A stretch of 64,000 nucleotides of DNA from the NCBI GenBank assembly GCA_963721405.1, contig CAVRJA010000002.1:115580-179579 (forward strand). The letters run 5' to 3'. The stretch comes from an uncultured Acidobacteriota bacterium. GTDB taxonomy: Bacteria; Acidobacteriota; UBA6911. Below the pieces are notes generated by a model that saw only the letters and a list, made by a program, of their open reading frames with translations, was not told where the DNA came from and did not search any database. A program made the translations under genes and the position numbers. Positions 1 to 64,000 of the stretch are shown piece by piece (position 1 is the first letter of the stretch; every line of letters starts with the position of its first letter).

Positions 1-186
1 GACAGATGCCGCGCGCCGTCCGGTTCGTCATTGGGAACCGGGGACGCCCACCAAAAAACAGGCCTGAATTTTCAATCTAAGGGCATAATGGCACCTGTGA
101 CGCGAAGGTGACAGGAGTCGCCAGGTCCTTAGAATCAAAAAACAGCCTGACTTTTTGGCTCCAAGACGTTTTGGGAGTGCCCTGAA

Positions 187-1096
187 TTGAACGAACTCGA
201 ATCGATCCCACAGCTGCCGTCGTCAGTCCCCGACTTTGGCCCGACTTTCGGAGAAAAGACTATGAATGGGATACCTGTGCTTCACGCGGAGGGGGATTGT
301 ATTGCTCGCGCCTGGGAAGAATCCCTCATCGAATTGAACCGCAACGGATGCAGCATCCAGACGCAATACGACAAGCCCGGCGATCCGCCCAGCAAAGATG
401 CCACGATGACCATCACGATTCATGACCCGCTGCGCGAGCCGATGATACACAAGGACTTTCCCGGCGGCCCCATAGAACTGCAGGAATACGTGATGGAGGT
501 CTGCGACGGAATCAAGGACCACCTGGTGCGCGATCAGAATGATCCGGGCGACACCCGGTGGGAATACACCTATCATCAACGGCTGTTTGCCTACAAGGTT
601 CCTTCCTTGGGGGACTACGATCAGATTGAAATCCTGTCAAGGAAGCTGTCCGACACCCCGCACACGCGGCGGGCGCAAGCGGTCACGTGGAAAGTCTGGG
701 AAGACAATGACTGCTATGACCCGGCATGCCTGCAAAGCGTCTGGTGCCGGAGAGGGTGACGGCGCACCGGTCCTGAGCATGAATGTCCGTTTCCGCTCCA
801 ACGACGCCTACAAGGCCGCGTTCATGAACATGTTTGCCCTGGTGCAACTGCAGCAGAGGATCGCCGCGCGCATTTCTGCGCTCTCGGGCCGCGAAGTGAG
901 AGTTGGCCGGTACTGCCACATGGCGGACAGCTACCATGTTTACGGCTCGTATTTCCGCGAGTTTGAAAGGCGTTTCCTCGGCGCGCTTGAAAAGCGGACA
1001 TTTGCTCAGCGCACCATGCGCTACGCGGACGTGCGCGAGATGATGGAGGAAGCCCGGCCGGCATTGCTCGAAAAGGCTAGGAAGATGGGCAGATAG
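187..1096 (+). pseudogene. Thymidylate-synthase-family gene (ThyA / dCMP-hydroxymethylase fold) split by a frameshift near 745-760
   Basis: The frame-1 ORF 187-759 ends ...TRRAQAVTWKVWEDNDCYDPACLQSVWCRRG*. The frame-2 ORF continues GDGAPVLSMNVRFRSNDAYKAAFMNMFAL...GRYCHMADSYHVYGSYF to the stop at 1096. Only the two joined give the RRA..W / P-C / RSND / D-x-H-x-Y motif order of the fold. The start is uncertain (TTG 187 or ATG 262). Confidence 0.6.
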
Positions 1097-1198
1097 AGGT
1101 CCTGAGCGGCCACGTCGGTCTCGAAGCCGAGGGTTACCTGATCGAGTTCCGCAATCTGAAATTGAAGCGACTGCAATAGCTTCAATACAGACTTCTGA

Positions 1199-1684
1199 CG
1201 GCGTGATACGCGCGGCCCGTCCGCCTCCGGATGCCAGGTGTATTTTGTGGCGGGACGTGCCGGAGACCCGAATTTTTTCCCGTTGATAATCCACACCGGC
1301 GCGGTCGGCATTGGGGCCGTCCCGGTAACAATCCGCCTGAAAAGTTCCGCTTATGAGGCATGAAAGGTCGACTTCGAGGTCGCGCGCCGTCCAATTCGTC
1401 ATCGCCCCCGCGTACCACTCTCGGCCGTTCCGCCGCGCCACCAGGATGTATTCACCCAGCCGAGCATCGAGCACGCGGGTCTCATCCCAGACGAAGGGCA
1501 CGGCCGAAAGGAACTCAAGGTTCTCCGGTTCCTTGAGGTAGTTCGAGGGCGAGTCGACCGGCATCTTAAGCGGGCTCTCATAGACGACACACATTGCGAG
1601 CGGAGCCAAGGAGAATTTGCTTTTTTCGTGATCCGGTTTTGGGCAGAATACAGACTCTTGCACAAGATCGAAATCTCTCAGTGC
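1199..1684 (-). pseudogene. C-terminal fragment of a glycoside hydrolase family 97-like alpha-glucosidase
   Basis: The internal part of ORF 683-1816(-) reads LAPLAMCVVYESPLKMPVDSPSNYLKEPENLEFLSAVPFVWDETRVLDARLGEYILVARRNGREWYAGAMTNW...ADCYRDGPNADRAGVDYQREKIRV...HLASGGGRAARI. This matches the GH97 C-terminal domain pattern as I recall it. The roughly 450-aa N-terminal and catalytic part is absent, and there is no plausible start or RBS. Confidence 0.5.
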
Positions 1685-1782
1685 TGACACGTTCGATACA
1701 ACCGGTGTTTCAGGATCACCGAAGGCCGACGCTGACGTTTTGCGCCGGACATTGCCAATAATCTCGCGGATCGGAGGGGAAA

Positions 1783-3564
1783 ATGAAGATTGAAAGACGC
1801 CTGGGAACCATGGCACTCGTCATAGGTTGCCTGCTGATACTACTTTCAGCGCCGGCGCCGGCGCAGACGGTGCAGAGCGAGTATGAGCAGAGCAATTTCA
1901 GCCAATACACCAGTTACGAAAATATGATGCAGCACCTGGAAAAGATTCGCGGCATGTCTCATGAGGTGGTTCTGGGAACCTACGGAGAAACCCTCCAGGG
2001 GAGGGCCATCCCCTACCTGGTTCTGAGCAGGCCGCTGGTTTCTCAGCCTTGGGAGGCGGCTGCCTCGGGAAAGCCGGTCGTCTTGTTGGCCGCTAACGTC
2101 CACGGAGGCGAAAGAACCCTGCGCGAATCACTGCTGCTCCTGTTGCGCGAATCGGTCACCCCAGGTACGGCCATGAACGGCATGCTCGACAAGGTCATTT
2201 TTGTGTTTGTCCCTTGCATCAACCCGGACGGCGCGGAATCAAAGCCGCGAGCCATTCGTGGCAACCTCCGGTCCATCGACATGAATCGCGACTACATCAA
2301 ACTCGAGCAGCCGGAACTCGCCGCCTACGTCAAGAACATCCTCAACACATGGCACCCGCACGTGGTCGTCGACGGCCACAACGGCTGCGCTTATCCTTAC
2401 AATGTCTGCTACCAGGGACCCAGCTCTGCTTCGAGCGATCCCCGGTTGACCGAGATCTGCGACAAGGAGATTTTTCCGTTGATCAACAAGCGCATGGGGG
2501 AATCCAAGTACCGTTCCTGGTACTACTCGGGAGGCGACGAAAAGGCCTGGAGGACCGGTGGCTTCGATCCTCGCATCGGCAGGAACTACATCGGCCTGAT
2601 CAACAGCATCGGGATCCTGTTTGAATCGCCCGGCGGCCAGTCCGGAGAGATGGGCGCCAGGAGCGGGATGGTCGCCTATCGGACGGTCGCGGAATTCGTG
2701 GCTGCGAACCCTGCCAAGGTGATGGGACTCGTCGCTGCCGCGCGCCAGGACACCGTTTCCACCGGGGCGAAGGCCTCCGGTGAGATCGTTGTCCAGATGA
2801 AATACGATCCGGAAGATTACAGAGTGTCATACCTGATCGGCGCTCCCCAAGCGGGAGCCGCCGGCCGAGCCGCTGGGGCGGGAGGCGCCGCCGGAGCAGG
2901 CGCAGCAGGGAGGGGAGCGGGTGCCGCAGGAAGAGGAGCCGGTGCCGGAGCAGGTGCTGCGGGAAGGGGGGCAGGAGCTGCCGGAAGGGGAGCCGGCGCC
3001 GGAGGCGCAAGTTGGGACCGGCCCATCATCGAGGTGAAGGATGCCCAACTCATCAAAAAGCCGGTGCCGACGCAGACGCGGCCCCGTCCGTTTGCGTATG
3101 TGCTCGAGCCCCGGTCAGTCGAAGCCGTCCGGATGCTCCAGCGGCACAACATTCATGTCGAGGTGCTCACGGAAGAGATGGAACTCGAGGTCTCCTTTTA
3201 CCGGATCGACCGCGAAGTGAAATATTCCCATGAATACGATCACCCCGCTTCTGCGAACGTCCACGTAGTCGACTCCGCCTCCAGAAAGGTCTCCTTCCCG
3301 AAGGGGAGCTTCCTGATTCTCACGGGCCAGCCGCTGGGACGTGTCGTGACTCACATGCTGGAGCCGGAGACCAATGACAACGTGGTGAAGTGGAACACCA
3401 TGGACTTTGCCCTCCCCGTCAGCCCGGTGCGGGCCCGAAGCGCAGACGAGGAGGAGCGAAGGGCGGAGCCGAACCCCGCCCAAGTAAGGAGAGAACCGGT
3501 CGAATTCCCGATCTACAAGCTGTTGAAGCCTCAGAATTTGCCGACGCGCACGCTTGTGAACTGA
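1783..3564 (+). CDS. Secreted M14-family zinc carboxypeptidase with an internal Gly/Ala/Arg low-complexity insert
   Basis: ATG is preceded by GGAGGGGA. Signal peptide LLILLSAPAPAQT. Zn-binding H-x-x-E (ANVHGGERT), INPDG, NRDY, and the second His in VVDGHNG. Confidence 0.85.
   Translation: MKIERRLGTMALVIGCLLILLSAPAPAQTVQSEYEQSNFSQYTSYENMMQHLEKIRGMSHEVVLGTYGETLQGRAIPYLVLSRPLVSQPWEAAASGKPVVLLAANVHGGERTLRESLLLLLRESVTPGTAMNGMLDKVIFVFVPCINPDGAESKPRAIRGNLRSIDMNRDYIKLEQPELAAYVKNILNTWHPHVVVDGHNGCAYPYNVCYQGPSSASSDPRLTEICDKEIFPLINKRMGESKYRSWYYSGGDEKAWRTGGFDPRIGRNYIGLINSIGILFESPGGQSGEMGARSGMVAYRTVAEFVAANPAKVMGLVAAARQDTVSTGAKASGEIVVQMKYDPEDYRVSYLIGAPQAGAAGRAAGAGGAAGAGAAGRGAGAAGRGAGAGAGAAGRGAGAAGRGAGAGGASWDRPIIEVKDAQLIKKPVPTQTRPRPFAYVLEPRSVEAVRMLQRHNIHVEVLTEEMELEVSFYRIDREVKYSHEYDHPASANVHVVDSASRKVSFPKGSFLILTGQPLGRVVTHMLEPETNDNVVKWNTMDFALPVSPVRARSADEEERRAEPNPAQVRREPVEFPIYKLLKPQNLPTRTLVN
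2839..3012 (+). repeat. In-frame 58-codon Gly/Ala/Arg tandem low-complexity tract (GAAGRGA-type units) inside the M14 gene
   Basis: Translation is GAPQAGAAGRAAGAGGAAGAGAAGRGAGAAGRGAGAGAGAAGRGAGAAGRGAGAGGAS. All Arg codons in the RGAGA units are AGG or AGA. The strand is purine- and G-run-rich (gggaggggagcggg, gggaagggggg, ggaagggga). Confidence 0.9.
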
Positions 3565-3621
3565 TGGGGTTGGACCGATGCAAGCCGCGTAAGCTCATGC
3601 GTTTGGCATCAACATAACCCG

Positions 3622-3658
3622 AAAAAGGGGGTGCAGATTCGAATCGGCGCCCCCTTTT
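3622..3658. terminator. Hairpin between convergent genes; likely bidirectional intrinsic terminator
   Basis: aaaagggggtgc-agattcgaatc-ggcgcccccttttc: a roughly 11-bp GC-rich stem with an A-run on the left and a T-run on the right. It lies between the M14 stop (3564) and the stop of the minus-strand DHFR-family gene (3754). Confidence 0.6.
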
Positions 3659-3753
3659 CTTGATCACAGATACTATTAACGTACTGAACTATTCTGTCTG
3701 GCGTCCGCCTGCCGCCATAGGAGGAAAAGCTGTGCCAGCCGGCCATGCGCAGT

Positions 3754-4320
3754 TTACGCCGCTGATTGGTAGCAGAGAAAGACCTTCCCGTCGCCGAAGA
3801 TCCGGCTCCTGGAGAGTTTGAGGGGAAGCTTCTCCAGAACGCCATCGAACAGCGTTCGCCCCTTGCCGAGAACGACAGAGTTCACCACGATCTGGTACTC
3901 GTCGATCAACCTTGCCTGCGCCAATTGCGAGACGATGCTGCCGCTTCCCAGAATCACCATGGCTTCGCCGGGCTCCTGCTTCATCCTTCGGATTTCCGCC
4001 GCCATGTCTCCTCTGACCAGCCTGGAATTGTTCCACGACGCCGTGCTCAGCGTGCGCGAAAACACCACCTTCGGCAGGCTGTTCATCCGTTCGGCCAGGG
4101 CACGATCATACTTGAGCGCGAGCGGGGTCGGCCAGTAACCTGCCATGAGTTCGTACGTAACTCTGCCAAACAGGAGCGGACCTTCACCGCTTGCGTTTTC
4201 CGCGACAAATGCGCTCCACTCCGCATCGTTGGCATCCGGCTTTGCCCAATCCATGCGGCCGTTCGCATCAACGAAAAAACCATCCAGCGACACGTGATTG
4301 AAAACGACCAATTTACGCAT
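3754..4320 (-). CDS. Dihydrofolate reductase-family protein (RibD C-terminal domain type)
   Basis: MRKLVVFNHVSLDGFF...GRMDW...LLFGRVTYELMAGYWP...VVFSRTL...MVILGSGSIVSQL is the typical RibD_C/YwjB-like pattern. An RBS (GGGAGAAGG) lies upstream of the ATG at 4320. Confidence 0.8.
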   Translation of the reverse strand: MRKLVVFNHVSLDGFFVDANGRMDWAKPDANDAEWSAFVAENASGEGPLLFGRVTYELMAGYWPTPLALKYDRALAERMNSLPKVVFSRTLSTASWNNSRLVRGDMAAEIRRMKQEPGEAMVILGSGSIVSQLAQARLIDEYQIVVNSVVLGKGRTLFDGVLEKLPLKLSRSRIFGDGKVFLCYQSAA

Positions 4321-4358
4321 CTACCTTCTCCCTTTTTGAATAACAACCACGAAACGAC

Positions 4359-4664
4359 TTAGCCCATGTTTTGGCTAACCGCGACTGTTCCGGAGGATTT
4401 AGTTTCGGCGCGAAAGCGCGCGGGCGGCAAGCCGAACTCACGCTTGAAGGCCCGATTGAACGCCGCCTTGGATTCGTAACCCACACCAGGCGCGATCTGC
4501 GCAACATTCCAGCTTGTGGTCCCCAGTTTCTGGGCGCCCAGCTGAGGCCGCCAGCGTGTCAGGTAGGCCATGGGCGACCCGTCCAGGCATTGCCGGAACC
4601 GATTGTCCGCAAACCCAACCGGACTTTTGATCAAGGATACCACGCAGCCCGACACCGTAATCAA
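4359..4664 (-). pseudogene. AraC-family regulator remnant (C-terminal HTH only)
   Basis: ...FRQCLDGSPMAYLTRWRPQLGAQKLGTTSWNVAQIAPGVGYESKAAFNRAFKREFGLPPARFR is the second AraC HTH. There is no N-terminal sensing domain, the frame closes at a stop about 40 nt upstream, and only a TTG start is available. Confidence 0.5.
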
Positions 4665-4804
4665 CGAAGCCGGAAGCTCGGGTAAGGCGCACGCTGCCGT
4701 CCTGCTTCATATTAAACCAGGATGGATCTGACGACAGCGGGCGGATCGGGTATCCGCACCGGGAGGCGTCAGATCGAATTGAAAACGAAAAGGAGAGACA
4801 AACC

Positions 4805-4879
4805 ATGACGCTGATTCAGGTCAAGTCGATCGAGGAAGTTTTTACCCCCGTGCAGAAGCAGGAGATTATTAACCGGCTA
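4805..4879 (+). pseudogene. N-terminal 25-codon remnant of a 4-oxalocrotonate-tautomerase-family gene
   Basis: MTLIQVKSIEEVFTPVQKQEIINRL matches the tautomerase N-terminus (M-P/T-x-I-x-V, FT.EQK). After residue 25 the ORF (4805-5158) loses all similarity and runs across a terminator hairpin. Confidence 0.4.
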
Positions 4880-5004
4880 TCATTCAAAATTTGGGTTGCC
4901 TCCCCTTTTGTTGCGTGCTTTGATGAATCAGCCCCGGCCGTGACAGGGTGTCCAACGGTTGATATGAAACCTGAGATGAGGAGCGAAGCGCCACCAGTGA
5001 CTAG

Positions 5005-5027
5005 CCCCGCGCGTCAGCGCGGGGTTT
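5005..5027 (+). terminator. Intrinsic-terminator-like hairpin
   Basis: ccccgcgc-gtca-gcgcgggg followed by ttt: a perfect 8-bp GC stem with a tetraloop. Confidence 0.45.
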
Positions 5028-5264
5028 GGGCACGCAGGAGGGCGAGGGATGAAGGGCCGGCACATTCAATGTATTCCGGGGCATTTGTGCCGCACCTTCG
5101 CCGCTCATCTCCACGTCATCCTGATCCCGGCCTTACGGCTGGGCCTGGTCACCCATGAACCAACCGTTGGACACCCTCGTGACATGCCCCGGTTCTTTGC
5201 TTTGCGCCGGATACAGGTGCGGAATGATGATGCCGTACTGCTGAGCCGAAGGAGGACTCACACA

Positions 5265-7208
5265 ATGTTGAGGAGTCGGGTGAGCGTGGTGGTGGCCTGC
5301 GCGGTGATCCTGGCATGCGCCGGATGCATCCGGGCACATGGGCGCCCGTTGTCTGCTGCTCAAAACGAAGATCTGACCTCATTGCTTGCCACCTTGCGCA
5401 AGAACGTCGGATTGACTGGAAACATCGCCGTCGCCCTCAAAACCCAGGATGCGATCGCCGCACTCGGCAAGCGCGATCCCAAGGCGGTAGTCCCGGCACT
5501 CGTCGCCCAACTCAGGTCCCTTCGCGCCGGTGAGCGAAAGACTACGCTCGATTTCCAGATGGCATTGTTCTCGGTCCTCGAGAGTATCGGCCCCGCGGCG
5601 GAAGGGGCCGTTCCGGTCCTGACGGAAATCGTCCAGGACGACAGTGAGCGGAATGATTTCGTGCTGCTTAAGGCGAGGATGGCGCTCTCTGCGATCGGGA
5701 CGCCGGCTGCGAAATCGGCCGGCGGGGCAGCCGACCAGAGAAGTGTGAACCAGTGGCTGCGGAAGGCATCCCCCGCAGACATCGCGCAAGCGGCAGCGCA
5801 TCACGCATATCTCATCCGGCGCGAGCTCCGTTCCACGCGGATGAGCGAAGAGGTGATCGAAGCCTCGGTTAGCGCGCTCCGCCCGATCGGACCGCAGGCG
5901 AAAGACGCCGTGCCGAGCCTCGTTCGTGCCTGGGCGGATCCCAGAATCGGCACGAACCTCCGTTCACTCATCGCCTCCTGCCTGACTGCCGCCGGTGTCA
6001 AAGATGTTGGATCGGCCGCAACCGCTCTGCGCGCGGGAAACCGGACCGACACGCTCGCCGAGATTATCGCGGACGCGCGGAGTGACAACAGTCTCGTCAG
6101 TACAATGGCTATGTCCGAGCTGGGAGATCGCGGACCGTCGGAGAAGTCGATCGATGCACTCATTTCTGCGCTCGAGGAGAACAGGAATCCGGGCCAGGCG
6201 GCGCTGGTTCTAGGCAAATTCGGCACGGCCGCAGCGCGGGCGATTCCTTCACTGCTGGCCCGCCTGGACGATCGGAATGCCGGGGCCAACGTCATTCAGG
6301 CACTTGGGCTGATAGGGTCCGGTGACGAAAGAACGGTATCCGCATTAAGGCGGGTGGTCGCAGACGACAGGAGCCCTCACCGCTCCATGGCGGCGGCCGC
6401 GCTCGGGTCACTTCACGCCGCGGATGCGCTGCCCGAATTGCGGCATGCTCTCTCGGCACCTGACAAGTACACCCGGATCCTGGCGGCCAACGCCCTGGGA
6501 GGTCTCGGCGTGGGTGCGGCTGCGGCTGCTCCCGAGCTGTCCACTCTGCTGGAGGATCCCGATACTGATGTCAGGGTGAGTGCCGTACAGTCTCTGGGGA
6601 TGATCGGCCCGGCCGCGGCACCCGCGGTGTCGCGCATTGGGCGGGAGCTTCAGTCCTCAGACCGTCGCCTGAAGACGGCTGCGGTGACTGCGCTGGAAAG
6701 GATCGGCGGGCAGGAGGCATCGGCGGCGCTTGAGGCCGATGCGCGCCGCTATGCCGAGGCTGACCGGTCCGAGTTCTTGCTCTTGCGGCAAACGGGAGAC
6801 AGGAGCCGGCTGCTGAGTCTGATGGAAGAACTGCCGCAGGCGAGGCGGATTCAGCTTGCCCGCAACCTGCTGAATGACCAGGATGCCGCCGTCGCTTCCC
6901 TTGCGGCCGGCACCCTGATTCGCGAGGGCCGAGAAGAAGAGACCGTGCCGGCGCTGGCAAACCTTCTTCTTTCGATGCCCGCGGGCAACCTCTCGGGAGG
7001 GATCGGCGCCGTCTTGCAGGAATCCGGCGACAGCCTGCTGCTGAACCGCCTGATGGCCCGCATCTGCGCCTATTTCGAAGCGAACATGAGCAGGTATTCG
7101 CCATCGGACCAGGAGCGAATCCGCAAGCAGATCTGCCCTGATCGCAAGCTGCCGGAAAGCAATCGCATCGATCATGGTGGAAGCATTTCCGCGCCAGGCA
7201 TGCGCTAA
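5265..7208 (+). CDS. HEAT/PBS-lyase-repeat lipoprotein
   Basis: The ATG at 5265 has GGAGG 9 nt upstream. Lipobox VILACAGC. Repeated modules follow of the form ..AA.ALG..G..A..A.P.L..LL.D.D..VR..A..SLG.IG. Confidence 0.75.
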   Translation: MLRSRVSVVVACAVILACAGCIRAHGRPLSAAQNEDLTSLLATLRKNVGLTGNIAVALKTQDAIAALGKRDPKAVVPALVAQLRSLRAGERKTTLDFQMALFSVLESIGPAAEGAVPVLTEIVQDDSERNDFVLLKARMALSAIGTPAAKSAGGAADQRSVNQWLRKASPADIAQAAAHHAYLIRRELRSTRMSEEVIEASVSALRPIGPQAKDAVPSLVRAWADPRIGTNLRSLIASCLTAAGVKDVGSAATALRAGNRTDTLAEIIADARSDNSLVSTMAMSELGDRGPSEKSIDALISALEENRNPGQAALVLGKFGTAAARAIPSLLARLDDRNAGANVIQALGLIGSGDERTVSALRRVVADDRSPHRSMAAAALGSLHAADALPELRHALSAPDKYTRILAANALGGLGVGAAAAAPELSTLLEDPDTDVRVSAVQSLGMIGPAAAPAVSRIGRELQSSDRRLKTAAVTALERIGGQEASAALEADARRYAEADRSEFLLLRQTGDRSRLLSLMEELPQARRIQLARNLLNDQDAAVASLAAGTLIREGREEETVPALANLLLSMPAGNLSGGIGAVLQESGDSLLLNRLMARICAYFEANMSRYSPSDQERIRKQICPDRKLPESNRIDHGGSISAPGMR

Positions 7209-7265
7209 AGAGGGACAGTCACCAGCTTCCCCTTAGAAACAACTTAATATTTCTATTGACAGTGT

Positions 7266-7514
7266 GTGACCTATTGCACTGCTGAGCGGGACGTCGCCCA
7301 CTTGTTCGAGGAAGCCGCCGCCTCCTACCAGGAGAACCCGACCGCTTTGCATTTGCGCGCCATGAACATGCTTTACGAAGGTCTGAAGGAAAAGGGCGCC
7401 CTGATGCTGATTCCCAGCACCGCGGTGGAATCCATGGGCATGGGTGGCTTGCTGGGCGCGGCCGCCTTGCGTCAGTCCCAACTGTCCGAAAAGAAGGAAG
7501 CCGCAGCTTCCTAG
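7266..7514 (+). pseudogene. C-terminal fragment of an SPFH/band-7 (stomatin/HflC-like) protein
   Basis: ...EAAASYQENPTALHLRAMNMLYEGLKEKGALMLIPSTAVESMGMGGLLGAAAL matches the end of SPFH-domain proteins. The whole SPFH core is missing, only a GTG start is available, and there is no RBS. Confidence 0.45.
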
Positions 7515-7568
7515 GCGCCCAGTCGCATTCCCGTACGATCCGTGGTTTGGGAAGAAAGGAGATCCCCA

Positions 7569-7823
7569 ATGAAACTGCATCGCGGCATTAATACCAGCAG
7601 CATCGCGGGAGAAGGTCTCGAGGGGCTTCCGGGTTTGCTGATCACGATCGCGTTCGTATTTATGTTCGTGTACATTTTTCTGCCGCGCAAAACAAGCGAT
7701 TGGCTCCTGGTCCTGTTTCTCGCCGTTGAGACCGGCGCAGCCATTCTGTACATCCTCGCGGACCGTCACAACCGCAAAGAGTCCGAGCGGCTGAAGAAGG
7801 AGTTGCACAAGATCAACCGCTGA
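7569..7823 (+). CDS. Small two-TM membrane protein, unknown function
   Basis: The ATG at 7569 follows AAGGAG. Two hydrophobic helices (LPGLLITIAFVFMFVYIFL, WLLVLFLAVETGAAILYIL) are followed by a basic tail. Confidence 0.55.
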   Translation: MKLHRGINTSSIAGEGLEGLPGLLITIAFVFMFVYIFLPRKTSDWLLVLFLAVETGAAILYILADRHNRKESERLKKELHKINR

Positions 7824-8196
7824 AATCAACGTTTCTGATGGAGCCCGGTCGTCGCGCCTGCTATACCAGATGGTTGTCCGGTAGTATCCGCGGATGATTG
7901 CATCGCCGGTCACGATCGGTGCTTTGTTTAATCGGGCAGCGCGACGGGCGCTCGTCCACGCGCCTGCTCGGGATGTCTCATTGTCAGCAATGGAACCCTG
8001 CGACCGCGTCAAAGATATGTTTGCGGCGACCGCGGCCGCTGGGAGCCCTGGTATTGACCCCCGAGCGTGCCGTTGCGATGGAGTGACAGAAACGTGACCC
8101 GAGAATGGAGAGGATTAAACGCTTTTCGTGTCACACACCGGTAACGTCTTGGTCGCATTGAGATTTCGGGGACCGGCGCACAGAAAAATCTGAATC

Positions 8197-8225
8197 TTGA
8201 CAGCAAAGTAAAGAAGCATCATGAT
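8197..8225 (+). promoter_or_regulatory. Possible sigma-70-type promoter of vapBC; the transcript would be nearly leaderless
   Basis: TTGACA (8197-8202), a 17-nt spacer, then CATGAT (8220-8225). The vapB ATG is at 8232 and no SD sequence lies between. Confidence 0.3.
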
Positions 8226-8231
8226 GTCGTT

Positions 8232-8513
8232 ATGAGAACCACGGTGACTCTGGATAGAGATGTAGAGCGGATGGTGCGTGATGTCATGCACCGTTCCCGG
8301 CGATCTTTCAAGGAGACGTTGAATACCGCCTTGCGGGCTGGACTCGCCAAACCGGTTCGGGGCAGGAGCAGCCGCTTCGTGGTTAAGTCTCGCCCGATGC
8401 GGCTCCGCGCGGGCATTGATCCAACCAGCCTTAACAAGGTGGCGGACGCGCTGGAAGTCGATGCCTTTCTGGAAAAAATCGAAGGCAGCAGCAACCGCAG
8501 GAAGCGGGCATGA
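8232..8513 (+). CDS. vapB: VapB-type antitoxin
   Basis: MRTTVTLDRDVERMVRDVM... is an RHH-like N-terminus. The gene overlaps the downstream PIN gene by 4 nt (ATGA). Confidence 0.8.
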   Translation: MRTTVTLDRDVERMVRDVMHRSRRSFKETLNTALRAGLAKPVRGRSSRFVVKSRPMRLRAGIDPTSLNKVADALEVDAFLEKIEGSSNRRKRA

Positions 8514-8968
8514 TCGTCCCCGACATCAACCTGTTGTTGTACGTTTATGATTCCGACTCTCCGTTCCAGGTCAAGGCGGCTGCGTGGTGGCAAATGTGTC
8601 TGTCGGGAATCGAGCCCGTGGGTTTGGCGCCCGTGGTGATGTTCGGTTTCATCCGCATTGGATCCAGCTCCCGGGTATTCCAGAACCCGCTGACTCCTGC
8701 TGAAGCATCAGTGCACGTGCGCTCCTGGCTCGCCCAACCCGTCGCACAGATCGTGACGCCGGGCCCCGATCACATTCATCAGGTGCTCAAACTTGTCGAG
8801 ACGCTCGGCACGGCGGGGAACCTCGTGACCGATGCCCAGATTGCTGCTCTGAGCATGGAATATGGCGCCGTTTTGCACACCGCGGATGCTGATTTTCTGA
8901 GATTTCCAGGCTTGCGCTGGTTTAATCCCATCACCGGCGCCGCGAGCCGTAAGCTGCGCAAGGGTTAA
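8510..8968 (+). CDS. vapC: PIN-domain VapC-family toxin
   Basis: MIVPDINLLLY (first acidic residue), ...LVTDAQIAALSMEYGAVLHTADADFLRF (C-terminal PIN acidic residues). It is translationally coupled to vapB. Confidence 0.85.
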   Translation: MIVPDINLLLYVYDSDSPFQVKAAAWWQMCLSGIEPVGLAPVVMFGFIRIGSSSRVFQNPLTPAEASVHVRSWLAQPVAQIVTPGPDHIHQVLKLVETLGTAGNLVTDAQIAALSMEYGAVLHTADADFLRFPGLRWFNPITGAASRKLRKG

Positions 8969-9004
8969 TTTGGGGACAGGCTACTACTCAACTCTCGGTT
9001 CCGA

Positions 9005-9364
9005 TTGCCCCGCGAGCATGCCGAGGTGCTGTGCGATGAAAACTCGCCCCTCTCCATGGCCGGTTTTGTCGAATCGCTGGCATGCGTCTTCCCTGTGAAC
9101 CAAGTGATCGAAGGCTTCCGGGGCGGCAAAGGGCCGCTCGCAGAGAATCATCCGCCCGAGCATTGGGAAGGGATCGAGAGGTCCACTGCGCCAAGCTACA
9201 GGAACTTCCTGACGCAAACTTACCTTCCCGCGATGCCGGACATTGTGGCGCGGCTGCGCGAAGGCGGGGCCGCCCTCGACGTGGGGTGCGGCGCCGGAAT
9301 CGTATTCGTGGCGATCGCCAAGGCCTACCCGAAGGCCGAAGTCTTCGGTTTCTCCACTCACTAG
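9005..9364 (+). pseudogene. Truncated class-I SAM-dependent methyltransferase (ends just after motif I)
   Basis: ...GGAALDVGCGAGIVFVAIAKAYPKAEVFGFSTH* stops about 20 residues after the GxGxG SAM motif. Post-I motifs are absent and only a TTG start is available. Confidence 0.5.
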
Positions 9365-9654
9365 GCAAAGCGTTCCTTGCTCTTCCCCCAAAATCTCAAC
9401 TCCGAAATCCTCGCTGCCGTACCCTCCGCTTTCCTCCCTCCCTCCCTCCTCCAATTTCCGCTTGTACTCCCGGATGGAAATGCTTATAAGTTCACCCAAG
9501 ATTAGCAGACGTCAAGGGAACGTTCCGCCTCACGCACCGGGTGACTGCTCGGAAATTGTGCACGCTGTAGATCCGCTTCAGAACCTGCCCTTGCGAATTC
9601 GATGGCATGGATCGCCATCCTGGCATTCGGAATCAATTCCAAGGAGTACTGCGT

Positions 9655-12600
9655 ATGAAAAACTTGAAGTCCAATGCGATTAAAACGGCAGGGGCCGGGT
9701 GTGTCGCGCTGCTGCTGATGGTCTTGGCCTCGGCTCCAGTTCAGGCACAAACAGCTAACACCGGCACCGTCCTGGGCATGGTGAAGGACCCCTCCGGCGC
9801 CATTGTCCTGGGCGCCGACGTCGAACTCATCGACGCAGGCACCCAGGCGGTCCGGTCCACCGTAACCAATGAAGCAGGTCGCTACACCTTCACGAACGTC
9901 CGGCCCGGCACCTATTCCGTCACCGCCATAGCTCGCGGATTTCAAAAATCGGTTGTCACCGGCATGGCTGTGGAAATATCGAAGTCTTACACAATCGACT
10001 TTCAGCTCAAACTGGGGCAGGCGGGCGAGCAGGTAATAGTCACCGCCAGCGCCGGGGCCGAATTGCAGACGCTGGATGCCACTGTCGGAGACACGTTGGG
10101 GGGCCAGATGCTCATCCAGCTTCCCAGCATCGACCGCAATGTGGCCAGCCTGTTGTTGCTGCAGCCCAGCGCTACGCCGGTGGAAGGGGAAGGCACCAGG
10201 AGCAGCCGTTATGGAGGGCAGGTCGCCGGTGCGCAGAGCGACCAGAACATGTTCGTGCTCGACGGCGGCAACGTCACGTCCGGCGTGTCGGGCAATTCGG
10301 ATTACTGGAACAATTTCAATGGCACGGCAGAAGGGGCGATTCCAACGCCGTCGGAGAGCATCCAGGAGTTCCGTGTCGGCACTACGAACCAGATGGCGAG
10401 TTTCAGCGGCGCCGGCGGCAGCCAGGTCATGATGATAACCAAACGCGGAACTGACAGGTACCACGGATCACTCTACGATTACCTGCAGAACGACAATCTC
10501 AATGCCAATTCCTGGCAGCGCAACCGGCTGAATCAGGTACGGCCGGAAACCCGGGATAACAGGTTTGGCGCCAGCTTCGGGGGTCCGATTCCGGGGCTTC
10601 GAGATCGCCTGGAGACCCAGTTTTTCTTTCACTACGAAGGGCGCCGGCGTCGCGACTACACGCAGGTGACCAGGACTGTTCCGTCCGACACACTCCGGCA
10701 AGGGATACTGCGATTCCGTGATGGGGCCGGCAACGTCCTTTCGTACAATCTGAAGTCATCGACCCAGTGCGGCGCCGGCGGGAACCTGCCATGCGATCCG
10801 CGAGGCCTGGGATTGGATCCGCTGATCAACGAGATGTGGTCCAAATACATGCCGGCCGGAAACGACTCATCGACCGGGGATGGTTTCAACACCATAGGAT
10901 TCAGCTCGCCGGTTTCATTGCCGAACGATTCCGATTTTGCCGTGATGCGGCTGGATCACGCGATTACCCAGAACTGGGCGATTACCGCCAGCTACCGGTT
11001 TTATACCGAACAGCGCACCGAGTCGCGCCAGACCGACATCGGCGGCTTTGTCTCGGGAAACCAAAAAGGACAGGCCGCGTCGACGGCTGTGATTCCCCGC
11101 GAACCGCGCTTCCTCGTGTTTGATTTGACCGGGGCATTCACCCCTATGCTCACCAGCGAGACCAATTTTAGTTACCTGCGCGATTACTGGTACTGGCAGA
11201 CCGACAGTGCGAGGCCTCAGTTGTCGGGAGCCGCTGCCGCGCTTTCCTTGCCCAACGATATGACTCCGACCAATCTCACCATCGGAAACATCCGCCAGCG
11301 CGAGTGGCGGGGGCACCATTTCGGTTTCAACGAGAACATGGCTTGGGTGAAGGGAAACCATCTGCTGCAGTTCGGAGGATCCGCCCGGCGCAACGCCATC
11401 CAATTCTGGCGTGATGACCAGCAGTCGGCTCTCACAGTGCCGATGTACTTCATTACGTCCGGGAGCGGCATCAATATTTCCGCCTCCTATAGGCCTCCGG
11501 CGTGCAGCGGTTCCGTCACTACCAACTGCCTCCCCTCGGCACAGACCAGCACCTGGAACAGTCTTTATGCTGCGGCCTTGGGTTTGACAGACCGGGCAGT
11601 ACAGGTAGGCACTCGTGACGGTAGTCTCAACGCTAACCCGATCGGGACGCCTCCCAAGGTCAACAAACACTACCCTGAATTCAGCCTCTATCTGAACGAT
11701 TCATGGAAGGTCAGCTCTTCGCTGACACTGAACCTCGGATTGAACTGGAGCGCCGACCTTCCCCAGACTGAGGTGGATGGCAAGGAATCGCTCGGATATT
11801 ATCTGAGCGGCGAGCTGATCAATCCCGGTAACTACCTGTCGCAGCGACGGGACGCGGCTCTACAGGGGAAGGTCTTCAGCCCGGCGATCGGGTGGAAGCT
11901 GATCAACTCCACCGATCGGAAATATCCGTACGATCCCGCTTGGACCAACTTCGCCCCGCGCGTGTCGATTGCCTGGAATCCGAGCTTTTCCGACGGCATC
12001 CTGCGCAAGTTGTTCGGCCAGAAGAAAACGGTGATCCGCACGGGATACGCGCGATTGTATGACCGGTTGAACGGCGTCCACAAGGTGATCAATCCCATTC
12101 AGGTCTATGGCTTCAGCCAGGCTCTGCTCTGCCTCGGCCCGTCGATCGGCGGCAGTTGTCTCGGCACTTCCGGCGTGACTCCCAACACCGGCTTCCGCAT
12201 CGGGATCGACGGCAGTTCGATCGACCTGCTTCGGTTTTTCCCGTCGACTGCACCGACCCCCATGGTGCCCGGCGTCACGGGCTTCCCCGGTGCAAACCAG
12301 GCGGCTGCAAATGATTCGCTGCAGATGTCTCCGAACTACAAGCCGGCGACTCACAATTCATTTACTCTATCTTTGCAGAGAGAGCTGCCAGGGCGCTCCA
12401 TCCTGGAGATCGGCTACATCCACCGTTCTGCCCGCGACCTCACCACCGGAGTTTCGCTCAACCAGGTTCCCTACTTCATGACATACGGAGGACAGAGCTT
12501 TGCCCTGGCCTTCGACAACATGGCCCTGGCGCTCAAGGCCGGCCAGACCGTGGCGCCTCAGCCGTTTCTGGAAACCATCCTGGCCGGCAGCACTTTCTGC

Positions 12601-13545
12601 GCCGCCCCGAACGCAAACTGCACTGCCGGTGTGCTGGCCCGATTCAGCGGAAACGTGCGGTCGTATCAGTACGCCACCCTCTTCAACAGCATCCAGACCT
12701 CGTTCGTGACCGGCCCGGCAACAGCACAGGCAACCCAGATTCTCGGGACCCTCAACTACTTCACTGATGTGGGACGATCCTGGTATGACGGCGGTTTCAT
12801 TTCCCTGAAGACGCGCGAGTGGCGGGGGCTGAACCTGAACGCCAACCTTACCTACTCCCATTCCCTGGACAATGGTGTAATCAACCAGGACGTCGATAAC
12901 TTCGTGACCAACTCCTACGATCTCGGTTACACCAGGGACAATTCCCTCTTCGACCGAAGATTCGTCTTCAATTTTCTAAGCACCTACAGCCTGCCCTCCC
13001 GTAAAGGTCCCGGCGCGCTCAATTACCTTATGCAGGGCTGGTCCATTTCACCGATTTTCAGCTGGTACAGCGGACTGCCGCTGCGGGTCACGGTAGGAGG
13101 CCAGGAACTGGAATCAGCAGGTGCCGTTCTCACTCAGGAAAACACCTTCGGCACCAGTGCGCAATTTGGCGTGACCGGAAATGCCACGACAGGCGTAGCG
13201 ACGGCCGGCAATCCCGCCACCGGCGGAACTGGAGTGAATCTCTTTGCCGATCCGAGTGCCGTTTTTGCGGCCTACCGTCCTGTTCTGCTGAGCCAGGATA
13301 CCAAGGTCAGCAACTACTCGTTGCGCGGCCAGAGCCGCTGGAATGTGGATATGAACATTGCCCGCAATTTCAAGTTCAAGGAGAGCGTCGAGTTCAGGTT
13401 CGCGGCTGCGTTCTTCAATATGTTCAACCACGTGCAGTACGCCGATCCTTCCTTCAGCCTTTCGTCGCCGCAGAATTTCGGCGTGATCACGTCTCAGCAG
13501 AATCAGCCGCGCCGCATCGAAATTGGCCTGCACCTCGTTTTCTAG
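9655..13545 (+). CDS. Giant outer-membrane TonB-dependent-receptor-like protein with an N-terminal CarboxypepD_reg domain
   Basis: The ATG at 9655 follows AAGGAG. Signal peptide ...ASAPVQAQT. GTVLGMVKDPSGAIVLGADVELIDAGT...TNEAGRYTFTNVRPGTYSVTA is a CarboxypepD_reg pattern. A long beta-rich body ends in ...IEIGLHLVF (terminal aromatic residue). Confidence 0.85.
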   Translation: MKNLKSNAIKTAGAGCVALLLMVLASAPVQAQTANTGTVLGMVKDPSGAIVLGADVELIDAGTQAVRSTVTNEAGRYTFTNVRPGTYSVTAIARGFQKSVVTGMAVEISKSYTIDFQLKLGQAGEQVIVTASAGAELQTLDATVGDTLGGQMLIQLPSIDRNVASLLLLQPSATPVEGEGTRSSRYGGQVAGAQSDQNMFVLDGGNVTSGVSGNSDYWNNFNGTAEGAIPTPSESIQEFRVGTTNQMASFSGAGGSQVMMITKRGTDRYHGSLYDYLQNDNLNANSWQRNRLNQVRPETRDNRFGASFGGPIPGLRDRLETQFFFHYEGRRRRDYTQVTRTVPSDTLRQGILRFRDGAGNVLSYNLKSSTQCGAGGNLPCDPRGLGLDPLINEMWSKYMPAGNDSSTGDGFNTIGFSSPVSLPNDSDFAVMRLDHAITQNWAITASYRFYTEQRTESRQTDIGGFVSGNQKGQAASTAVIPREPRFLVFDLTGAFTPMLTSETNFSYLRDYWYWQTDSARPQLSGAAAALSLPNDMTPTNLTIGNIRQREWRGHHFGFNENMAWVKGNHLLQFGGSARRNAIQFWRDDQQSALTVPMYFITSGSGINISASYRPPACSGSVTTNCLPSAQTSTWNSLYAAALGLTDRAVQVGTRDGSLNANPIGTPPKVNKHYPEFSLYLNDSWKVSSSLTLNLGLNWSADLPQTEVDGKESLGYYLSGELINPGNYLSQRRDAALQGKVFSPAIGWKLINSTDRKYPYDPAWTNFAPRVSIAWNPSFSDGILRKLFGQKKTVIRTGYARLYDRLNGVHKVINPIQVYGFSQALLCLGPSIGGSCLGTSGVTPNTGFRIGIDGSSIDLLRFFPSTAPTPMVPGVTGFPGANQAAANDSLQMSPNYKPATHNSFTLSLQRELPGRSILEIGYIHRSARDLTTGVSLNQVPYFMTYGGQSFALAFDNMALALKAGQTVAPQPFLETILAGSTFCAAPNANCTAGVLARFSGNVRSYQYATLFNSIQTSFVTGPATAQATQILGTLNYFTDVGRSWYDGGFISLKTREWRGLNLNANLTYSHSLDNGVINQDVDNFVTNSYDLGYTRDNSLFDRRFVFNFLSTYSLPSRKGPGALNYLMQGWSISPIFSWYSGLPLRVTVGGQELESAGAVLTQENTFGTSAQFGVTGNATTGVATAGNPATGGTGVNLFADPSAVFAAYRPVLLSQDTKVSNYSLRGQSRWNVDMNIARNFKFKESVEFRFAAAFFNMFNHVQYADPSFSLSSPQNFGVITSQQNQPRRIEIGLHLVF

Positions 13546-13564
13546 CTTAACGATGCACATGCCT

Positions 13565-13598
13565 TCAGGGGCGGAACCCTCCAGGGTCCCGCCCCTGA
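13565..13598 (+). terminator. Long hairpin downstream of the receptor gene
   Basis: tcaggggcggaaccct-cc-agggtcccgcccctga has 15 of 16 complementary positions. There is no clear T-tract. Confidence 0.45.
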
Positions 13599-13723
13599 GT
13601 CTATGCTCGCGCAACTCCGACCCCCGATTCGTTGTGCTGGGACGCTTGTTTGGAATATGATGGGCAAAACGACGTGCTGCAGACCATCGTATCGAGGAAG
13701 TCTCGTGAGGGAGGGGGGCTCAG

Positions 13724-14269
13724 ATGGCCGATGCGCTCAGGGTCCTCGTGCTGCTGATTATTGCCTATGTGGTTATCCAGATCATACTCTACGGATCGCG
13801 CATCAGGGGGAATCCCCTGGGAAAGCCCCCGATCGCATGGCCCGCGCTGGTGCTCGCAAAACTGGCCTTTGCCGTTTCCCTTCTGCTTTTGCTGTACGAG
13901 GCGGTCAGCGGGCGCGCGGATCTCTCTCCCGCGGCGATGGCACTGTCCGCCTGCCTCCTGATCGCCAGTGCGACGGTGTTCACATTTGCGATTTCAAAGC
14001 TGGGTGAGAACCTGCGCGTTGGTCTTCCCAATGAGGAGACTGCCCTCGTCACATCCGGCGTGTACGGCTATTCCAGGAACCCGATCTATCTCGCTCTCTT
14101 CTGCCTGCTGGGAGGCTCCCTCACCTATGCGTTCTCATGGATCAATCTGGCGGTCGTCCTGATTGCCGTGGTGTTTCATCATCGCATCGTGCTCGGCGAG
14201 GAGAAGTTTCTGGCGGCTCACTTTGATGATTTCGCGACCTATCGGCAAAGGGTCCGGCGCTACCTGTAA
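13724..14269 (+). CDS. ICMT/PEMT-family membrane methyltransferase
   Basis: RBS GAGGGAGGGGGG. Multi-TM protein. SGVYGYSRNPIYLA...HHRIVLGEEKFL...F..Y...V.RY is the family C-terminal signature. Confidence 0.75.
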   Translation: MADALRVLVLLIIAYVVIQIILYGSRIRGNPLGKPPIAWPALVLAKLAFAVSLLLLLYEAVSGRADLSPAAMALSACLLIASATVFTFAISKLGENLRVGLPNEETALVTSGVYGYSRNPIYLALFCLLGGSLTYAFSWINLAVVLIAVVFHHRIVLGEEKFLAAHFDDFATYRQRVRRYL

Positions 14270-14287
14270 GATCCGAACACGATCCGT

Positions 14288-15679
14288 TCAGTTCTTTTTC
14301 AGGGCCCTGCCGCCGGAGTGCAGGTAGAGCGTCCTGCCGTCCTTGCCGCGCACGATTACATACTGCTGTGCCCGCGCCGATCCGGCTTGCGCCGCGGAAA
14401 TCCGGTCCACGGCAATCTTACGCACCGGCAGGTCGGCGCCGCCGCGGCGCAGAAACAAATTGTCGCCCTTCCGCACGATTTCGACTCTCTGAGAAGGCGG
14501 ATGAGTGTAAATGCCGGGCAGGTCGCCTTTGTCCTCCGCGGTAATCGGCAGATCTGTCTCCGCCGCTTCCGGTGGCGCCGGCTTGAGAGGCAGCATGATC
14601 TCCATTGCTTTTGCGGCGGTCTTGCTCAGGCTGGCGCCGGTCCGGTTCGCGAGGATGATCACACCGAAGCGGTAATCCGGCGCCATCCAGATAAGGGATC
14701 CATAGCCCGAACGCGAGCCGCCGTGTTTGAGCGTGCGCACTCCCCGCTCCTCACGGATCTCAAGCCCATATCCGTACCGCGCCCCGCGGCTCCCCGGAAT
14801 CTCCACGTAAGGCGAGGAGAGCCGCGCGATCACGTTCGCTGAGATCGAGAGCCGGCCGTCGAGTTTGCCCCCGTTCACGAACGCAATCACGAACCGCGAC
14901 AGGTCGTGTACGTTCGAAAAAATCGATCCGGCGGGCCAGGACGCGGCGTTGTTCGCCGCGGGACGCACCACGACGGGCTTGCCGGCGCGCAGGTCGTGCC
15001 CCTGCGCCAGCGGGTAGGTCATCGCCATCGTGGGCCGCAGCGTGGAGCGGGACATGCCGAGAGGCGCGAAAACCCGTTCATTCATCGCATCGGCGTACGG
15101 CTTGCCGCTCAGGGATTCGACGATGAAGCCGGCAAACCAGTAGCCCGGGTTCGAATAGGAATAGACGTCTCCGGGAGTCGTGAAGAACCTGTCCCCTTTC
15201 CAGGGCCGGACCGTCGCAGCCAGCGCACTTTCGTCCTGGCTGCCGTACATGGGTGCCTCGTCGAAGAGTCCGGAGGTGTGAGTCAGCAGCTGGTGCGCGG
15301 TAATCGCCGCAATCTTCAGATCAAGACCGCTGACGCTGCGTCCGATCGGCTCGTCGAGTTTGATCTTCCCTTCCTCGGCCAGCGAAACCAATGCCAGTGC
15401 GGTAAACATTTTCGTAGTCGAGCCCAGCCGGAAAAGCATTTCAGGCGCCATCGGCATGCCATTGTCGAAATCGGAAATCCCGACTCCTTTTTCGTAGACG
15501 AGCCGGTCGCCGCTCACTATCCCGATCGCGGCGCCCGGAGTGTTCAGCTGGCGAAGTTCATCGATCGCGGCCTTCTCCACCGCGCTGAAGTCCGGGGCCT
15601 GCACGGCGGCAGCCGGCAACACGATGCCCAGAAAGAGTGCTGCCGCCAGCCAAACATGGGATTGTCTGCATCGTTTCAT
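14288..15679 (-). CDS. Secreted serine hydrolase (class C beta-lactamase / PBP-like family)
   Basis: Signal peptide, S-x-x-K (GSTTKMF), and Y-x-N (YSYSNPGY). Confidence 0.85.
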   Translation of the reverse strand: MKRCRQSHVWLAAALFLGIVLPAAAVQAPDFSAVEKAAIDELRQLNTPGAAIGIVSGDRLVYEKGVGISDFDNGMPMAPEMLFRLGSTTKMFTALALVSLAEEGKIKLDEPIGRSVSGLDLKIAAITAHQLLTHTSGLFDEAPMYGSQDESALAATVRPWKGDRFFTTPGDVYSYSNPGYWFAGFIVESLSGKPYADAMNERVFAPLGMSRSTLRPTMAMTYPLAQGHDLRAGKPVVVRPAANNAASWPAGSIFSNVHDLSRFVIAFVNGGKLDGRLSISANVIARLSSPYVEIPGSRGARYGYGLEIREERGVRTLKHGGSRSGYGSLIWMAPDYRFGVIILANRTGASLSKTAAKAMEIMLPLKPAPPEAAETDLPITAEDKGDLPGIYTHPPSQRVEIVRKGDNLFLRRGGADLPVRKIAVDRISAAQAGSARAQQYVIVRGKDGRTLYLHSGGRALKKN

Positions 15680-15916
15680 TGGACGGGCTCCTTCGAGTAT
15701 CGGTCACGGTATTCACTGGGACATGTGGTCCGCAATTTGAACTACATTCTAAATCAAAGCAGACTCCAGGCGGGCGCGAATAAACATCGCTTCCTTTCGG
15801 GCTTGCACTCGGGGTCCCAATATCGCATGTTTGTGCTGTCTGCCGTGCTCAGCGTGGTCTTTATGCTGGAAAATCCCGTTTAGACCGGAAAACGACTTGC
15901 CGCTTTCTGGTGAAAT

Positions 15917-16831
15917 ATGGAGCCAACCGTAATCGGGGTCGACCTGGGCGGAACCAAGGTCGAAGCCTGCCTGATGGATTCCAGCCGCACGCTGTTGTCC
16001 CGTTGCCGGACCTATTCCGAACCGGCCATGGGCATGAATCGAGTGATCGACAATATCTTCAAGGTCATCGCCGGCGCCGCGGACGGCAGGCCGTTCGCGG
16101 CCGCAGGCATGGGCACTCCCGGGACATACGTTCCCGTCCTCGATCAGCTGTTTGGATCTCCCCACACCCCCCTCTATGAAACCCCGGGATTCATTGGTTC
16201 CATACGTTCCAGGTTGGGTGTGCCGCTGGCGATTGATAACGACGCCAACTGCCTTGCACTGGCAGAGTATTTCGCTTCCTGCGCGGATCGATACAAGTTC
16301 GTTTTGGCGGTGATCATCGGCACGGGGATGGGGTACGGCCTGATGCTCGACGGCAGGCTGTATCGCGGCGCCAAGGGAGGAGCCGGTGAAATCGGCCACA
16401 CAACCGTGCAATACCAGGGTAGATTGTGCGAATGCGGCCGGCGCGGTTGTGCCGAGGCGTATCTCTCCGGGTCGAGCCTTACACGCCGGTTCTTCGAGGC
16501 GACCGGCGACTGGTTGGACGCGAAGGCGATCTTCGAGCGTTACGAGGCCGGGGATCCGGCGGCACAGCTCCTGTTCGAAGAGAGCGCTCACATTATGGGT
16601 GAAGTGTTCGCCAACGCCATCAATGCGTTCGACCTCGAGGCCATCATCCTCGGAGGGGGAGTCTCAAATCTCCCGATCTGGTATGAAAAAGTGCCGGGCT
16701 TCATGAATCGAGCGCTGTTCGGCCCTCCCCGCGGTTCGATCCCGATCCTCCAGGCCCGGCTGGGTGACTCGGCCGGTGTTGCCGGCGCCGCATACCTGGC
16801 ATTGCGTGACCTCGGACTGATGTCGTTTTAA
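15917..16831 (+). CDS. ROK-family sugar kinase
   Basis: IGVDLGGTKV, NDANCLALAE, GTGMGYG, GGAGEIGH, and the zinc motif CECGRRGCAEAY. Confidence 0.85.
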   Translation: MEPTVIGVDLGGTKVEACLMDSSRTLLSRCRTYSEPAMGMNRVIDNIFKVIAGAADGRPFAAAGMGTPGTYVPVLDQLFGSPHTPLYETPGFIGSIRSRLGVPLAIDNDANCLALAEYFASCADRYKFVLAVIIGTGMGYGLMLDGRLYRGAKGGAGEIGHTTVQYQGRLCECGRRGCAEAYLSGSSLTRRFFEATGDWLDAKAIFERYEAGDPAAQLLFEESAHIMGEVFANAINAFDLEAIILGGGVSNLPIWYEKVPGFMNRALFGPPRGSIPILQARLGDSAGVAGAAYLALRDLGLMSF

Positions 16832-17039
16832 ACCGGATCACCTTCGAGCAGGGTATCGATGCAACCGCCCAGGCTGTGCGCAAAAACTTAAGCATAGCCA
16901 CGAATTAACACAAATCATCGCGAACGAAATCAAGCGGCGCGCATTTCAGCTGAGAATTCGGCGCTATCCGATGCGTCGTGCCTGGCTGGAGAACAGCAAG
17001 GTTTCGGCAGTTTAAGATGAAAGGCGGCTGATTACGGTG

Positions 17040-17375
17040 ACCGGAAGCCTGTGGTCCCGTCCGGCGAGACTGTCTCAAAACTCGTACACCCGGCGATCTG
17101 CCCTCAATCCCAGCCCTGGAAGGGCTGGAGACAGTAGCCCCGGGCAAGCGAAGCGCCGCCCGGGGTAGTGGACGAGGGAGAAACCGAGTCCCGGCAGGGG
17201 CGACAGAAAACATCTGCAAACAAATGACTTCTGTCGCCCGGGGCTCTCACCATTTGCCTGGCCTGACCGGGGGCAGCGCCGCTGCGCGGCTAGCCCCTGG
17301 CTACTATCTCTGCGTCCCTCCAGGACGCCTGGCTTTGAGACTCTCGGCGGCCGGGACCTACTCTTGCGGCCGGCG
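17040..17375. repeat. Head-to-head inverted pair of a diverged ~150-bp repeat element around an 11-bp-stem hairpin
   Basis: The centre is gggcgacagaa-N20-ttctgtcgccc (17199-17240). Outward from it both arms share ttctgtcgccc..ccgggc.gcgc..gcccc.ggctact.tctc..tccagg..tgag..gagac..ctc.gc.g.cgggacc. Arm A is 17040-17215 read on the minus strand; arm B is 17228-17375 on the plus strand. Confidence 0.7.
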
Positions 17376-17381
17376 CGGAGA

Positions 17382-18779
17382 CTATATCTGTGGATCGCCG
17401 GCTGTGGGGAACTCCCTGGTGATGCCGTGCTTTTCCATGCGGTAGATAAAGGTCTTCCGGCTCAAATCCAGCAGTGCGGCCGCGCGCGTCTGATTCCAGC
17501 TCGATTTTTTCAGGGCCCAGAGGATCAGTTCTTTTTCGATGGCCTCCAGGCTGACTCCCATGGGGGACAGCTCGATGCGGTCGGTCTCTATCGCGGCCCG
17601 TTCGTGGCGCAGTTGCACGGGCAGGTCCTCGAGCTTGACTTCCCGGCCTTTTACCAGGACCACCAGCCGTTCGACGACGTTTTCCAGCTCGCGGACGTTT
17701 CCCGGCCATCTGTAATTGCAGAAGTAAGGTATCAGCGTCTGCGGCAGGATCAGGTCGTCGCGGCCGTGTTTTTCGCGGCTCCGGATGAAGAAGTGCTCCA
17801 CGAGTTCAGGGATGTCCTCCGGCCGCTCGCGTAGCGGTGGGATCTCCAGAGGAATCACCGCCAGACGGTAATAGAGATCTTCCCGAAAGACGCCGTCTTC
17901 CACCATGCGCAGCAGGTTGCGGTGCGTCGCCGTCACAATCCTGACATCGACCTGTTGGGTGAGGGTTGCGCCGATCTTTTCGATTTCGCCGTGCTGCAGC
18001 AGTCTCAGCAATTTGACTTGCAGGTTCGGCGGCAGGTCCCCGATTTCATCCAGGAACAGTGTTCCTCCCTCCGCCATCTCCACTTTCCCCTTTTTGTGCG
18101 CGGTCGCGCCGGTGAAGGCGCCTTTGAGGTGGCCGAACAGCTCGGATTCCAGGAGGTCCTGGGGAATCGCGGCGCAATTGATGGTAATGAAGGGATGGTC
18201 TTTGCGCGGGCTGTTGAAGTGAATCGCCTTGGCCACCAGTTCCTTTCCCGTGCCGGTTTCCCCGTGGATCAGGACGGTGGTGTTCGACTGAGCCGCGCGG
18301 GACGCCAGGTCCAGGACGTAGAGCAGCGGCCCGGAACGCCCGATGATGTTCTCGAACCCGTACTTTTCGTCGAGGCTGGACCGGAGCGTCCGCACTTCCT
18401 CCAGCAGGTGTTGGTGCGCGAGCGCCCGCTCGATGATCAGGTTCAACTCCTCGTGATTGACCGGCTTGGTAATGTAATCATAGGCGCCGGCCTTCATCGC
18501 ATCGACGGCGGTCTCGACCGTGCCGAAGGCGGTGGCTATGATGACGCTGATTTCGGGGAAGTCGGCCCGGATCTTCTTGAGGAGTTCCAGACCGGAGATG
18601 CCGGGCATCTTGAGGTCGGTGATCACGAGGTCCTGTTGAGACTCTTGCAGCATCTGCAGGGCTTTAGCACCGCCCGCGACAGCGCTGACCTCATAGCCTG
18701 CGAGTTCCAGCTGAAACTGGACGACGCGCCTCAGGCTCTCGTCGTCGTCGACCACCAGGATGCGCCCTTTGCTTTTCAT
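17382..18779 (-). CDS. Sigma-54-dependent response regulator (NtrC family)
   Basis: REC domain (ILVVDDD...DLKMPG), AAA+ Walker A GETGTGKE, GAFTGA motif, and a C-terminal Fis-type HTH (NQTRAAALLDLSRKTFIYRM). Confidence 0.9.
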   Translation of the reverse strand: MKSKGRILVVDDDESLRRVVQFQLELAGYEVSAVAGGAKALQMLQESQQDLVITDLKMPGISGLELLKKIRADFPEISVIIATAFGTVETAVDAMKAGAYDYITKPVNHEELNLIIERALAHQHLLEEVRTLRSSLDEKYGFENIIGRSGPLLYVLDLASRAAQSNTTVLIHGETGTGKELVAKAIHFNSPRKDHPFITINCAAIPQDLLESELFGHLKGAFTGATAHKKGKVEMAEGGTLFLDEIGDLPPNLQVKLLRLLQHGEIEKIGATLTQQVDVRIVTATHRNLLRMVEDGVFREDLYYRLAVIPLEIPPLRERPEDIPELVEHFFIRSREKHGRDDLILPQTLIPYFCNYRWPGNVRELENVVERLVVLVKGREVKLEDLPVQLRHERAAIETDRIELSPMGVSLEAIEKELILWALKKSSWNQTRAAALLDLSRKTFIYRMEKHGITREFPTAGDPQI

Positions 18780-19873
18780 GCGTCCTGCGCCAGGGGCAGA
18801 AGAATTGAGAAGGTCATGCCCCGATCCGGGTTGTTTCGCGCGCGCAGGATTCCGCCATGCTGGCCGACAATCTGGTGTGCGACCGCGAGTCCCAGGCCGG
18901 TGCCGCTTTCCTTGGTCGTGAAGAACGGGTTGAACAGCTTGTCCAGGTTTTCGGGATCGACTCCGCCTCCCTGGTCAATCACCTCTATCACGAGGCCGGG
19001 TTCCTCGGAACGGGCCGCGAGGCGGATCTCGCCTCCGTCCGGCATGGCCTGGATGGCATTCAGAACCAGGTTCAGAATCACCTGCTTCAGCTGCTCCCCG
19101 TCGCCGTCGAACGTCAGACCGGATGGGGAAACGTCCTTATGCAAGTGAATTGTCTTCCCCTCCGCGGCGTGCGCCACCAGGCCGATGACCGAGTCCAGAA
19201 GCGACTCCACTTTCAGCCGCTGCCGTTGCGGCGCGCGGGGCCGCGCGAAATCGAGGAGGTTCCCCAGCAGGCGGTTCAGGCGGCGGCATTCCTTCTTGAT
19301 GATTCCCAGGAACTCGACCCGATGCTCTTCCGTGACCTGCCCGCCTTCCAGGATCACGGCGGCGCCTTCAATGCTTGCGAGCGGGTTGCGGATTTCGTGC
19401 GCGAGACCCGCCGAAATATTGCCGATGGCAGCCAGCCGGTCGGCTCGTTTGAGGCGCTCGAAGCTGTCGCGCAGATCCTGGTTAGCCTGCTCCAGCTGCC
19501 TGGCCGTTTCCTCCAGTTGCGCGCGCTTCTCACGCTGCTCGTCCGCAAGGAGGCCGGTCGTCACGCCGACCAGGAAGAAGAGCACGATTTCCGCATACTG
19601 GTTGATCACATACCCGGGGAAATCGTGCCAGGCGGTGAGGATGTGCGGGATATAGCAGGCGGCCGACAGTGCCGCAGCCAGCAATCCGCCGATCCAGCCG
19701 AATGAGATCGCCGCATAGACGATCGGCAGGTAATAGAGGCGCTGGAAAATATTGTGCCAGAGAATCAGCGATGCCGGAGTGAGGTAGTGCGCAAGGCTCG
19801 TTCCAAGAATTCCCGCCACAACGAAGATGATCTGAATCCGATTGTTACCGCCCGGCTTCGTAAACATCGACAT
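18776..19873 (-). CDS. Membrane sensor histidine kinase, partner of the NtrC-like regulator
   Basis: H-box SAGLAHEIRNPL. N, G1 and G2 boxes (LNLVLNAIQA, DQGGG, GTGLGLA). Four TM helices at the N-terminus. Its TGA overlaps the regulator ATG (ATGA at 18776-18779). The start at ATG 19873 was chosen just before the first TM helix; the longer ORF to 20233 has no coding character. Confidence 0.8.
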   Translation of the reverse strand: MSMFTKPGGNNRIQIIFVVAGILGTSLAHYLTPASLILWHNIFQRLYYLPIVYAAISFGWIGGLLAAALSAACYIPHILTAWHDFPGYVINQYAEIVLFFLVGVTTGLLADEQREKRAQLEETARQLEQANQDLRDSFERLKRADRLAAIGNISAGLAHEIRNPLASIEGAAVILEGGQVTEEHRVEFLGIIKKECRRLNRLLGNLLDFARPRAPQRQRLKVESLLDSVIGLVAHAAEGKTIHLHKDVSPSGLTFDGDGEQLKQVILNLVLNAIQAMPDGGEIRLAARSEEPGLVIEVIDQGGGVDPENLDKLFNPFFTTKESGTGLGLAVAHQIVGQHGGILRARNNPDRGMTFSILLPLAQDA

Positions 19874-20133
19874 TATCCGGTGATAGGTCCACAGACAATG
19901 AGCCCAGGTTGAAATATACCAGAATCGACCGGGTATTCGGCAGCCAATGCGGATCCGGCGGTACCGCAGGGCGGAAAAGGCGACCATTGGAATTTGCCCA
20001 CCGGGATTCAATCCACAGCGCGACTCCCGGCGGGGAACCCGCTGGATAGGCCGGTCCAACGCGTCACCTTTTTGCTTGTCCCCCCGGCAGCAGTCGGTTA
20101 AGAATCCTCTTTCGTGCAGCAATCGAGATTCTG

Positions 20134-20162
20134 TAGGTCCCGTCCGGCGGCCGGGACCTACT
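20134..20162. repeat. Hairpin containing a third partial copy of the 17-kb repeat end
   Basis: gtaggtcccg-tccggcggc-cgggacctac is a 10-bp stem. The 17-mer ggcggccgggacctact occurs at both 17346-17362 and 20148-20164. Confidence 0.6.
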
Positions 20163-20225
20163 GCCGGCCAGCCGGAGGTCGACACGGTTTTTGCGGTTCC
20201 ATAGCCGAATATAAGGAGCATTCTC

Positions 20226-21488
20226 ATGCGCAATTTTCTACGTTATGGGTGCGTTGCGTCCGCTGTGCTTATGGCATCACTGGCAATCGCCGGAGGGATC
20301 GTCCAGGACAGGGGCGCTCAGCCTCCTTCACAGGCGGGCAGGGGAGCGACTCAGCAAAGACCCGCGGTGGTTTCGCCCGAAGTTCAGCAGGACCGGCGCA
20401 TCGTGTTCCGCATTTACGCACCCCAGGCGGAGAATGTGGGCCTTCAGGGCAGCGATATCACCGCAGGGTTCGGCGAAGGAGGCCGGGGCGGTCCGGGCCT
20501 GCCGGCGATGGTGAAGGGGGAAAACGGAGTCTGGGAGGTGACGGTCGGGCCGATCGAACCCGGCGCCTACCGCTACAACTTTTCAGTGAACGGGGTCGCG
20601 GTGATCGATCCCCGCAATCCATCGACCAGCGAGTCCAATACCAACACCTGGAGCCTGGTGTACGTGCCGGGCGGCGAGTTCATGGATACACGCAACGTTC
20701 CCCACGGCGCAGTGGGTTCGGTCTATTATTATTCGACCGCCCTGAAGCGGACACGCCGCATGCACATCTATACGCCGCCCGGCTATGAAACGGGAGGCGG
20801 GAAATTTCCAGTGTTTTACCTTCTGCACGGCGCCGGTGACTGTGACGATTCCTGGACTTCCGTCGGACGCGCCGGATTCATTCTCGACAACCTGATCGAG
20901 GCCGGGAAGGTGAAGCCGATGATTGTCGTCATGCCAGCGGGTCACACTACCCCAGCAGCTTTCGGGGCCAGGCCGGCGGCTCCTCCTGCAGCTGCCACCA
21001 CCGGTACGCCACAGGCGCCGCCGCGCGATGAATTCCTGGAGGACTTCCTGACCGATATCATGCCGTACGTGGAAAGGAACTACCGTGTCCTGGCCGGCCG
21101 TGCGAATCGAGCCATCGCAGGGCTTTCCATGGGCGGCAGCCAGACGCTCAACATCTCCTTTACCCAGCTTGACAAGTTCGCACATATCGGTGTTTTTAGT
21201 TCCGGGATATTGGGAGGAGGGCGTGGCGCGACCCCGGCTGCCACACCTGGAAGCCAGTGGGAACAGCAGCACCTGGCGATGCTCGACAACGCCGGCCTGA
21301 AAAAGGGCCTCAAGTTGATCTGGTTCAGTACGGGCGTGAACGACGGGCTGATCGCCAACTCCCGGAACACGGTCGATCTGCTCAAGAAACATGGTTTCAC
21401 CCCGGTTTTCAAGGAGAGTCCCGGAGCGCACACCTGGATCAACTGGCGGAACTACTTGAACGAATTCGCGCCACAATTGTTCCGGTGA
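20226..21488 (+). CDS. Secreted esterase (enterochelin/feruloyl-esterase-like alpha/beta hydrolase) with an N-terminal E-set/CBM48-like domain
   Basis: RBS AAGGAG. N-terminal domain RIVFRIYAPQAENVGLQG...NGVWEVTVGPIEPGAYRYNFSVNG. FPVFYLLHGAGD and the nucleophile elbow GLSMGG. Confidence 0.8.
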   Translation: MRNFLRYGCVASAVLMASLAIAGGIVQDRGAQPPSQAGRGATQQRPAVVSPEVQQDRRIVFRIYAPQAENVGLQGSDITAGFGEGGRGGPGLPAMVKGENGVWEVTVGPIEPGAYRYNFSVNGVAVIDPRNPSTSESNTNTWSLVYVPGGEFMDTRNVPHGAVGSVYYYSTALKRTRRMHIYTPPGYETGGGKFPVFYLLHGAGDCDDSWTSVGRAGFILDNLIEAGKVKPMIVVMPAGHTTPAAFGARPAAPPAAATTGTPQAPPRDEFLEDFLTDIMPYVERNYRVLAGRANRAIAGLSMGGSQTLNISFTQLDKFAHIGVFSSGILGGGRGATPAATPGSQWEQQHLAMLDNAGLKKGLKLIWFSTGVNDGLIANSRNTVDLLKKHGFTPVFKESPGAHTWINWRNYLNEFAPQLFR

Positions 21489-22274
21489 GTACCCGCAGGC
21501 TCTTCGGGCACGGCCAACCCTGGATGAATCGTTTGCCCCCCTCAGCACCCTCCTCGTCTTACGACGTGAGGGCAGTGGCCGGGACCGCCGCCGTCCCGGC
21601 GGCACATGCCGGCAGGACGCCGGCGCTCCCGGGATCCGTCGGGGCCCTCGCATTGAATGGAGCGCCGAGGACGCCACACCAGATTGTGCGTGCCGGGATC
21701 CAACAAGAAGTCCGACAGACTACCTCAGATGTCTTAGGGCCTGCGATCCGCCCTGAATCAACCGCTGGACACCTTCCGAGTCCCGTCCCTCGAAGTTGAG
21801 CACGAGATCGACTCGGTGCGCCGGCAGGACAATGCCGTCAGGCATTTTAGGGCCCCCCACTCGGGTTTTGCCTAGTTTTTTGCTTCCCAGCTTTACGGCT
21901 ATCATGCCTTCGATCGTTCGGGCGCCATTTGTCTCGCATGTGGCTGATGACGACGGGAACATCCTCGGGTTCCGGGTTTTGATTGAAGTAGGGTATTGAG
22001 GATGGAACCGTCGGCGAGGGGCACTAGATGAAATGGAGAAGCGACCCGCACTCGAGAGTGTGAACTTCCTTCCGATTTCCCCCCAAAGTTTGCCGACAGC
22101 TTCTCCTGCGGATCGCACGGCATTCGATGCGAAAACCAGGCCGGATGTTGGATGTCTGGTCGGAGCCGGCCATCAAGGACGGGAATAGCTGGTGCGGGGC
22201 TGCTGCCATTTCGCGGTTGTCCCGGGAACGAATCTGGTGCGGCTGTCGAGGCGCCCTTCGCGAGGGGAGGTACG

Positions 22275-22868
22275 GTGGCGATTTTGCTGAAAGTGCGGTT
22301 CCTCAAAGGGCTTCTCCTGGTTGTGGCGCTGGCCGCGGCGGCATTGCTGTACCGCTATTGGCCGGACGCCCGGACGCCTCAGGCATCCTTCTTGCCGGGA
22401 TCGCCGGCGGCGCCCCAGGCGCAACCGAAGCCGCTGTCTCCCGGCAGCGATCACGATTTGAAAGTGCTGGAGATGGCGTTGCAGAAGAACCCGGGCCACA
22501 CGCCCGTGTTGATGCAAATGGCGAATCTGGAGTCTTCCAAGGGCCGTTATCAGGATGCGGAACGTCATCTTCAGGAGATCTTGCGCCGGGAACCGGATAA
22601 TGCGGAAGCCCGGCTGGAGCTTGGCAGAGTGATGTTCCAGCTGGGCGATGTCCAGGGGGCCATCGAGCAGACCGAGTCGATTCTGAAAAAGCAGCCTTCG
22701 AATTCCGATGCCCTGTACAACCTCGGGGCGATCTACGGAAACCTCGGCAACAAAGAACGCGCGGCCGTCTATTGGCAACGCCTTATCTCTGTTGATCCGC
22801 AATCGGCAAGCGGCAAACTCGCGCAGCAGATGATGAGCCGGCTGCAAACGCAGGCAAAAGTACGCTAG
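22275..22868 (+). CDS. Membrane-anchored TPR-repeat protein, first gene of the cytochrome operon
   Basis: The GTG at 22275 has GGAGG 5-9 nt upstream. One N-terminal TM helix (FLKGLLLVVALAAAALLY). Three or four TPR units (YQDAERHLQEILRREPDNAEA, GDVQGAIEQTESILKKQPSNSDALYNLGAIY...). Confidence 0.7.
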   Translation: MAILLKVRFLKGLLLVVALAAAALLYRYWPDARTPQASFLPGSPAAPQAQPKPLSPGSDHDLKVLEMALQKNPGHTPVLMQMANLESSKGRYQDAERHLQEILRREPDNAEARLELGRVMFQLGDVQGAIEQTESILKKQPSNSDALYNLGAIYGNLGNKERAAVYWQRLISVDPQSASGKLAQQMMSRLQTQAKVR

Positions 22869-22985
22869 ACCGGTAGCGAGGCGCCGTGGAGAGGTCGGCG
22901 CAAGTCTGACAGAACCGGATGTTGATTGACAGTTGGAGGGCGCTGCCGGCACCCGTTTTCTGATTTCGAGGGAAGTTTCCAGGGA

Positions 22986-23009
22986 CTACAGCCGGCTGAC
23001 CGGCTGTAG
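22986..23009 (+). other. Perfect hairpin abutting the first ATG of the cytochrome ORF
   Basis: ctacagccgg-ctga-ccggctgtag: a 10-bp stem with a 4-nt loop, ending 2 nt before ATG 23012. Confidence 0.6.
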
Positions 23010-23011
23010 TC

Positions 23012-25513
23012 ATGGCACGGAACGGCATGAAACGGCAAGGTGAGTTCGACATGACAAAACATGAGCTCGATGCCCGCCCTATGTACCCCATGATCCGGCC
23101 GGCGACGAGTGCGGCGGCGTGCCCGTCAGTGCCTCAATGGGCAGCCCGCGGCCGGGGATTGCGTTCGACCCGATGGATCCTGAGCGCATTCGCCATTATG
23201 TGTTCTCTGGCCGTTTGCGGGGATCCCGCGTCGGCTGCGCAGAAAAAGCTCTACCGGGATAAGAACCCCCACGGCCCGATCAAGGTCCCGTGTGAAAGTT
23301 GTCACACTCTGACCAGTTGGTCTCCGATCCGCTCCCACCCCGATTTTGATCACAGTAAGACGGCGTTCCCGCTGCGCGGAATGCATGCGGGCGTGAGCTG
23401 CACGCAATGTCACACCAGCCTCGAGTTTTCCGATGCCGGAACAAAATGTGTGGATTGCCATGCAGACATTCACCGCCGGCAGTTCGGAAGCAACTGCGAG
23501 CAGTGCCACAGTGTCCAGGGATGGCGTGCGTCATTGCAGGCCGTGAACAACCACCAAAACCGGTTTCCGCTCATGGGGGCGCACGCCTCCGTCGATTGTG
23601 AATCATGCCACAAGAGCGCGGCGGTCGGCCTGTTTCGCGGCCTCGGCACTTCCTGCGTATCCTGCCACCAGGCTGACCTCCAAAAGACCAAGGCTCCGGA
23701 TCACCTGGCGGCGAAGTTTCCCACGACGTGCGAAAACTGCCACGGAATGGACAGTTGGTTTGGAGCCAGCTTCGATCACAACCAGGCGACCAGGTTCCCG
23801 CTCACGGGCATGCATGCGCAGACCGGTTGCCTGAGCTGTCACGCCGGCGGCCGCTTCGCCGGCACGCCGATGACCTGCGTCGGCTGCCACGCCGCGGATT
23901 TTTCCCATACAACGAATCCCAATCATGTAACCTCGGGGTTTTCGCAGGACTGCAGCATCTGCCACACCACCGCCAGCTGGGAGAATGCGAAGTTCGATCA
24001 CAATGCCAGCGGGTTTCCGTTAACAGGAGCTCACGCTACGGTTGCGTGCACGCAATGTCACGCGAACAATCAGTTCACGGGGATCTCCACGGCGTGCAGC
24101 TCGTGCCACCTCGCGGACTTCAATGCCACGAAAAACCCGAATCACGCTGCGTCCGGATTTCCGCAGGACTGCGCGGCCTGCCACACGACCGTCAGCTGGT
24201 CGGGCGCCGTCTTCGACCACAACAAGACGCAGTTCCCGCTGACGGGTGCACATGCCTCCGTCGACTGTTCCAAGTGTCATACGAATGGTCAATATGCCAG
24301 CACGCCGACGCAATGCGTAGCCTGCCATCTCGCGGATTTCAACGGCACCAGCAACCCCAACCATGCCGCATCCGGATTTCCTCAGGATTGCAAGGCCTGC
24401 CACACCACCGCCAGTTGGCTGGGAGCCGACTTCGACCACAGCAAGACGCAGTTCCCCCTGACAGGCGCGCACGCCACCGTCGACTGTTCGAAGTGCCACG
24501 TGAACAACGTCTTCACGGGAACTTCCACGCAATGCGTGGCCTGCCACCTGGCGGATTTCAACAACGCCAAGAACCCGGATCATGCCGCCGCAGGGTTCCC
24601 GCAGGACTGCACAACCTGCCACAGCACCACCGGTTGGCAGGGCGCATCATTCGATCACAGCAAAACGGGTTTTGCACTGACCGGAGACCACGCAACCCTG
24701 ACCTGCGTCCAGTGCCACACCAACAACCAGTATGCTGGAACGCCGGCAACCTGCGCGGGATGCCATCAGAAAGACTTTAACGGCACTTCGAATCCGAACC
24801 ATGCCCAGGCCGGATTCCCAACCGATTGCTCCCTGTGCCATTCCACAACCTCATGGCAGGGTGCGACCTTCGATCACAGCAAAACCAAGTTCCCGCTCAC
24901 GGGTGCGCACACCAACCTGCAATGCGCGAGCTGTCACGCAAACGGGCAGTATGCAACCCTGCCGACGACCTGCGTATCGTGCCATCTGGCCCAATTCAAC
25001 GGCACCACCAATCCCAACCATGCCGCCGCGGGATTCCCCCAGGATTGCTCCCTTTGCCACAACACCACTAATTTCAGCACGGCCACGTTCGATCACAGCA
25101 AGACGTCTTTCCCGTTGACGGGGGCGCATGCAAATGTCGCCTGCGCCAGTTGCCATATCGGAAACGTCTTCTCCGGGACGCCGACTGCCTGTTTTTCGTG
25201 CCACGCGGCGGATTACAAGAGCACCACGAATCCGAACCATGCCTCCGCAGGATTTCCGACCACGTGCGCGACGTGCCACACCACAACCACTTGGGCGGGA
25301 GCCACATTCAACCACACCTGGTTTCCGATGACACACGGCGGCGCCAAGATGTGCAGCGATTGCCATCAGAATGCGACCACTTACTCGGTTTTTCAGTGTA
25401 CGAATTGCCACGCTAAGACTCAAACCGACTCCCACCACAGGGGTGTCAGTGGTTATGTCTACAACAGCGCGAACTGCTATCAATGCCATCCCAGGGGAAG
25501 GGGGGACCTATGA
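23012..25513 (+). CDS. Giant multihaem c-type cytochrome with 31 CXXCH motifs
   Basis: I counted 31 CXXCH motifs in the translation. Signal-like segment RWILSAFAIMCSLAVCGDPASA. The start is uncertain: ATG 23012, 23051, 23081 and 23090 are all in frame before the signal peptide. Confidence 0.9.
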   Translation: MARNGMKRQGEFDMTKHELDARPMYPMIRPATSAAACPSVPQWAARGRGLRSTRWILSAFAIMCSLAVCGDPASAAQKKLYRDKNPHGPIKVPCESCHTLTSWSPIRSHPDFDHSKTAFPLRGMHAGVSCTQCHTSLEFSDAGTKCVDCHADIHRRQFGSNCEQCHSVQGWRASLQAVNNHQNRFPLMGAHASVDCESCHKSAAVGLFRGLGTSCVSCHQADLQKTKAPDHLAAKFPTTCENCHGMDSWFGASFDHNQATRFPLTGMHAQTGCLSCHAGGRFAGTPMTCVGCHAADFSHTTNPNHVTSGFSQDCSICHTTASWENAKFDHNASGFPLTGAHATVACTQCHANNQFTGISTACSSCHLADFNATKNPNHAASGFPQDCAACHTTVSWSGAVFDHNKTQFPLTGAHASVDCSKCHTNGQYASTPTQCVACHLADFNGTSNPNHAASGFPQDCKACHTTASWLGADFDHSKTQFPLTGAHATVDCSKCHVNNVFTGTSTQCVACHLADFNNAKNPDHAAAGFPQDCTTCHSTTGWQGASFDHSKTGFALTGDHATLTCVQCHTNNQYAGTPATCAGCHQKDFNGTSNPNHAQAGFPTDCSLCHSTTSWQGATFDHSKTKFPLTGAHTNLQCASCHANGQYATLPTTCVSCHLAQFNGTTNPNHAAAGFPQDCSLCHNTTNFSTATFDHSKTSFPLTGAHANVACASCHIGNVFSGTPTACFSCHAADYKSTTNPNHASAGFPTTCATCHTTTTWAGATFNHTWFPMTHGGAKMCSDCHQNATTYSVFQCTNCHAKTQTDSHHRGVSGYVYNSANCYQCHPRGRGDL
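23729..25279 (+). repeat. Tandem in-frame repeat: seven tri-haem modules, six consecutive periods of exactly 219 bp
   Basis: The third CXXCH of successive modules starts at 23729, 23951, 24170, 24389, 24608, 24827, 25046 and 25265. The spacings are 222, then 219 six times. Confidence 0.9.
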
Positions 25514-27291
25514 ACGGGCCGGTTATGTCTCATGACCCTTGTGCACAAGGAGGCGTTCAGGCGCCACGGCCCCGGGTGAGCGGCCGCAACAACGCTGTCT
25601 GGCGGATACTCCTTGCATGGGTTGTGAGCCTGGCGGCAGGCATGCACGCAAACGCCGATGAGGCGAAGATCCAGACGACCTTTCCGGTGAAATACGTCAC
25701 CGCGGATTCCGTTTACCTCGAAGGAGGGAGCAACCTCGGCCTGGTGCAGGGTCAGAAACTGACCGTACAGCGCAAGAGCCCCGACGGGGGGCAGGCTGAA
25801 CTCAAGGTCGTAGGGAAAATCGAGATTGAAGCCGTCGCATCGGTTTCTGCGGTTGGGAAAATTGTTTCTTCCGATTCGCAGATCGTCGCCGGGGACGTCG
25901 CCTGTCTTTCCCCGGAAGATGTCGCAAAACTCAAGGCCGCGCAGTCTTCCGAAGATGCTGCGAAATATCCGCAGGTAGCCAGCTTCACGTCCGGCGATCC
26001 GCCGGACCAGGAAGTGAGGGATAGCCTGCCCCGGCCTCCTTCCCCGGAGGTCAACCACATTCGCGGGCGCATCGGATTTGACTACAGCAACCTGAGCAGC
26101 CCGTCCAGCGGGATTGGCTCCTTGCAGTACGGCTACACCATCAGGATCGAGGCAACCAGGCTGGGAGGCACATTCTGGAGCATCAGCGGTTTTCAGCGAG
26201 GCCGTGTGTACTCGCAAAATGACACATTGCAGCAGTCGACCTTGCGCGACCTCATCAACCGCACGTACCACCTGAGCCTCTCCTACAATAATCCCGAGTC
26301 GCGCTGGGTCGCGGGCATCGGCCGCCTCTATGTTCCCTGGGCCAGCAGCCTGAGCACCCTCGACGGGTTCTATCTCGGCCGCAGGTACGGCGCCGCCACG
26401 ATCGGCTTGTTCGGCGGGACAACCCCTGATCCGACCTCATGGAACTATAACCGCGATCGCCAGATGGCCGGCACGTTCGTGAATTTTACGGGCGGCAGTT
26501 TCGATTCGTGGCGATACTCAACGACCTCCGGGTTCGCTGTTTCCCGCATCAGCTGGCATCCGGACCGGCAGTTCGGCTTCTTTGAGAACGGGATCTTCTA
26601 CAAGCATTACCTCTCGGTCTACAGCGACATCGAGACCGATTTCAGGAACTCTTCGCAAAATGCGGGTCAATCCGGCTTTACATTCAGCCGCAGCTACCTT
26701 ACGGTCCGGTTGCAGCCGCACAAAATCATCAGTTTCGACGTGAGCGAGAACTACTTCCGCAACATCCCCACCTTCGATCCGCAGTTGATCGGCACGGGGT
26801 TGCTGGATCAGTTCCTGTTTCAGGGGGTCAGCGGCGGAGTCCGCCTCGAACTCCCGTTCCGGGTGGGGCTTTACTCGAATCTCGGCCGCAGCAGCCGGAG
26901 CGGCGATGCCAAGGATTCCTGGAACTACCTCTACGGCGCCACCGTCGGGAATATCTTCCGCACGGGAGTCCGGGCGGATGTCCGTTATTCCAAGTTCGAC
27001 AGCTCATTCGGCCAGGGGAACTACAGATCCCTGCTGGTGAGCCGCGAGATCGGAGAAGGATTCAGGTTCGACTTGCAGGCCGGGCAGGAAGAGGTGATTT
27101 CGACAGTAACCAGCCAGACTCGGGCCCGGTTTCTGAATGGCAACGCGGAGTGGCTGCTGCGCGGCCGCTATGTGCTCGGTCTGGGAATCACCGCCTTTCG
27201 CGGCCAGGTGCAGGATTACAACCAGTACTACATAAGCCTGGGCTATCGTTTCGACTTTCATCACGCCATCCGTGCGCAATCGATCCATTGA
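25510..27291 (+). CDS. Predicted outer-membrane beta-barrel protein with an N-terminal soluble domain, translationally coupled to the cytochrome
   Basis: Its ATG at 25510 overlaps the cytochrome TGA (ATGA). Signal peptide ILLAWVVSLAAGMHANA. About 120 aa of soluble domain, then about 430 aa of alternating-hydrophobic strands (YHLSLSYNN, WVAGIGRLYV, GFAVSRISW, YLTVRLQP, GGVRLELPFRVGLYSNLG, GVRADVRYSKF, YYISLGYRF). Confidence 0.7.
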   Translation: MNGPVMSHDPCAQGGVQAPRPRVSGRNNAVWRILLAWVVSLAAGMHANADEAKIQTTFPVKYVTADSVYLEGGSNLGLVQGQKLTVQRKSPDGGQAELKVVGKIEIEAVASVSAVGKIVSSDSQIVAGDVACLSPEDVAKLKAAQSSEDAAKYPQVASFTSGDPPDQEVRDSLPRPPSPEVNHIRGRIGFDYSNLSSPSSGIGSLQYGYTIRIEATRLGGTFWSISGFQRGRVYSQNDTLQQSTLRDLINRTYHLSLSYNNPESRWVAGIGRLYVPWASSLSTLDGFYLGRRYGAATIGLFGGTTPDPTSWNYNRDRQMAGTFVNFTGGSFDSWRYSTTSGFAVSRISWHPDRQFGFFENGIFYKHYLSVYSDIETDFRNSSQNAGQSGFTFSRSYLTVRLQPHKIISFDVSENYFRNIPTFDPQLIGTGLLDQFLFQGVSGGVRLELPFRVGLYSNLGRSSRSGDAKDSWNYLYGATVGNIFRTGVRADVRYSKFDSSFGQGNYRSLLVSREIGEGFRFDLQAGQEEVISTVTSQTRARFLNGNAEWLLRGRYVLGLGITAFRGQVQDYNQYYISLGYRFDFHHAIRAQSIH

Positions 27292-27303
27292 GGAGAAAGG
27301 GAG

Positions 27304-28101
27304 ATGAAGCCGACCGCCATTTCTATTCTGACCCTCGTCATGATGGGAGCGCACAGCATGCAGTTGCCGGCGGCGCGAGGAGTTGCGGGTTCCGACCTGC
27401 AGCTGGAGGAGGTTCTGGCGCATACGCGCAGGTCCGTGGAGTCATTCTGGCAGAAGATCTCCTCCGTCACATGCACAGAAACGCTGACGCAGCAAAAGAT
27501 CGGGAAGAAGGGCAAGGTTGAATTCAAACACGATTCCGTTTCTGACTACCTGTTGATTACTCATCGGAAAGGCAGCGATCTGAACCTCGAGGAATCGCGG
27601 CTGGTGAAAAAAAACGTCGACAAGTCGAAGGAGCGGCCGCTCCTGACGACCAACGGTTTTTCCACTCTGCTCCTGGTTTTCCATCCGCGCTACCGGGACA
27701 GCTACCGTTTTTACCTGGATGGGGACGATTTGATCGACGGGAAGAGGCTGATTCGGGTTCGATACGAACACGTCGCCGGGACGCCCTCGACGTCCGCTCT
27801 GGAGCTTCGAGGGCGGGTATATCCCTTGGACATGGAGGGAGTCGCATGGATTGATCCGGACACACAGGCGATCAGGAGAGTGAAGGCGGAGTTGAAGGCG
27901 CCCATGGACGACCTGAATCTCAAGGCGTTCTATGCCGTCGTGGACTACCGGCCGCAGCGGTTTGCCTCTTCCTCCGAGGTTTTCTGGCTCCCGTCTACCG
28001 CCGCGATCGACATCGAGACTGCGCGCCAGCACTGGCGGAATGTCCATCGTTTTGCGGACTACAAGCGGTTCTCGGTTGAAGAGAGGATAATATCGAAATG
28101 A
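27304..28101 (+). CDS. Secreted protein of unknown function in the cytochrome operon
   Basis: RBS GGAGAAAGGGAG. Signal-like N-terminus. There is a 12-nt gap to the upstream gene and an ATGA overlap with the downstream gene. I recognise no motif. Confidence 0.7.
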   Translation: MKPTAISILTLVMMGAHSMQLPAARGVAGSDLQLEEVLAHTRRSVESFWQKISSVTCTETLTQQKIGKKGKVEFKHDSVSDYLLITHRKGSDLNLEESRLVKKNVDKSKERPLLTTNGFSTLLLVFHPRYRDSYRFYLDGDDLIDGKRLIRVRYEHVAGTPSTSALELRGRVYPLDMEGVAWIDPDTQAIRRVKAELKAPMDDLNLKAFYAVVDYRPQRFASSSEVFWLPSTAAIDIETARQHWRNVHRFADYKRFSVEERIISK

Positions 28102-29057
28102 CTTCCGGAGAGAGCCAGGCCCAGAGCCAGGTCCAACCCCTAACCCTCACGGCGTTTCCGAACATCCAGAAGCGTTACCGGTGGTGGATGGTTGTGAGCA
28201 CGATGGCCGCAATTTTGCTGGCCGTCGTACTTACCGTTTACGGTTGGGATTATTACACCCTCGATCAGGCGCACCGCCCTTTCTCGCCCAAACATGCCGT
28301 GCTGAAGCCGAGCGGCATCATCGGCCTCCGCCTCGGCATCCTTGGACTCGGAATCTTTGCAGTCATCTACCTTTACCCGCTGAGAAAGCGCTGGGCGGCC
28401 CTGGGAAGAATCGGAAAGACAAAAAACTGGCTGGACTTTCATGTGCTCATGGGTCTGATCGCTCCCATAGTCATCTGCTTCCATTCGTCCTTCAAGATCC
28501 ACGGGTTCGCCGGGATGGCTTTCTGGACCATGATCGGGCTGACTCTAAGCGGCATGGTGGGACGATACTTCTACGCGCAGATTCCACGCAGCCTGAGCGC
28601 CGCCGAGCTGTCGTTGAAAGAGATGCAGACGCTCAGCGCAGAGTTGATGGCCGAACTGAACACGCAAAACGTCTTGCCGGAATCAGCGGTCGTGCGATTG
28701 GTGCGTCTCCCTGAAGGCGCGCGCGTGCAATCCATGCCGCTCCTCAGGGCCCTGGTGGAGATGGCGTGGCTGGACCTCTCACGCCCGTTCAGGGTCTGGG
28801 CTCTCAGGCGCCACGCAACGGGAATGAGTGGAAGCATCCTCACCTTGGGGGGCATCCTGCACACCAGGCAGGCGTCGCTCGAGCGTGTGATTTCTCTGGC
28901 TTCAAAACAGGCAGCCTTGTCGAAACGGGTGTTGTTTCTGGCCAAGACTCACGAGGTGTTTCACCTCTGGCACGTCATTCATCGGCCTTTCAGCATCTCA
29001 TTCGCCATATTCGTCCTCATCCACGTGACGGTGGTGCTGTGGCTCGGCTACTACTGA
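28098..29057 (+). CDS. Five-TM membrane protein with two H-x13-H helices (ferric-reductase-domain / di-haem-b-like)
   Basis: TM3 is DFHVLMGLIAPIVICFH and TM5 is VIHRPFSISFAIFVLIH, each with His-13 residues-His. About 130 aa of soluble loop lies between TM4 and TM5. Confidence 0.7.
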   Translation: MTSGESQAQSQVQPLTLTAFPNIQKRYRWWMVVSTMAAILLAVVLTVYGWDYYTLDQAHRPFSPKHAVLKPSGIIGLRLGILGLGIFAVIYLYPLRKRWAALGRIGKTKNWLDFHVLMGLIAPIVICFHSSFKIHGFAGMAFWTMIGLTLSGMVGRYFYAQIPRSLSAAELSLKEMQTLSAELMAELNTQNVLPESAVVRLVRLPEGARVQSMPLLRALVEMAWLDLSRPFRVWALRRHATGMSGSILTLGGILHTRQASLERVISLASKQAALSKRVLFLAKTHEVFHLWHVIHRPFSISFAIFVLIHVTVVLWLGYY

Positions 29058-29090
29058 AGTCCCCGGATTCGCTATAGTCTGCGCCCTCAC

Positions 29091-30614
29091 TCATCGAGCG
29101 GCAATATCCGCCTGGGAAGTTGCCGGGATCCCTGTCTGACTGCCGCCAGGTTTTGCGATTACAAATATCTCCCCGCCTTCGCTGCAGACGTAGAAATCGC
29201 CGCCCTTAATCGCCAGACCGGTCGGGCGCACGAGGCCGGAGACCGAATGCGCCGCCACGACCGAGTGCCCGGCCAGATCAATCGTTATGAGCAGATTGTA
29301 GGCGGCACTCACGGCATGCAGCAGACCGTTTTCAACGGCAGCCCCGGTCACGAACAACTCGTCCAGCGAACGTTTATCGCCGCTGAACGTGATGCCCGAC
29401 GCGGCGGCAATCGCCGGCGCGAACTCTTCCGACAAAGTCAGATCGCGCCTGTCGAAGCGTGAGACCACCAGCCGTTTGAATTTTGAATTGGGCACCGTGA
29501 CGGTGTAGAGCGAATTCGCCGCCGGGTCGAACGCCAGCGACATCACGTACATCATGCGGGCGCGCACCGTGCCCAGGCGGGATCGCGACACTTCCTCAAA
29601 CCGGTCGAAAGACTCGAGAAAGTAGCGGAAGTTCTTGTCCGCGTCCGCCCCGTCTTTCTCGCTTAGAACCACGTAGCTCTTGTTTTCGCCCAGTGCCATT
29701 ACCGTCCGGCCGTCGAGAAACGCCGCGCCGGCAAACTTCCCGAGATCAATCGAGAAGCCGGGATCCACTATGGTATAGCGCAGGATGCGGGTCAGGGAGC
29801 CGTCGACGATGTAGACGCCATTTTGCGTGGTCAGGAGAAAGCGGTCGGTACCGGCGTCGTAAGCGAGGTCGGTCGCGGTTCCGCGAAGGGGCAGGTCCAG
29901 ACGCTTGCGCTCCTTGATCGAAAGTATCGGGAGGTTTGCCAGGGGGCCGGAGCCGGGATCAGCAGGCGCGGCGTCGACGGCAGGCTTTTCGATCGCCCAT
30001 CGACCGCGCAGCGAGATCGGAACCGGCGACCACTCGTCGAGAGACCAGACCCAGTGTTTCGGGTTGAACGAGAAACGAATGGGATCGCCCTGCCCCACGA
30101 AGGGGGGCGGGCCGGTGCTGGCGAATGCCTGGACGATGTTTCCGGCGATCACGACCAGAAACACTACCGTTGCGAGCCTTTCCGGCGGACGCAGCGACCG
30201 TGGCATCCCCGGGGCCTCAGTCCCCTTGAAAATCATGAGCAGCACGCCCATGGTCACGACGCATACCCAAAAAATGAATAGAGCCCAGGTATAGGTGTGC
30301 GCGCCCATGATCTCGGTGCTGAAGCCTTGTCCGACGTCGCGCGCCGCGTGCATCCCGGTGTGGCGCAGGCTCATGAAGACGCCCCAGCCGCCGACGAGCA
30401 CGGAAAGCCCGATGTATTTCGGCCGCGCGCCGTAGCGCAGCACGAAAAGGCCGATGAGCGCGATGATCGCCATTCCGGTGCGCTGTTCCCAGCACATCAC
30501 GCATGGCGAGTCGCCATAGACGAAACCCAGTAGAAAGACCGCGGTGCCGATCGGTACCACCGCCAGGACCAGCACCGCGAAGGCCAGAAAGGTATACACA
30601 CGATCACTTCTCAT
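29091..30614 (-). CDS. DsbB-family membrane thiol oxidoreductase fused to a ~330-aa beta-rich (propeller-like?) C-terminal domain
   Basis: The N-terminus has 4 TM helices with DSPCVMCWEQR, matching the DsbB PC-x-x-C..(E/Q)R motif. A fifth TM helix is followed by a long extracytoplasmic domain. RBS GGAGGGA. Confidence 0.75.
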   Translation of the reverse strand: MRSDRVYTFLAFAVLVLAVVPIGTAVFLLGFVYGDSPCVMCWEQRTGMAIIALIGLFVLRYGARPKYIGLSVLVGGWGVFMSLRHTGMHAARDVGQGFSTEIMGAHTYTWALFIFWVCVVTMGVLLMIFKGTEAPGMPRSLRPPERLATVVFLVVIAGNIVQAFASTGPPPFVGQGDPIRFSFNPKHWVWSLDEWSPVPISLRGRWAIEKPAVDAAPADPGSGPLANLPILSIKERKRLDLPLRGTATDLAYDAGTDRFLLTTQNGVYIVDGSLTRILRYTIVDPGFSIDLGKFAGAAFLDGRTVMALGENKSYVVLSEKDGADADKNFRYFLESFDRFEEVSRSRLGTVRARMMYVMSLAFDPAANSLYTVTVPNSKFKRLVVSRFDRRDLTLSEEFAPAIAAASGITFSGDKRSLDELFVTGAAVENGLLHAVSAAYNLLITIDLAGHSVVAAHSVSGLVRPTGLAIKGGDFYVCSEGGEIFVIAKPGGSQTGIPATSQADIAAR

Positions 30615-30644
30615 AAGATCCCTCCAACAAGTGCGTTCGCGGCC

Positions 30645-30812
30645 TCAATAATTGACCCCCGGCAGGATTGCTGTCCGGGTGGCGAGCAGAAACAGCGCCA
30701 CCATCAGCAACACGCTGACGACGAGCAGGCGGAACGCGAGACGCTCCTTGTCGGGCTCGCGCAGCAGGAGAAAGGCTATAAGGAAGATCAGAACGAAGTT
30801 CAGGAACTCCAT
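30645..30812 (-). CDS. 55-aa two-TM membrane protein upstream of the DsbB fusion; absent from the supplied ORF track because it is under 60 aa
   Basis: My own translation is MEFLNFVLIFLIAFLLLREPDKERLAFRLLVVSVLLMVALFLLATRTAILPGVNY*. GGAGGA lies 4-9 nt upstream of the ATG (30812). The stop is 30 nt before the DsbB-fusion ATG. Confidence 0.55.
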   Translation of the reverse strand: MEFLNFVLIFLIAFLLLREPDKERLAFRLLVVSVLLMVALFLLATRTAILPGVNY

Positions 30813-31081
30813 GGGCTCCTCCTATCTGGAGTTATCGGCGAGTCTAGAGTATCGTCGAAGACATCGGAGACCTCAAAAGAAAAAAGCATCGAATCCGGCG
30901 TGCCGCAGATGCGCAGCACGGGCCGGACGGGTGTCGCGCATTTGAGGGCTGTTTGCCGCCGGGAGATCCGTGTAGCCCGGAAACAGCAAAGCGTTGTAGA
31001 CTTGCGCCGGCAAAGACTGCAGCTCGTGCGCGGCGGGAGGGTCCCGTCGCGGCGGACGCTGCGCAGACACGGAGTCGACCC

Positions 31082-33157
31082 ATGAGACGGATGCTCCTAC
31101 CGGCAGTCCTCCTCAGCGTCACTGCGCTCCTGACGGTTCACGCCGACGAAGGCATGTGGACGTTTGATAACCCGCCCCGCCGGGTTCTGAAGGAACGGTA
31201 TTCATTCGATCCGCCGCAGGAGTGGTTTGATAACGTGCGGCTTTCGACGGCCAAGGTCGGCGACGGAGGCTCGGGGTCGTTCGTGTCGCCGGACGGGCTC
31301 ATTTTCACCAACCAGCACATAGGGCGCAGCCAGGTCACCAAGCTGTCCACTCCGGGCCGGGACTACATCAAAGACGGCTTTTACGCCTCTGCTCTCGAAC
31401 AGGAACTCAAGTGCCCCGACCTGGAGGTGAACGTCCTTGTTTCTTACGAGGATGTGACCGCCCGCGTTCAGGGGGCGGTGAACCCGGGGGCAACCGACGC
31501 CCAGGCCAACAGCCGGCGCCGGGCAGAAATGGCGGCCATCGAAAAGGAATGCGCCGGGAAGACGGGACTGAAGTGCGAGGTGGTAACGCTTTACAGCGGC
31601 GGTGAATACTGGTTGTACCGCAACAAGAGATACACCGACATCCGGCTGGTGTTCGCTCCCGAGGAGCAGATCGCCTATTTTGGCGGCGACTACGACAACT
31701 TCACGTACCCTCGTTACGATTTCGACATCACTTTTTTCCGCGCTTATGAAAACGGGCGCCCGGCGAAAGTCGAACACTTCCTGCGCTGGTCGCGAAGCGG
31801 GGCGAATGAAGGCGAACTGGTGTTTGTGCCCGGGTACCCGGGATCGACCGCGCGCCTCCTGACGATGGCGCAGCTGCGCTATCAGCGTGACCTGGGAAAT
31901 CCCCTGCAGATGCAGGTGTGGACCTCCCGCCGCGACACCCTGGTCCGGTACGCGGCCCACGGCGAGGAACAGGCGCGCAGGGCGTCCACATCCCGGTTGT
32001 CGCTCGAGAATTCGATCAAACGCCTGGTCGGCCAGCAGGAAGGCCTCCAGAACCCGGCGATGCTCAAGACGAAAGAAGCCGCGGAGGCGGACCTGCGAGC
32101 GAAAGTCGCCGCCAACCCGGAGTGGCAGAAGCTCTACGCTCCCGCCTGGTCGCGGATCGAAGCCGCCTATGCCCAAATGCCCGAGTATGCGAGGCGTCTT
32201 GCGTTCTCAAATTTGACCGCGTCCCGCCTGGCCGGATTCGCTTCCTCTTTTATCCGTTATGCGGAAGAGTTACCTAAGCCCAATGCGCAGCGCTACCCGG
32301 AGTTCACCGATGCGCGCATCGAATCTCTCAAGTCGAACCTGTTGTCCGCGGCCCCGGTGTACATGGATCTGGAAGAGGCGACCCTGACCGGGTGGCTCGA
32401 GGAAGGAGAGAAAATTCTCGGCGCCGCTGATCCGTTCATCAGGGCCGCCCTGGGGGCACAATCGGCTGCCGCCGCAGCGAAGCAGGCCATGGCCGGGACG
32501 AAACTCGCCGATGTGAGCTTCCGGAAGTCGCTCCTGGAAGGCGGGCCCGCGGCCATCCAGGCATCCCGGGACCCGTTGCTCGAGATGGCACGCAGGCTCG
32601 AGCCGGTCATCCGCGAGCTGCGTGCGTGGCAGGAAAACAACATCCAGAGTGTCGAGGCCGGAGCCGGCGAAAAGATCGCGAACGCCCGTTTTGCAGCCTA
32701 CGGCAAGTCGGTCTACCCGGATGCCAATTCGAACCTGAGGCTCGAGTTCGGCACCGTTCTGGGTTACGAGGAAGACACTACCCTCGTACCCTACAAGACT
32801 ACTTTCTATGGATTGTATGAGCGCGCCGCCGCATTCAACGAGAAACCGCCGTTCAATCTTCCGGCACGCTGGCGCGCAGGGCGCACCAAACTTGACCTCG
32901 CCACTCCGATGAACTTCGTCTACACGGCCGACACCATCGGCGGCAACTCCGGCAGCCCCGTCATCAACCGAAATGCCGAGATTGTCGGCATCAACTTTGA
33001 CAGCAATATCCAGAAACTGCCCAATCGTTACATGTACATCGACGAGCGCGAGGGCGCGCGGGCCGTGGGCGTGCACTCTGCAGGCATCCTCGAAGGTCTG
33101 TCAAAGTTGTACGGCGCCCAGCGGCTGGTGCAGGAACTGAGGGGGACTATGCGCTGA
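31082..33157 (+). CDS. Peptidase S46 (dipeptidyl-peptidase 7/11 family)
   Basis: Signal peptide then [31 protein letters not shown] (catalytic His region). Catalytic Ser in [22 protein letters not shown]. Confidence 0.9.
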
Positions 33158-33292
33158 GACCAGGACGTCTCGAAATCGCACCGCAGATGTGTCTTGATCC
33201 CCCGCATCCTGATTAAATGAGAAAAAAGGGATGCAAAATCGGGTTTGAGGGCTGTTTTCGTCGATGTTTTCTGGTTAATCTACTGAAACTAT

Positions 33293-34015
33293 TCACTTTG
33301 CGTCAGTCAGACCAGCGAGGAGGCGGTCGAGAAAGTCCTTGAGGGCGGGGTAAGGGATCGCACCATTGATGCGTTGTTCGCGGCCGGACTTGGTGCTGAT
33401 GAAGAAGGTGGGGGTGGAGGTGATACTGCGGCTTTCCGCGAGCAGCACCTCCTGTTGAACGGCGGCATCAATCGCGGGATCACCCGCCATCCGCACTACA
33501 CGCATCAACTGCGTCGGGTTCAACGCCTTTGACAGGGCGGGCTCGAAATTTCCGTTGGCGGACCACTGCTCCTGATTCTTGTAAAACTCGTCAGTCACCC
33601 GCAGCCATTCCTCCCGGCCGAGACGGGCGGCCGCAAGTGCCAGACGGGCGGCAGGCCGGGCGAATTGATGCATCTCCAACGGCAGATCATGGTAGACCAC
33701 GCTGACCTTTTGCGTCCCCGCGTAGTCCGCGACGATGGGCTTCACAGTCTCGAGGTAAAATTCCTTGCAGCGCGGGCACTGATAATCCGAAAACACTTCG
33801 ATTCGCACCAGGGATCCCGGTTCGCCGCCGAGGTAGAGTTCCTCCTGCCCGCTGCCGGCCGCCGGCGGCGGCACGAGCCGGACGCCCGGCGGGGTGACCG
33901 CTGCCTTGTCCGCAGGCCGGTCGTTCCGGCATCCGGCCACCGCCCAGGTCAGGAAAATAATCGGGATCACCCACAAAAGCCGGTTCCGGCGCTTCGCGGT
34001 CTCTGCCATTTCCAT
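33293..34015 (-). CDS. DsbA-like thioredoxin-fold lipoprotein
   Basis: Lipobox WAVAGC, active site CPRC (FSDYQCPRCKEF), and TPTFFI (cis-Pro loop region). Confidence 0.8.
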   Translation of the reverse strand: MEMAETAKRRNRLLWVIPIIFLTWAVAGCRNDRPADKAAVTPPGVRLVPPPAAGSGQEELYLGGEPGSLVRIEVFSDYQCPRCKEFYLETVKPIVADYAGTQKVSVVYHDLPLEMHQFARPAARLALAAARLGREEWLRVTDEFYKNQEQWSANGNFEPALSKALNPTQLMRVVRMAGDPAIDAAVQQEVLLAESRSITSTPTFFISTKSGREQRINGAIPYPALKDFLDRLLAGLTDAK

Positions 34016-34313
34016 ATCCTCCGGCGTCCCCCTTTCGCGGGCACCTAACGATAATCTGACCTGATGCTACATCCTTTCACGTCCCCGAACAAACGGGGAA
34101 TCGTCGTTCCCGTCCGAGCCGGGGATTTACCAGGGAAATCTATCAATTACCCCATAGATTAGCGGACACCGCGGACAGTTGAGTGTATCCTTTGCGTTCC
34201 TTGGGACCATTGCGGTTCGAAGTTCGTTGTGGAGGAGGGACTGGTCGAAGCGGCCGATGCAGGGGGCGCCCGCCGCATCTGGAACCCCGGCTCGCATGCG
34301 ATTGGAGGGCGGC

Positions 34314-34586
34314 TCAGCTGTCGATGTGGACGGAATCCACGATGCCCACAATGACCGAGATGACGCAGGCGTCGGGATTCCCGAGCACCTGGCGAGCGCC
34401 GTTCCCTTCGCGATTCACGAGCACTGTGTCGCCGACTCCCGCCTGCGTGTTGTCGAGGGCGATGAAATCCGCATCGGGCGATTCATCTTCGAGCCCCAGC
34501 GGCTGCACCACCAGCAAGCGGCGGTTCTTGTAATCCCGGTGGCCGATGGTCGTCACCACGGTGCCCACTACTCTTGCCAGTATCAT
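34314..34586 (-). CDS. BMC-P pentameric vertex protein (EutN/CcmL/PduN family), copy 3
   Basis: MILARVVGTVVTT...RRLLVVQPL...ALDNTQAGVGDTVLV..G..AR... Confidence 0.9.
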   Translation of the reverse strand: MILARVVGTVVTTIGHRDYKNRRLLVVQPLGLEDESPDADFIALDNTQAGVGDTVLVNREGNGARQVLGNPDACVISVIVGIVDSVHIDS

Positions 34587-34595
34587 CGCCGGCTC

Positions 34596-34916
34596 TTACG
34601 CATAGTTGTTCCAGCCGCGTTTCATGACCAGATCGAACATATGGTCGGGGTGGACGCACAATTCATCGACGACTCCCACCAGCGCCAGGTCGACGGGCAC
34701 AAACTTCACATCGGGCATCGCGAGGGCCGCTTCGCGCGATCGCACCATTAAACAGAGATCTCCAGTGCCGGCGTCCACGACGTCCGCCGCCACCTGGAGC
34801 GGTCCCGCCGGCTCCATTTTCTTGTTCAGCGGCTGTACCACCAGCAGTTTCAACCCCTCGGTGCCCGGGTACTTGATGGTGCAGACTGCCGTTCCCCTGA
34901 CTCTGCCGAACAACAT
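34596..34916 (-). CDS. BMC-P vertex protein (EutN/CcmL family), copy 2, with a C-terminal extension
   Basis: MLFGRVRGTAVCTIKYPGTEGLKLLVVQPL...AADVVDAGTGDLCLMVRSREAA... Confidence 0.85.
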   Translation of the reverse strand: MLFGRVRGTAVCTIKYPGTEGLKLLVVQPLNKKMEPAGPLQVAADVVDAGTGDLCLMVRSREAALAMPDVKFVPVDLALVGVVDELCVHPDHMFDLVMKRGWNNYA

Positions 34917-34921
34917 ATAAG

Positions 34922-35317
34922 CTATTTCATTCCCGTACTTTTCAGTACGCGTTTTATGATCACATCCAGCAGGTTCGCATCGACTTGCGTTCCGAGTCGG
35001 GCCGCCACCGCATCGCGTATGTGCTGCTGCAATTCGCTCCCTTCGTCCTTGCCTGCCTCAGGACAGCCCTGAGAAGGCGCACCCGGGAGGGCGCCCACCG
35101 GAGAGGCGGAGGGCGCCGCCGGCATTTTTGAAATGTAGGGGCGAACCGGGGCGGCGGGCGGCGTGTCCGGCTTGTCGTGCACCAGTTTCATCCCTTTCGA
35201 TCGGGCTTTCTCGTATGCCAGTTCGGTCAGTACGACCCTGTCGTTGAGTTCCAGCGACAGGATGCCGCGCTTGACCATGTCCTCAATGTCTTTCTCGGTA
35301 TAAAACTCTCTGGGCAT
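34922..35317 (-). CDS. BMC-locus protein of unknown function: folded N-terminal module, Pro/Ala linker and C-terminal amphipathic helix
   Basis: The ATG at 35317 follows AGGAG. MPREFYTEKDIEDMVKRGILSLELNDRVVLTELAYEKARSKGMKLV, then PDTPPAAPVRP...PAAPSASP, then ELQQHIRDAVAARLGTQVDANLLDVIIKRVLKS. Confidence 0.65.
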   Translation of the reverse strand: MPREFYTEKDIEDMVKRGILSLELNDRVVLTELAYEKARSKGMKLVHDKPDTPPAAPVRPYISKMPAAPSASPVGALPGAPSQGCPEAGKDEGSELQQHIRDAVAARLGTQVDANLLDVIIKRVLKSTGMK

Positions 35318-35351
35318 ATACACTCCTGGCCAAATCTCTTCGGAATTCGCA

Positions 35352-35981
35352 TCAGGCGCCGGCTCGACCCGGCAGGCTTTCCAGCGCCTGGACGGCCGCA
35401 TTCCTGGCCGTCAGGATCTCAGCCTCCGTCCCGGAGAGCCACAAGCGGCCGAATCTCCCCACGGACGACACATGAACAATCTTGATGCTCGCGGTCTTTT
35501 CCGCCTCGTTGCAGGCGAAATTAATGTAGGCCGCGGGGGCGCATTCCAGCACCAGCATCGTTTCCCCGGGGACGAGCATGCTGCCGCGGCGGAACCGGTT
35601 CAGCAACTGCGCCTGGTACGGATCGATGCGGGTGATGACCTGGGTGGAAACTACCAGCGGCCTGATTCGGTCTTCAACGCTGAGGCCGAGACGGTCAAGA
35701 ACCACGCTTCCTGCCTCGAGAACAGAGGCCTGGCTGAGCGAGTGCACCTCGAACATGCCGAATTCCCGCTCGACGATCTGCGCACCCGGCCTGGCCTCTG
35801 TCGCCTTCACGGCAATATCCACCACGCGGAACACCTCGTTTCCCGGGGCCATCTCCACGTAAAGAGCCGCCATCCCTTCGGTCGGCAGGTCCCCCTGGGT
35901 CACGGTGCCGATGAACGCGGCGAATTGCGGTTGCATGCGGTCGAGGTAGCAGTAACAGCGCAGCGAAAGAGCTTCACCCAT
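35352..35981 (-). CDS. BMC-T tandem-domain shell protein
   Basis: About 209 aa with two BMC-like halves (..ALYVEMAPGNEVFRVVDIAVKATEARPG.. and ..MLVLECAPAAYINFACNEAEKTASIKIV..). Confidence 0.75.
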   Translation of the reverse strand: MGEALSLRCYCYLDRMQPQFAAFIGTVTQGDLPTEGMAALYVEMAPGNEVFRVVDIAVKATEARPGAQIVEREFGMFEVHSLSQASVLEAGSVVLDRLGLSVEDRIRPLVVSTQVITRIDPYQAQLLNRFRRGSMLVPGETMLVLECAPAAYINFACNEAEKTASIKIVHVSSVGRFGRLWLSGTEAEILTARNAAVQALESLPGRAGA

Positions 35982-36017
35982 GATCTGACTCCATTCAGCA
36001 CTATTGACTTGTGTCGT

Positions 36018-36236
36018 TCAATGCCATTCCCCGGCCAGAGGCAACCCAGTCCCGTCCAGCACGACGAGCACGAGATAAGCGGTCCCCAGATCCACCCCCA
36101 CTCTCAGCTTCCGTCCCGCCTCGAGCTTCAAAGGCGGAGCGGTCTCCGAAAGTTGTCGGGGAAGGATCGAGACCTCCGCGCGAGTCAGGTACCGGGCGAG
36201 GCTCATGCCTGCCGGCAAGCGTCCGTTCGTCGTCAC
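36018..36236 (-). pseudogene. EutJ-like (actin/Hsp70-fold ATPase) N-terminal remnant
   Basis: ...KLRVGVDLGTAYLVLVVLDGTGLPLAGEWH* carries only the phosphate-1 motif. A full EutJ is about 280 aa by my recollection. The next gene starts 36 nt downstream, so the remainder is deleted. Start is GTG. Confidence 0.45.
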
Positions 36237-36278
36237 AACTGCACCCCGGAATTTTCCACAAGTCTGAATGCCGGCCGG

Positions 36279-36605
36279 CTACTTGCCTTCCGGACTGCGG
36301 CCGCCGATGGTCCCCTTGCTGCTCTTCGGCAGGATCATCTCCACGTCGGAGTGCGGCCGCGGAATGACGTGCACGGAAGTCAGCTCGCCGACACGCTTGG
36401 CAGCCGCTGCGCCGGCGTCAGTCGCGGCTTTGACGGCGCCGACATCCCCGCGCACCATCACGGTCACGTAGCCGCCGCCCACATACTCCGAGCCGATCAG
36501 GACCACGTTCGCGGCCTTGACCATCGCGTCCGCAGCCTCGATGGCGCCGACCAACCCGCGTGTCTCCACCATTCCAAGAGCGATCACAGAACTGTCGAAT
36601 GCCAT
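36279..36605 (-). CDS. BMC-H hexameric shell protein (PduA/EutM/CcmK family)
   Basis: [30 protein letters not shown]...[23 protein letters not shown]. The ATG at 36605 follows AGGAAGGAAG; the alternative ATG at 36629 would add 8 aa. Confidence 0.9.
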
Positions 36606-36650
36606 GTCTTCCTTCCTTTCATTAGTCAATGACTTCCCTGCACTTCATGA

Positions 36651-38114
36651 TCAGCCAACATGTCTTGTTGCCAGAACCTCGCGCACGACCTGCTGGACCA
36701 GACGCTCAATCTCCTCCGGGGACGGCCCGGTGGGGACCTCGCCCCGCTGGAAGGCCTCCAGAGGCGGGGCAGCGGTTGCATATGCCAGTCTCTTGATGTT
36801 GATCAGATGCGATGCTGTGATGTTGTCGCCGGTGATAGCGCCGCCGAGACCGCCCGAGCCCAGGGTCATGGAGGGCATCACTCCGGTCGTCAGCCCGACC
36901 GCGCCCAGCGTCCCCATCGTGTTCACGAGGATTCTGAAGACCGGCTTTTCCAGGCCGAAGGCCATGATAATGCGGTCATCGCTGGCGTGGATGATCTGAG
37001 TGTGGCCACGGCCGCCGCTTTCAAGGATGGCAATGGAAGTGTCGCAGCCCTGCTCCCACCCGTCGACCTCGTACCAGCCGAGCACCGTGGTCAGTTTTTC
37101 CAGGGAGAGCGGCTCGTCCTTACCCACCTTCCGGAGCGGCGTCACGAGAATTCGCGCCTCGGGCGGGATGCGGAAGCCTGCATAGGCCGCCACATGCGCG
37201 GCCGACTTTCCGACTATGGCCGTGTTGATGCTCCGGTCGGGATGGAAGACCGCCTGGCGCAGCGCGTCGGTCTCCTGCGGATTCGTGAAATAGGCGCCCT
37301 CTGCCCGCATGACTTCGGCCAATCGTCCCGCGACCGGCCGGTCCGCGACGACCGATTGTTCGGTGGCGCAGATTGTGGAGAAATCAAACGCCTTGGAGGC
37401 AACGATGTAGCGCCCGGCCTTTTCGAGGTCGGCGCTCCGGTCCACGTAGACTGGCACGTTCCCCGGCCCCACGCCGTATGCCGGTTTGCCCGTGCTGTGG
37501 GCCGCCCTTACCATCGCGGTCCCGCCTGTAGCAAGGATGATTGCGGTGTGGCGGTGACGCATCAGCTCCTGAGTCCCCGGCAGGGATACCTGCCGCATGC
37601 AGCCGATCAATCCCTGGGGCGCGCCTGCAGCCTCGGCAGCCGTCGCCATGGTCCGCGTCGCCTCGTGGGTGCAGCGCACGGCGGCCGGATGAGGGGCAAT
37701 GATGATGCCGTTGCGCGCCTTGACGGAGATCAGGATCTTGTTGAATGCCGTCGACGTCGGGTTGGTGGAAGGGACCAGAGCCGTCACCACGCCCATCGGA
37801 GATGCAATTTCGTACAAGCGGCGGTCAGGATCGTGGCGGAGGATACCCACGCTCCTCAGGTCGCGGATGCTTTGCCACACGCCGCGCGAGCCGAATTCGT
37901 TCTTCAGTTTCTTGTGCGCGGCAACTCCATACCCGGTCTCCTCCTGCGCCATCCGCCCGATCCGCTCGGACGCCTGGTATCCGGCTTCGGCCATCGCCTC
38001 GCAAACACGGTCCACCTCGGCCTGCGACGCCCGGCTCCAGGTTTTCCAGGCCTCGTGAGAAGCGTTGGCCAGGTCGCGCGCCTCCTGGATCGATGAAAGG
38101 TCATTGTCGAGCAT
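36651..38114 (-). CDS. CoA-acylating aldehyde dehydrogenase (EutE/PduP-like) with a C-terminal encapsulation-peptide-like helix
   Basis: [22 protein letters not shown] and the catalytic-Cys region [12 protein letters not shown]. The tail is [27 protein letters not shown] at 38114. Confidence 0.9.
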
Positions 38115-38268
38115 GGTGGTCTTCGTCCTCGATGCGGCCGGGACGCCGGACAGAGCCGTGAGCGTGAGCCAGCGGGTGCGCGCAAGGCCCGATCTCAATT
38201 CGGCCGTGCGCTCTCTTGTGCCCGCTTACAGACGCGCGCGGCACTGTTGTACGTGCCATGTCGCAGGG

Positions 38269-38562
38269 TCACCTCGTTTTTCGGAATACGACGGACCCGT
38301 CCACTTCCAGCGAATCGATCACGGACATGATCACCGCATCGACCGGAGTGTCCTTCGTGATGTTCGTCTGCCTGGCCGACGAGCCGGCGCAGGTGAGCAC
38401 CAGGTCGCCGACACCCGAGTCCACCGTGTCGACGGCCACATAGGGCTTGCCGGCCGGGTTGCCCTGCTCGTCCGCCGGCCGGACGACGAGCAGTTTCCGG
38501 CCCACAAGCTTCTCATCCTTGATGGTCGAGACCGTGGTCCCTATGACTCTGGCTATCAGCAT
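38269..38562 (-). CDS. BMC-P vertex protein (EutN/CcmL family), copy 1
   Basis: MLIARVIGTTVSTIKDEKLVGRKLLVVRPAD...AVDTVDSGVGDLVL. Confidence 0.9.
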   Translation of the reverse strand: MLIARVIGTTVSTIKDEKLVGRKLLVVRPADEQGNPAGKPYVAVDTVDSGVGDLVLTCAGSSARQTNITKDTPVDAVIMSVIDSLEVDGSVVFRKTR

Positions 38563-38578
38563 GACAGGCCTCCCGGAA

Positions 38579-39505
38579 CTAATAATTCCTGCCGACGGCG
38601 GCAGCCTCGGTGGACTTCCCGGCGGAGGGGCCCTGAATGATCTTGACCCCCGCGCTGGCGCCGATGCGCGTGGCGCCGGCTTTGATCATGTTTTCGGCGT
38701 CCGCATACGTGCGCACGCCACCGGCGGCCTTCACCCCCATTCCCGGACCCACGACCCGGCGCATCAGCGCCACATCGTGGACGGTCGCGCCGCCGCTCGC
38801 GAAGCCGGTCGATGTCTTCACGAAATCGGCGCCGGCTTCCTTTGAAAGCAGGCAGGCAATTGTCTTCTCCTCGTCCGTCAGGAGCACCGCTTCGATGATC
38901 ACTTTGACGATCGCACTGCGGGCGTGAGCCGCGGTTACGACCCAAATGATGTCCCGCGCGACCAACTCCAGGTCGCGCGCTTTGAGGGCGCCGATGTTGA
39001 TCACCATGTCGATCTCCGTTGCACCGTGCTCGAGGGCGGTCTGACATTCGAAAGCCTTGACCTCAGGCGACGTCGCCCCGAGCGGAAAGCCGATGACGGT
39101 GCACACCTTGACGGGAGATCCCTCGAGGAGTTGCGCGCTCAGCTTCACCCACGTCGGGTTGATGCACACGGAGGCGAAGCCGTACTTGCGCGCTTCGAAG
39201 CAGAGCTGGGCGATCTGGTCCGGGGTCGCCTCAGGTTTGAGAAGCGTGTGATCGATCATCTTCGACAGACTCATGTCCTGCGGGATCACGCCGATGGTCG
39301 ACGACAGCCGCTCCGCACCGGCGCTTACGACGCTGCCTGCGCGGTCGAAACAGGTTCGAACGCACATCCCTTCCGCGCAGTCGAACTTGCACTGGCCGCA
39401 TCCGGCGGGCGCCTTGGCCCGTTCCTGCTTCTCCATCATGGCCACCAACACTTCGCGGGCGATGACTTCGACGAGTTGTTCCGCGGTTCTAATGTCCGGG
39501 ATCAT
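38579..39505 (-). CDS. deoC: Deoxyribose-phosphate aldolase (DERA) with an ~85-aa N-terminal extension (amphipathic helix plus five-Cys motif)
   Basis: The core has [43 protein letters not shown] and the Schiff-base Lys region FVKTSTGF. The extension is [19 protein letters not shown]...[17 protein letters not shown]. Confidence 0.9.
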
Positions 39506-39515
39506 GGAATAGCCC

Positions 39516-40106
39516 CTACTTTAAATACAGTTTCTCGATCGCCGTGATCTTGTCGACACGCCGGGCATGGCGTCCCCCGCCGTACCCAGTCGACAGCCAG
39601 GTCTTGACGATTTGTTTGGCGAGGTTGACGCCGATCAGGCCGGCCCCCAGGGTCAGCACGTTTGTGTCGTTGTGCTCGCGGCCGTTTACCGCAGTGGAAT
39701 AGTCATAAGCCATCCCTGCGCGTACGCCGGGGAGCTTGTTGGCCACGATGCAGCTGCCGATGCCGGCGCCGTCGATGACGATTCCCCGCCAGGCCTTCCC
39801 CATGCTGACCAGATGAGCAACCTGATGGGCAAAATCGGGATAATCCACCGCCTCTTTGCTGTTGGTCCCGGTGTCGATGACATCAAATCCCATCCCGGCC
39901 AGGTCCGCCTTCAGGGTTTCCTTCAGATCGAAGCCGCCATGGTCGGCCCCGATGGCGACGATTTTGAGTTCCGGGATTTGAGGTTCGGCCTGAGGCGCAG
40001 TTTCCTCAGGGCGCGGCGCATCGGGGCTGGCAGCAGAGAGCCCCAAGGCCTGGTTGAGCACTCGCTGTACGATTTGCCGGATTTCCGTATCAGACTGGTC
40101 GCTCAT
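39516..40106 (-). CDS. rpiB: RpiB/LacAB-family sugar-phosphate isomerase with an N-terminal encapsulation-peptide-like extension
   Basis: The core is [16 protein letters not shown]...DYPDFA...[21 protein letters not shown]...[13 protein letters not shown]. The extension is [19 protein letters not shown] plus a Pro/Ala/Glu linker. Confidence 0.9.
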
Positions 40107-40125
40107 GCCACCATCCTTGTTGGTT

Positions 40126-40143
40126 ATGTGGTAGTGACCACAT
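40126..40143. promoter_or_regulatory. Operator-like inverted repeat in the BMC operon leader
   Basis: ATGTGGT-agtg-ACCACAT is a perfect 7-bp inverted repeat. It lies between the predicted -10 element and the rpiB RBS. A GT..AC core is typical of GntR-family operators. Confidence 0.35.
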
Positions 40144-40147
40144 GACC

Positions 40148-40176
40148 AGACTACATCACTATATCGGCACTGTCAA
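40148..40176 (-). promoter_or_regulatory. Possible sigma-70-type promoter of the BMC operon
   Basis: Read on the minus strand: TTGACA (40176-40171), a 17-nt spacer, TAGTCT (40153-40148). This is about 40 nt upstream of the rpiB ATG. Confidence 0.35.
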
Positions 40177-40244
40177 CAAAATTGTGAATAAGAAGTTCTG
40201 GGTTATCTGGAACGGGCACCGGAAAACGATCGCGTTGGGAGAAT

Positions 40245-40537
40245 AGAAGTCAGGAGCCAGGAGTCAGGAGATGGGGGTGGGGGAATTGTTGGAAGCCAGG
40301 AGATGGGGGTAGGGGAATTGTTGGACACCCACAGACGGATATGAACTTCGTGGGAACTTCGTGGGGAACTTCGTGGACACCCACAGACGGGTATCGTAAG
40401 TGCGTCACCCGGGGAAAAAAGGAGTCTGGAGATGGGGGTTGGGTGCTGGGGGGCAGGGATCGGGAGTTGGAAAAACTGTTGGACACCTACAGCCTATTCT
40501 GACTTCCGACTCCCGACTCCTGACTTCTGACTCCTGC
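40245..40537. repeat. Composite short-tandem-repeat block bounded by inverted (a)ggagtcagga-type arms
   Basis: caggagatgggggt[g/a]ggggaattgttgga occurs twice (40265-40293, 40297-40325) plus a degenerate third copy near 40426-40483. ttggacacc[c/t]acag occurs three times (40321, 40374, 40478). gaacttcgtgg occurs three times in tandem (40343-40376). The left arm gaagtcaggagccaggagtcaggag is the reverse complement of the right arm ctcctgacttctgactcctg (40518-40537). Confidence 0.85.
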
Positions 40538-40541
40538 CTTT

Positions 40542-41297
40542 TTACCGTGTCAGTTTCGCGATGTAGCGATACCGGTCGCCGCGATAGAGGATCTTTACGA
40601 ACTCGATTACGCGCCGGTATTGGGAATAGGTCGTGCGCTCGCTGACCAGCAGAGGGCTGCCGGGCTCGATTTGCAGCAGAAACGCCTCGCGCGGCGTCGC
40701 CAACGCCACCTCCAGGGTCTCATCCGCTTCGGACGGGATCAGATGGAACCGCTCCTGCAGCATGCGGTAGATGGAGCCGTATTCTTCCAGGTCGGCGCGA
40801 CGTATGGTTTGCCCTTCGGGAAGCAGGTAATAAGAAGTCTGCAAACCCATCGGCACGCCGTCGCCCAGGCGGAGACGTTCGATGCACAGCACTCTTTCAA
40901 CCTCGGCAGGCAGCTCGAGGCGGGTGGCCACGGCTTCTGAGGGCCGCACATACCTGATTTCCAGGATCTTCTGTCCCGGCACGATTCCCCGCCGCCTCAT
41001 GTCCTCGGTAAAACTAGTCAGCTCGGAGATTCCTTTCTGCAGCTTCTGAGGCGAGACAAAGGTTCCCTTGCCGTGCTCGCGATACAGGAAGCCCTGGCGA
41101 ATCAGCAGCTCGATAGCCTGGCGAATGGTGGTGCGGCTGACGGAGAAGTCCTTCTCCAACTGGCGCTCGGAAGGGATCGGCTCGAGGGCGGCGAGCTCCC
41201 CCCTGGAGATCCGCTCGCGCAGGATATTCGCCAGCTGATAGTACCGGGGCAGGAAACCGTTGGGATCGACTATATCGGGCATCTTCCCCCGCTCCAT
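40542..41297 (-). CDS. GntR-family (HutC/UTRA subfamily) transcriptional regulator
   Basis: wHTH LPSERQLEKDFSVSRTTIRQAIELLIRQGFLYREHGKGTFV, followed by a UTRA-like C-terminal domain. Confidence 0.85.
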   Translation of the reverse strand: MERGKMPDIVDPNGFLPRYYQLANILRERISRGELAALEPIPSERQLEKDFSVSRTTIRQAIELLIRQGFLYREHGKGTFVSPQKLQKGISELTSFTEDMRRRGIVPGQKILEIRYVRPSEAVATRLELPAEVERVLCIERLRLGDGVPMGLQTSYYLLPEGQTIRRADLEEYGSIYRMLQERFHLIPSEADETLEVALATPREAFLLQIEPGSPLLVSERTTYSQYRRVIEFVKILYRGDRYRYIAKLTR

Positions 41298-41495
41298 CGA
41301 CAGCGTGACATCATGTGGTAGCTACCATTCGATTATCCCGCTCTTCCCCTGATCACGTCAAGCTCTCTCCGTCTTGGCAGACTCTATTCGAGTCTCTACC
41401 CCCGAAGAGGTGCATTACCTCAATAGAATCAGCCGGCGGCTCAAATAAAGAAACCACGACGAGTCGCGAGAAGTCTCGACGGTCCTTGTTCCATC

Positions 41496-42068
41496 TTAAG
41501 ACTTCGATCTGCGACCCGGGGGATAGGCTTCGATGAGGTTTTGGGAAATACCGCGGATTTCCTCGATAAAACCGACGGGAAGGCCGTTCTTTTCGAAATC
41601 CGCAAAATCCCCGGCCAGTTCGTCGAGGACAAACTCGGGCAAAGAATGGAGGATGATCGGGAACAGGATGTCCTCCTCCCGCTTCATGTGCGGGCGGATC
41701 CGCAGGATGTACCCCAGGGCGTGCCCATTCGCGACTTCTCTCTCTGCCGCGGTCAGCGCTCCCGCCCCTTTGCCAATGGCTGCCAGCGCATCCAGGTGAT
41801 CCCGCCCTTCGCCCTGCTCCGACAACATCGCGGAAACCGGCCCGCCATCCAGGGAAAACCCGTATGCGGCCATTCTTGCGAACAGGTAATGCTCTTCCTT
41901 GCCGTGGTGGCAGGTGTCGAGCCCGAGAAATACACGGGCGTAGTCCCGAATTGCCCCACGCTCCCGTTCGGGATGTTCACCCAAAGAGGCCAGAAATGTC
42001 TCCAGTGAGCCAAGAACGCCCTCGATCACCCGATGCTCCGCCAGCAATTCATCGATCGCAGCAGCCAT
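41496..42068 (-). CDS. Hemerythrin-domain protein
   Basis: LLAEHRVIEGVL, CHHGKEEHYLF and HMKREEDILFP provide the His/Glu ligands of hemerythrin-like cation-binding domains. Confidence 0.8.
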   Translation of the reverse strand: MAAAIDELLAEHRVIEGVLGSLETFLASLGEHPERERGAIRDYARVFLGLDTCHHGKEEHYLFARMAAYGFSLDGGPVSAMLSEQGEGRDHLDALAAIGKGAGALTAAEREVANGHALGYILRIRPHMKREEDILFPIILHSLPEFVLDELAGDFADFEKNGLPVGFIEEIRGISQNLIEAYPPGRRSKS

Positions 42069-42485
42069 GTATTACGCCCCCTGGCAACAAGTTACCGCCC
42101 CGACTTAACGCAACTCGAGCGTCCCTCAATCATACTACATTGCCCTTCCGGAGGCCGCTCCGGAACAGGCCGGGAACAATGCCGGCCTCGCAGTTCGGCC
42201 GGGGATTCGAGAATCAGGACTTCCCCTCAACACACCCGCCTCATATCATACCTTAACGTATTCGTTAGATTAGGTCTTGAGGCAGGAGGTTTGCTGTGTT
42301 TGAATTATCTATGGCGACTCCGGGCTTTCGGACTGCCTGGAGAGTGGTTTCCCGCAAGACTGGCAGGGTCGTGAGAACGACGCGACTGCCCGGGATTCCG
42401 ACGCAACGGGTGAGGGTACAGCATCGCCGGGCACGTCCATCAGCCGGTGCAGGGCCATGCAGCCTGCGACCGCAGGGGTGGTGCG

Positions 42486-44897
42486 GTGGAAAAGATCGGG
42501 AAATACCGGATCTTGGGAAAACTCGGGGAAGGGGGAATGGGGGTTGTCTACAAGGCCCTCGATCCTCTGCTGGAGCGCATCGTGGCGCTCAAGACGATAG
42601 CGGCGCAGCTGGACTCCGAGCCTGACTTGCGCACGAAGTTCTTTCGCGAAGGACGCTCTGCGGCGCACCTGTCCCACAAAAACATCATAACGATCTACGA
42701 CCTCGGCGAAGACAACGGCATGGCGTACCTGGCCATGGAGTTTCTGGATGGAGAGGACCTCAAGGCGAAGGTCAGAAGGAAGGAGATCGGGTCCCTCGAC
42801 AGGAAGCTCCTCATCATGTTCGAGGTCTGTACCGGCCTCGCCCACGCGCACAGCCGGCATGTGATTCACCGCGACATCAAACCCGCGAACGTATTCATCA
42901 CCTCCTCTGGCCAGGTCAAGATCCTCGACTTCGGACTCGCGCGCGTCATGTCCACTGACACTACTCGGACCAGCGCCACGCCAGGCTCGCCGAGCTACAT
43001 GTCCCCGGAGCAAGTGCGCGGAGAAAAGCTCGATCACCGGACGGACATTTTCTCTGCCGGAGCGCTGTTGTACGAGCTCCTGACTTTCCGCAGGCCGTTC
43101 GAGGGTGAGTCGATCGGCTCCACGATCTTCAGCATTCTTCATCACGAGCCGGAGCCGCCTTCGAAGGTCGATCCTGCGCTTCCGCACCAGCTTGACGCCA
43201 TCGTAGCGAAGGCATTGGCAAAGAACCCCGAGGAGAGGTATCAGAGCGTCCAGGAAATGATGTCCGCCCTCAGGGATTGCTCGCCGCAATTGCGATCTTT
43301 GGCACTCCCCGAACCGGGCGGGGACGATGCCGAGACCATTTCGCTGACCGGGATCGACACGGCAAGCGCGACAGTGTCGCTGCCCGGAGATGCTCCCGAT
43401 CTTCTCGGATCGATGCGGATGGAGCCCGCGGCTGCGCGGGTTGAGAGCATTCCAGCCTCAGCGCCTGCTCATCGTCGCAGAAACAGGCTTGCCTACCTCG
43501 TCGCCGCCTGCATGGTTCTGGCTCTGACGGCGGCATCAGTGTGGCGGATTGGCCGGAAAACCCAGGCTTCGGTCACGCGCACGGACAGCGCGGCGGCCCG
43601 GAATTCGCTCCCTGCAGAATCATCGCCGGGTCGCGAGGTTGCCGGCAGGGCGAGCGCCCCACCGGTGCCTGCGGGCGTCACGCGACCGGCGGCGCCTGCG
43701 CAGGGATTGCAGCAGGCGGGCGGCGCCCGGACTCCAGACGCCTCACACGTGGAACCGAACATCCCGGGCACTCCTTCCAGCCGGCAGGGCGCTCCTGCTC
43801 CGCCACGCGGAGAGGCGGAAAGGGCCAATCTCGTCGCGCGCGGGATTCAGCAGACGAAACTGCTTGTCGATCAGGGCAGGTACAAGGAGGCTTCGGACGG
43901 ATTGAAGGAAGTCCTGCGAACAGCGCCGGCAGACCCGGAAGCCCTGCGGCTCGCGGCTCAGCTTGCCGGTTATGCCAAGAAAAACGCCGACGACGCCCGA
44001 GGACAGATGATGGAATCGAAACACAAGGCCGAGGCGGCGGCAGCAGGCCAGTTCGCCGCGAGATCGTTCGAGGGGGCGCAGAACAGGGAGGCGTCGGCGA
44101 GAGCGTCCTACGATGCCGGGCAGTTCGCCGATGCGGCCGCCGGGTTTTTCGAGACCAGCGGCCTTTACCTCAGCGCGGCTCTCGAAGCGGGATCGGAAAA
44201 AGCCGCCAGTGAGAGCCGCGTCAAGCTGTCGGAACAGGAGCGGCAACGGACCCTCCAGCGCCAGCAGGCGGATGTGAGCCGGAGCGTCTACGAGCAGGAG
44301 CGCCTGGACGCGGTCAAGGCGGATGTGGAAACGATGGCTCCCCAAATGTACCAGGATGCGGTCCAGACCGCAGTGGGAGCCCGGGCCAAATGGGATCGCG
44401 AGGATTATGAGGGCTCCAGGGCGGACTTCGAAAAGGCCGCTGAAGCCATGCGTCGGGCGAAAGGGGCGGCGCGGGATGCGGCCAAGAAGCTCGAGCCTCC
44501 TGCCGTTGCCGTCAATCCAAAGCCGGCCTCTCCCGCTGCGCCGGCACCTTCCCAGGCCGACAACAGCCAGCAGGCAATCTCAGCCGTCCTCCAGCAATAT
44601 GCGGCTGCCCTGCAGTCGAAGGATCTGCATGCGCTGCGGAGTATCTGGCCCGGCCTGGGCGGCCAGCAGGAGAGGGCACTGCAGGAAGAATTCAGGAACG
44701 CCCGTGAGATCCAGGTGCGGCTTTCAGGCGTCGAGATCAAGGTCACGGGCGACGACGCGGTCGCAACGGCTCGCCGAACCTACACCCTTTTGACAGTGGA
44801 CGGACAGAAACTACAGACCGAGACCCGCACGGTTGTGGATCTTCGGAGAAACGGCAAGGTATGGCTCATCGACAGTATCCGCTTCGGGCCCATTTAG
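42486..44897 (+). CDS. Transmembrane Ser/Thr protein kinase with an Ala-rich coiled region and a C-terminal NTF2/SnoaL-like domain
   Basis: GEGGMGVVYKA, VALK, HRDIKPAN, DFGLAR, SPEQ. TM helix LAYLVAACMVLALTAASVW. The C-terminus is AISAVLQQYAAALQSKDLHALRSIWPG.... The GTG at 42486 was chosen as the start (GGGGTGG upstream); the ORF is open from GTG 42447. Confidence 0.85.
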   Translation: MEKIGKYRILGKLGEGGMGVVYKALDPLLERIVALKTIAAQLDSEPDLRTKFFREGRSAAHLSHKNIITIYDLGEDNGMAYLAMEFLDGEDLKAKVRRKEIGSLDRKLLIMFEVCTGLAHAHSRHVIHRDIKPANVFITSSGQVKILDFGLARVMSTDTTRTSATPGSPSYMSPEQVRGEKLDHRTDIFSAGALLYELLTFRRPFEGESIGSTIFSILHHEPEPPSKVDPALPHQLDAIVAKALAKNPEERYQSVQEMMSALRDCSPQLRSLALPEPGGDDAETISLTGIDTASATVSLPGDAPDLLGSMRMEPAAARVESIPASAPAHRRRNRLAYLVAACMVLALTAASVWRIGRKTQASVTRTDSAAARNSLPAESSPGREVAGRASAPPVPAGVTRPAAPAQGLQQAGGARTPDASHVEPNIPGTPSSRQGAPAPPRGEAERANLVARGIQQTKLLVDQGRYKEASDGLKEVLRTAPADPEALRLAAQLAGYAKKNADDARGQMMESKHKAEAAAAGQFAARSFEGAQNREASARASYDAGQFADAAAGFFETSGLYLSAALEAGSEKAASESRVKLSEQERQRTLQRQQADVSRSVYEQERLDAVKADVETMAPQMYQDAVQTAVGARAKWDREDYEGSRADFEKAAEAMRRAKGAARDAAKKLEPPAVAVNPKPASPAAPAPSQADNSQQAISAVLQQYAAALQSKDLHALRSIWPGLGGQQERALQEEFRNAREIQVRLSGVEIKVTGDDAVATARRTYTLLTVDGQKLQTETRTVVDLRRNGKVWLIDSIRFGPI

Positions 44898-45124
44898 CCC
44901 GGGTTATTCATCTACGAAACGACCAACCCTGTTCCCGGACGCGGAAGAACGACGCCTGCGTTCGACACCGGCAAGGCGGATGCCCGCGCTCCTGTGCGTC
45001 CGAACTCCCGGCCTTCATCAGTGTCCAAACCCGGTCGATGAATGTTCCCGGCTAGCGACCTGCCCTCGAAATCGCATCATGGAAAATCCAAGCAGTAGTG
45101 AACGCAATCCGCGGAGACTTGCTC

Positions 45125-46447
45125 ATGTCAAAAAGAAGATTCGTGTTGTTTTTGGTGTTGGCCGCCCTTGCCCCGCAGGGCCTTCAGGCTCAGAATTCCG
45201 GCAAGCTCGCCCTGATTTTCAGAAACATCTACGGGCCGAAAGGCTTGGTCGTCGATAGCGAGGCGACGCTGCCCGACGGCTCGACTCACTCGGCCCACTT
45301 CAACAGCGGGTTTCAGTCGGAGTTCACCCAATTCAACCTCGCCATGGCCAGCCAGCTCACGGCCCTCCCCGTTCCTTCGCCCGCTTCGGGCTTCACCTAC
45401 ACCTTCGACACTTCGACCGGCACCTTCAAGCGCTCGACCCAGAGTTTCGGACCTATTCTTGCCGATCGAGCCGAGACCATCGGGCAAGGAAGGTTCGCCG
45501 TCGGGCTGAATTACCAGCAGTTCACATTCAATTCAGTCGAGGGGATCGACCTGTCACGCGTGCCGGCGGTCTTCAAACACGATGATTTCGAGTTGGGTGG
45601 CGGGCGCGCCGACGTTGTCACCACAAACAACTCAATCGAAGCCGGCGTAGCGCAGATCACGCCGTTCCTGACCTTCGGCGTCACCAACCGCATCGATGTT
45701 TCCGTCGCCGTTCCGATCGTCCACACCCGGCTGAGCGTGGTTTCAGACGCGACCATTCAGCGCATCGGGACCGCCGACAATCCGCTGGTGCACTTTTTCC
45801 AGGACCCGTCGGCGCCGAACGGCATTGGCTCGCAACGCGAGTTCGTCGCCGCCGGAAGCGCTTCCGGCCTGGGGGACATCATCGTGCGCATCAAGGGAAC
45901 GGTTCTGAAGCAGGGAGGGGTCGGGCTCGCCCTCGGAACGGACGTGCGCGCTCCCTCGGGAGACGAAAAAAATCTGCTGGGATCCGGCGCCGTCGGGATC
46001 AAGCCATTCATGGCCTTGTCCATGGTCATCAAGCACGTCTCCCCCCACATCAATGCCTCGTATCAGTGGAACGGCCGCAGCGAACTCGCAGGCGACATCA
46101 AGACCGGCGCCAAAGCCGACCTGCCCGATCAAGTGCAGTACGTCGCGGGGGCCGATTTCGGCATCAACCGGAAGATGACGCTGGCGCTCGACTTCTTCGG
46201 GCTGACGGTCCTCCACTCCCCCAGGCTGTTTCCAAACACCTTCACCGCCGTGGGGCCGACGGAAAGCGTGACCTTTCAGGACATCGGCTTCCGGAAGGAT
46301 ACCTTTACGCAGGCATACGGGTCCGCAGGGATCAAGACCAACGTGGGGGGAAGCATCCTCGTCAGCTTTAATTTGCGCTACGGCCTCAATCACGCGGGAC
46401 TTCGCGACAAGGTGACTCCGCTGATCGGCATCGAATACGGATTCTAG
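45125..46447 (+). CDS. Outer-membrane beta-barrel protein, family not recognised
   Basis: Signal peptide FVLFLVLAALAPQGLQAQ, a beta-strand-rich sequence, and the C-terminal IGIEYGF. Confidence 0.7.
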   Translation: MSKRRFVLFLVLAALAPQGLQAQNSGKLALIFRNIYGPKGLVVDSEATLPDGSTHSAHFNSGFQSEFTQFNLAMASQLTALPVPSPASGFTYTFDTSTGTFKRSTQSFGPILADRAETIGQGRFAVGLNYQQFTFNSVEGIDLSRVPAVFKHDDFELGGGRADVVTTNNSIEAGVAQITPFLTFGVTNRIDVSVAVPIVHTRLSVVSDATIQRIGTADNPLVHFFQDPSAPNGIGSQREFVAAGSASGLGDIIVRIKGTVLKQGGVGLALGTDVRAPSGDEKNLLGSGAVGIKPFMALSMVIKHVSPHINASYQWNGRSELAGDIKTGAKADLPDQVQYVAGADFGINRKMTLALDFFGLTVLHSPRLFPNTFTAVGPTESVTFQDIGFRKDTFTQAYGSAGIKTNVGGSILVSFNLRYGLNHAGLRDKVTPLIGIEYGF

Positions 46448-46801
46448 ATCCCGGGCGGCAGTGCGCCTCCGTCCCTGGCGACCGCGCTGTGATCCCGCCG
46501 CACGAGGCACTGTTCCGGAATCAGCAGTCGCGGTCTGTTTGTAGACCGGGCTGAAGCCCGCGGCCACAGGAATGGTTTGCGCCTGGCGGAAGATTCATCG
46601 AGCTTTGGGCGTTAGCCTGCCCGGATTGATCGATCGCTTCCACTGTAACTGCTAATTTTTTTTACATCAGGGCGATTCCATTGAGCAGCAAAGGTTTAGT
46701 TGCTGACTGCTAAATATTTGTACACCCGATCACCGAAGGCCCGTTCGTGACCATTCGTGTTATTTGTTTGTGATGGAAGCATTTATGGAGTTGGCGCGCA
46801 A

Positions 46802-46817
46802 TGGCACGGAAGATGCT
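46802..46817 (+). promoter_or_regulatory. Sigma-54-type -24/-12 promoter candidate
   Basis: TGGCAC-ggaag-ATGCT has canonical GG-N10-GC spacing. It lies 70 nt upstream of ATG 46887 and just downstream of an AT-rich stretch. Confidence 0.4.
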
Positions 46818-46886
46818 TATAGGCTATTGGACAAATCGAAGGAAAAACGAGATCGACAACCGGCACAGGTAAAAGGGGAACCGAGG

Positions 46887-47888
46887 ATGAGCACTCAACC
46901 AAGAGTTTTGATCGTGGACGACGAAGCAGCCCTGCGCAGGCAACTGATGGTGGGACTGGCCCAGCATGGGTACGAAGTGGACGAGTGTGAGGAAGGGCTT
47001 TCCGCGCTCACGAAGATCAAGGCGGCTGAAGCGAAGCAGAAACCGTTCTCCTGTGTGATTCTGGATGTCCGGCTCCCGGATATAGACGGAATAAAGATCC
47101 TATCGGTCATCCGAGCCGCCTACGCCGATCTCCCGGTGGTGGTCATTACGGGGTTTGGCACGCGGGACATGATGGACACGGTCCAGAATCAAGGCGGCAG
47201 CGTATACCTCGACAAGCCGTTTGGCATGGACACCCTGGTATCGCTGCTCGACCGCTTTGAGGAAAAGGCGGAGGGGAGGGCAAAGCCCAGGCCTGACGCC
47301 GAACCGCAGACGCCGACAAGCGCGCTGGTATTCGTCCGCGGGGAGAAGGAGGCGGATCTGTCCGAGATTTACTCCAAGCTCTGTTTTGCCGATGGAGTGT
47401 GTTATTGTGACCCGGTGCTCGGCGAATGGGACCTGGTTCTGCTCGTGCAGGCCCCGAACCGCAAGAGCATCGAACAGATCGTTCATCGTCACCTGAGATC
47501 CGTGAAGGACGTGGAAGCCTTCGAAATCCACTATTGCGAGAAGCCGGTGATTTCGAAAGAGCTCGAGGAATTCATCCATGATTATGAGAAAGTGCAGGCC
47601 ATGGAAAATGCGGATGGCGGGACGATGGACGGGCGGAACGTGCGCATGCTCACTTCGTATGCCATTCTCGACGTGGATCCTGCCAGGCTGTCGAGCCTGT
47701 ACATGAAGCTCAAGTTTACGGACAACGTCGTTCACTGCGACGTGACCGACGGCGGCAATCAGATTGTCCTGCTCTTGCAGGGGATCTCGGCACAGGAGAT
47801 CCAGTCGGCCGTTCGAAACGAGATCCGCATGATTCCTGGGGTGCTCCGCATCAAGCAGCTCAGCGCCCTGAATTTCTCAACCAAATAA
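46887..47888 (+). CDS. Response regulator with a REC domain followed by two Lrp/AsnC-type RAM (ligand-binding) domains and no DNA-binding domain
   Basis: REC: VLIVDDEAALR...ILDVRLPDIDG...VVVITGFG...YLDKPF. Then two units of about 75 aa: ALVFVRGEKEADLSEIYSKLCFADGVCYCDPVLGEWDLVLLVQAPN...VKDVEAFEIHY and YAILDVDPARLSSLYMKLKFTDNVVHCDVTDGGNQIVLLLQGIS...IPGVLRIKQL. Confidence 0.75.
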   Translation: MSTQPRVLIVDDEAALRRQLMVGLAQHGYEVDECEEGLSALTKIKAAEAKQKPFSCVILDVRLPDIDGIKILSVIRAAYADLPVVVITGFGTRDMMDTVQNQGGSVYLDKPFGMDTLVSLLDRFEEKAEGRAKPRPDAEPQTPTSALVFVRGEKEADLSEIYSKLCFADGVCYCDPVLGEWDLVLLVQAPNRKSIEQIVHRHLRSVKDVEAFEIHYCEKPVISKELEEFIHDYEKVQAMENADGGTMDGRNVRMLTSYAILDVDPARLSSLYMKLKFTDNVVHCDVTDGGNQIVLLLQGISAQEIQSAVRNEIRMIPGVLRIKQLSALNFSTK

Positions 47889-47906
47889 CCCCAGGACAGC
47901 GAGTTC

Positions 47907-48461
47907 ATGAATCAGCCAGAACGTGAATCCAGCAGAGTAGCGCCAGCCGCATTCGCCCGAATGCTGTGGCGGCATCGCGGTGAGCCTGGGATGCTCATTC
48001 CGCTTCTGCAGGCGGCCCAGGACAGCTATGGTTTTGTTCCCCCGCTTGCCATCGAGCAGATCTCGGACGCAACCGGAATTCCCACGGCGGAGATATACGG
48101 CGTCATCACGTTCTACAAGCAGTTCCGCTTGAAGCCTCTCGGCCGGCACATCATCCGGCAGTGCAAAGGGACGGCTTGCCATGTGGTCGGCGCGGAGACG
48201 ATCGGCCAGGTGCTGGCAGACGAGCTTCATGCCGCTCCCGACGAAACGACGGAGGACGGGCTCTTTACGTACCTGGTGGTGGCTTGTTTGGGATGCTGCA
48301 GTCTGGCGCCCGCCCTGATGATCGATGATCAGACTTACGGCCGCCTGACCCCACAGAAGGTGCGCAAGCTGATTCGCCAGTATCGCCGGGATGCCGCCAG
48401 GGCTGCCGAACGGCCGCCCTCGAAAGCGGCGGCGTCCATCGGAGCCGTCCCGGAGGCTTAA
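47907..48461 (+). CDS. NuoE/HoxE-like [2Fe-2S] subunit
   Basis: LIPLLQAAQDSYGFVP...EIYGVITFYKQF...CKGTACHVVG...VACLGCCSLAPALMID. Confidence 0.9.
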   Translation: MNQPERESSRVAPAAFARMLWRHRGEPGMLIPLLQAAQDSYGFVPPLAIEQISDATGIPTAEIYGVITFYKQFRLKPLGRHIIRQCKGTACHVVGAETIGQVLADELHAAPDETTEDGLFTYLVVACLGCCSLAPALMIDDQTYGRLTPQKVRKLIRQYRRDAARAAERPPSKAAASIGAVPEA

Positions 48462-48473
48462 GCGGAGGGTTTT

Positions 48474-50222
48474 ATGCAGGAAGTGTTGGTCGGACTCGGT
48501 TCGTGCGGCCTCGCCGCCGGCGGCCTGAAGGTGTACCAGCGGTTCGCGGAGCTGCTCGAACCCGACAAGAGCCGAGCCATCCTCAAGAAAACCGGCTGCA
48601 TCGGCATGTGCTACGCCGAAGTCCTCGTCGAAGTGAGAGACGGGAGCGGCGGCAGCACACTCTACGGCAATATTTCTCCCGAAAGAGTCGGCCGCATCGT
48701 CGAAGATCACCTCAAGAAGGGGAAGGTGGTCTCCGAGTGGGTGACGGACGCGGCGGTGTCGACGGCCAGGCAAAGGCGTGTGGTGCTGCGCAACTGCGGC
48801 ATCATCGACCCGGACAGTCTCGACGAGTATCTTGCGCGTGAGGGCTATCAGGCGCTGCAGAAGGTGCTCTCGGAGATGACCCCTGCGGATGTCGTCGCAG
48901 TTATCGCCGGCTCGGGTCTCAGGGGCCGGGGTGGCGCCGGTTTCCCCACAGGCACGAAATGGCGTTTGGCCGCCGCCGCAAAGGACGCGCACAAGTATGT
49001 CATCTGCAACGCCGACGAAGGGGATCCGGGCGCATTCATGGACCGGAGCGTCCTGGAGGGGGACCCGCATTCGGTGCTCGAGGGCATGGCGATCGCAGCA
49101 TATGCGATCGGCGCGGACACCGGCTATATCTATGTCAGGGCCGAGTACCCCGAAGCGGTGAAGCGGCTCCGACACTCCATCGCGCAGGCGACGGCGCGCG
49201 GCTACCTCGGCAGCAACATCCTGGGGAAGGGGTTCCATTTCAACGTAAAGCTCAAGGAAGGCGCCGGCGCGTTCGTCTGCGGCGAGGAAACCGCGCTGAT
49301 CGCCTCGGTGGAGGGCCGGCGCGGCATGCCGAAGGTGCGGCCCCCGTTCCCCGTCGAATCCGGCCTCTGGGGCCATCCCACATGCATCAACAACGTCGAA
49401 ACGCTCGCCAATGTCGCCTGGATCATCCTGCACGGCGCCGAGGCGTTCAACGCCTGCGGCACCGCCGGTTCCAAGGGGACCAAGGTGTTTGCCCTCGCCG
49501 GCAAGGTCAAGAGAGGCGGCCTGGTCGAAGTCCCCATGGGGATGACCATCAACGAGGTCATCTACGAGATCGGCGGCGGCACACTGCTGGGAGGAGAGTT
49601 TAAGGCGGTGCAGATGGGAGGCCCATCGGGCGGCTGCATCCCGGCCTCACTGGGCAACACACCGGTCGATTATGAGCAGATCACCGCCACCGGCGCCATC
49701 ATGGGATCAGGCGGCATGGTGGTCATGGACGAGACCACCTGCATGGTGGACGTGGCGCGGTTCTTCCTCTCATTCACCCAGAACGAGTCGTGCGGGAAAT
49801 GCACTTTCTGCCGTGTCGGAACAAAACGGATGCTGGAAATCCTCGAGCGCATCTGCACCGGCAAAGGGAAGCCGGAAGATGTCGCCATGCTTTCCGAGCT
49901 TGGAGAACAGATCAAATCGAGTTCCCTGTGCGGACTGGGGCAGACTGCGCCCAATCCCGTGCTGACGACGCTCCGCTACTTTCTGCACGAGTACGACGCG
50001 CACATCAAGGACAAGAAGTGCCCCGCCAAATCATGCCTCACCCTCGTCGAGTTCTCCATCATCGCCGATGCCTGTTCCGGCTGCGGGCTCTGCCTCGCGG
50101 CATGCGATGTGGGCGCGATCACCGGCGAGAAGAAAGCGGCACACCGGATTGACGCCCTGAAGTGCATCCGCTGCGGCAAGTGCATCACGGTCTGCAACCA
50201 GGGCGCGATTGAAAAGCGATAA
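48474..50222 (+). CDS. NuoF/HydB-like FMN/NADH-binding subunit with an N-terminal thioredoxin-like [2Fe-2S] domain and a C-terminal 2x[4Fe-4S] ferredoxin domain
   Basis: RBS GGAGGG. GRGGAGFPTGTKW, NADEGDPGAF, ESCGKCTFCRVG, then CSGCGLCLAAC...CIRCGKCITVC. Confidence 0.9.
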   Translation: MQEVLVGLGSCGLAAGGLKVYQRFAELLEPDKSRAILKKTGCIGMCYAEVLVEVRDGSGGSTLYGNISPERVGRIVEDHLKKGKVVSEWVTDAAVSTARQRRVVLRNCGIIDPDSLDEYLAREGYQALQKVLSEMTPADVVAVIAGSGLRGRGGAGFPTGTKWRLAAAAKDAHKYVICNADEGDPGAFMDRSVLEGDPHSVLEGMAIAAYAIGADTGYIYVRAEYPEAVKRLRHSIAQATARGYLGSNILGKGFHFNVKLKEGAGAFVCGEETALIASVEGRRGMPKVRPPFPVESGLWGHPTCINNVETLANVAWIILHGAEAFNACGTAGSKGTKVFALAGKVKRGGLVEVPMGMTINEVIYEIGGGTLLGGEFKAVQMGGPSGGCIPASLGNTPVDYEQITATGAIMGSGGMVVMDETTCMVDVARFFLSFTQNESCGKCTFCRVGTKRMLEILERICTGKGKPEDVAMLSELGEQIKSSSLCGLGQTAPNPVLTTLRYFLHEYDAHIKDKKCPAKSCLTLVEFSIIADACSGCGLCLAACDVGAITGEKKAAHRIDALKCIRCGKCITVCNQGAIEKR

Positions 50223-50232
50223 AGGAATCGAG

Positions 50233-53200
50233 ATGTCCACGCAGGCAGCCACCGATCGAACATCCCTCTCCGTCGAACTTCTCATCAACGGGAGAAGCGT
50301 ATCCGCGAAACCCGGCCAGACCATCCTCGAGGTGGTCCGCGATCAGGATCTCGATGAGATTCCCACTCTCTGCTACGATCCCAAGCTCGAGCCTTACGGT
50401 TCCTGCTTCCTGTGCGTCGTGGAGGTGAAGGGCGCGCCGCGCCTTCTTCCGGCTTGCGTCACCAGAATCAGGGACGGCATGGAGGTCACGACACGGAATG
50501 AAAGAGTCGTCAACGCGCGCAAGACGGCGCTCGAACTCCTGTTGTCGGATCACTACGCCGACTGTGTTTGTCCCGGCCAGCGCTCCTGTCCGGCACACGT
50601 GGACATCCAGGGGTATCTGAGCCTGGCGAGGCTCGGCTATTACAAGGAAGCGCTCGATTTGGTCAAGGAGCGCAACCCGCTCCCGGTCGTCTGCGGCCGG
50701 GTCTGCGTGCGAAAGTGCGAGGTGTCCTGTCTTCGTAACAACGTGGACGAGCCGGTCGGGATCAACTTCGTCAAGCGCTTCATCTCGGAAAACGCGGAGA
50801 CGGTGACGGAGAAACCGAAGGATGCGCCGTCTACCGGAAAACGCGTGGCCGTCATCGGGGGAGGTCCCGCCGGGCTCACCTGCGCCAATTACCTCGCCCT
50901 GCGCGGGCACGAGGTCACGATCTACGAGTCGCTGCCCCGGCTCGGGGGCATGCTGCGATACGGCATCCCGGAGTACAGGCTCCCCCGCACGGAATTGGAT
51001 GAAGAGATCCGCGGGATCCTCGACCTGGGAGTCAGGGTGCGGACGTCGACGGCCCTGGGCAGGGATTTCACGATCGAGCAGCTGGTCGAGCAGGAGAAAT
51101 ACGACTCGGTGTTTGTCGCCCTCGGAGCTCCTCTAGGGAAAAAGATGGGGATCAAGGGGGAGGACGAAGTGGAGGGCGCCAGCCCGGCGCTCGATTTTCT
51201 GCGCGATTGCGATCTCTACGGCCCGCCGGCCCTGAAGGGCAAAGTGGCCGTCGTAGGGGGCGGAAACTCCGCGATCGATGCGGCTCGCACCGCGCTCCGC
51301 TGCGGGGCGGAGGAAGTGACGATCCTGTATCGCCGCACCCGCAAGGAAATGCCCGCCCACCACGAAGAAGTCGACGCCGCTGAAATGGAAGGCGTCAGGC
51401 TCGAACTGCTTGTCGCCCCGCTCGAAATCCTGGCGGAAAACGGTCGCCTCAGGGGCCTCCGCTGCCAGCGCATGGAGCTTGGCGAGCCCGACTCGAGCGG
51501 TCGGCGCAAACCGGTGCCGATCGAGGGTGCGGTCACGGACTTCGCCTGCGACTACCTGTTCGCCGCCATCGGCCAGGACACCGATCTCAGGGTGCTGCAG
51601 GACGAGCCCGAGCAGCTGCGCCCCAGGTTGAGCCGCTGGTCCACACTCGAGTCCGACCCGGCGACCATGGTCACCAGCGTGAAGGGGGTGTTCGCGGGCG
51701 GAGACGTCGTGCTGGGCCCGTCCGCCGTGATCGACGCCATCGCCCATGGCCGCACTGCAGCCGAAGCCATCGACGGCTTCCTGCGGACAGGGGAGGCGCA
51801 GCCGCCCCCGCCGGAGTTTAAAAGCCGGCGTGATTTCTTCGGCGACATCCCGGAATGGGCGTTCGAAGAAGTGGAGCGCAGAAAGCGCAGTGTCATGCCC
51901 GAACGCGAGGCATCGGAGCGCGTGCATGACTTTTGCCAGGTTGAAACCGGACTGGATGAATTCCAAACAAAGGACGAGGCGTTCCGTTGCATGGAGTGCG
52001 GTTGCAAGTCGGTATTCGGATGCGACCTCAAGCGATATGCGGCCGAGTACAACGTCGACATCGCCCGTTTTGCCGGGGAAGTGCGGCGGCATCGGGTCGA
52101 CCACAGCCACCCGCTGATCACCCTCGACCCGAACAAGTGCATCCTCTGCGGACGGTGCATCCGGACATGCGCAGACATCGTCGGCCTGGCGGTTCTCGGC
52201 TTCGTGGGCCGCGGATTTGCCACGACGGTGAGGCCGGCACTCGGCAAGCCGCTTGCGGAAAGCGCCTGCATCTCCTGCGGCGCCTGCGTGGAGAGCTGCC
52301 CGACCGGCGCGCTCGAAGCCAGGCTCCCCTGCGGCCGGCAGGGCCCCTGGAAGACCCGCCAAGTACCTTCGGTCTGCTCCTTCTGCTCCGTCGGTTGCGA
52401 GATGGATCTCAATGTGGTGGCGGACGGTCTTCTCTGGGCAACCTCCCCAGGGAGCTTCATTCCGGCGCGAGGCGAGCTTTGCGTGAAGGGCCGGTTCGGC
52501 ACCGGGCTCGTTCAAGGGACGGACCGGCTGAACAAGCCACTTGTCAGGAAGGGCGGGCAACTGGTCGAAGTCGAATGGGATGAGGCAATCCAGACAGGCG
52601 TCCGGCTACTCCGGCAGCAACAGGAAAAGCACGGCCCTGATTCCGTCGCCGTGGTCGCGGCGCCGCGCATGACGCTGGAGGATGCGCTGCTGTTGAGCCA
52701 CCTGGCCACGACCGCGCTCGGCGCCGGCCAGGTAGGAAGCTTCGGGCAGAACCGGCGGGGCGGGCCCCGACACGACCTCGACAGCATCCTCGGCGAAACC
52801 GCGTCCACCTGCACGCAGGATGACATCGGCAAGGCCGACCTGATTCTCATAGCGGGCGCCGACCCGAGCGTAAGCCATCCGGTTCTCGGAATGGCGATCC
52901 GGCGCGCGGCGAAGCGGGGTGCCGAAATCATCTCCGTCAACTCGAGTCAAATCGACCTGGTGCGGCCCGGGGACCTCTGGCTCGATGCCCGGCGCGGCAC
53001 GGCGGGTATCATCTTCGCATCCGTGCTGAACCACCTTTTGAAAAGCGGCAGTGGCAACACTAAGGCCGTTCCACAGGGGGATCTCGAAGCCCTTAGAGTT
53101 TCCGTCGCCCCTGCCACGCTGGCCGAGGCAGCCGGCCAGGCCGGCGTTTCCGCAGCCAAAATCGAGGCCTGTGCCGAAAAAATAACGGCCGCGAAGCGGG

Positions 53201-53907
53201 TCGTTGCCGTCTACGACCTGGACGACACTCTCGAAAGGGCCACGGACGATCTCAAGGCTCTGGCGCAAGTCCTGATCCTCACCGGTCATATCGGGAAGGA
53301 GGGTGAGGGCCTGCTGCTCCTGCAGTCGGACTGCAACAGCGAAGGGGCACGATTGGCGGGCATAAACAACCGCCTGAGGGTGGATCAGATTCGAGGGGCC
53401 CTGGTGATGTTTGAAAACCCGTATGGTGACTACCGCGCGGTCCAAGAACTCGCGAATGTTGCGTCCCTCGTGGTGATCGATCACTTCCTCACGGAAACAG
53501 CGCGCGCGGCCGACGTGGTCCTTCCGGCGGCCACGATCGCCGAGTCGGAGGGAACGTTGGTGAGCTTCGACGGGAAATTCGGCTGCGTCAACAAGGCCGG
53601 AATACCGGCATCGGGCCTGTCGACGGCCGACGTCCTGGCCCGGATCTGCCGGGAGTTGGGGCACCCCGTCGAATCCACGGATCCTGCCCGCATACGGAGC
53701 GGCTTCGCCTCGTCGCTGGGAATCCCGGCGCCCGAAATCGAGCGGGCGCGCAGCATGAGTCTGCCCCTGCCGCGCAAACCCGCGGCGGCACTTGCGCTGG
53801 CTCCGGTTCGACTCGACGCGGCCTCCTCCGTGGCCAACGTTTTCCCCTACGCGTCCCTGGATGCCATTCTTGACAGAAAGCTCGAAACGTTGAGCCTTGT
53901 GAGATAA
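50233..53907 (+). CDS. 1224-aa fusion: [2Fe-2S] ferredoxin domain, GltD-like NAD(P)H/FAD oxidoreductase module, NuoG-type [4Fe-4S] domains, then a cofactor-less-looking molybdopterin-oxidoreductase (MopB) domain
   Basis: The N-terminus is IPTLCYDPKLEPYGSCFLCVVEV. GltD part: CPAHVDIQGY...PLPVVCGRVCVRKCEVSC, VAVIGGGPAGLTCANYL...GGMLRYGIPEYRLP, VAVVGGGNSAIDAAR. NuoG part: CILCGRCIRTC, CISCGACVESCPTGAL, CSFCSVGCEMD, LCVKGRFG. Confidence 0.85.
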   Translation: MSTQAATDRTSLSVELLINGRSVSAKPGQTILEVVRDQDLDEIPTLCYDPKLEPYGSCFLCVVEVKGAPRLLPACVTRIRDGMEVTTRNERVVNARKTALELLLSDHYADCVCPGQRSCPAHVDIQGYLSLARLGYYKEALDLVKERNPLPVVCGRVCVRKCEVSCLRNNVDEPVGINFVKRFISENAETVTEKPKDAPSTGKRVAVIGGGPAGLTCANYLALRGHEVTIYESLPRLGGMLRYGIPEYRLPRTELDEEIRGILDLGVRVRTSTALGRDFTIEQLVEQEKYDSVFVALGAPLGKKMGIKGEDEVEGASPALDFLRDCDLYGPPALKGKVAVVGGGNSAIDAARTALRCGAEEVTILYRRTRKEMPAHHEEVDAAEMEGVRLELLVAPLEILAENGRLRGLRCQRMELGEPDSSGRRKPVPIEGAVTDFACDYLFAAIGQDTDLRVLQDEPEQLRPRLSRWSTLESDPATMVTSVKGVFAGGDVVLGPSAVIDAIAHGRTAAEAIDGFLRTGEAQPPPPEFKSRRDFFGDIPEWAFEEVERRKRSVMPEREASERVHDFCQVETGLDEFQTKDEAFRCMECGCKSVFGCDLKRYAAEYNVDIARFAGEVRRHRVDHSHPLITLDPNKCILCGRCIRTCADIVGLAVLGFVGRGFATTVRPALGKPLAESACISCGACVESCPTGALEARLPCGRQGPWKTRQVPSVCSFCSVGCEMDLNVVADGLLWATSPGSFIPARGELCVKGRFGTGLVQGTDRLNKPLVRKGGQLVEVEWDEAIQTGVRLLRQQQEKHGPDSVAVVAAPRMTLEDALLLSHLATTALGAGQVGSFGQNRRGGPRHDLDSILGETASTCTQDDIGKADLILIAGADPSVSHPVLGMAIRRAAKRGAEIISVNSSQIDLVRPGDLWLDARRGTAGIIFASVLNHLLKSGSGNTKAVPQGDLEALRVSVAPATLAEAAGQAGVSAAKIEACAEKITAAKRVVAVYDLDDTLERATDDLKALAQVLILTGHIGKEGEGLLLLQSDCNSEGARLAGINNRLRVDQIRGALVMFENPYGDYRAVQELANVASLVVIDHFLTETARAADVVLPAATIAESEGTLVSFDGKFGCVNKAGIPASGLSTADVLARICRELGHPVESTDPARIRSGFASSLGIPAPEIERARSMSLPLPRKPAAALALAPVRLDAASSVANVFPYASLDAILDRKLETLSLVR

Positions 53908-53964
53908 CGGTCGAGCCCGGGTCGAGGATCGGGTAGTATTGGGCGCGAGAGGAAGACTTACTCT

Positions 53965-55425
53965 ATGGACCGGCTATTCGTCGAAGAAGAGCTGTTCGGC
54001 AGGCTGGGGTGGCTGATCAAAATCCGCTGGGCCTTCATCGCCGGGCTCATCATCACGATCGCGACGTGTCGAGTTTTCCGGGTCGATCTGCCCTACCTCA
54101 GGCTTGTGGCGGTGGGCGGCTTTATCCTCGCTTACAACGTGGCGCTGTGCGTCCGCCACATGCATATCGGGCGGGCCGGGAGCCCCGATCCCGGCAAGGG
54201 CCAGTTCGAAGCCAATCTGCAGATTTGGGCGGACTTCCTTTCGCTCACCCTCCTCATCCATTACTCGGGAGGCGTCGAAAATCCCTTCGTCTTCCTGTAC
54301 ATCCTGCACATCATCGTCGGCAGCATCATCTTGCGGCGTCACCAGGTGTGGTTCGAGGGACTCGTAGCGTACCTGCTATTCCTGGGCATGGTCATCCTCG
54401 AATACACCGAGGTCATTCCCCACTACGCGGTCAAATACCTGTTTGATCACCCGAGGTACCAAAACCCCTACTTCATTGCTGCCGTGACGATCACGCTTCT
54501 CATTACGTTCCTGTCGACGATTTACATGAGTTCCACGATCGTACACAGCCAGCGCACCCGAGAGTACGAACTCATGCAGGCACGGAGCATGCTCCAGAAG
54601 AAATCCGGCGACCTGGAGAAGGTAAACCGGGAGTTGCGCGAAAAGCAGCAGCAGCTGGTGCAGTCGGAGAAACTGGCATCCCTGGGCCGGCTCTCCGCCG
54701 GCATGGCTCACGAGATCAACAACCCGGTCCAGTTTATCCAGGGAAACATGCGCATCCTGAGCGAGGCCACGGCCGATATCCTGCCGGTCCTCGACCGCCA
54801 CGCGGAGGCTAATCCCGACTTCAAAATTGCGCGCCTCAACTACTCCTTTTTCCGGCAGCACATCAAGACGCTTCTCGACGACATGTCGAACGGCACAGTC
54901 CGGATTGCAGACATCGTGCGCGACCTTAAGAAATTCGCGCGCGCGGAGGAGGGGCGGTTCGACGAATCGGTGGACGTCAACGAGGCGGTCCGCGCCAGCC
55001 TCCGGCTCGTGCACAACAAGGTCAAGCGCCACAATGTCATTACCGAACTCGCCCCGGACCTCCCGCAAATCAAGGGAAACGCCAACAAGATCGAGCAGGT
55101 ACTGGTAGCCAATCTCATCAATGCCGCCGAAGCAATCGCCGACCGGACGGACGGCAGTATCAAGGTGGAGACCTCATCCGACCCGGGGGGAGCGAGCGTG
55201 TGCGTGCGCATAACGGACAACGGGCCCGGCATGACGGAGGAGGTCCGGCAGCGGCTCTTCGACCCTTTCTTCACGACGAAGCAGCGAAGCGGAGGCATGG
55301 GGCTGGGCCTTTCCGTCGCATATGGCATAATCAAGGATCATCAGGGATGGGTTGACGTGGACACGAAGCTGGGCGCGGGGACGACCCTGCAATATCACTT
55401 CCCGGTGGACAGGAGCGAGGGATGA
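53965..55425 (+). CDS. Membrane sensor histidine kinase
   Basis: About six N-terminal TM helices, a coiled coil, H-box SAGMAHEINNPV, and N/G boxes (NLINAAEA, DNGPGM, GMGLGLS). Confidence 0.85.
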   Translation: MDRLFVEEELFGRLGWLIKIRWAFIAGLIITIATCRVFRVDLPYLRLVAVGGFILAYNVALCVRHMHIGRAGSPDPGKGQFEANLQIWADFLSLTLLIHYSGGVENPFVFLYILHIIVGSIILRRHQVWFEGLVAYLLFLGMVILEYTEVIPHYAVKYLFDHPRYQNPYFIAAVTITLLITFLSTIYMSSTIVHSQRTREYELMQARSMLQKKSGDLEKVNRELREKQQQLVQSEKLASLGRLSAGMAHEINNPVQFIQGNMRILSEATADILPVLDRHAEANPDFKIARLNYSFFRQHIKTLLDDMSNGTVRIADIVRDLKKFARAEEGRFDESVDVNEAVRASLRLVHNKVKRHNVITELAPDLPQIKGNANKIEQVLVANLINAAEAIADRTDGSIKVETSSDPGGASVCVRITDNGPGMTEEVRQRLFDPFFTTKQRSGGMGLGLSVAYGIIKDHQGWVDVDTKLGAGTTLQYHFPVDRSEG

Positions 55426-56837
55426 GTCGGGTGCTGGTTATTGACGACGACGTGGCGGTCCTCAACTACTTCATGGTCCTGCTTGCCCAGACGCAGCGCT
55501 ATGAAGTCAGCGTCCTGAGCGACAGCACGCAAGCGTTCGAGACCATCGACTCCGGGAGATTCGACGCCATTCTGCTCGATATGGACATGCCGGTAGTCCA
55601 CGGCCGCGACGTGCTCAAGTACGTGAAGGAAAAGTATCCCGAAATCGAGGTGATCGTCATTACGGGAGTCGAGGACGTGCCGCTGGCCGTCGAATCGATG
55701 AAGGCCGGGGCATACGACTATCTCTGTAAGCCGGTCGACCAGAACCGGCTCCTGCACAGTCTGGAGCTGGCTCTCGAGAGAACACAGCTCCGCGTGGAAA
55801 TTTCCAAACTCCGGGACCAGGTCAGCCTTGCCGGCCTGCGCCACAAAGATGCTTTTCGAGCCATCCTCACCCAGAACAAGAACTTCCTCCGCGTGCTTCA
55901 GCGAGTCGACCAGATCGCCGAGAGCGAAAACTTCGTCCTCATCTGGGGCGAAAGCGGCACGGGCAAGGAGCTCGTGGCCCGGGCGATCCACCGGATCAGC
56001 CGGCGGCGTGACCGTCCGTTCATCGCTGTGAACGCCGGCACCTTCGCCTCGGAACTCTTCACCTCCGAGTTCTTCGGCCACGAGAAAGGAGCGTTCACCG
56101 GCGCAGTCCGAAGCAAAGCCGGCTTTTTCGAGGAAGCCGACGGGGGCACGCTCCTCCTTGACGAGATCGGCGAGCTCGAGTTGCCCGTGCAGTCGAAGCT
56201 GCTCCGCGTGCTGCAGGAAGGGGAGTATTTTCGGGTCGGCTCGACGGAAAAACGCGGCGCCGATGTCAGGATCATCGCGGCTACGAACCGGGACCTTGCC
56301 GACGAGATCGAAAAGGGGCGGTTCCGGCGGGACCTGTACTACCGGCTCAACATCTGTTCGGTGTATTTGCCGCCTCTGCGGGACCGTGAGGGGGATGTCG
56401 AACTGCTGGCCGATTGCTTCCTCGAAAAGCACAATCGCCTGAACGGGAGAGCAATCTCGCTGATCGAGAGGGATGTGATCGACATTCTCGAGATGTACGA
56501 CTACCCGGGGAACGTGCGGGAATTGGAAAACATCATTGCGGAGGCCGTAGTCGTGGAGACCGGGCTGACGCTCACGCGCCGTTCCCTGCCCCGTTATATC
56601 CTGAGCGCGGTTGCCAAGTCCCGCGTGTCGTCGGTACCCGCGGGAGAGCGCAGGACACTCGCGGAAATGGAAGCCGAACACATTCGCCATATGCTCGAAC
56701 TCACGGACGGGAATCGCACAGTGACCGCGGAAATCCTCGGCATCTCGCGCGTGAACCTGCTCGCCAAAATCAAACGCTACGGCATCGACATCAAGCCCTC
56801 GTCCGGCATCCCCGCCACGAACAGCAACCTCGACTGA
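55422..56837 (+). CDS. Sigma-54-dependent response regulator (NtrC family)
   Basis: ATGA overlap with the kinase gene. REC domain, GESGTGKE, GAFTGA, and the C-terminal HTH GNRTVTAEILGISRVNLLAKIKRYG. Confidence 0.9.
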   Translation: MSRVLVIDDDVAVLNYFMVLLAQTQRYEVSVLSDSTQAFETIDSGRFDAILLDMDMPVVHGRDVLKYVKEKYPEIEVIVITGVEDVPLAVESMKAGAYDYLCKPVDQNRLLHSLELALERTQLRVEISKLRDQVSLAGLRHKDAFRAILTQNKNFLRVLQRVDQIAESENFVLIWGESGTGKELVARAIHRISRRRDRPFIAVNAGTFASELFTSEFFGHEKGAFTGAVRSKAGFFEEADGGTLLLDEIGELELPVQSKLLRVLQEGEYFRVGSTEKRGADVRIIAATNRDLADEIEKGRFRRDLYYRLNICSVYLPPLRDREGDVELLADCFLEKHNRLNGRAISLIERDVIDILEMYDYPGNVRELENIIAEAVVVETGLTLTRRSLPRYILSAVAKSRVSSVPAGERRTLAEMEAEHIRHMLELTDGNRTVTAEILGISRVNLLAKIKRYGIDIKPSSGIPATNSNLD

Positions 56838-57115
56838 CAGGGCAGGGCTTGGGGTCCGACCCCGATTCTAGACTATTGAAGAATCATGCAGTAATTCATA
56901 GAATTCTTTAACCGTCGTAGATTTTGCGTGCGATTGTCGCTGATTACAGTGACGAGACAATAACTCGCCCCTGAAGCCGGTTCCGTTTCCAACGGGAGCA
57001 GTCGCATGACAACTTCTTGTATTGCAGCATATTACCGTTTGAACACGGCCTTCGAGCCGGCGGCTCAAGTCAAGGGTGTTTGCATTTGCCGGTGGCGTAG
57101 GGGGTCTGATGGGTT

Positions 57116-60100
57116 ATGATGCTCGAAAGTCACCGTCTATCTCGAGCTGACATGAGCTACGATCGAGCGTTTGAGAGTGTCGATTTGTCTCTCCCGGAAT
57201 CGGAATCTCAGCGGGAGTGTGCGGGCAACATTGCCGCGCAGCGGTTCATCGGCGTCGACATCGGGGCCGAAACGCTCAAGGCGGTGGAACTGGAGCGCCG
57301 CGACGGCGCGCTGACCTGCGTCCGCCGGCAGTTGCTCGACCACGCAAAAAATCCAGGCCCGCTCCTCCTGCAGCTCCTTGCCGACTGGGACTGGTCCGCC
57401 GTTCAGGGCGCGGCCGTAATCGGAAGGCTCAGCCGCCAGGTGAATCTCCCAAGAGTGCCGGTAAAACAAGCTCTGGCCCACGGCTATCGCTTCCACTTCC
57501 AGGACCGGCCGGGGACGGTGGTGTCGCTCGGAAGCCACGGCTTTTCGGTCCTGGAACTGCGCGAAAGCGGTCTCGAGGTGCTGCGCGAGAACAGCCGCTG
57601 CGCCCAGGGCACCGGCAATTTTTTGCGGCAGCTGGTGGAGCGGTTCTCCCTGACGGTCGAGGAGGCGTCCGAACTCTGCGCCGACGTGGATGACCCGGCG
57701 CAGCTGTCAGGCAGGTGCCCCGTGATCCTGAAAACGGACATGACGCACCTGGCCAACAAGGGCGAGGGACGCGCCAGGATTCTGGCGGGTTTGTTCGATG
57801 CCGTCTGCCAGAACGTCTTCACCCTGATAAAGCCTACGGTTACCCCTTCCGACGTCTTGCTGGCCGGCGGCGTAAGCAGGTCGCGGCGAGTGCAGCGCGT
57901 GTTCCAGGAGTTCCTCGACCGCAACGGCATGAAGCTGCTGCGTCTACCGGGAGACGAGGCGATCTTTCTTGAAGCGACCGGCGCTGCGGTCATGGCAGCG
58001 GCGAGCGCGGCAGGAGTCATCCCCCTGGATCAGGTATTGGGCGCGACGGCGGCGGTCAAGATGGATGTAGTTCCCCCCTTGTCAGCCTCCCTGCCGCGGG
58101 TCAAGAGGCTTGATTCCTATCCCCTGGCCCGGCGCAACGGACAACCGCTGGCGCTGATCCTCGGTTTCGACATCGGATCGACGGGCTCCAAACTCGTTGC
58201 CATGGAGCCGTCTTCCTGCAAGATCGCCTGGGAAGGGTACCGGCGGACGACCGGCGATCCCGTTGGTGCCGCTCAAGCCCTCTTGAGCCAGTACATGGAA
58301 GAGCATGGCGCCGAGGATCGGATTGTGGGTTTCGGCGTGACCGGAAGCGGGCGGGAGATTGTCGGCTCGCTGCTGGTCACCTGCTACGGCGAAAGCAGTG
58401 TGTTCATCCTGAACGAAATCGCGGCCCATGCAGAGGGAGCCGTCCACTACGATCAGCGGGTGGATACGATCTTCGAAATTGGCGGACAGGACGCCAAGTA
58501 TATCCGCCTGGAAGATCGCCGGATCATCGACGCCGCCATGAACGAGGCGTGCAGCGCCGGGACCGGATCTTTCATCGAGGAGCAGGGACAGAGGTTCGCC
58601 GGCATCCGTGATGTCGTCCATTTGGGTCAAGAAGCGCTGTGCACGGACCACGGAGTCTCGCTCGGGCAGCACTGTTCGGTCTTCATGGCGGAGATCATCG
58701 GGGAAGCGGTTTCTGCAGGCGTGAGCCGGAATGCGATCATCGCCGGATTATACGATTCCATCATCCAGAACTACCTCAACCGCGTGAAAGGAAACCGCTC
58801 CGTCGGCAAATTCATCTTTTGCCAGGGCATGCCGTTCGCCGCCGACGCGCTCGCCGCGGCCGTAGCGCGCCAGACGGGCAGCGAGGTGATCGTGCCCCCG
58901 AATCCGGGGACAGTGGGCGCTCTCGGGATCGCTCTCCTGGCACGGCGCGGCCTCACGATCTGCGACAATACCTCGTTGGATCCCAGGCGTTTTCAATGCG
59001 CGCGCATCGAAGGGAAGGAAACCTTCGTATGCAAGTCGACCTCGGGCTGCGGCGGCTCGGGCAATCTCTGCCGCATCGACACCATACGCACGACGGTCGA
59101 CTCCAGGCGCCAGCATTTTTCCTGGGGCGGAGCCTGCTCACTTTACGACAAGGGCGCCAGAAAAAGGAAGCTTCCAGACCGTTCGCCGGACCCGTTCCGG
59201 GAGCGCGAAGACCTGGGGCGCGAGATGATCAAACCCTTCCTGGAACGCCGCGGGGCTCGGACCATTTCCATTACGGACGAGTTTATCCTCAGAAACCTGT
59301 TCCCGTTCTTCGTCACGTTTCTGCACGGACTGGGGCTCGATCCCCTGCTGATCGGGGGCGCCGATCACACCGCGTTGAAACGAGGGATCGAAGAGGCGAA
59401 CACGCCTTTCTGCGCGCCGATGCAGCTGTATCATGGGATCGCGGGCAACATGGCGGATGAGAAGCCCGATTACATCTTCCTCCCGATGCTGCGCGGGACG
59501 CCGCGCATCAACGGAGAAAGGGACGCGGTCACCTGCCCGATCGTTCAAGGCAGCAGCGACGTCATCCGCTGGAATCTCCGCCGGAGGTACAGCGGCAGAA
59601 TCCTGTCGCCCGTGATCGATTTCCAGAGCAGCAATCTCCGCTCCCCGGAATTCATGGCCTGCTGCGAGAAGATCGCCGCGGATCTCGGCATTCAAGGCGA
59701 CCTGTGGCGCGCGGCGCACGGAATCGCCGCGGAGGTCCAGCACAGGTTCGACAGGGAATGCCGCGAGATCGGCCGCCGGGCCCTCGATTTTTGCTCCGAA
59801 CGCGACCTCCCGGCCATCGTCGTCCTGGGGCGGCCCTACACGATCTTCAACAAGGTATTGAACTCGAATGTGCCGGCGATTTTGCGCGAGCAAGGCATGC
59901 TCGCCATCCCCTTGGACTGCTATCCGGTCAGCGACGAAGTGCCCATGTTCGATGGCATGTACTGGGGCTACGGCCAGCGGATCCTGCGCGCCGCCCACCA
60001 GATCAGGCGGGCGCGGGACGTGTATGGCGTTTATTGCAGCAATTATTCCTGCGGCCCGGACAGCTTCAACCTGCATTTCTGCGGTTACATCATGGAGGGG

Positions 60101-61561
60101 AAACCCTTCGCCGTCATCGAGACCGACGGGCATTCCGGCGACGCCGGTACCAAGACCCGGATCGAAGCCTTTCTCTATTGTGTGGCCGAAGACCGCCAGA
60201 CGGGAAACCGCCGCGCGCCGGCAAACGATTTTGCGGAGCTCCAACTCAAGCCGATGACGCTGACGGATACCCGCGCGGATGAGACGATGCTCGTTCCCGG
60301 CCTCGGGCCGGGCTCCGAAGTCGCCGCAGCCGCGTTCCGCGGTCTGGGCTTGAAGGCGGAGGTAATGCCCGCGCCAGACGCGGGAATGTTGAAGCTCGGC
60401 CGCCGCTACACATCGGGCAAAGAGTGCGTGCCCGTTTGCCTGGCGTTGGGCAGTTTGCTCGGACGCCTCGAGCCGGAAAAGGCGACCCGGAACCGGTTTG
60501 TTCTTTTGATGCCTTCCAGCCGCGGCCCGTGCCGATTCGGCACTTACAGCCTCCTGCACCAAGTCCTGCTGGAACAGCTTGGCTGGAGGGATAGGGTCCG
60601 CATTTTCTCTCCCTCGGATACGAATTATTTTGCAGGAACGCCCCCCGGTTTCCCGGGACTGTTCTTGAGCGGCGTCGTCGCGTCGGATTTGCTGCTGGCG
60701 GCCCTGCTGGACGTTCGGCCGGCCGAAACACAGCCCGGCGCCGCGGCTGCCGTCTACAAACACTACCAGGGCGAGTTGATCGCGCTGATGAAGCGGGAGG
60801 TTGAAAAACATCCTTCCCAGAAGGATGTAATCTGGCAGGTGGTGTCCGGGAGGCTGTTCGGCATCGCCCGGCTGTTGCGCGACGCTGTCGGCGAATTTCG
60901 CCGGGTCCGCAGGAACGTCGACCTGCCCACGGTGGCGATCGTCGGGGAGATTTATGTGCGCCTGAACCCATTCGCCAATGATTTTATTATCGAACGCCTC
61001 GAAAAGCAGGGCATTCGCGTGCGGCTGGCTCCTTTCTGCGAGTGGATGGAATACGCCGACTACCTTGCCAGTCATCTCGGCAGGCAGCATGGGCTTTCAG
61101 ATCGATTTCGAAGCACCATGCAACAGCGCATCATGTCGATCGCATCCGGAATCCTGTCCGGAGGGATGGGCAGCGACCTTCACGTACCGGTATCCGATTC
61201 CATGTCCGCGGCCGGTCCTTACCTGAGCAGCGATCTGTGGGGAGAGGCGGTTCTTACGCTCGGCTATTCCGTTGCCGAATGGCAGAAAGGCGAAATCGAC
61301 GGCGTGGTCAATCTCGGCCCGCTCGAGTGCATGCCCACCAAGATCGCCGAGGCCCAGTTCTTCCATGTCGCCGAACAATACAAGGCGCTGATCCTGACGA
61401 TCCCTCTCAATGGGGATCCGCTGGATCCGCAGGCGCTGGAGAACTTCACTTTCGAGGTGCTGGAGCGGCACCGACACCGAGCCCGCCGGACGAAGACTGC
61501 AAACCTCAAGGTGCGACCCGGAGCGACCGACCCGCGGCCGCCGTCGGAGCGGCGCGCGTGA
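57116..61561 (+). CDS. 1481-aa fusion of two BcrAD/BadFG/HgdC-type ATPase (activase) domains with an ~800-aa DUF2229-like dehydratase-related region
   Basis: Domain 1: FIGVDIGAETLKAV...ENSRCAQGTGNFLRQL. Domain 2: ILGFDIGSTGSKLV...IFEIGGQDAKYI...MNEACSAGTGSFIEEQ. The C-terminal part has ...FCAPMQLYHG...PDYIFLPML...VTCPIVQGS...YCSNYSCGPDSF...ETDGHSGDAGTKTRIEAF. The start codon is uncertain because the RBS is weak. Confidence 0.8.
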   Translation: MMLESHRLSRADMSYDRAFESVDLSLPESESQRECAGNIAAQRFIGVDIGAETLKAVELERRDGALTCVRRQLLDHAKNPGPLLLQLLADWDWSAVQGAAVIGRLSRQVNLPRVPVKQALAHGYRFHFQDRPGTVVSLGSHGFSVLELRESGLEVLRENSRCAQGTGNFLRQLVERFSLTVEEASELCADVDDPAQLSGRCPVILKTDMTHLANKGEGRARILAGLFDAVCQNVFTLIKPTVTPSDVLLAGGVSRSRRVQRVFQEFLDRNGMKLLRLPGDEAIFLEATGAAVMAAASAAGVIPLDQVLGATAAVKMDVVPPLSASLPRVKRLDSYPLARRNGQPLALILGFDIGSTGSKLVAMEPSSCKIAWEGYRRTTGDPVGAAQALLSQYMEEHGAEDRIVGFGVTGSGREIVGSLLVTCYGESSVFILNEIAAHAEGAVHYDQRVDTIFEIGGQDAKYIRLEDRRIIDAAMNEACSAGTGSFIEEQGQRFAGIRDVVHLGQEALCTDHGVSLGQHCSVFMAEIIGEAVSAGVSRNAIIAGLYDSIIQNYLNRVKGNRSVGKFIFCQGMPFAADALAAAVARQTGSEVIVPPNPGTVGALGIALLARRGLTICDNTSLDPRRFQCARIEGKETFVCKSTSGCGGSGNLCRIDTIRTTVDSRRQHFSWGGACSLYDKGARKRKLPDRSPDPFREREDLGREMIKPFLERRGARTISITDEFILRNLFPFFVTFLHGLGLDPLLIGGADHTALKRGIEEANTPFCAPMQLYHGIAGNMADEKPDYIFLPMLRGTPRINGERDAVTCPIVQGSSDVIRWNLRRRYSGRILSPVIDFQSSNLRSPEFMACCEKIAADLGIQGDLWRAAHGIAAEVQHRFDRECREIGRRALDFCSERDLPAIVVLGRPYTIFNKVLNSNVPAILREQGMLAIPLDCYPVSDEVPMFDGMYWGYGQRILRAAHQIRRARDVYGVYCSNYSCGPDSFNLHFCGYIMEGKPFAVIETDGHSGDAGTKTRIEAFLYCVAEDRQTGNRRAPANDFAELQLKPMTLTDTRADETMLVPGLGPGSEVAAAAFRGLGLKAEVMPAPDAGMLKLGRRYTSGKECVPVCLALGSLLGRLEPEKATRNRFVLLMPSSRGPCRFGTYSLLHQVLLEQLGWRDRVRIFSPSDTNYFAGTPPGFPGLFLSGVVASDLLLAALLDVRPAETQPGAAAAVYKHYQGELIALMKREVEKHPSQKDVIWQVVSGRLFGIARLLRDAVGEFRRVRRNVDLPTVAIVGEIYVRLNPFANDFIIERLEKQGIRVRLAPFCEWMEYADYLASHLGRQHGLSDRFRSTMQQRIMSIASGILSGGMGSDLHVPVSDSMSAAGPYLSSDLWGEAVLTLGYSVAEWQKGEIDGVVNLGPLECMPTKIAEAQFFHVAEQYKALILTIPLNGDPLDPQALENFTFEVLERHRHRARRTKTANLKVRPGATDPRPPSERRA

Positions 61562-61680
61562 GCGGGCGGGTGGATTGCCGCTTTTAATGTGGACGGGGTT
61601 GGACATTTTTCCCCGCTCCCTTGTGGTCGCGCCGCTCTAAGGGATCGGGGCGTTTGCTGCCGATCTTCATGAATAATCTT

Positions 61681-61710
61681 AAGTGGGGCGTGGTCATTCG
61701 CGCCCCACTT
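61681..61710. terminator. Hairpin between convergent genes
   Basis: aagtggggcg-tggtcattcg-cgccccactt has a perfect 10-bp stem. It lies between the stop at 61561 (+) and the stop at 61730 (-). Confidence 0.55.
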
Positions 61711-61729
61711 GGCCTCGAGTTGGCGGGAT

Positions 61730-62722
61730 TTACTTGTCGCTGTTCTTCTTGATGATCTGCGTCTTAATGACCGACGTTTCTTTTACGGTATAGTCGGCCG
61801 GGACCTGGAACAGGCTCGGATCAGGCTCGGCCCGCCTGATGTTCGTCAGCTGATAGAGATTGTCCCCGGACATCGGGTTGCTGGTTTTGGATTTTATCAG
61901 CATTCCCAGTTCGGAGGAGTACCAGCGCTCGGTGACAATCTCGATCGGGCTGTCATTGCCGATCGAACCGGCGGGTATCGTCTCGATGGTGCGTGTTCCT
62001 TCCGCCGGCACGCCCTCGATGGTTTGCACCCCGAGCGAATCCGTTTTGGCGTTGGTGGGACCAGAAATCCTGGTGGTGGTGAATATTGCCCCGCCGGTTC
62101 CGAAACCGGCGCCGCCGCCTGGGCCCGTCGAGGCCACCACGCCTCCCATGACCCCGCCGCCCTCGGCAGCAACAGTGATGCCTTCGCGAGACATAACCAC
62201 CTTCGTCCAATCACTCCCGGTTCCGGAGTTGATTACCTTGGTCAACATGGCCGTATGATCGGCGGGATTGAGCACATAACTCACGCCTGCAACCGGATCA
62301 TTGATGAAGATCGTCTGTTTCGCAGGGCCCGAGGACGCGTACGGGCCGATCGCATTGATCGTCTGCTCGCGGCGCGTGCGCCCGTCGGTATCGCGATAGA
62401 CGGACGAAGTCGACTTCCGGTAAAGGCGCTGGCCGTTGCCTAACGTCTGCATAAACTCGGTCACCGCATCCGCCGAAAATGGGACTCCCTTGACCACCTT
62501 GGACTCGAAGCCCATTTCCGACGCCACGAATGTGTATGTGGCAGTCTGCGACCCCGGAACACCCGCATTGGTCACGGCTACCAGACCCTTCTCAGTGATA
62601 ACCTTGACGTCAGTCTGAACGGTCTGCTGAGTCTCCTGCTGCGTCTGGGCCAGAGCCCATGCGCCGAGGGCAAGAAAGAGCATCAAGCCGAAAGCCGTTA
62701 TTGTAGATTTCCTGATCCTCAT
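61730..62722 (-). CDS. Secreted protein of unknown function with an internal Gly-rich loop, downstream of the ECF sigma/anti-sigma pair
   Basis: RBS GGAGAGGAG. Signal peptide AFGLMLFLALGAWALAQT. Gly-rich tract AAEGGGVMGGVVASTGPGGGAGFGTGG. Confidence 0.7.
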   Translation of the reverse strand: MRIRKSTITAFGLMLFLALGAWALAQTQQETQQTVQTDVKVITEKGLVAVTNAGVPGSQTATYTFVASEMGFESKVVKGVPFSADAVTEFMQTLGNGQRLYRKSTSSVYRDTDGRTRREQTINAIGPYASSGPAKQTIFINDPVAGVSYVLNPADHTAMLTKVINSGTGSDWTKVVMSREGITVAAEGGGVMGGVVASTGPGGGAGFGTGGAIFTTTRISGPTNAKTDSLGVQTIEGVPAEGTRTIETIPAGSIGNDSPIEIVTERWYSSELGMLIKSKTSNPMSGDNLYQLTNIRRAEPDPSLFQVPADYTVKETSVIKTQIIKKNSDK

Positions 62723-62768
62723 TTGCGATCTCCTCTCCGCTTAAGACATGGATGATTTCAGCCTGGCC

Positions 62769-63578
62769 CTAACGTTTAGAGGGCAGTCCAGTCTGAACAA
62801 AATTAGAATTCGTCTGGCTCAGGAATCGGATGGCGCGCGCCACCCCGTCCTGGCCGATCAATACCTGGGCAGCCACCGGCTGATCCGCACGTTCCTGGTT
62901 GACGGGAAGCCCGCAGGCGGCCATCGCGCTTCTGGGCAGAAGTACGCGGACCAGCTGGCCGCTCTCCACTGCGGCAAGTCCGGCATCCGGCGTCAACGGG
63001 ATGAAATCCGTCGCGATCTCAACCGGCGTCGGCTTCTTTGGGGGCGCGGCACGCCTGGGCCCGACTCGACGGGCCACCAATTCCGTGCGTGGGGTCTTTT
63101 CGTCGGGGAACATTTCCGGCGCTGCAGCTGCGCCTTCGGCTTGACTGCCGGTTTGCGCCGGGTGAGCCGGCGAGAGCTTCTCGGTTGCCGGGCCGGCCAG
63201 GCTGCTTCCTCCCGTGGTTGGGAAATGGAACAGCTTGAACGCAGTCGCCCCGAGCAATCCCAGGACAAGGACGGCGGCGATGCCCCAGGCGACGGCGGGC
63301 AAAACGCGCGGGGGCCTGTTGTGGTCGGCTTCGCCGGGCAGTTTCACCTTGCGTGCGCGATACGCGGCAAGAAGCGCCGTCTCGACTTGGGATGGCGCCC
63401 TGCAGGGCTCCGCGGCCGCCCGGGCCAGAAGGCCCGTCAGCGCCCGCTCACCGGCCAAACGGGCCGCACACCGTGCACAGGACTTGACGTGATCCAGCGC
63501 TGCCTCGTGCGCGTTCCCTTCGCCCGTATGCTGCCGGGCCAGGTCCGTGATCAACGTTTCAAAGGTTTCACAGTTCAT
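62769..63578 (-). CDS. Anti-sigma factor (zf-HC2 type), single TM helix
   Basis: MNCETFETLITDL...LDHVKSCARCAARL has H-x3-C-x2-C. TM helix AVAWGIAAVLVLGLLGATAF. Its ATG overlaps the sigma-factor TGA (ATGA at 63575-63578). Confidence 0.8.
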   Translation of the reverse strand: MNCETFETLITDLARQHTGEGNAHEAALDHVKSCARCAARLAGERALTGLLARAAAEPCRAPSQVETALLAAYRARKVKLPGEADHNRPPRVLPAVAWGIAAVLVLGLLGATAFKLFHFPTTGGSSLAGPATEKLSPAHPAQTGSQAEGAAAAPEMFPDEKTPRTELVARRVGPRRAAPPKKPTPVEIATDFIPLTPDAGLAAVESGQLVRVLLPRSAMAACGLPVNQERADQPVAAQVLIGQDGVARAIRFLSQTNSNFVQTGLPSKR

Positions 63579-64000
63579 AACAGGCACCTCGCGGGCTCGA
63601 TCCCCGGTGTGCGGGATTTTTCCCCGGCTGTTTCACGCAGCTTGTCGAGCAGAATAGTCCGGGCACGGTGCAACCGCGAACGGATGGTGCCTTCGGGGCA
63701 CCCGATCACACGCGCTGCCGCGGCATAGTCGAGTTCCTGGAGTTCACACAGGACTACCACTTCGCGATACCGGAGCGGGAGGGTCGCGATGGCGCGGTGC
63801 AGCGACTGGATTATTTCCTGGCGTACCACATTCCCGAGAGGGTCGACGAAGATGCCCGGCTGGTTGTCAATCGTCTCGTGTCCGCCGTGCGAGTCTTCCG
63901 TCATTGGGGCAAACCGGCGCTCCCGGTTCATCCGTCGCAGGACATGATTCCTTGCGATCCCATAGATATAGGAGGAAAACGGTCCCAACGCCGGATCGTA
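63575..64000 (-). CDS. ECF (group IV) sigma-70 factor, 5' end outside the window
   Basis: Region 2: YDPALGPFSSYIYGIARNHVLRR. Region 4: LPLRYREVVVLCELQELDYAAAARVIGCPEGTIRSRLHRAR. The frame stays open to the window edge. Confidence 0.85.
   Translation of the reverse strand, partial: YDPALGPFSSYIYGIARNHVLRRMNRERRFAPMTEDSHGGHETIDNQPGIFVDPLGNVVRQEIIQSLHRAIATLPLRYREVVVLCELQELDYAAAARVIGCPEGTIRSRLHRARTILLDKLRETAGEKSRTPGIEPARCLL

Follow-up and report, generated by a model that had tools for sequence, protein, structure and literature searches.

Three adjacent genes in the analysed window (the whole 64-kb stretch of DNA) most probably encode a Bfu/Stn-type, flavin-based bifurcating NADH/NADPH/ferredoxin transhydrogenase of the StnABC/NfnABC family, set in an operon for which sigma-54-dependent control is proposed (Table 1). 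Since all three proteins are best matched by NfnABC/StnABC subunits with the same domain order, the complex appears to be a further member of a known, mechanistically described family, members of which have already been purified and solved by cryo-EM. For every subunit, the top solved structures are 9BOV/9BP5 and 8OH5/8OH9, followed by the archaeal Nfn-Bfu 9N5U.

Table 1. Features of the enzyme operon and its surroundings (window positions)
Feature	Position	Strand	Evidence
Putative upstream activator site 1 (TGCTAATTTTTTTTACA), 17-nt imperfect palindrome	46650..46666	+	Direct repeat, conserved offset
Putative upstream activator site 2 (TGCTAAATATTTGTACA), 17-nt palindrome	46708..46724	+	Conserved motif
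Sigma-54 type -24/-12 promoter element TGGCACggaagATGCT	46802..46817	+	One mismatch to TGGCAC-N5-TTGCW
Response regulator with two RAM/AsnC-type domains, 333 aa, first operon gene	46887..47888	+	Pfam Response_reg + AsnC_trans_reg
NuoE-like subunit (StnA / NfnC / BfuC), [2Fe-2S]	47907..48461	+	Pfam PF01257, PDB matches
NuoF-like bifurcating core subunit (StnB / NfnB / BfuB)	48474..50222	+	Pfam, PDB bit scores, alignment
Large subunit (StnC / NfnA / BfuA), 1224 aa	50233..53907	+	Pfam, PDB matches, alignments
GltD/NfnL-like module, residues ~107-520	50551..51792	+	Alignments, clade conservation
Cofactor-less Fdh/MopB-like domain	52360..53595	+	Pfam, alignment
Codons R841-R842 at former Sec/Cys-His molybdenum-ligand pair	52753..52758	+	Alignment to 9T1S_L (Sec), 7BKB_D (Cys), others
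Membrane histidine kinase: 6TM PilS-like sensor, HisKA, HATPase_c	53965..55425	+	Pfam
NtrC-type sigma-54-dependent response regulator: receiver, Sigma54_activat, HTH_8	55422..56837	+	Pfam; conserved neighbour

Subunits and cofactor sites

The three genes, including the fusion gene pointed out in the initial annotation, are intact, co-oriented ORFs for proteins of 184 (NuoE-like), 582 (NuoF-like), and 1224 aa (large subunit), arranged in the same order (NuoE-like, NuoF-like, GltD/NuoG-like) as SOV_1c07740-07760 of S. ovata (PMC7483475). The nearest relatives are Terriglobia/Acidobacteriota MAGs, and the source is probably a member of the Acidobacteriota (Terriglobia). In the ORF list, the large subunit begins at a TTG at 50209, which is too early; an ATG preceded by an AGGA ribosome-binding site, together with the length of the homologues, likewise about 1224 aa, favors 50233.

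The NuoE-like protein matches 2Fe-2S_thioredx (E = 2e-47), and C86, C91, C127, and either C130 or C131 are the candidate [2Fe-2S] ligands. Its top PDB matches are 9BOV_C (5e-50), 8OH5_A, and 9N5U_C, and it is 54% identical to NfnC of C. saccharolyticus (Csac).

The NuoF-like protein matches Complex1_51K, SLBB, and NADH_4Fe-4S in Pfam and ends in a 2x[4Fe-4S] domain, with an FMN/NADH site, the B1 [4Fe-4S] ligands (C440, C443, C446, and C486), a Zn linker site (H510, C516, and C521), and the cysteines of the C-terminal domain (C534-544 and C564-574). All Bfu-specific additions are present, and the bifurcating core elements are intact in the alignment. Bit scores fall from 820 for 9BOV_B through 806 for 8OH5_B and 774 for 9N5U_B to 734-597 for HydB structures, and are at most 445 for the non-bifurcating FdsB and Nqo1; identity to Csac NfnB is 63% (E = 7e-246). 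An N-terminal domain of approximately 95 aa has no Pfam match and aligns to that of NfnB/StnB, bearing three cysteines (C11, C42, and C46) and a conserved E49, which would be the fourth metal ligand. The C-terminal ferredoxin-like domain and the N-terminal thioredoxin-like fold described from the sequence alone are thus both upheld, but not the [2Fe-2S] label given to the latter: this site is modelled as [2Fe-2S] in S. ovata, whereas that of C. saccharolyticus NfnB contains Zn bound by three Cys and one Glu (PMC11829005), and therefore the metal is not assignable from sequence.

The large subunit is composed of, in order, a [2Fe-2S] domain, a GltD/NfnL-like FAD/NADPH module, Fe-S domains, and an Fdh-like domain. 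Of the families that the initial annotation had proposed to search for, Pfam recovered Fer2_4 (13-89), Fer4_20 (114-189), and Pyr_redox_2 (204-506) in the N-terminal half, and Molybdop_Fe4S4 (710-760, holding C715, C718, C722, and C750) and Molybdopterin (765-1121) in the C-terminal half, the latter two preceded by Fer4_Nqo3 (627-694). The GltD-type module therefore lies between the [2Fe-2S] domain and the Fe-S/MopB domains, as had been proposed. However, this order, regarded at first as unusual, is standard for the family, and the retained NuoG/MopB domain, thought to be missing from described members, is already on record: the 1172-aa StnC of S. ovata is divided into a [2Fe-2S] domain (1-101), a GltD-like domain (102-565), and an inactive FdhF-like domain (683-1172) (PMC10482914), and in the 130-kDa NfnA of C. 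saccharolyticus (1178 aa), the N-terminal domain is followed first by an NfnL-like and then by an Fdh/NuoG-like domain (PMC11829005). The best structure match, covering almost the entire protein, is 9BOV_A (residues 16-1142 versus 6-1103, E = 3e-253), and 8OH5_C aligns with E = 3e-218. Over the aligned stretches compared, about 46% of residues are identical in Csac and 44% in S. ovata. This identity to the characterized enzymes, only about 45%, is inside the range of 37-49% by which Stn homologues have been called.

All 28 Fe-S cysteines, H107, and K181 are kept. The A7 [4Fe-4S] cluster is ligated by C119, C158, C162, and K181, the counterparts of C108, C147, C151, and K170 in Csac (PMC11829005), whereas H107, C111, C113, and C166 are presumably the A6 ligands. 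K181 and R249 correspond to K170 and R239 of S. ovata StnABC (8OH5/8OH9; Kremp et al. 2020, PMC7483475; Kumar et al. 2023, PMC10482914), the former being the family-specific lysine ligand, 'strictly conserved in all StnC', and the latter also conserved. The module contains an FAD motif, GGGPAG, and an NADPH motif, GGGNSAIDAART...YRR, of which Y366-R367-R368, located C-terminal to the second Rossmann motif, is invariant. Near the FAD-proximal clusters, small differences occur: the second cysteine is displaced by two positions (C113 instead of 115), such that the H-x3-C region reads C-x-C-x5-C in contrast to C-x3-C-x3-C in Csac. Ile125 takes the place of C114 of Csac and S. ovata, whose C114A mutant in S. 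ovata loses 50% of activity, and an additional Cys154 is invariant across the clade.

Regulatory context

The enzyme genes belong to a six-gene cluster that extends beyond 47907-53907 on both sides, preceded by the gene for the RAM-domain response regulator and followed by those for the histidine kinase and the sigma-54 activator, the latter two overlapping by 4 nt. The cluster is kept down to 40% large-subunit identity and is also present in MAGs labelled Acidobacteriota, Methylomirabilales, Deltaproteobacteria, and Ignavibacteriota; the RAM-domain regulator gene is a conserved neighbor in related loci, as is the kinase gene, in 25 of those examined. For the first gene, the start at 46887 is preferred over a TTG at 46764 because its homologues are almost all 333-334 aa long. 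Its product has no DNA-binding domain, and in the AF2 model a receiver precedes two beta-alpha-beta-beta-alpha-beta domains.

The sigma-54 element begins 85 nt 5' of the ATG of this gene, and about 17 of 23 related loci have an equivalent element (9-11 of 11 specified positions) directly 5' of their first gene. Two palindromes of the form TGYWAR-N6-KWACA, at −152 (site 1) and −94 (site 2) from the −24 element and 58 nt apart, may serve as upstream activator sites. With a pattern derived from these same sequences, the palindromes occur 8.5 times per kb within the 230 upstream nt and 0.035 times per kb in the remainder of these loci. Other Acidobacteriota and 'delta' loci that have the motif show about the same offset for site 1, which in Melioribacteraceae loci is −137 or −133; the promoter element and both palindromes hold their position across related loci. 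Judging from sequence conservation, the operon is probably transcribed from the sigma-54 promoter and activated by the adjoining histidine kinase and NtrC-type regulator.

Competing readings

Two readings of the genes are very improbable. A large subunit working as a true NAD(P)+-linked formate dehydrogenase, akin to the catalytic subunit of FdsABG or FdhF, would account for its Molybdopterin and Molybdop_Fe4S4 matches, for the formate dehydrogenase structures that align with E of about 1e-40, and for homologue annotations such as 'formate dehydrogenase major subunit' and 'molybdopterin-dependent oxidoreductase'. Yet the alignments show the Mo ligands replaced rather than intact: R841 pairs with the selenocysteine of 9T1S_L and the cysteine of 7BKB_D, R842 replaces the neighboring His, and 29 homologues all lack Cys here, in line with the claim of a MopB domain without its Cys/Sec ligand. 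The molybdopterin cap had likewise been noted as missing; among the matches listed, Molydop_binding (PF01568) is found neither in the large subunit (25 of 29 Pfam families) nor in the precomputed domain lists of 120 homologues. Formate dehydrogenase alignments stop about 80 residues short of its C-terminus, and formate dehydrogenases themselves run about 200 residues further. Moreover, the NCBIfam Fdh-alpha score (243) is far under the cut-off of 666, and the nearest solved homologues lack pterin, with the Fdh-like domain described as catalytically inactive; in StnC, it is needed for tetramer assembly, as judged from S. ovata mutants (PMC10482914). Even less credible is a NuoEFG input module of respiratory complex I. 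Although NCBIfam models for NuoE, NuoF, and NuoG all match, only the NuoE equivalog (NF005722) passes its cut-off, marginally, whereas the NuoF and NuoG scores are under theirs; regulators rather than other nuo genes are found adjacent, and the Bfu-typical N- and C-terminal NuoF-like domains and the GltD insertion speak against this reading.

Somewhat more plausible, though still unlikely, is that a family member has taken another role in this lineage, either as a plain NADPH:acceptor oxidoreductase or by passing electrons to another partner through the dead-end Fe-S branch of the Fdh-like domain. A close homologue, T. litoralis NsoABC, was initially described as an NADPH-dependent sulfur oxidoreductase with sulfur or polysulfide reductase activity, and the clade differs at I125, C154, and C113, close to the FAD-proximal cluster. 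The three recovered Firmicutes-labelled MAG loci (L038, L044, and L047) have no dedicated sensor kinase, no sigma-54 control, and no additional RAM-domain protein. Against this, the bifurcating core is complete, no additional catalytic subunit is conserved in the cluster, and Nso-type enzymes have since been reinterpreted, and Nfn-Bfu of T. sibiricus has been demonstrated to bifurcate (PMC9304861). Homology to NfnABC/StnABC favors the reading of a flavin-based bifurcating transhydrogenase with a cofactor-less MopB domain, which the initial annotation had put forward.

Proposed mechanism and known relatives

The mechanism of such a transhydrogenase can be modelled on solved homologues, and all cofactor ligands required are present. 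NADPH would reduce the FAD of the GltD/NfnL-like module, from which single electrons would travel through the Lys-ligated [4Fe-4S] cluster and the Fe-S chain to the NuoF-like FMN. Here, at the FMN with the neighboring [4Fe-4S] and the NuoE-like [2Fe-2S], two electron pairs would be split, the downhill pair passing to NAD+ and the uphill pair reaching ferredoxin via the C-terminal 2x[4Fe-4S] domain, in a reaction predicted to be reversible. The Fdh/MopB-like domain, without a pterin site, would act as an oligomerization scaffold and dead-end Fe-S branch.

Csac NfnABC (9BP5/9BOV; Li et al., Commun Biol 2025, PMC11829005) shares the three-subunit composition and domain order, every Fe-S ligand including the three Cys and Lys of A7, the Zn linker site, and the three Cys and conserved Glu of the NfnB N-terminus. 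Apart from the substitutions near the FAD, it differs in that the window protein has a 5-residue insertion at the former molybdenum-ligand loop and comes from a mesophilic, Acidobacteriota-type source with its own two-component/sigma-54 neighborhood. S. ovata StnABC is likewise a long form with both dead-end clusters, but the stn genes adjoin the Wood-Ljungdahl gene cluster, whereas the window genes are flanked by regulators, with no acetogenesis context in the 64 kb. Archaeal Nfn-Bfu (Thermococcus-type NfnABC, 9N5U; PMC12018979, PMC9304861) and T. litoralis NsoABC have the same BfuBC core and NfnL-like module; however, at 963 aa, the large subunit of the archaeal enzyme falls about 200 residues short, has only a partial Fdh-like domain, and lacks the cysteines of one [4Fe-4S] cluster, which the window protein has. 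More distant are the HydABC [FeFe]- and [NiFe]-hydrogenases (7P5H, 8A6T, 7Q4V, and 7T2R), which have a homologous NuoF-/NuoE-like bifurcating core (the NuoF-like subunit scores 597-734 bits); the window complex has neither an H-cluster nor a [NiFe] module, but a GltD-like NADPH site as third substrate module. NfnAB/NfnSL (5JCA and 4YLF) catalyzes the same overall reaction, and its NfnL/NfnB is homologous to the GltD-like module (E of about 1e-84), but it is an unrelated two-subunit enzyme that bifurcates at its FAD and has a Glu ligand on the proximal cluster, in contrast to the Lys ligand and the NuoF-like FMN to which bifurcation is assigned here.

The enzyme itself is not novel, and the one new point is its regulatory six-gene context. 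In anaerobes, StnABC/NfnABC enzymes keep the pools of NADH, NADPH, and ferredoxin in balance, and the operon described here would probably place one of them under a sigma-54-dependent two-component system of its own.

Membership of the Stn/Nfn family

The three enzyme genes, separated by intergenic gaps of 12 and 10 nt, encode proteins that all find their best PDB match in NfnABC of Caldicellulosiruptor saccharolyticus (Csac; 9BOV/9BP5), with E-values of 3e-253 for the large subunit, 7e-246 for the NuoF-like subunit and 5e-50 for the NuoE-like subunit. StnABC of S. ovata (8OH5/8OH9) is matched at 3e-218, 2e-241 and 3e-47, respectively, and the archaeal Nfn-Bfu enzyme (9N5U) is the third-best match for all three proteins. 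Residues 16-1142 of the large subunit align with residues 6-1103 of 9BOV_A, that is, near full length, and the NuoF-like subunit aligns over residues 3-580 with 9BOV_B, 8OH5_B and 9N5U_B, every Cys and His residue being conserved. Identity to the Csac subunits is about 46% (large), 63% (NuoF-like) and 54% (NuoE-like); the value for the large subunit falls inside the 37-49% range that has been used to list Stn homologues. Placement of the NuoF-like subunit rests on the ranking of PDB bit scores, which are 820, 806 and 774 for the Nfn type, 734-597 for HydB of bifurcating hydrogenases, and at most 445 for the non-bifurcating FdsB and Nqo1. The gene order NuoE-like, NuoF-like, GltD/NuoG-like is the same as in S. 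ovata SOV_1c07740-07760 (PMC7483475).

The three genes and the domains described in the initial annotation are borne out by the intact ORFs and by Pfam, with E-values that exclude chance. The NuoE-like protein carries a four-Cys [2Fe-2S] cluster in its thioredoxin-like C-terminal domain, as Pfam also assigns, and its cysteines are kept relative to the reference structures. In the NuoF-like protein, Complex1_51K, SLBB, NADH_4Fe-4S and a C-terminal 2x[4Fe-4S] domain are recognized by Pfam. The large subunit contains Fer2_4 (13-89), Fer4_20 (114-189), Pyr_redox_2 (204-506), Fer4_Nqo3 (627-694), Molybdop_Fe4S4 (710-760) and Molybdopterin (765-1121), which gives the family order of an N-terminal [2Fe-2S] domain, a GltD/NfnL-like FAD/NADPH module, a NuoG-type [4Fe-4S] region and a formate dehydrogenase (Fdh)-like domain. 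This order had been taken to be unusual, and the retained MopB domain to be undescribed; in fact, both belong to the canonical StnC/NfnA architecture, for which structures have been solved (PMC10482914, PMC11829005). StnC (1172 aa) comprises [2Fe-2S] (1-101), GltD-like (102-565) and FdhF-like (683-1172) domains (PMC10482914), and the 130-kDa NfnA of Csac has N-terminal, NfnL-like and Fdh/NuoG-like domains in this order (PMC11829005). The window operon is thus a member of the known Stn/Nfn family with an enzyme architecture already described, and the function originally proposed, a soluble NADH/NADPH/ferredoxin transhydrogenase, is essentially right, given that all three proteins match the StnABC/NfnABC structures best.

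For the large subunit, the start codon is assigned to the ATG at 50233, seven bases 3' of an AGGA ribosome-binding site. The TTG at 50209 proposed by the ORF lister is too early, as judged from this site and from the lengths of close homologues, which are about 1190-1270 aa, several being exactly 1224 aa. Likewise, homologue lengths and the ribosome-binding site favor the ATG at 46887 over the TTG at 46764 for the response regulator.

Features of the operon, its upstream region and the cluster ligands of the large subunit
Feature	Position	Strand	Description
Imperfect palindromes	46650-46666, 46708-46724		two, 17 nt each, TGYWAR-N6-KWACA; -152 and -94 from the -24/-12 element
Putative sigma-54 -24/-12 element	46802-46817		TGGCACggaagATGCT; begins 85 nt 5' of ATG 46887
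Response regulator	46887-47888		333 aa; two RAM/AsnC-type domains, no DNA-binding domain; first operon gene
NuoE-like gene	47907-48461	+	184 aa, intact ORF
NuoF-like gene	48474-50222	+	582 aa, intact ORF
Large-subunit gene	50233-53907	+	1224 aa, intact ORF
Histidine kinase and activator genes	53965-56837		PilS-like 6TM histidine kinase and NtrC-type sigma-54 activator; 4-nt overlap; directly 3' of the enzyme genes
[2Fe-2S] ligands, large subunit	C47, C58, C61, C75		
A7 ligands, large subunit	C119, C158, C162, K181		Csac C108, C147, C151, K170
Cluster ligands, large subunit	C586, C589, C591, C597		
Cluster ligands, large subunit	C636, C639, C642, C646		
Cluster ligands, large subunit	C679, C682, C685, C689		
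Cluster ligands, large subunit	C715, C718, C722, C750		

The large-subunit family is vast, with at least 8000 proteins at E<=1e-50, and the 120 homologues listed have essentially the same domain set. The nearest, at 83% identity, come from a Terriglobia MAG and Acidobacteriota MAGs, followed by those of Methylomirabilales (NC10), Holophagales, 'Deltaproteobacteria' and Myxococcales MAGs (55-66%) and of Melioribacteraceae and Ignavibacteriota (about 40%). This makes Acidobacteriota the most likely source of the window, in line with its genes for a giant CarboxypepD_reg/OMP barrel protein, peptidases and a multihaem cytochrome. In public records, such proteins are named 'formate dehydrogenase major subunit', 'Formate dehydrogenase H' or 'molybdopterin-dependent oxidoreductase', names that are misleading because the domain is cofactor-less.

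Cofactor ligands and the proposed electron path

Mapping of the printed reference alignments onto the large subunit of the window reveals that all reference Fe-S ligands are conserved, amounting to one [2Fe-2S] and six [4Fe-4S] clusters, the bacterial long form. The ligands of A7, the FAD-proximal [4Fe-4S] cluster, are invariant in 29 homologues, and K181 and R249 correspond to K170 and R239 of the reference enzymes; K170 (S. ovata and Csac numbering) is reported to be strictly conserved across StnC sequences and essential for activity. We assign H107, C111, C113 and C166 to the A6 cluster. Conservation with NADPH-using homologues extends to the NADPH-side motif GGGNSAIDAART...YRR; NADPH rather than NADH is the predicted substrate of the GltD-like module. 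The NuoF-like subunit retains the FMN/NADH site, including the FMN motif, the B1 cluster (C440, C443, C446, C486) and the additions typical of Bfu enzymes, namely a thioredoxin-like domain at the N-terminus, a Zn linker of Cys and His (H510/C516/C521) and both C-terminal [4Fe-4S] clusters.

Departures from the characterized enzymes are small. In the H-x3-C motif, the second Cys lies two residues earlier, at C113 (50569-50571) instead of position 115; within the clade alignment, the two positions covary as either C113/G115 or G113/C115. Ile125 (50605-50607) replaces C114 of S. ovata, and Val or Ile at the equivalent position of some homologues was already noted in the S. ovata paper. Cys154 (50692-50694) is invariant in 29 aligned homologues, whereas the solved Firmicutes enzymes have Ile. 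These changes at C113, I125 and C154 are clade-specific and lie close to the pair of GltD-type [4Fe-4S] clusters. In the NuoF-like subunit, the N-terminal domain offers three Cys and a conserved Glu (E49); the equivalent site has been modelled as [2Fe-2S] in S. ovata but is occupied by Zn in Csac, and the sequence by itself does not decide between Zn and the [2Fe-2S] cluster of the initial annotation.

The electron path can be drawn from homologous structures, to which the window adds the presence of the ligands. By this analogy, NADPH would reduce the non-bifurcating FAD of the large subunit, from which electrons would reach the FMN of the NuoF-like subunit by way of the Lys-ligated cluster and the Fe-S chain. 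The bifurcating site would consist of this FMN, the B1 [4Fe-4S] cluster and the [2Fe-2S] cluster of the NuoE-like subunit, from which one electron pair may go to NAD+ while the second may reach ferredoxin through the C-terminal 2x[4Fe-4S] domain. The overall reaction is expected to be reversible. The Fdh-like domain probably serves as a structural scaffold and carries an Fe-S branch that is a dead end. [quoted passage not shown]

A formate dehydrogenase of the FdhF/FdsA type is the identity suggested by the public names of the homologues, yet the site of the Mo ligand speaks against it. R841 aligns with the selenocysteine of 9T1S_L (F420-dependent) and with the Cys of 7BKB_D, and R842 with the His that follows Sec/Cys in solved formate dehydrogenases; none of the 29 aligned homologues, down to 44% identity, has a Cys in this column. 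The PF01568 cap domain is absent from the Pfam families listed for the large subunit and from the domain lists of the 120 homologues listed, and the extent of the C-terminus, about 80 residues past the last aligned block as against about 200 in formate dehydrogenases, agrees with loss of the cap. The missing Sec/Cys-His ligand and cap speak strongly against a formate dehydrogenase and uphold the earlier view of a MopB part devoid of both. The NuoE-, NuoF- and NuoG-like composition also recalls the input module of complex I (NuoEFG). However, respiratory NuoF and NuoG lack the extra domains and are encoded in a nuo operon with membrane subunits, which is not the case here: the enzyme genes have no nuo neighbors, and the NuoF and NuoG scores are under the NCBIfam cut-offs. 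NfnAB/NfnSL, with which the GltD-like module is shared, differs in being a two-subunit enzyme whose other subunit is the small, FNR-like NfnS/NfnA and whose proximal cluster has a Glu ligand; here, an NfnS-like gene is missing, and the proximal cluster has Lys instead of Glu. These three identities are rejected in favor of the Stn/Nfn assignment.

Regulatory and genomic neighborhood

In most related loci with enough flank, a RAM-domain response regulator lies 5' of the enzyme genes, which are followed by the histidine kinase and the NtrC-type activator. This six-gene arrangement is shared by Acidobacteriota-, Methylomirabilales-, Deltaproteobacteria- and Melioribacteraceae-labelled loci, as well as by L001, another of the related loci recovered; for the Methylomirabilales loci, the match of the downstream regulator is confined to its receiver part. 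The kinase and the NtrC-type activator are also conserved neighbors in Ignavibacteriota-labelled loci, and the regulatory genes are not conserved neighbors in the three Firmicutes-labelled MAG loci recovered. The family of the RAM-domain regulator is narrow, with about 210 clusters, and almost every member listed is 331-337 aa long. Its AF2 model (pLDDT 77) consists of a receiver and two beta-alpha-beta-beta-alpha-beta domains. Foldseek and PDB sequence searches returned receiver matches and none for the C-terminal domains, on which the receiver-dominated Foldseek matches are uninformative.

In about 17 of 23 related loci, an equivalent of the putative -24/-12 element occupies the same place. 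A sigma-54 pattern scan of the window alone, allowing 2 mismatches, found 24 sites versus 28 expected, which is not significant, so that the site at 46802 owes its credibility only to position and cross-locus conservation. The palindromes recur at nearly equal offsets in related loci of other phyla, with a density of 8.5 per kb upstream versus 0.035 per kb in the remainder of these loci, for a pattern defined from these very sequences. The simplest reading of these features is that a sigma-54 promoter would drive transcription of the operon, with the kinase and activator encoded next to it acting as the switch. It is conceivable, albeit unlikely, that Nfn-Bfu in the MAGs labelled Acidobacteriota, Methylomirabilales, Deltaproteobacteria and Ignavibacteriota forms part of a dedicated, undescribed signalling unit, in which the PilS-like membrane kinase and NtrC-type activator would drive the sigma-54 promoter via the palindromes while the co-transcribed RAM-domain regulator would modulate the enzyme or its expression. 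Having no DNA-binding domain, this regulator might then act as a phosphorylation- and metabolite-dependent modulator. A limited literature search on NfnABC of Acidobacteriota and on the control of Nfn-Bfu operons by sigma-54 or two-component systems returned nothing relevant.

Other genes of the window are diverse. Just 5' of the operon promoter region (42447-46447) lies the gene of an 816-aa protein that resembles Ser/Thr protein kinases and has a long tail of low complexity; it is followed, within the same interval, by the gene of a 449-aa protein that is apparently secreted and lacks a Pfam match. The region 23012-29057 encodes an 833-aa multihaem cytochrome c with c7, c3 and MtrC-like domains and, after it, contains three ORFs (602, 265 and 319 aa) for which Pfam gives no match. 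A second pair, consisting of a histidine kinase (DUF4118, HisKA, HATPase) and a sigma-54-dependent response regulator, occupies 17382-20233 on the minus strand, and a giant CarboxypepD_reg/OMP barrel protein and peptidases are also encoded. The 1481-aa protein of 57116-61561 is a fusion that contains two ATPase modules of the BcrAD/BadFG type (acyl-CoA dehydratase activase); as a candidate ferredoxin consumer it was discarded, being a neighbor in 0 of 80 related loci.

Implications

The enzyme itself adds little, as it extends to Acidobacteriota-type soil and sediment bacteria a family that is well characterized by biochemistry (2020 and 2022) and cryo-EM (2023 and 2025). The sigma-54, two-component and RAM-regulator context provides only a modest, albeit testable, lead on the regulation of such enzymes. 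If the signalling unit is real, a bifurcating transhydrogenase would for the first time have a regulatory circuit dedicated to it, which could imply a role unlike the constitutive redox balancing of acetogens. The operon also illustrates that wrong labels for the large subunit, namely formate dehydrogenase or molybdopterin oxidoreductase, persist in databases. In metabolic reconstruction of anaerobic or facultative Acidobacteriota, the operon is not to be counted as formate oxidation; it indicates ferredoxin-linked NADH/NADPH balancing.
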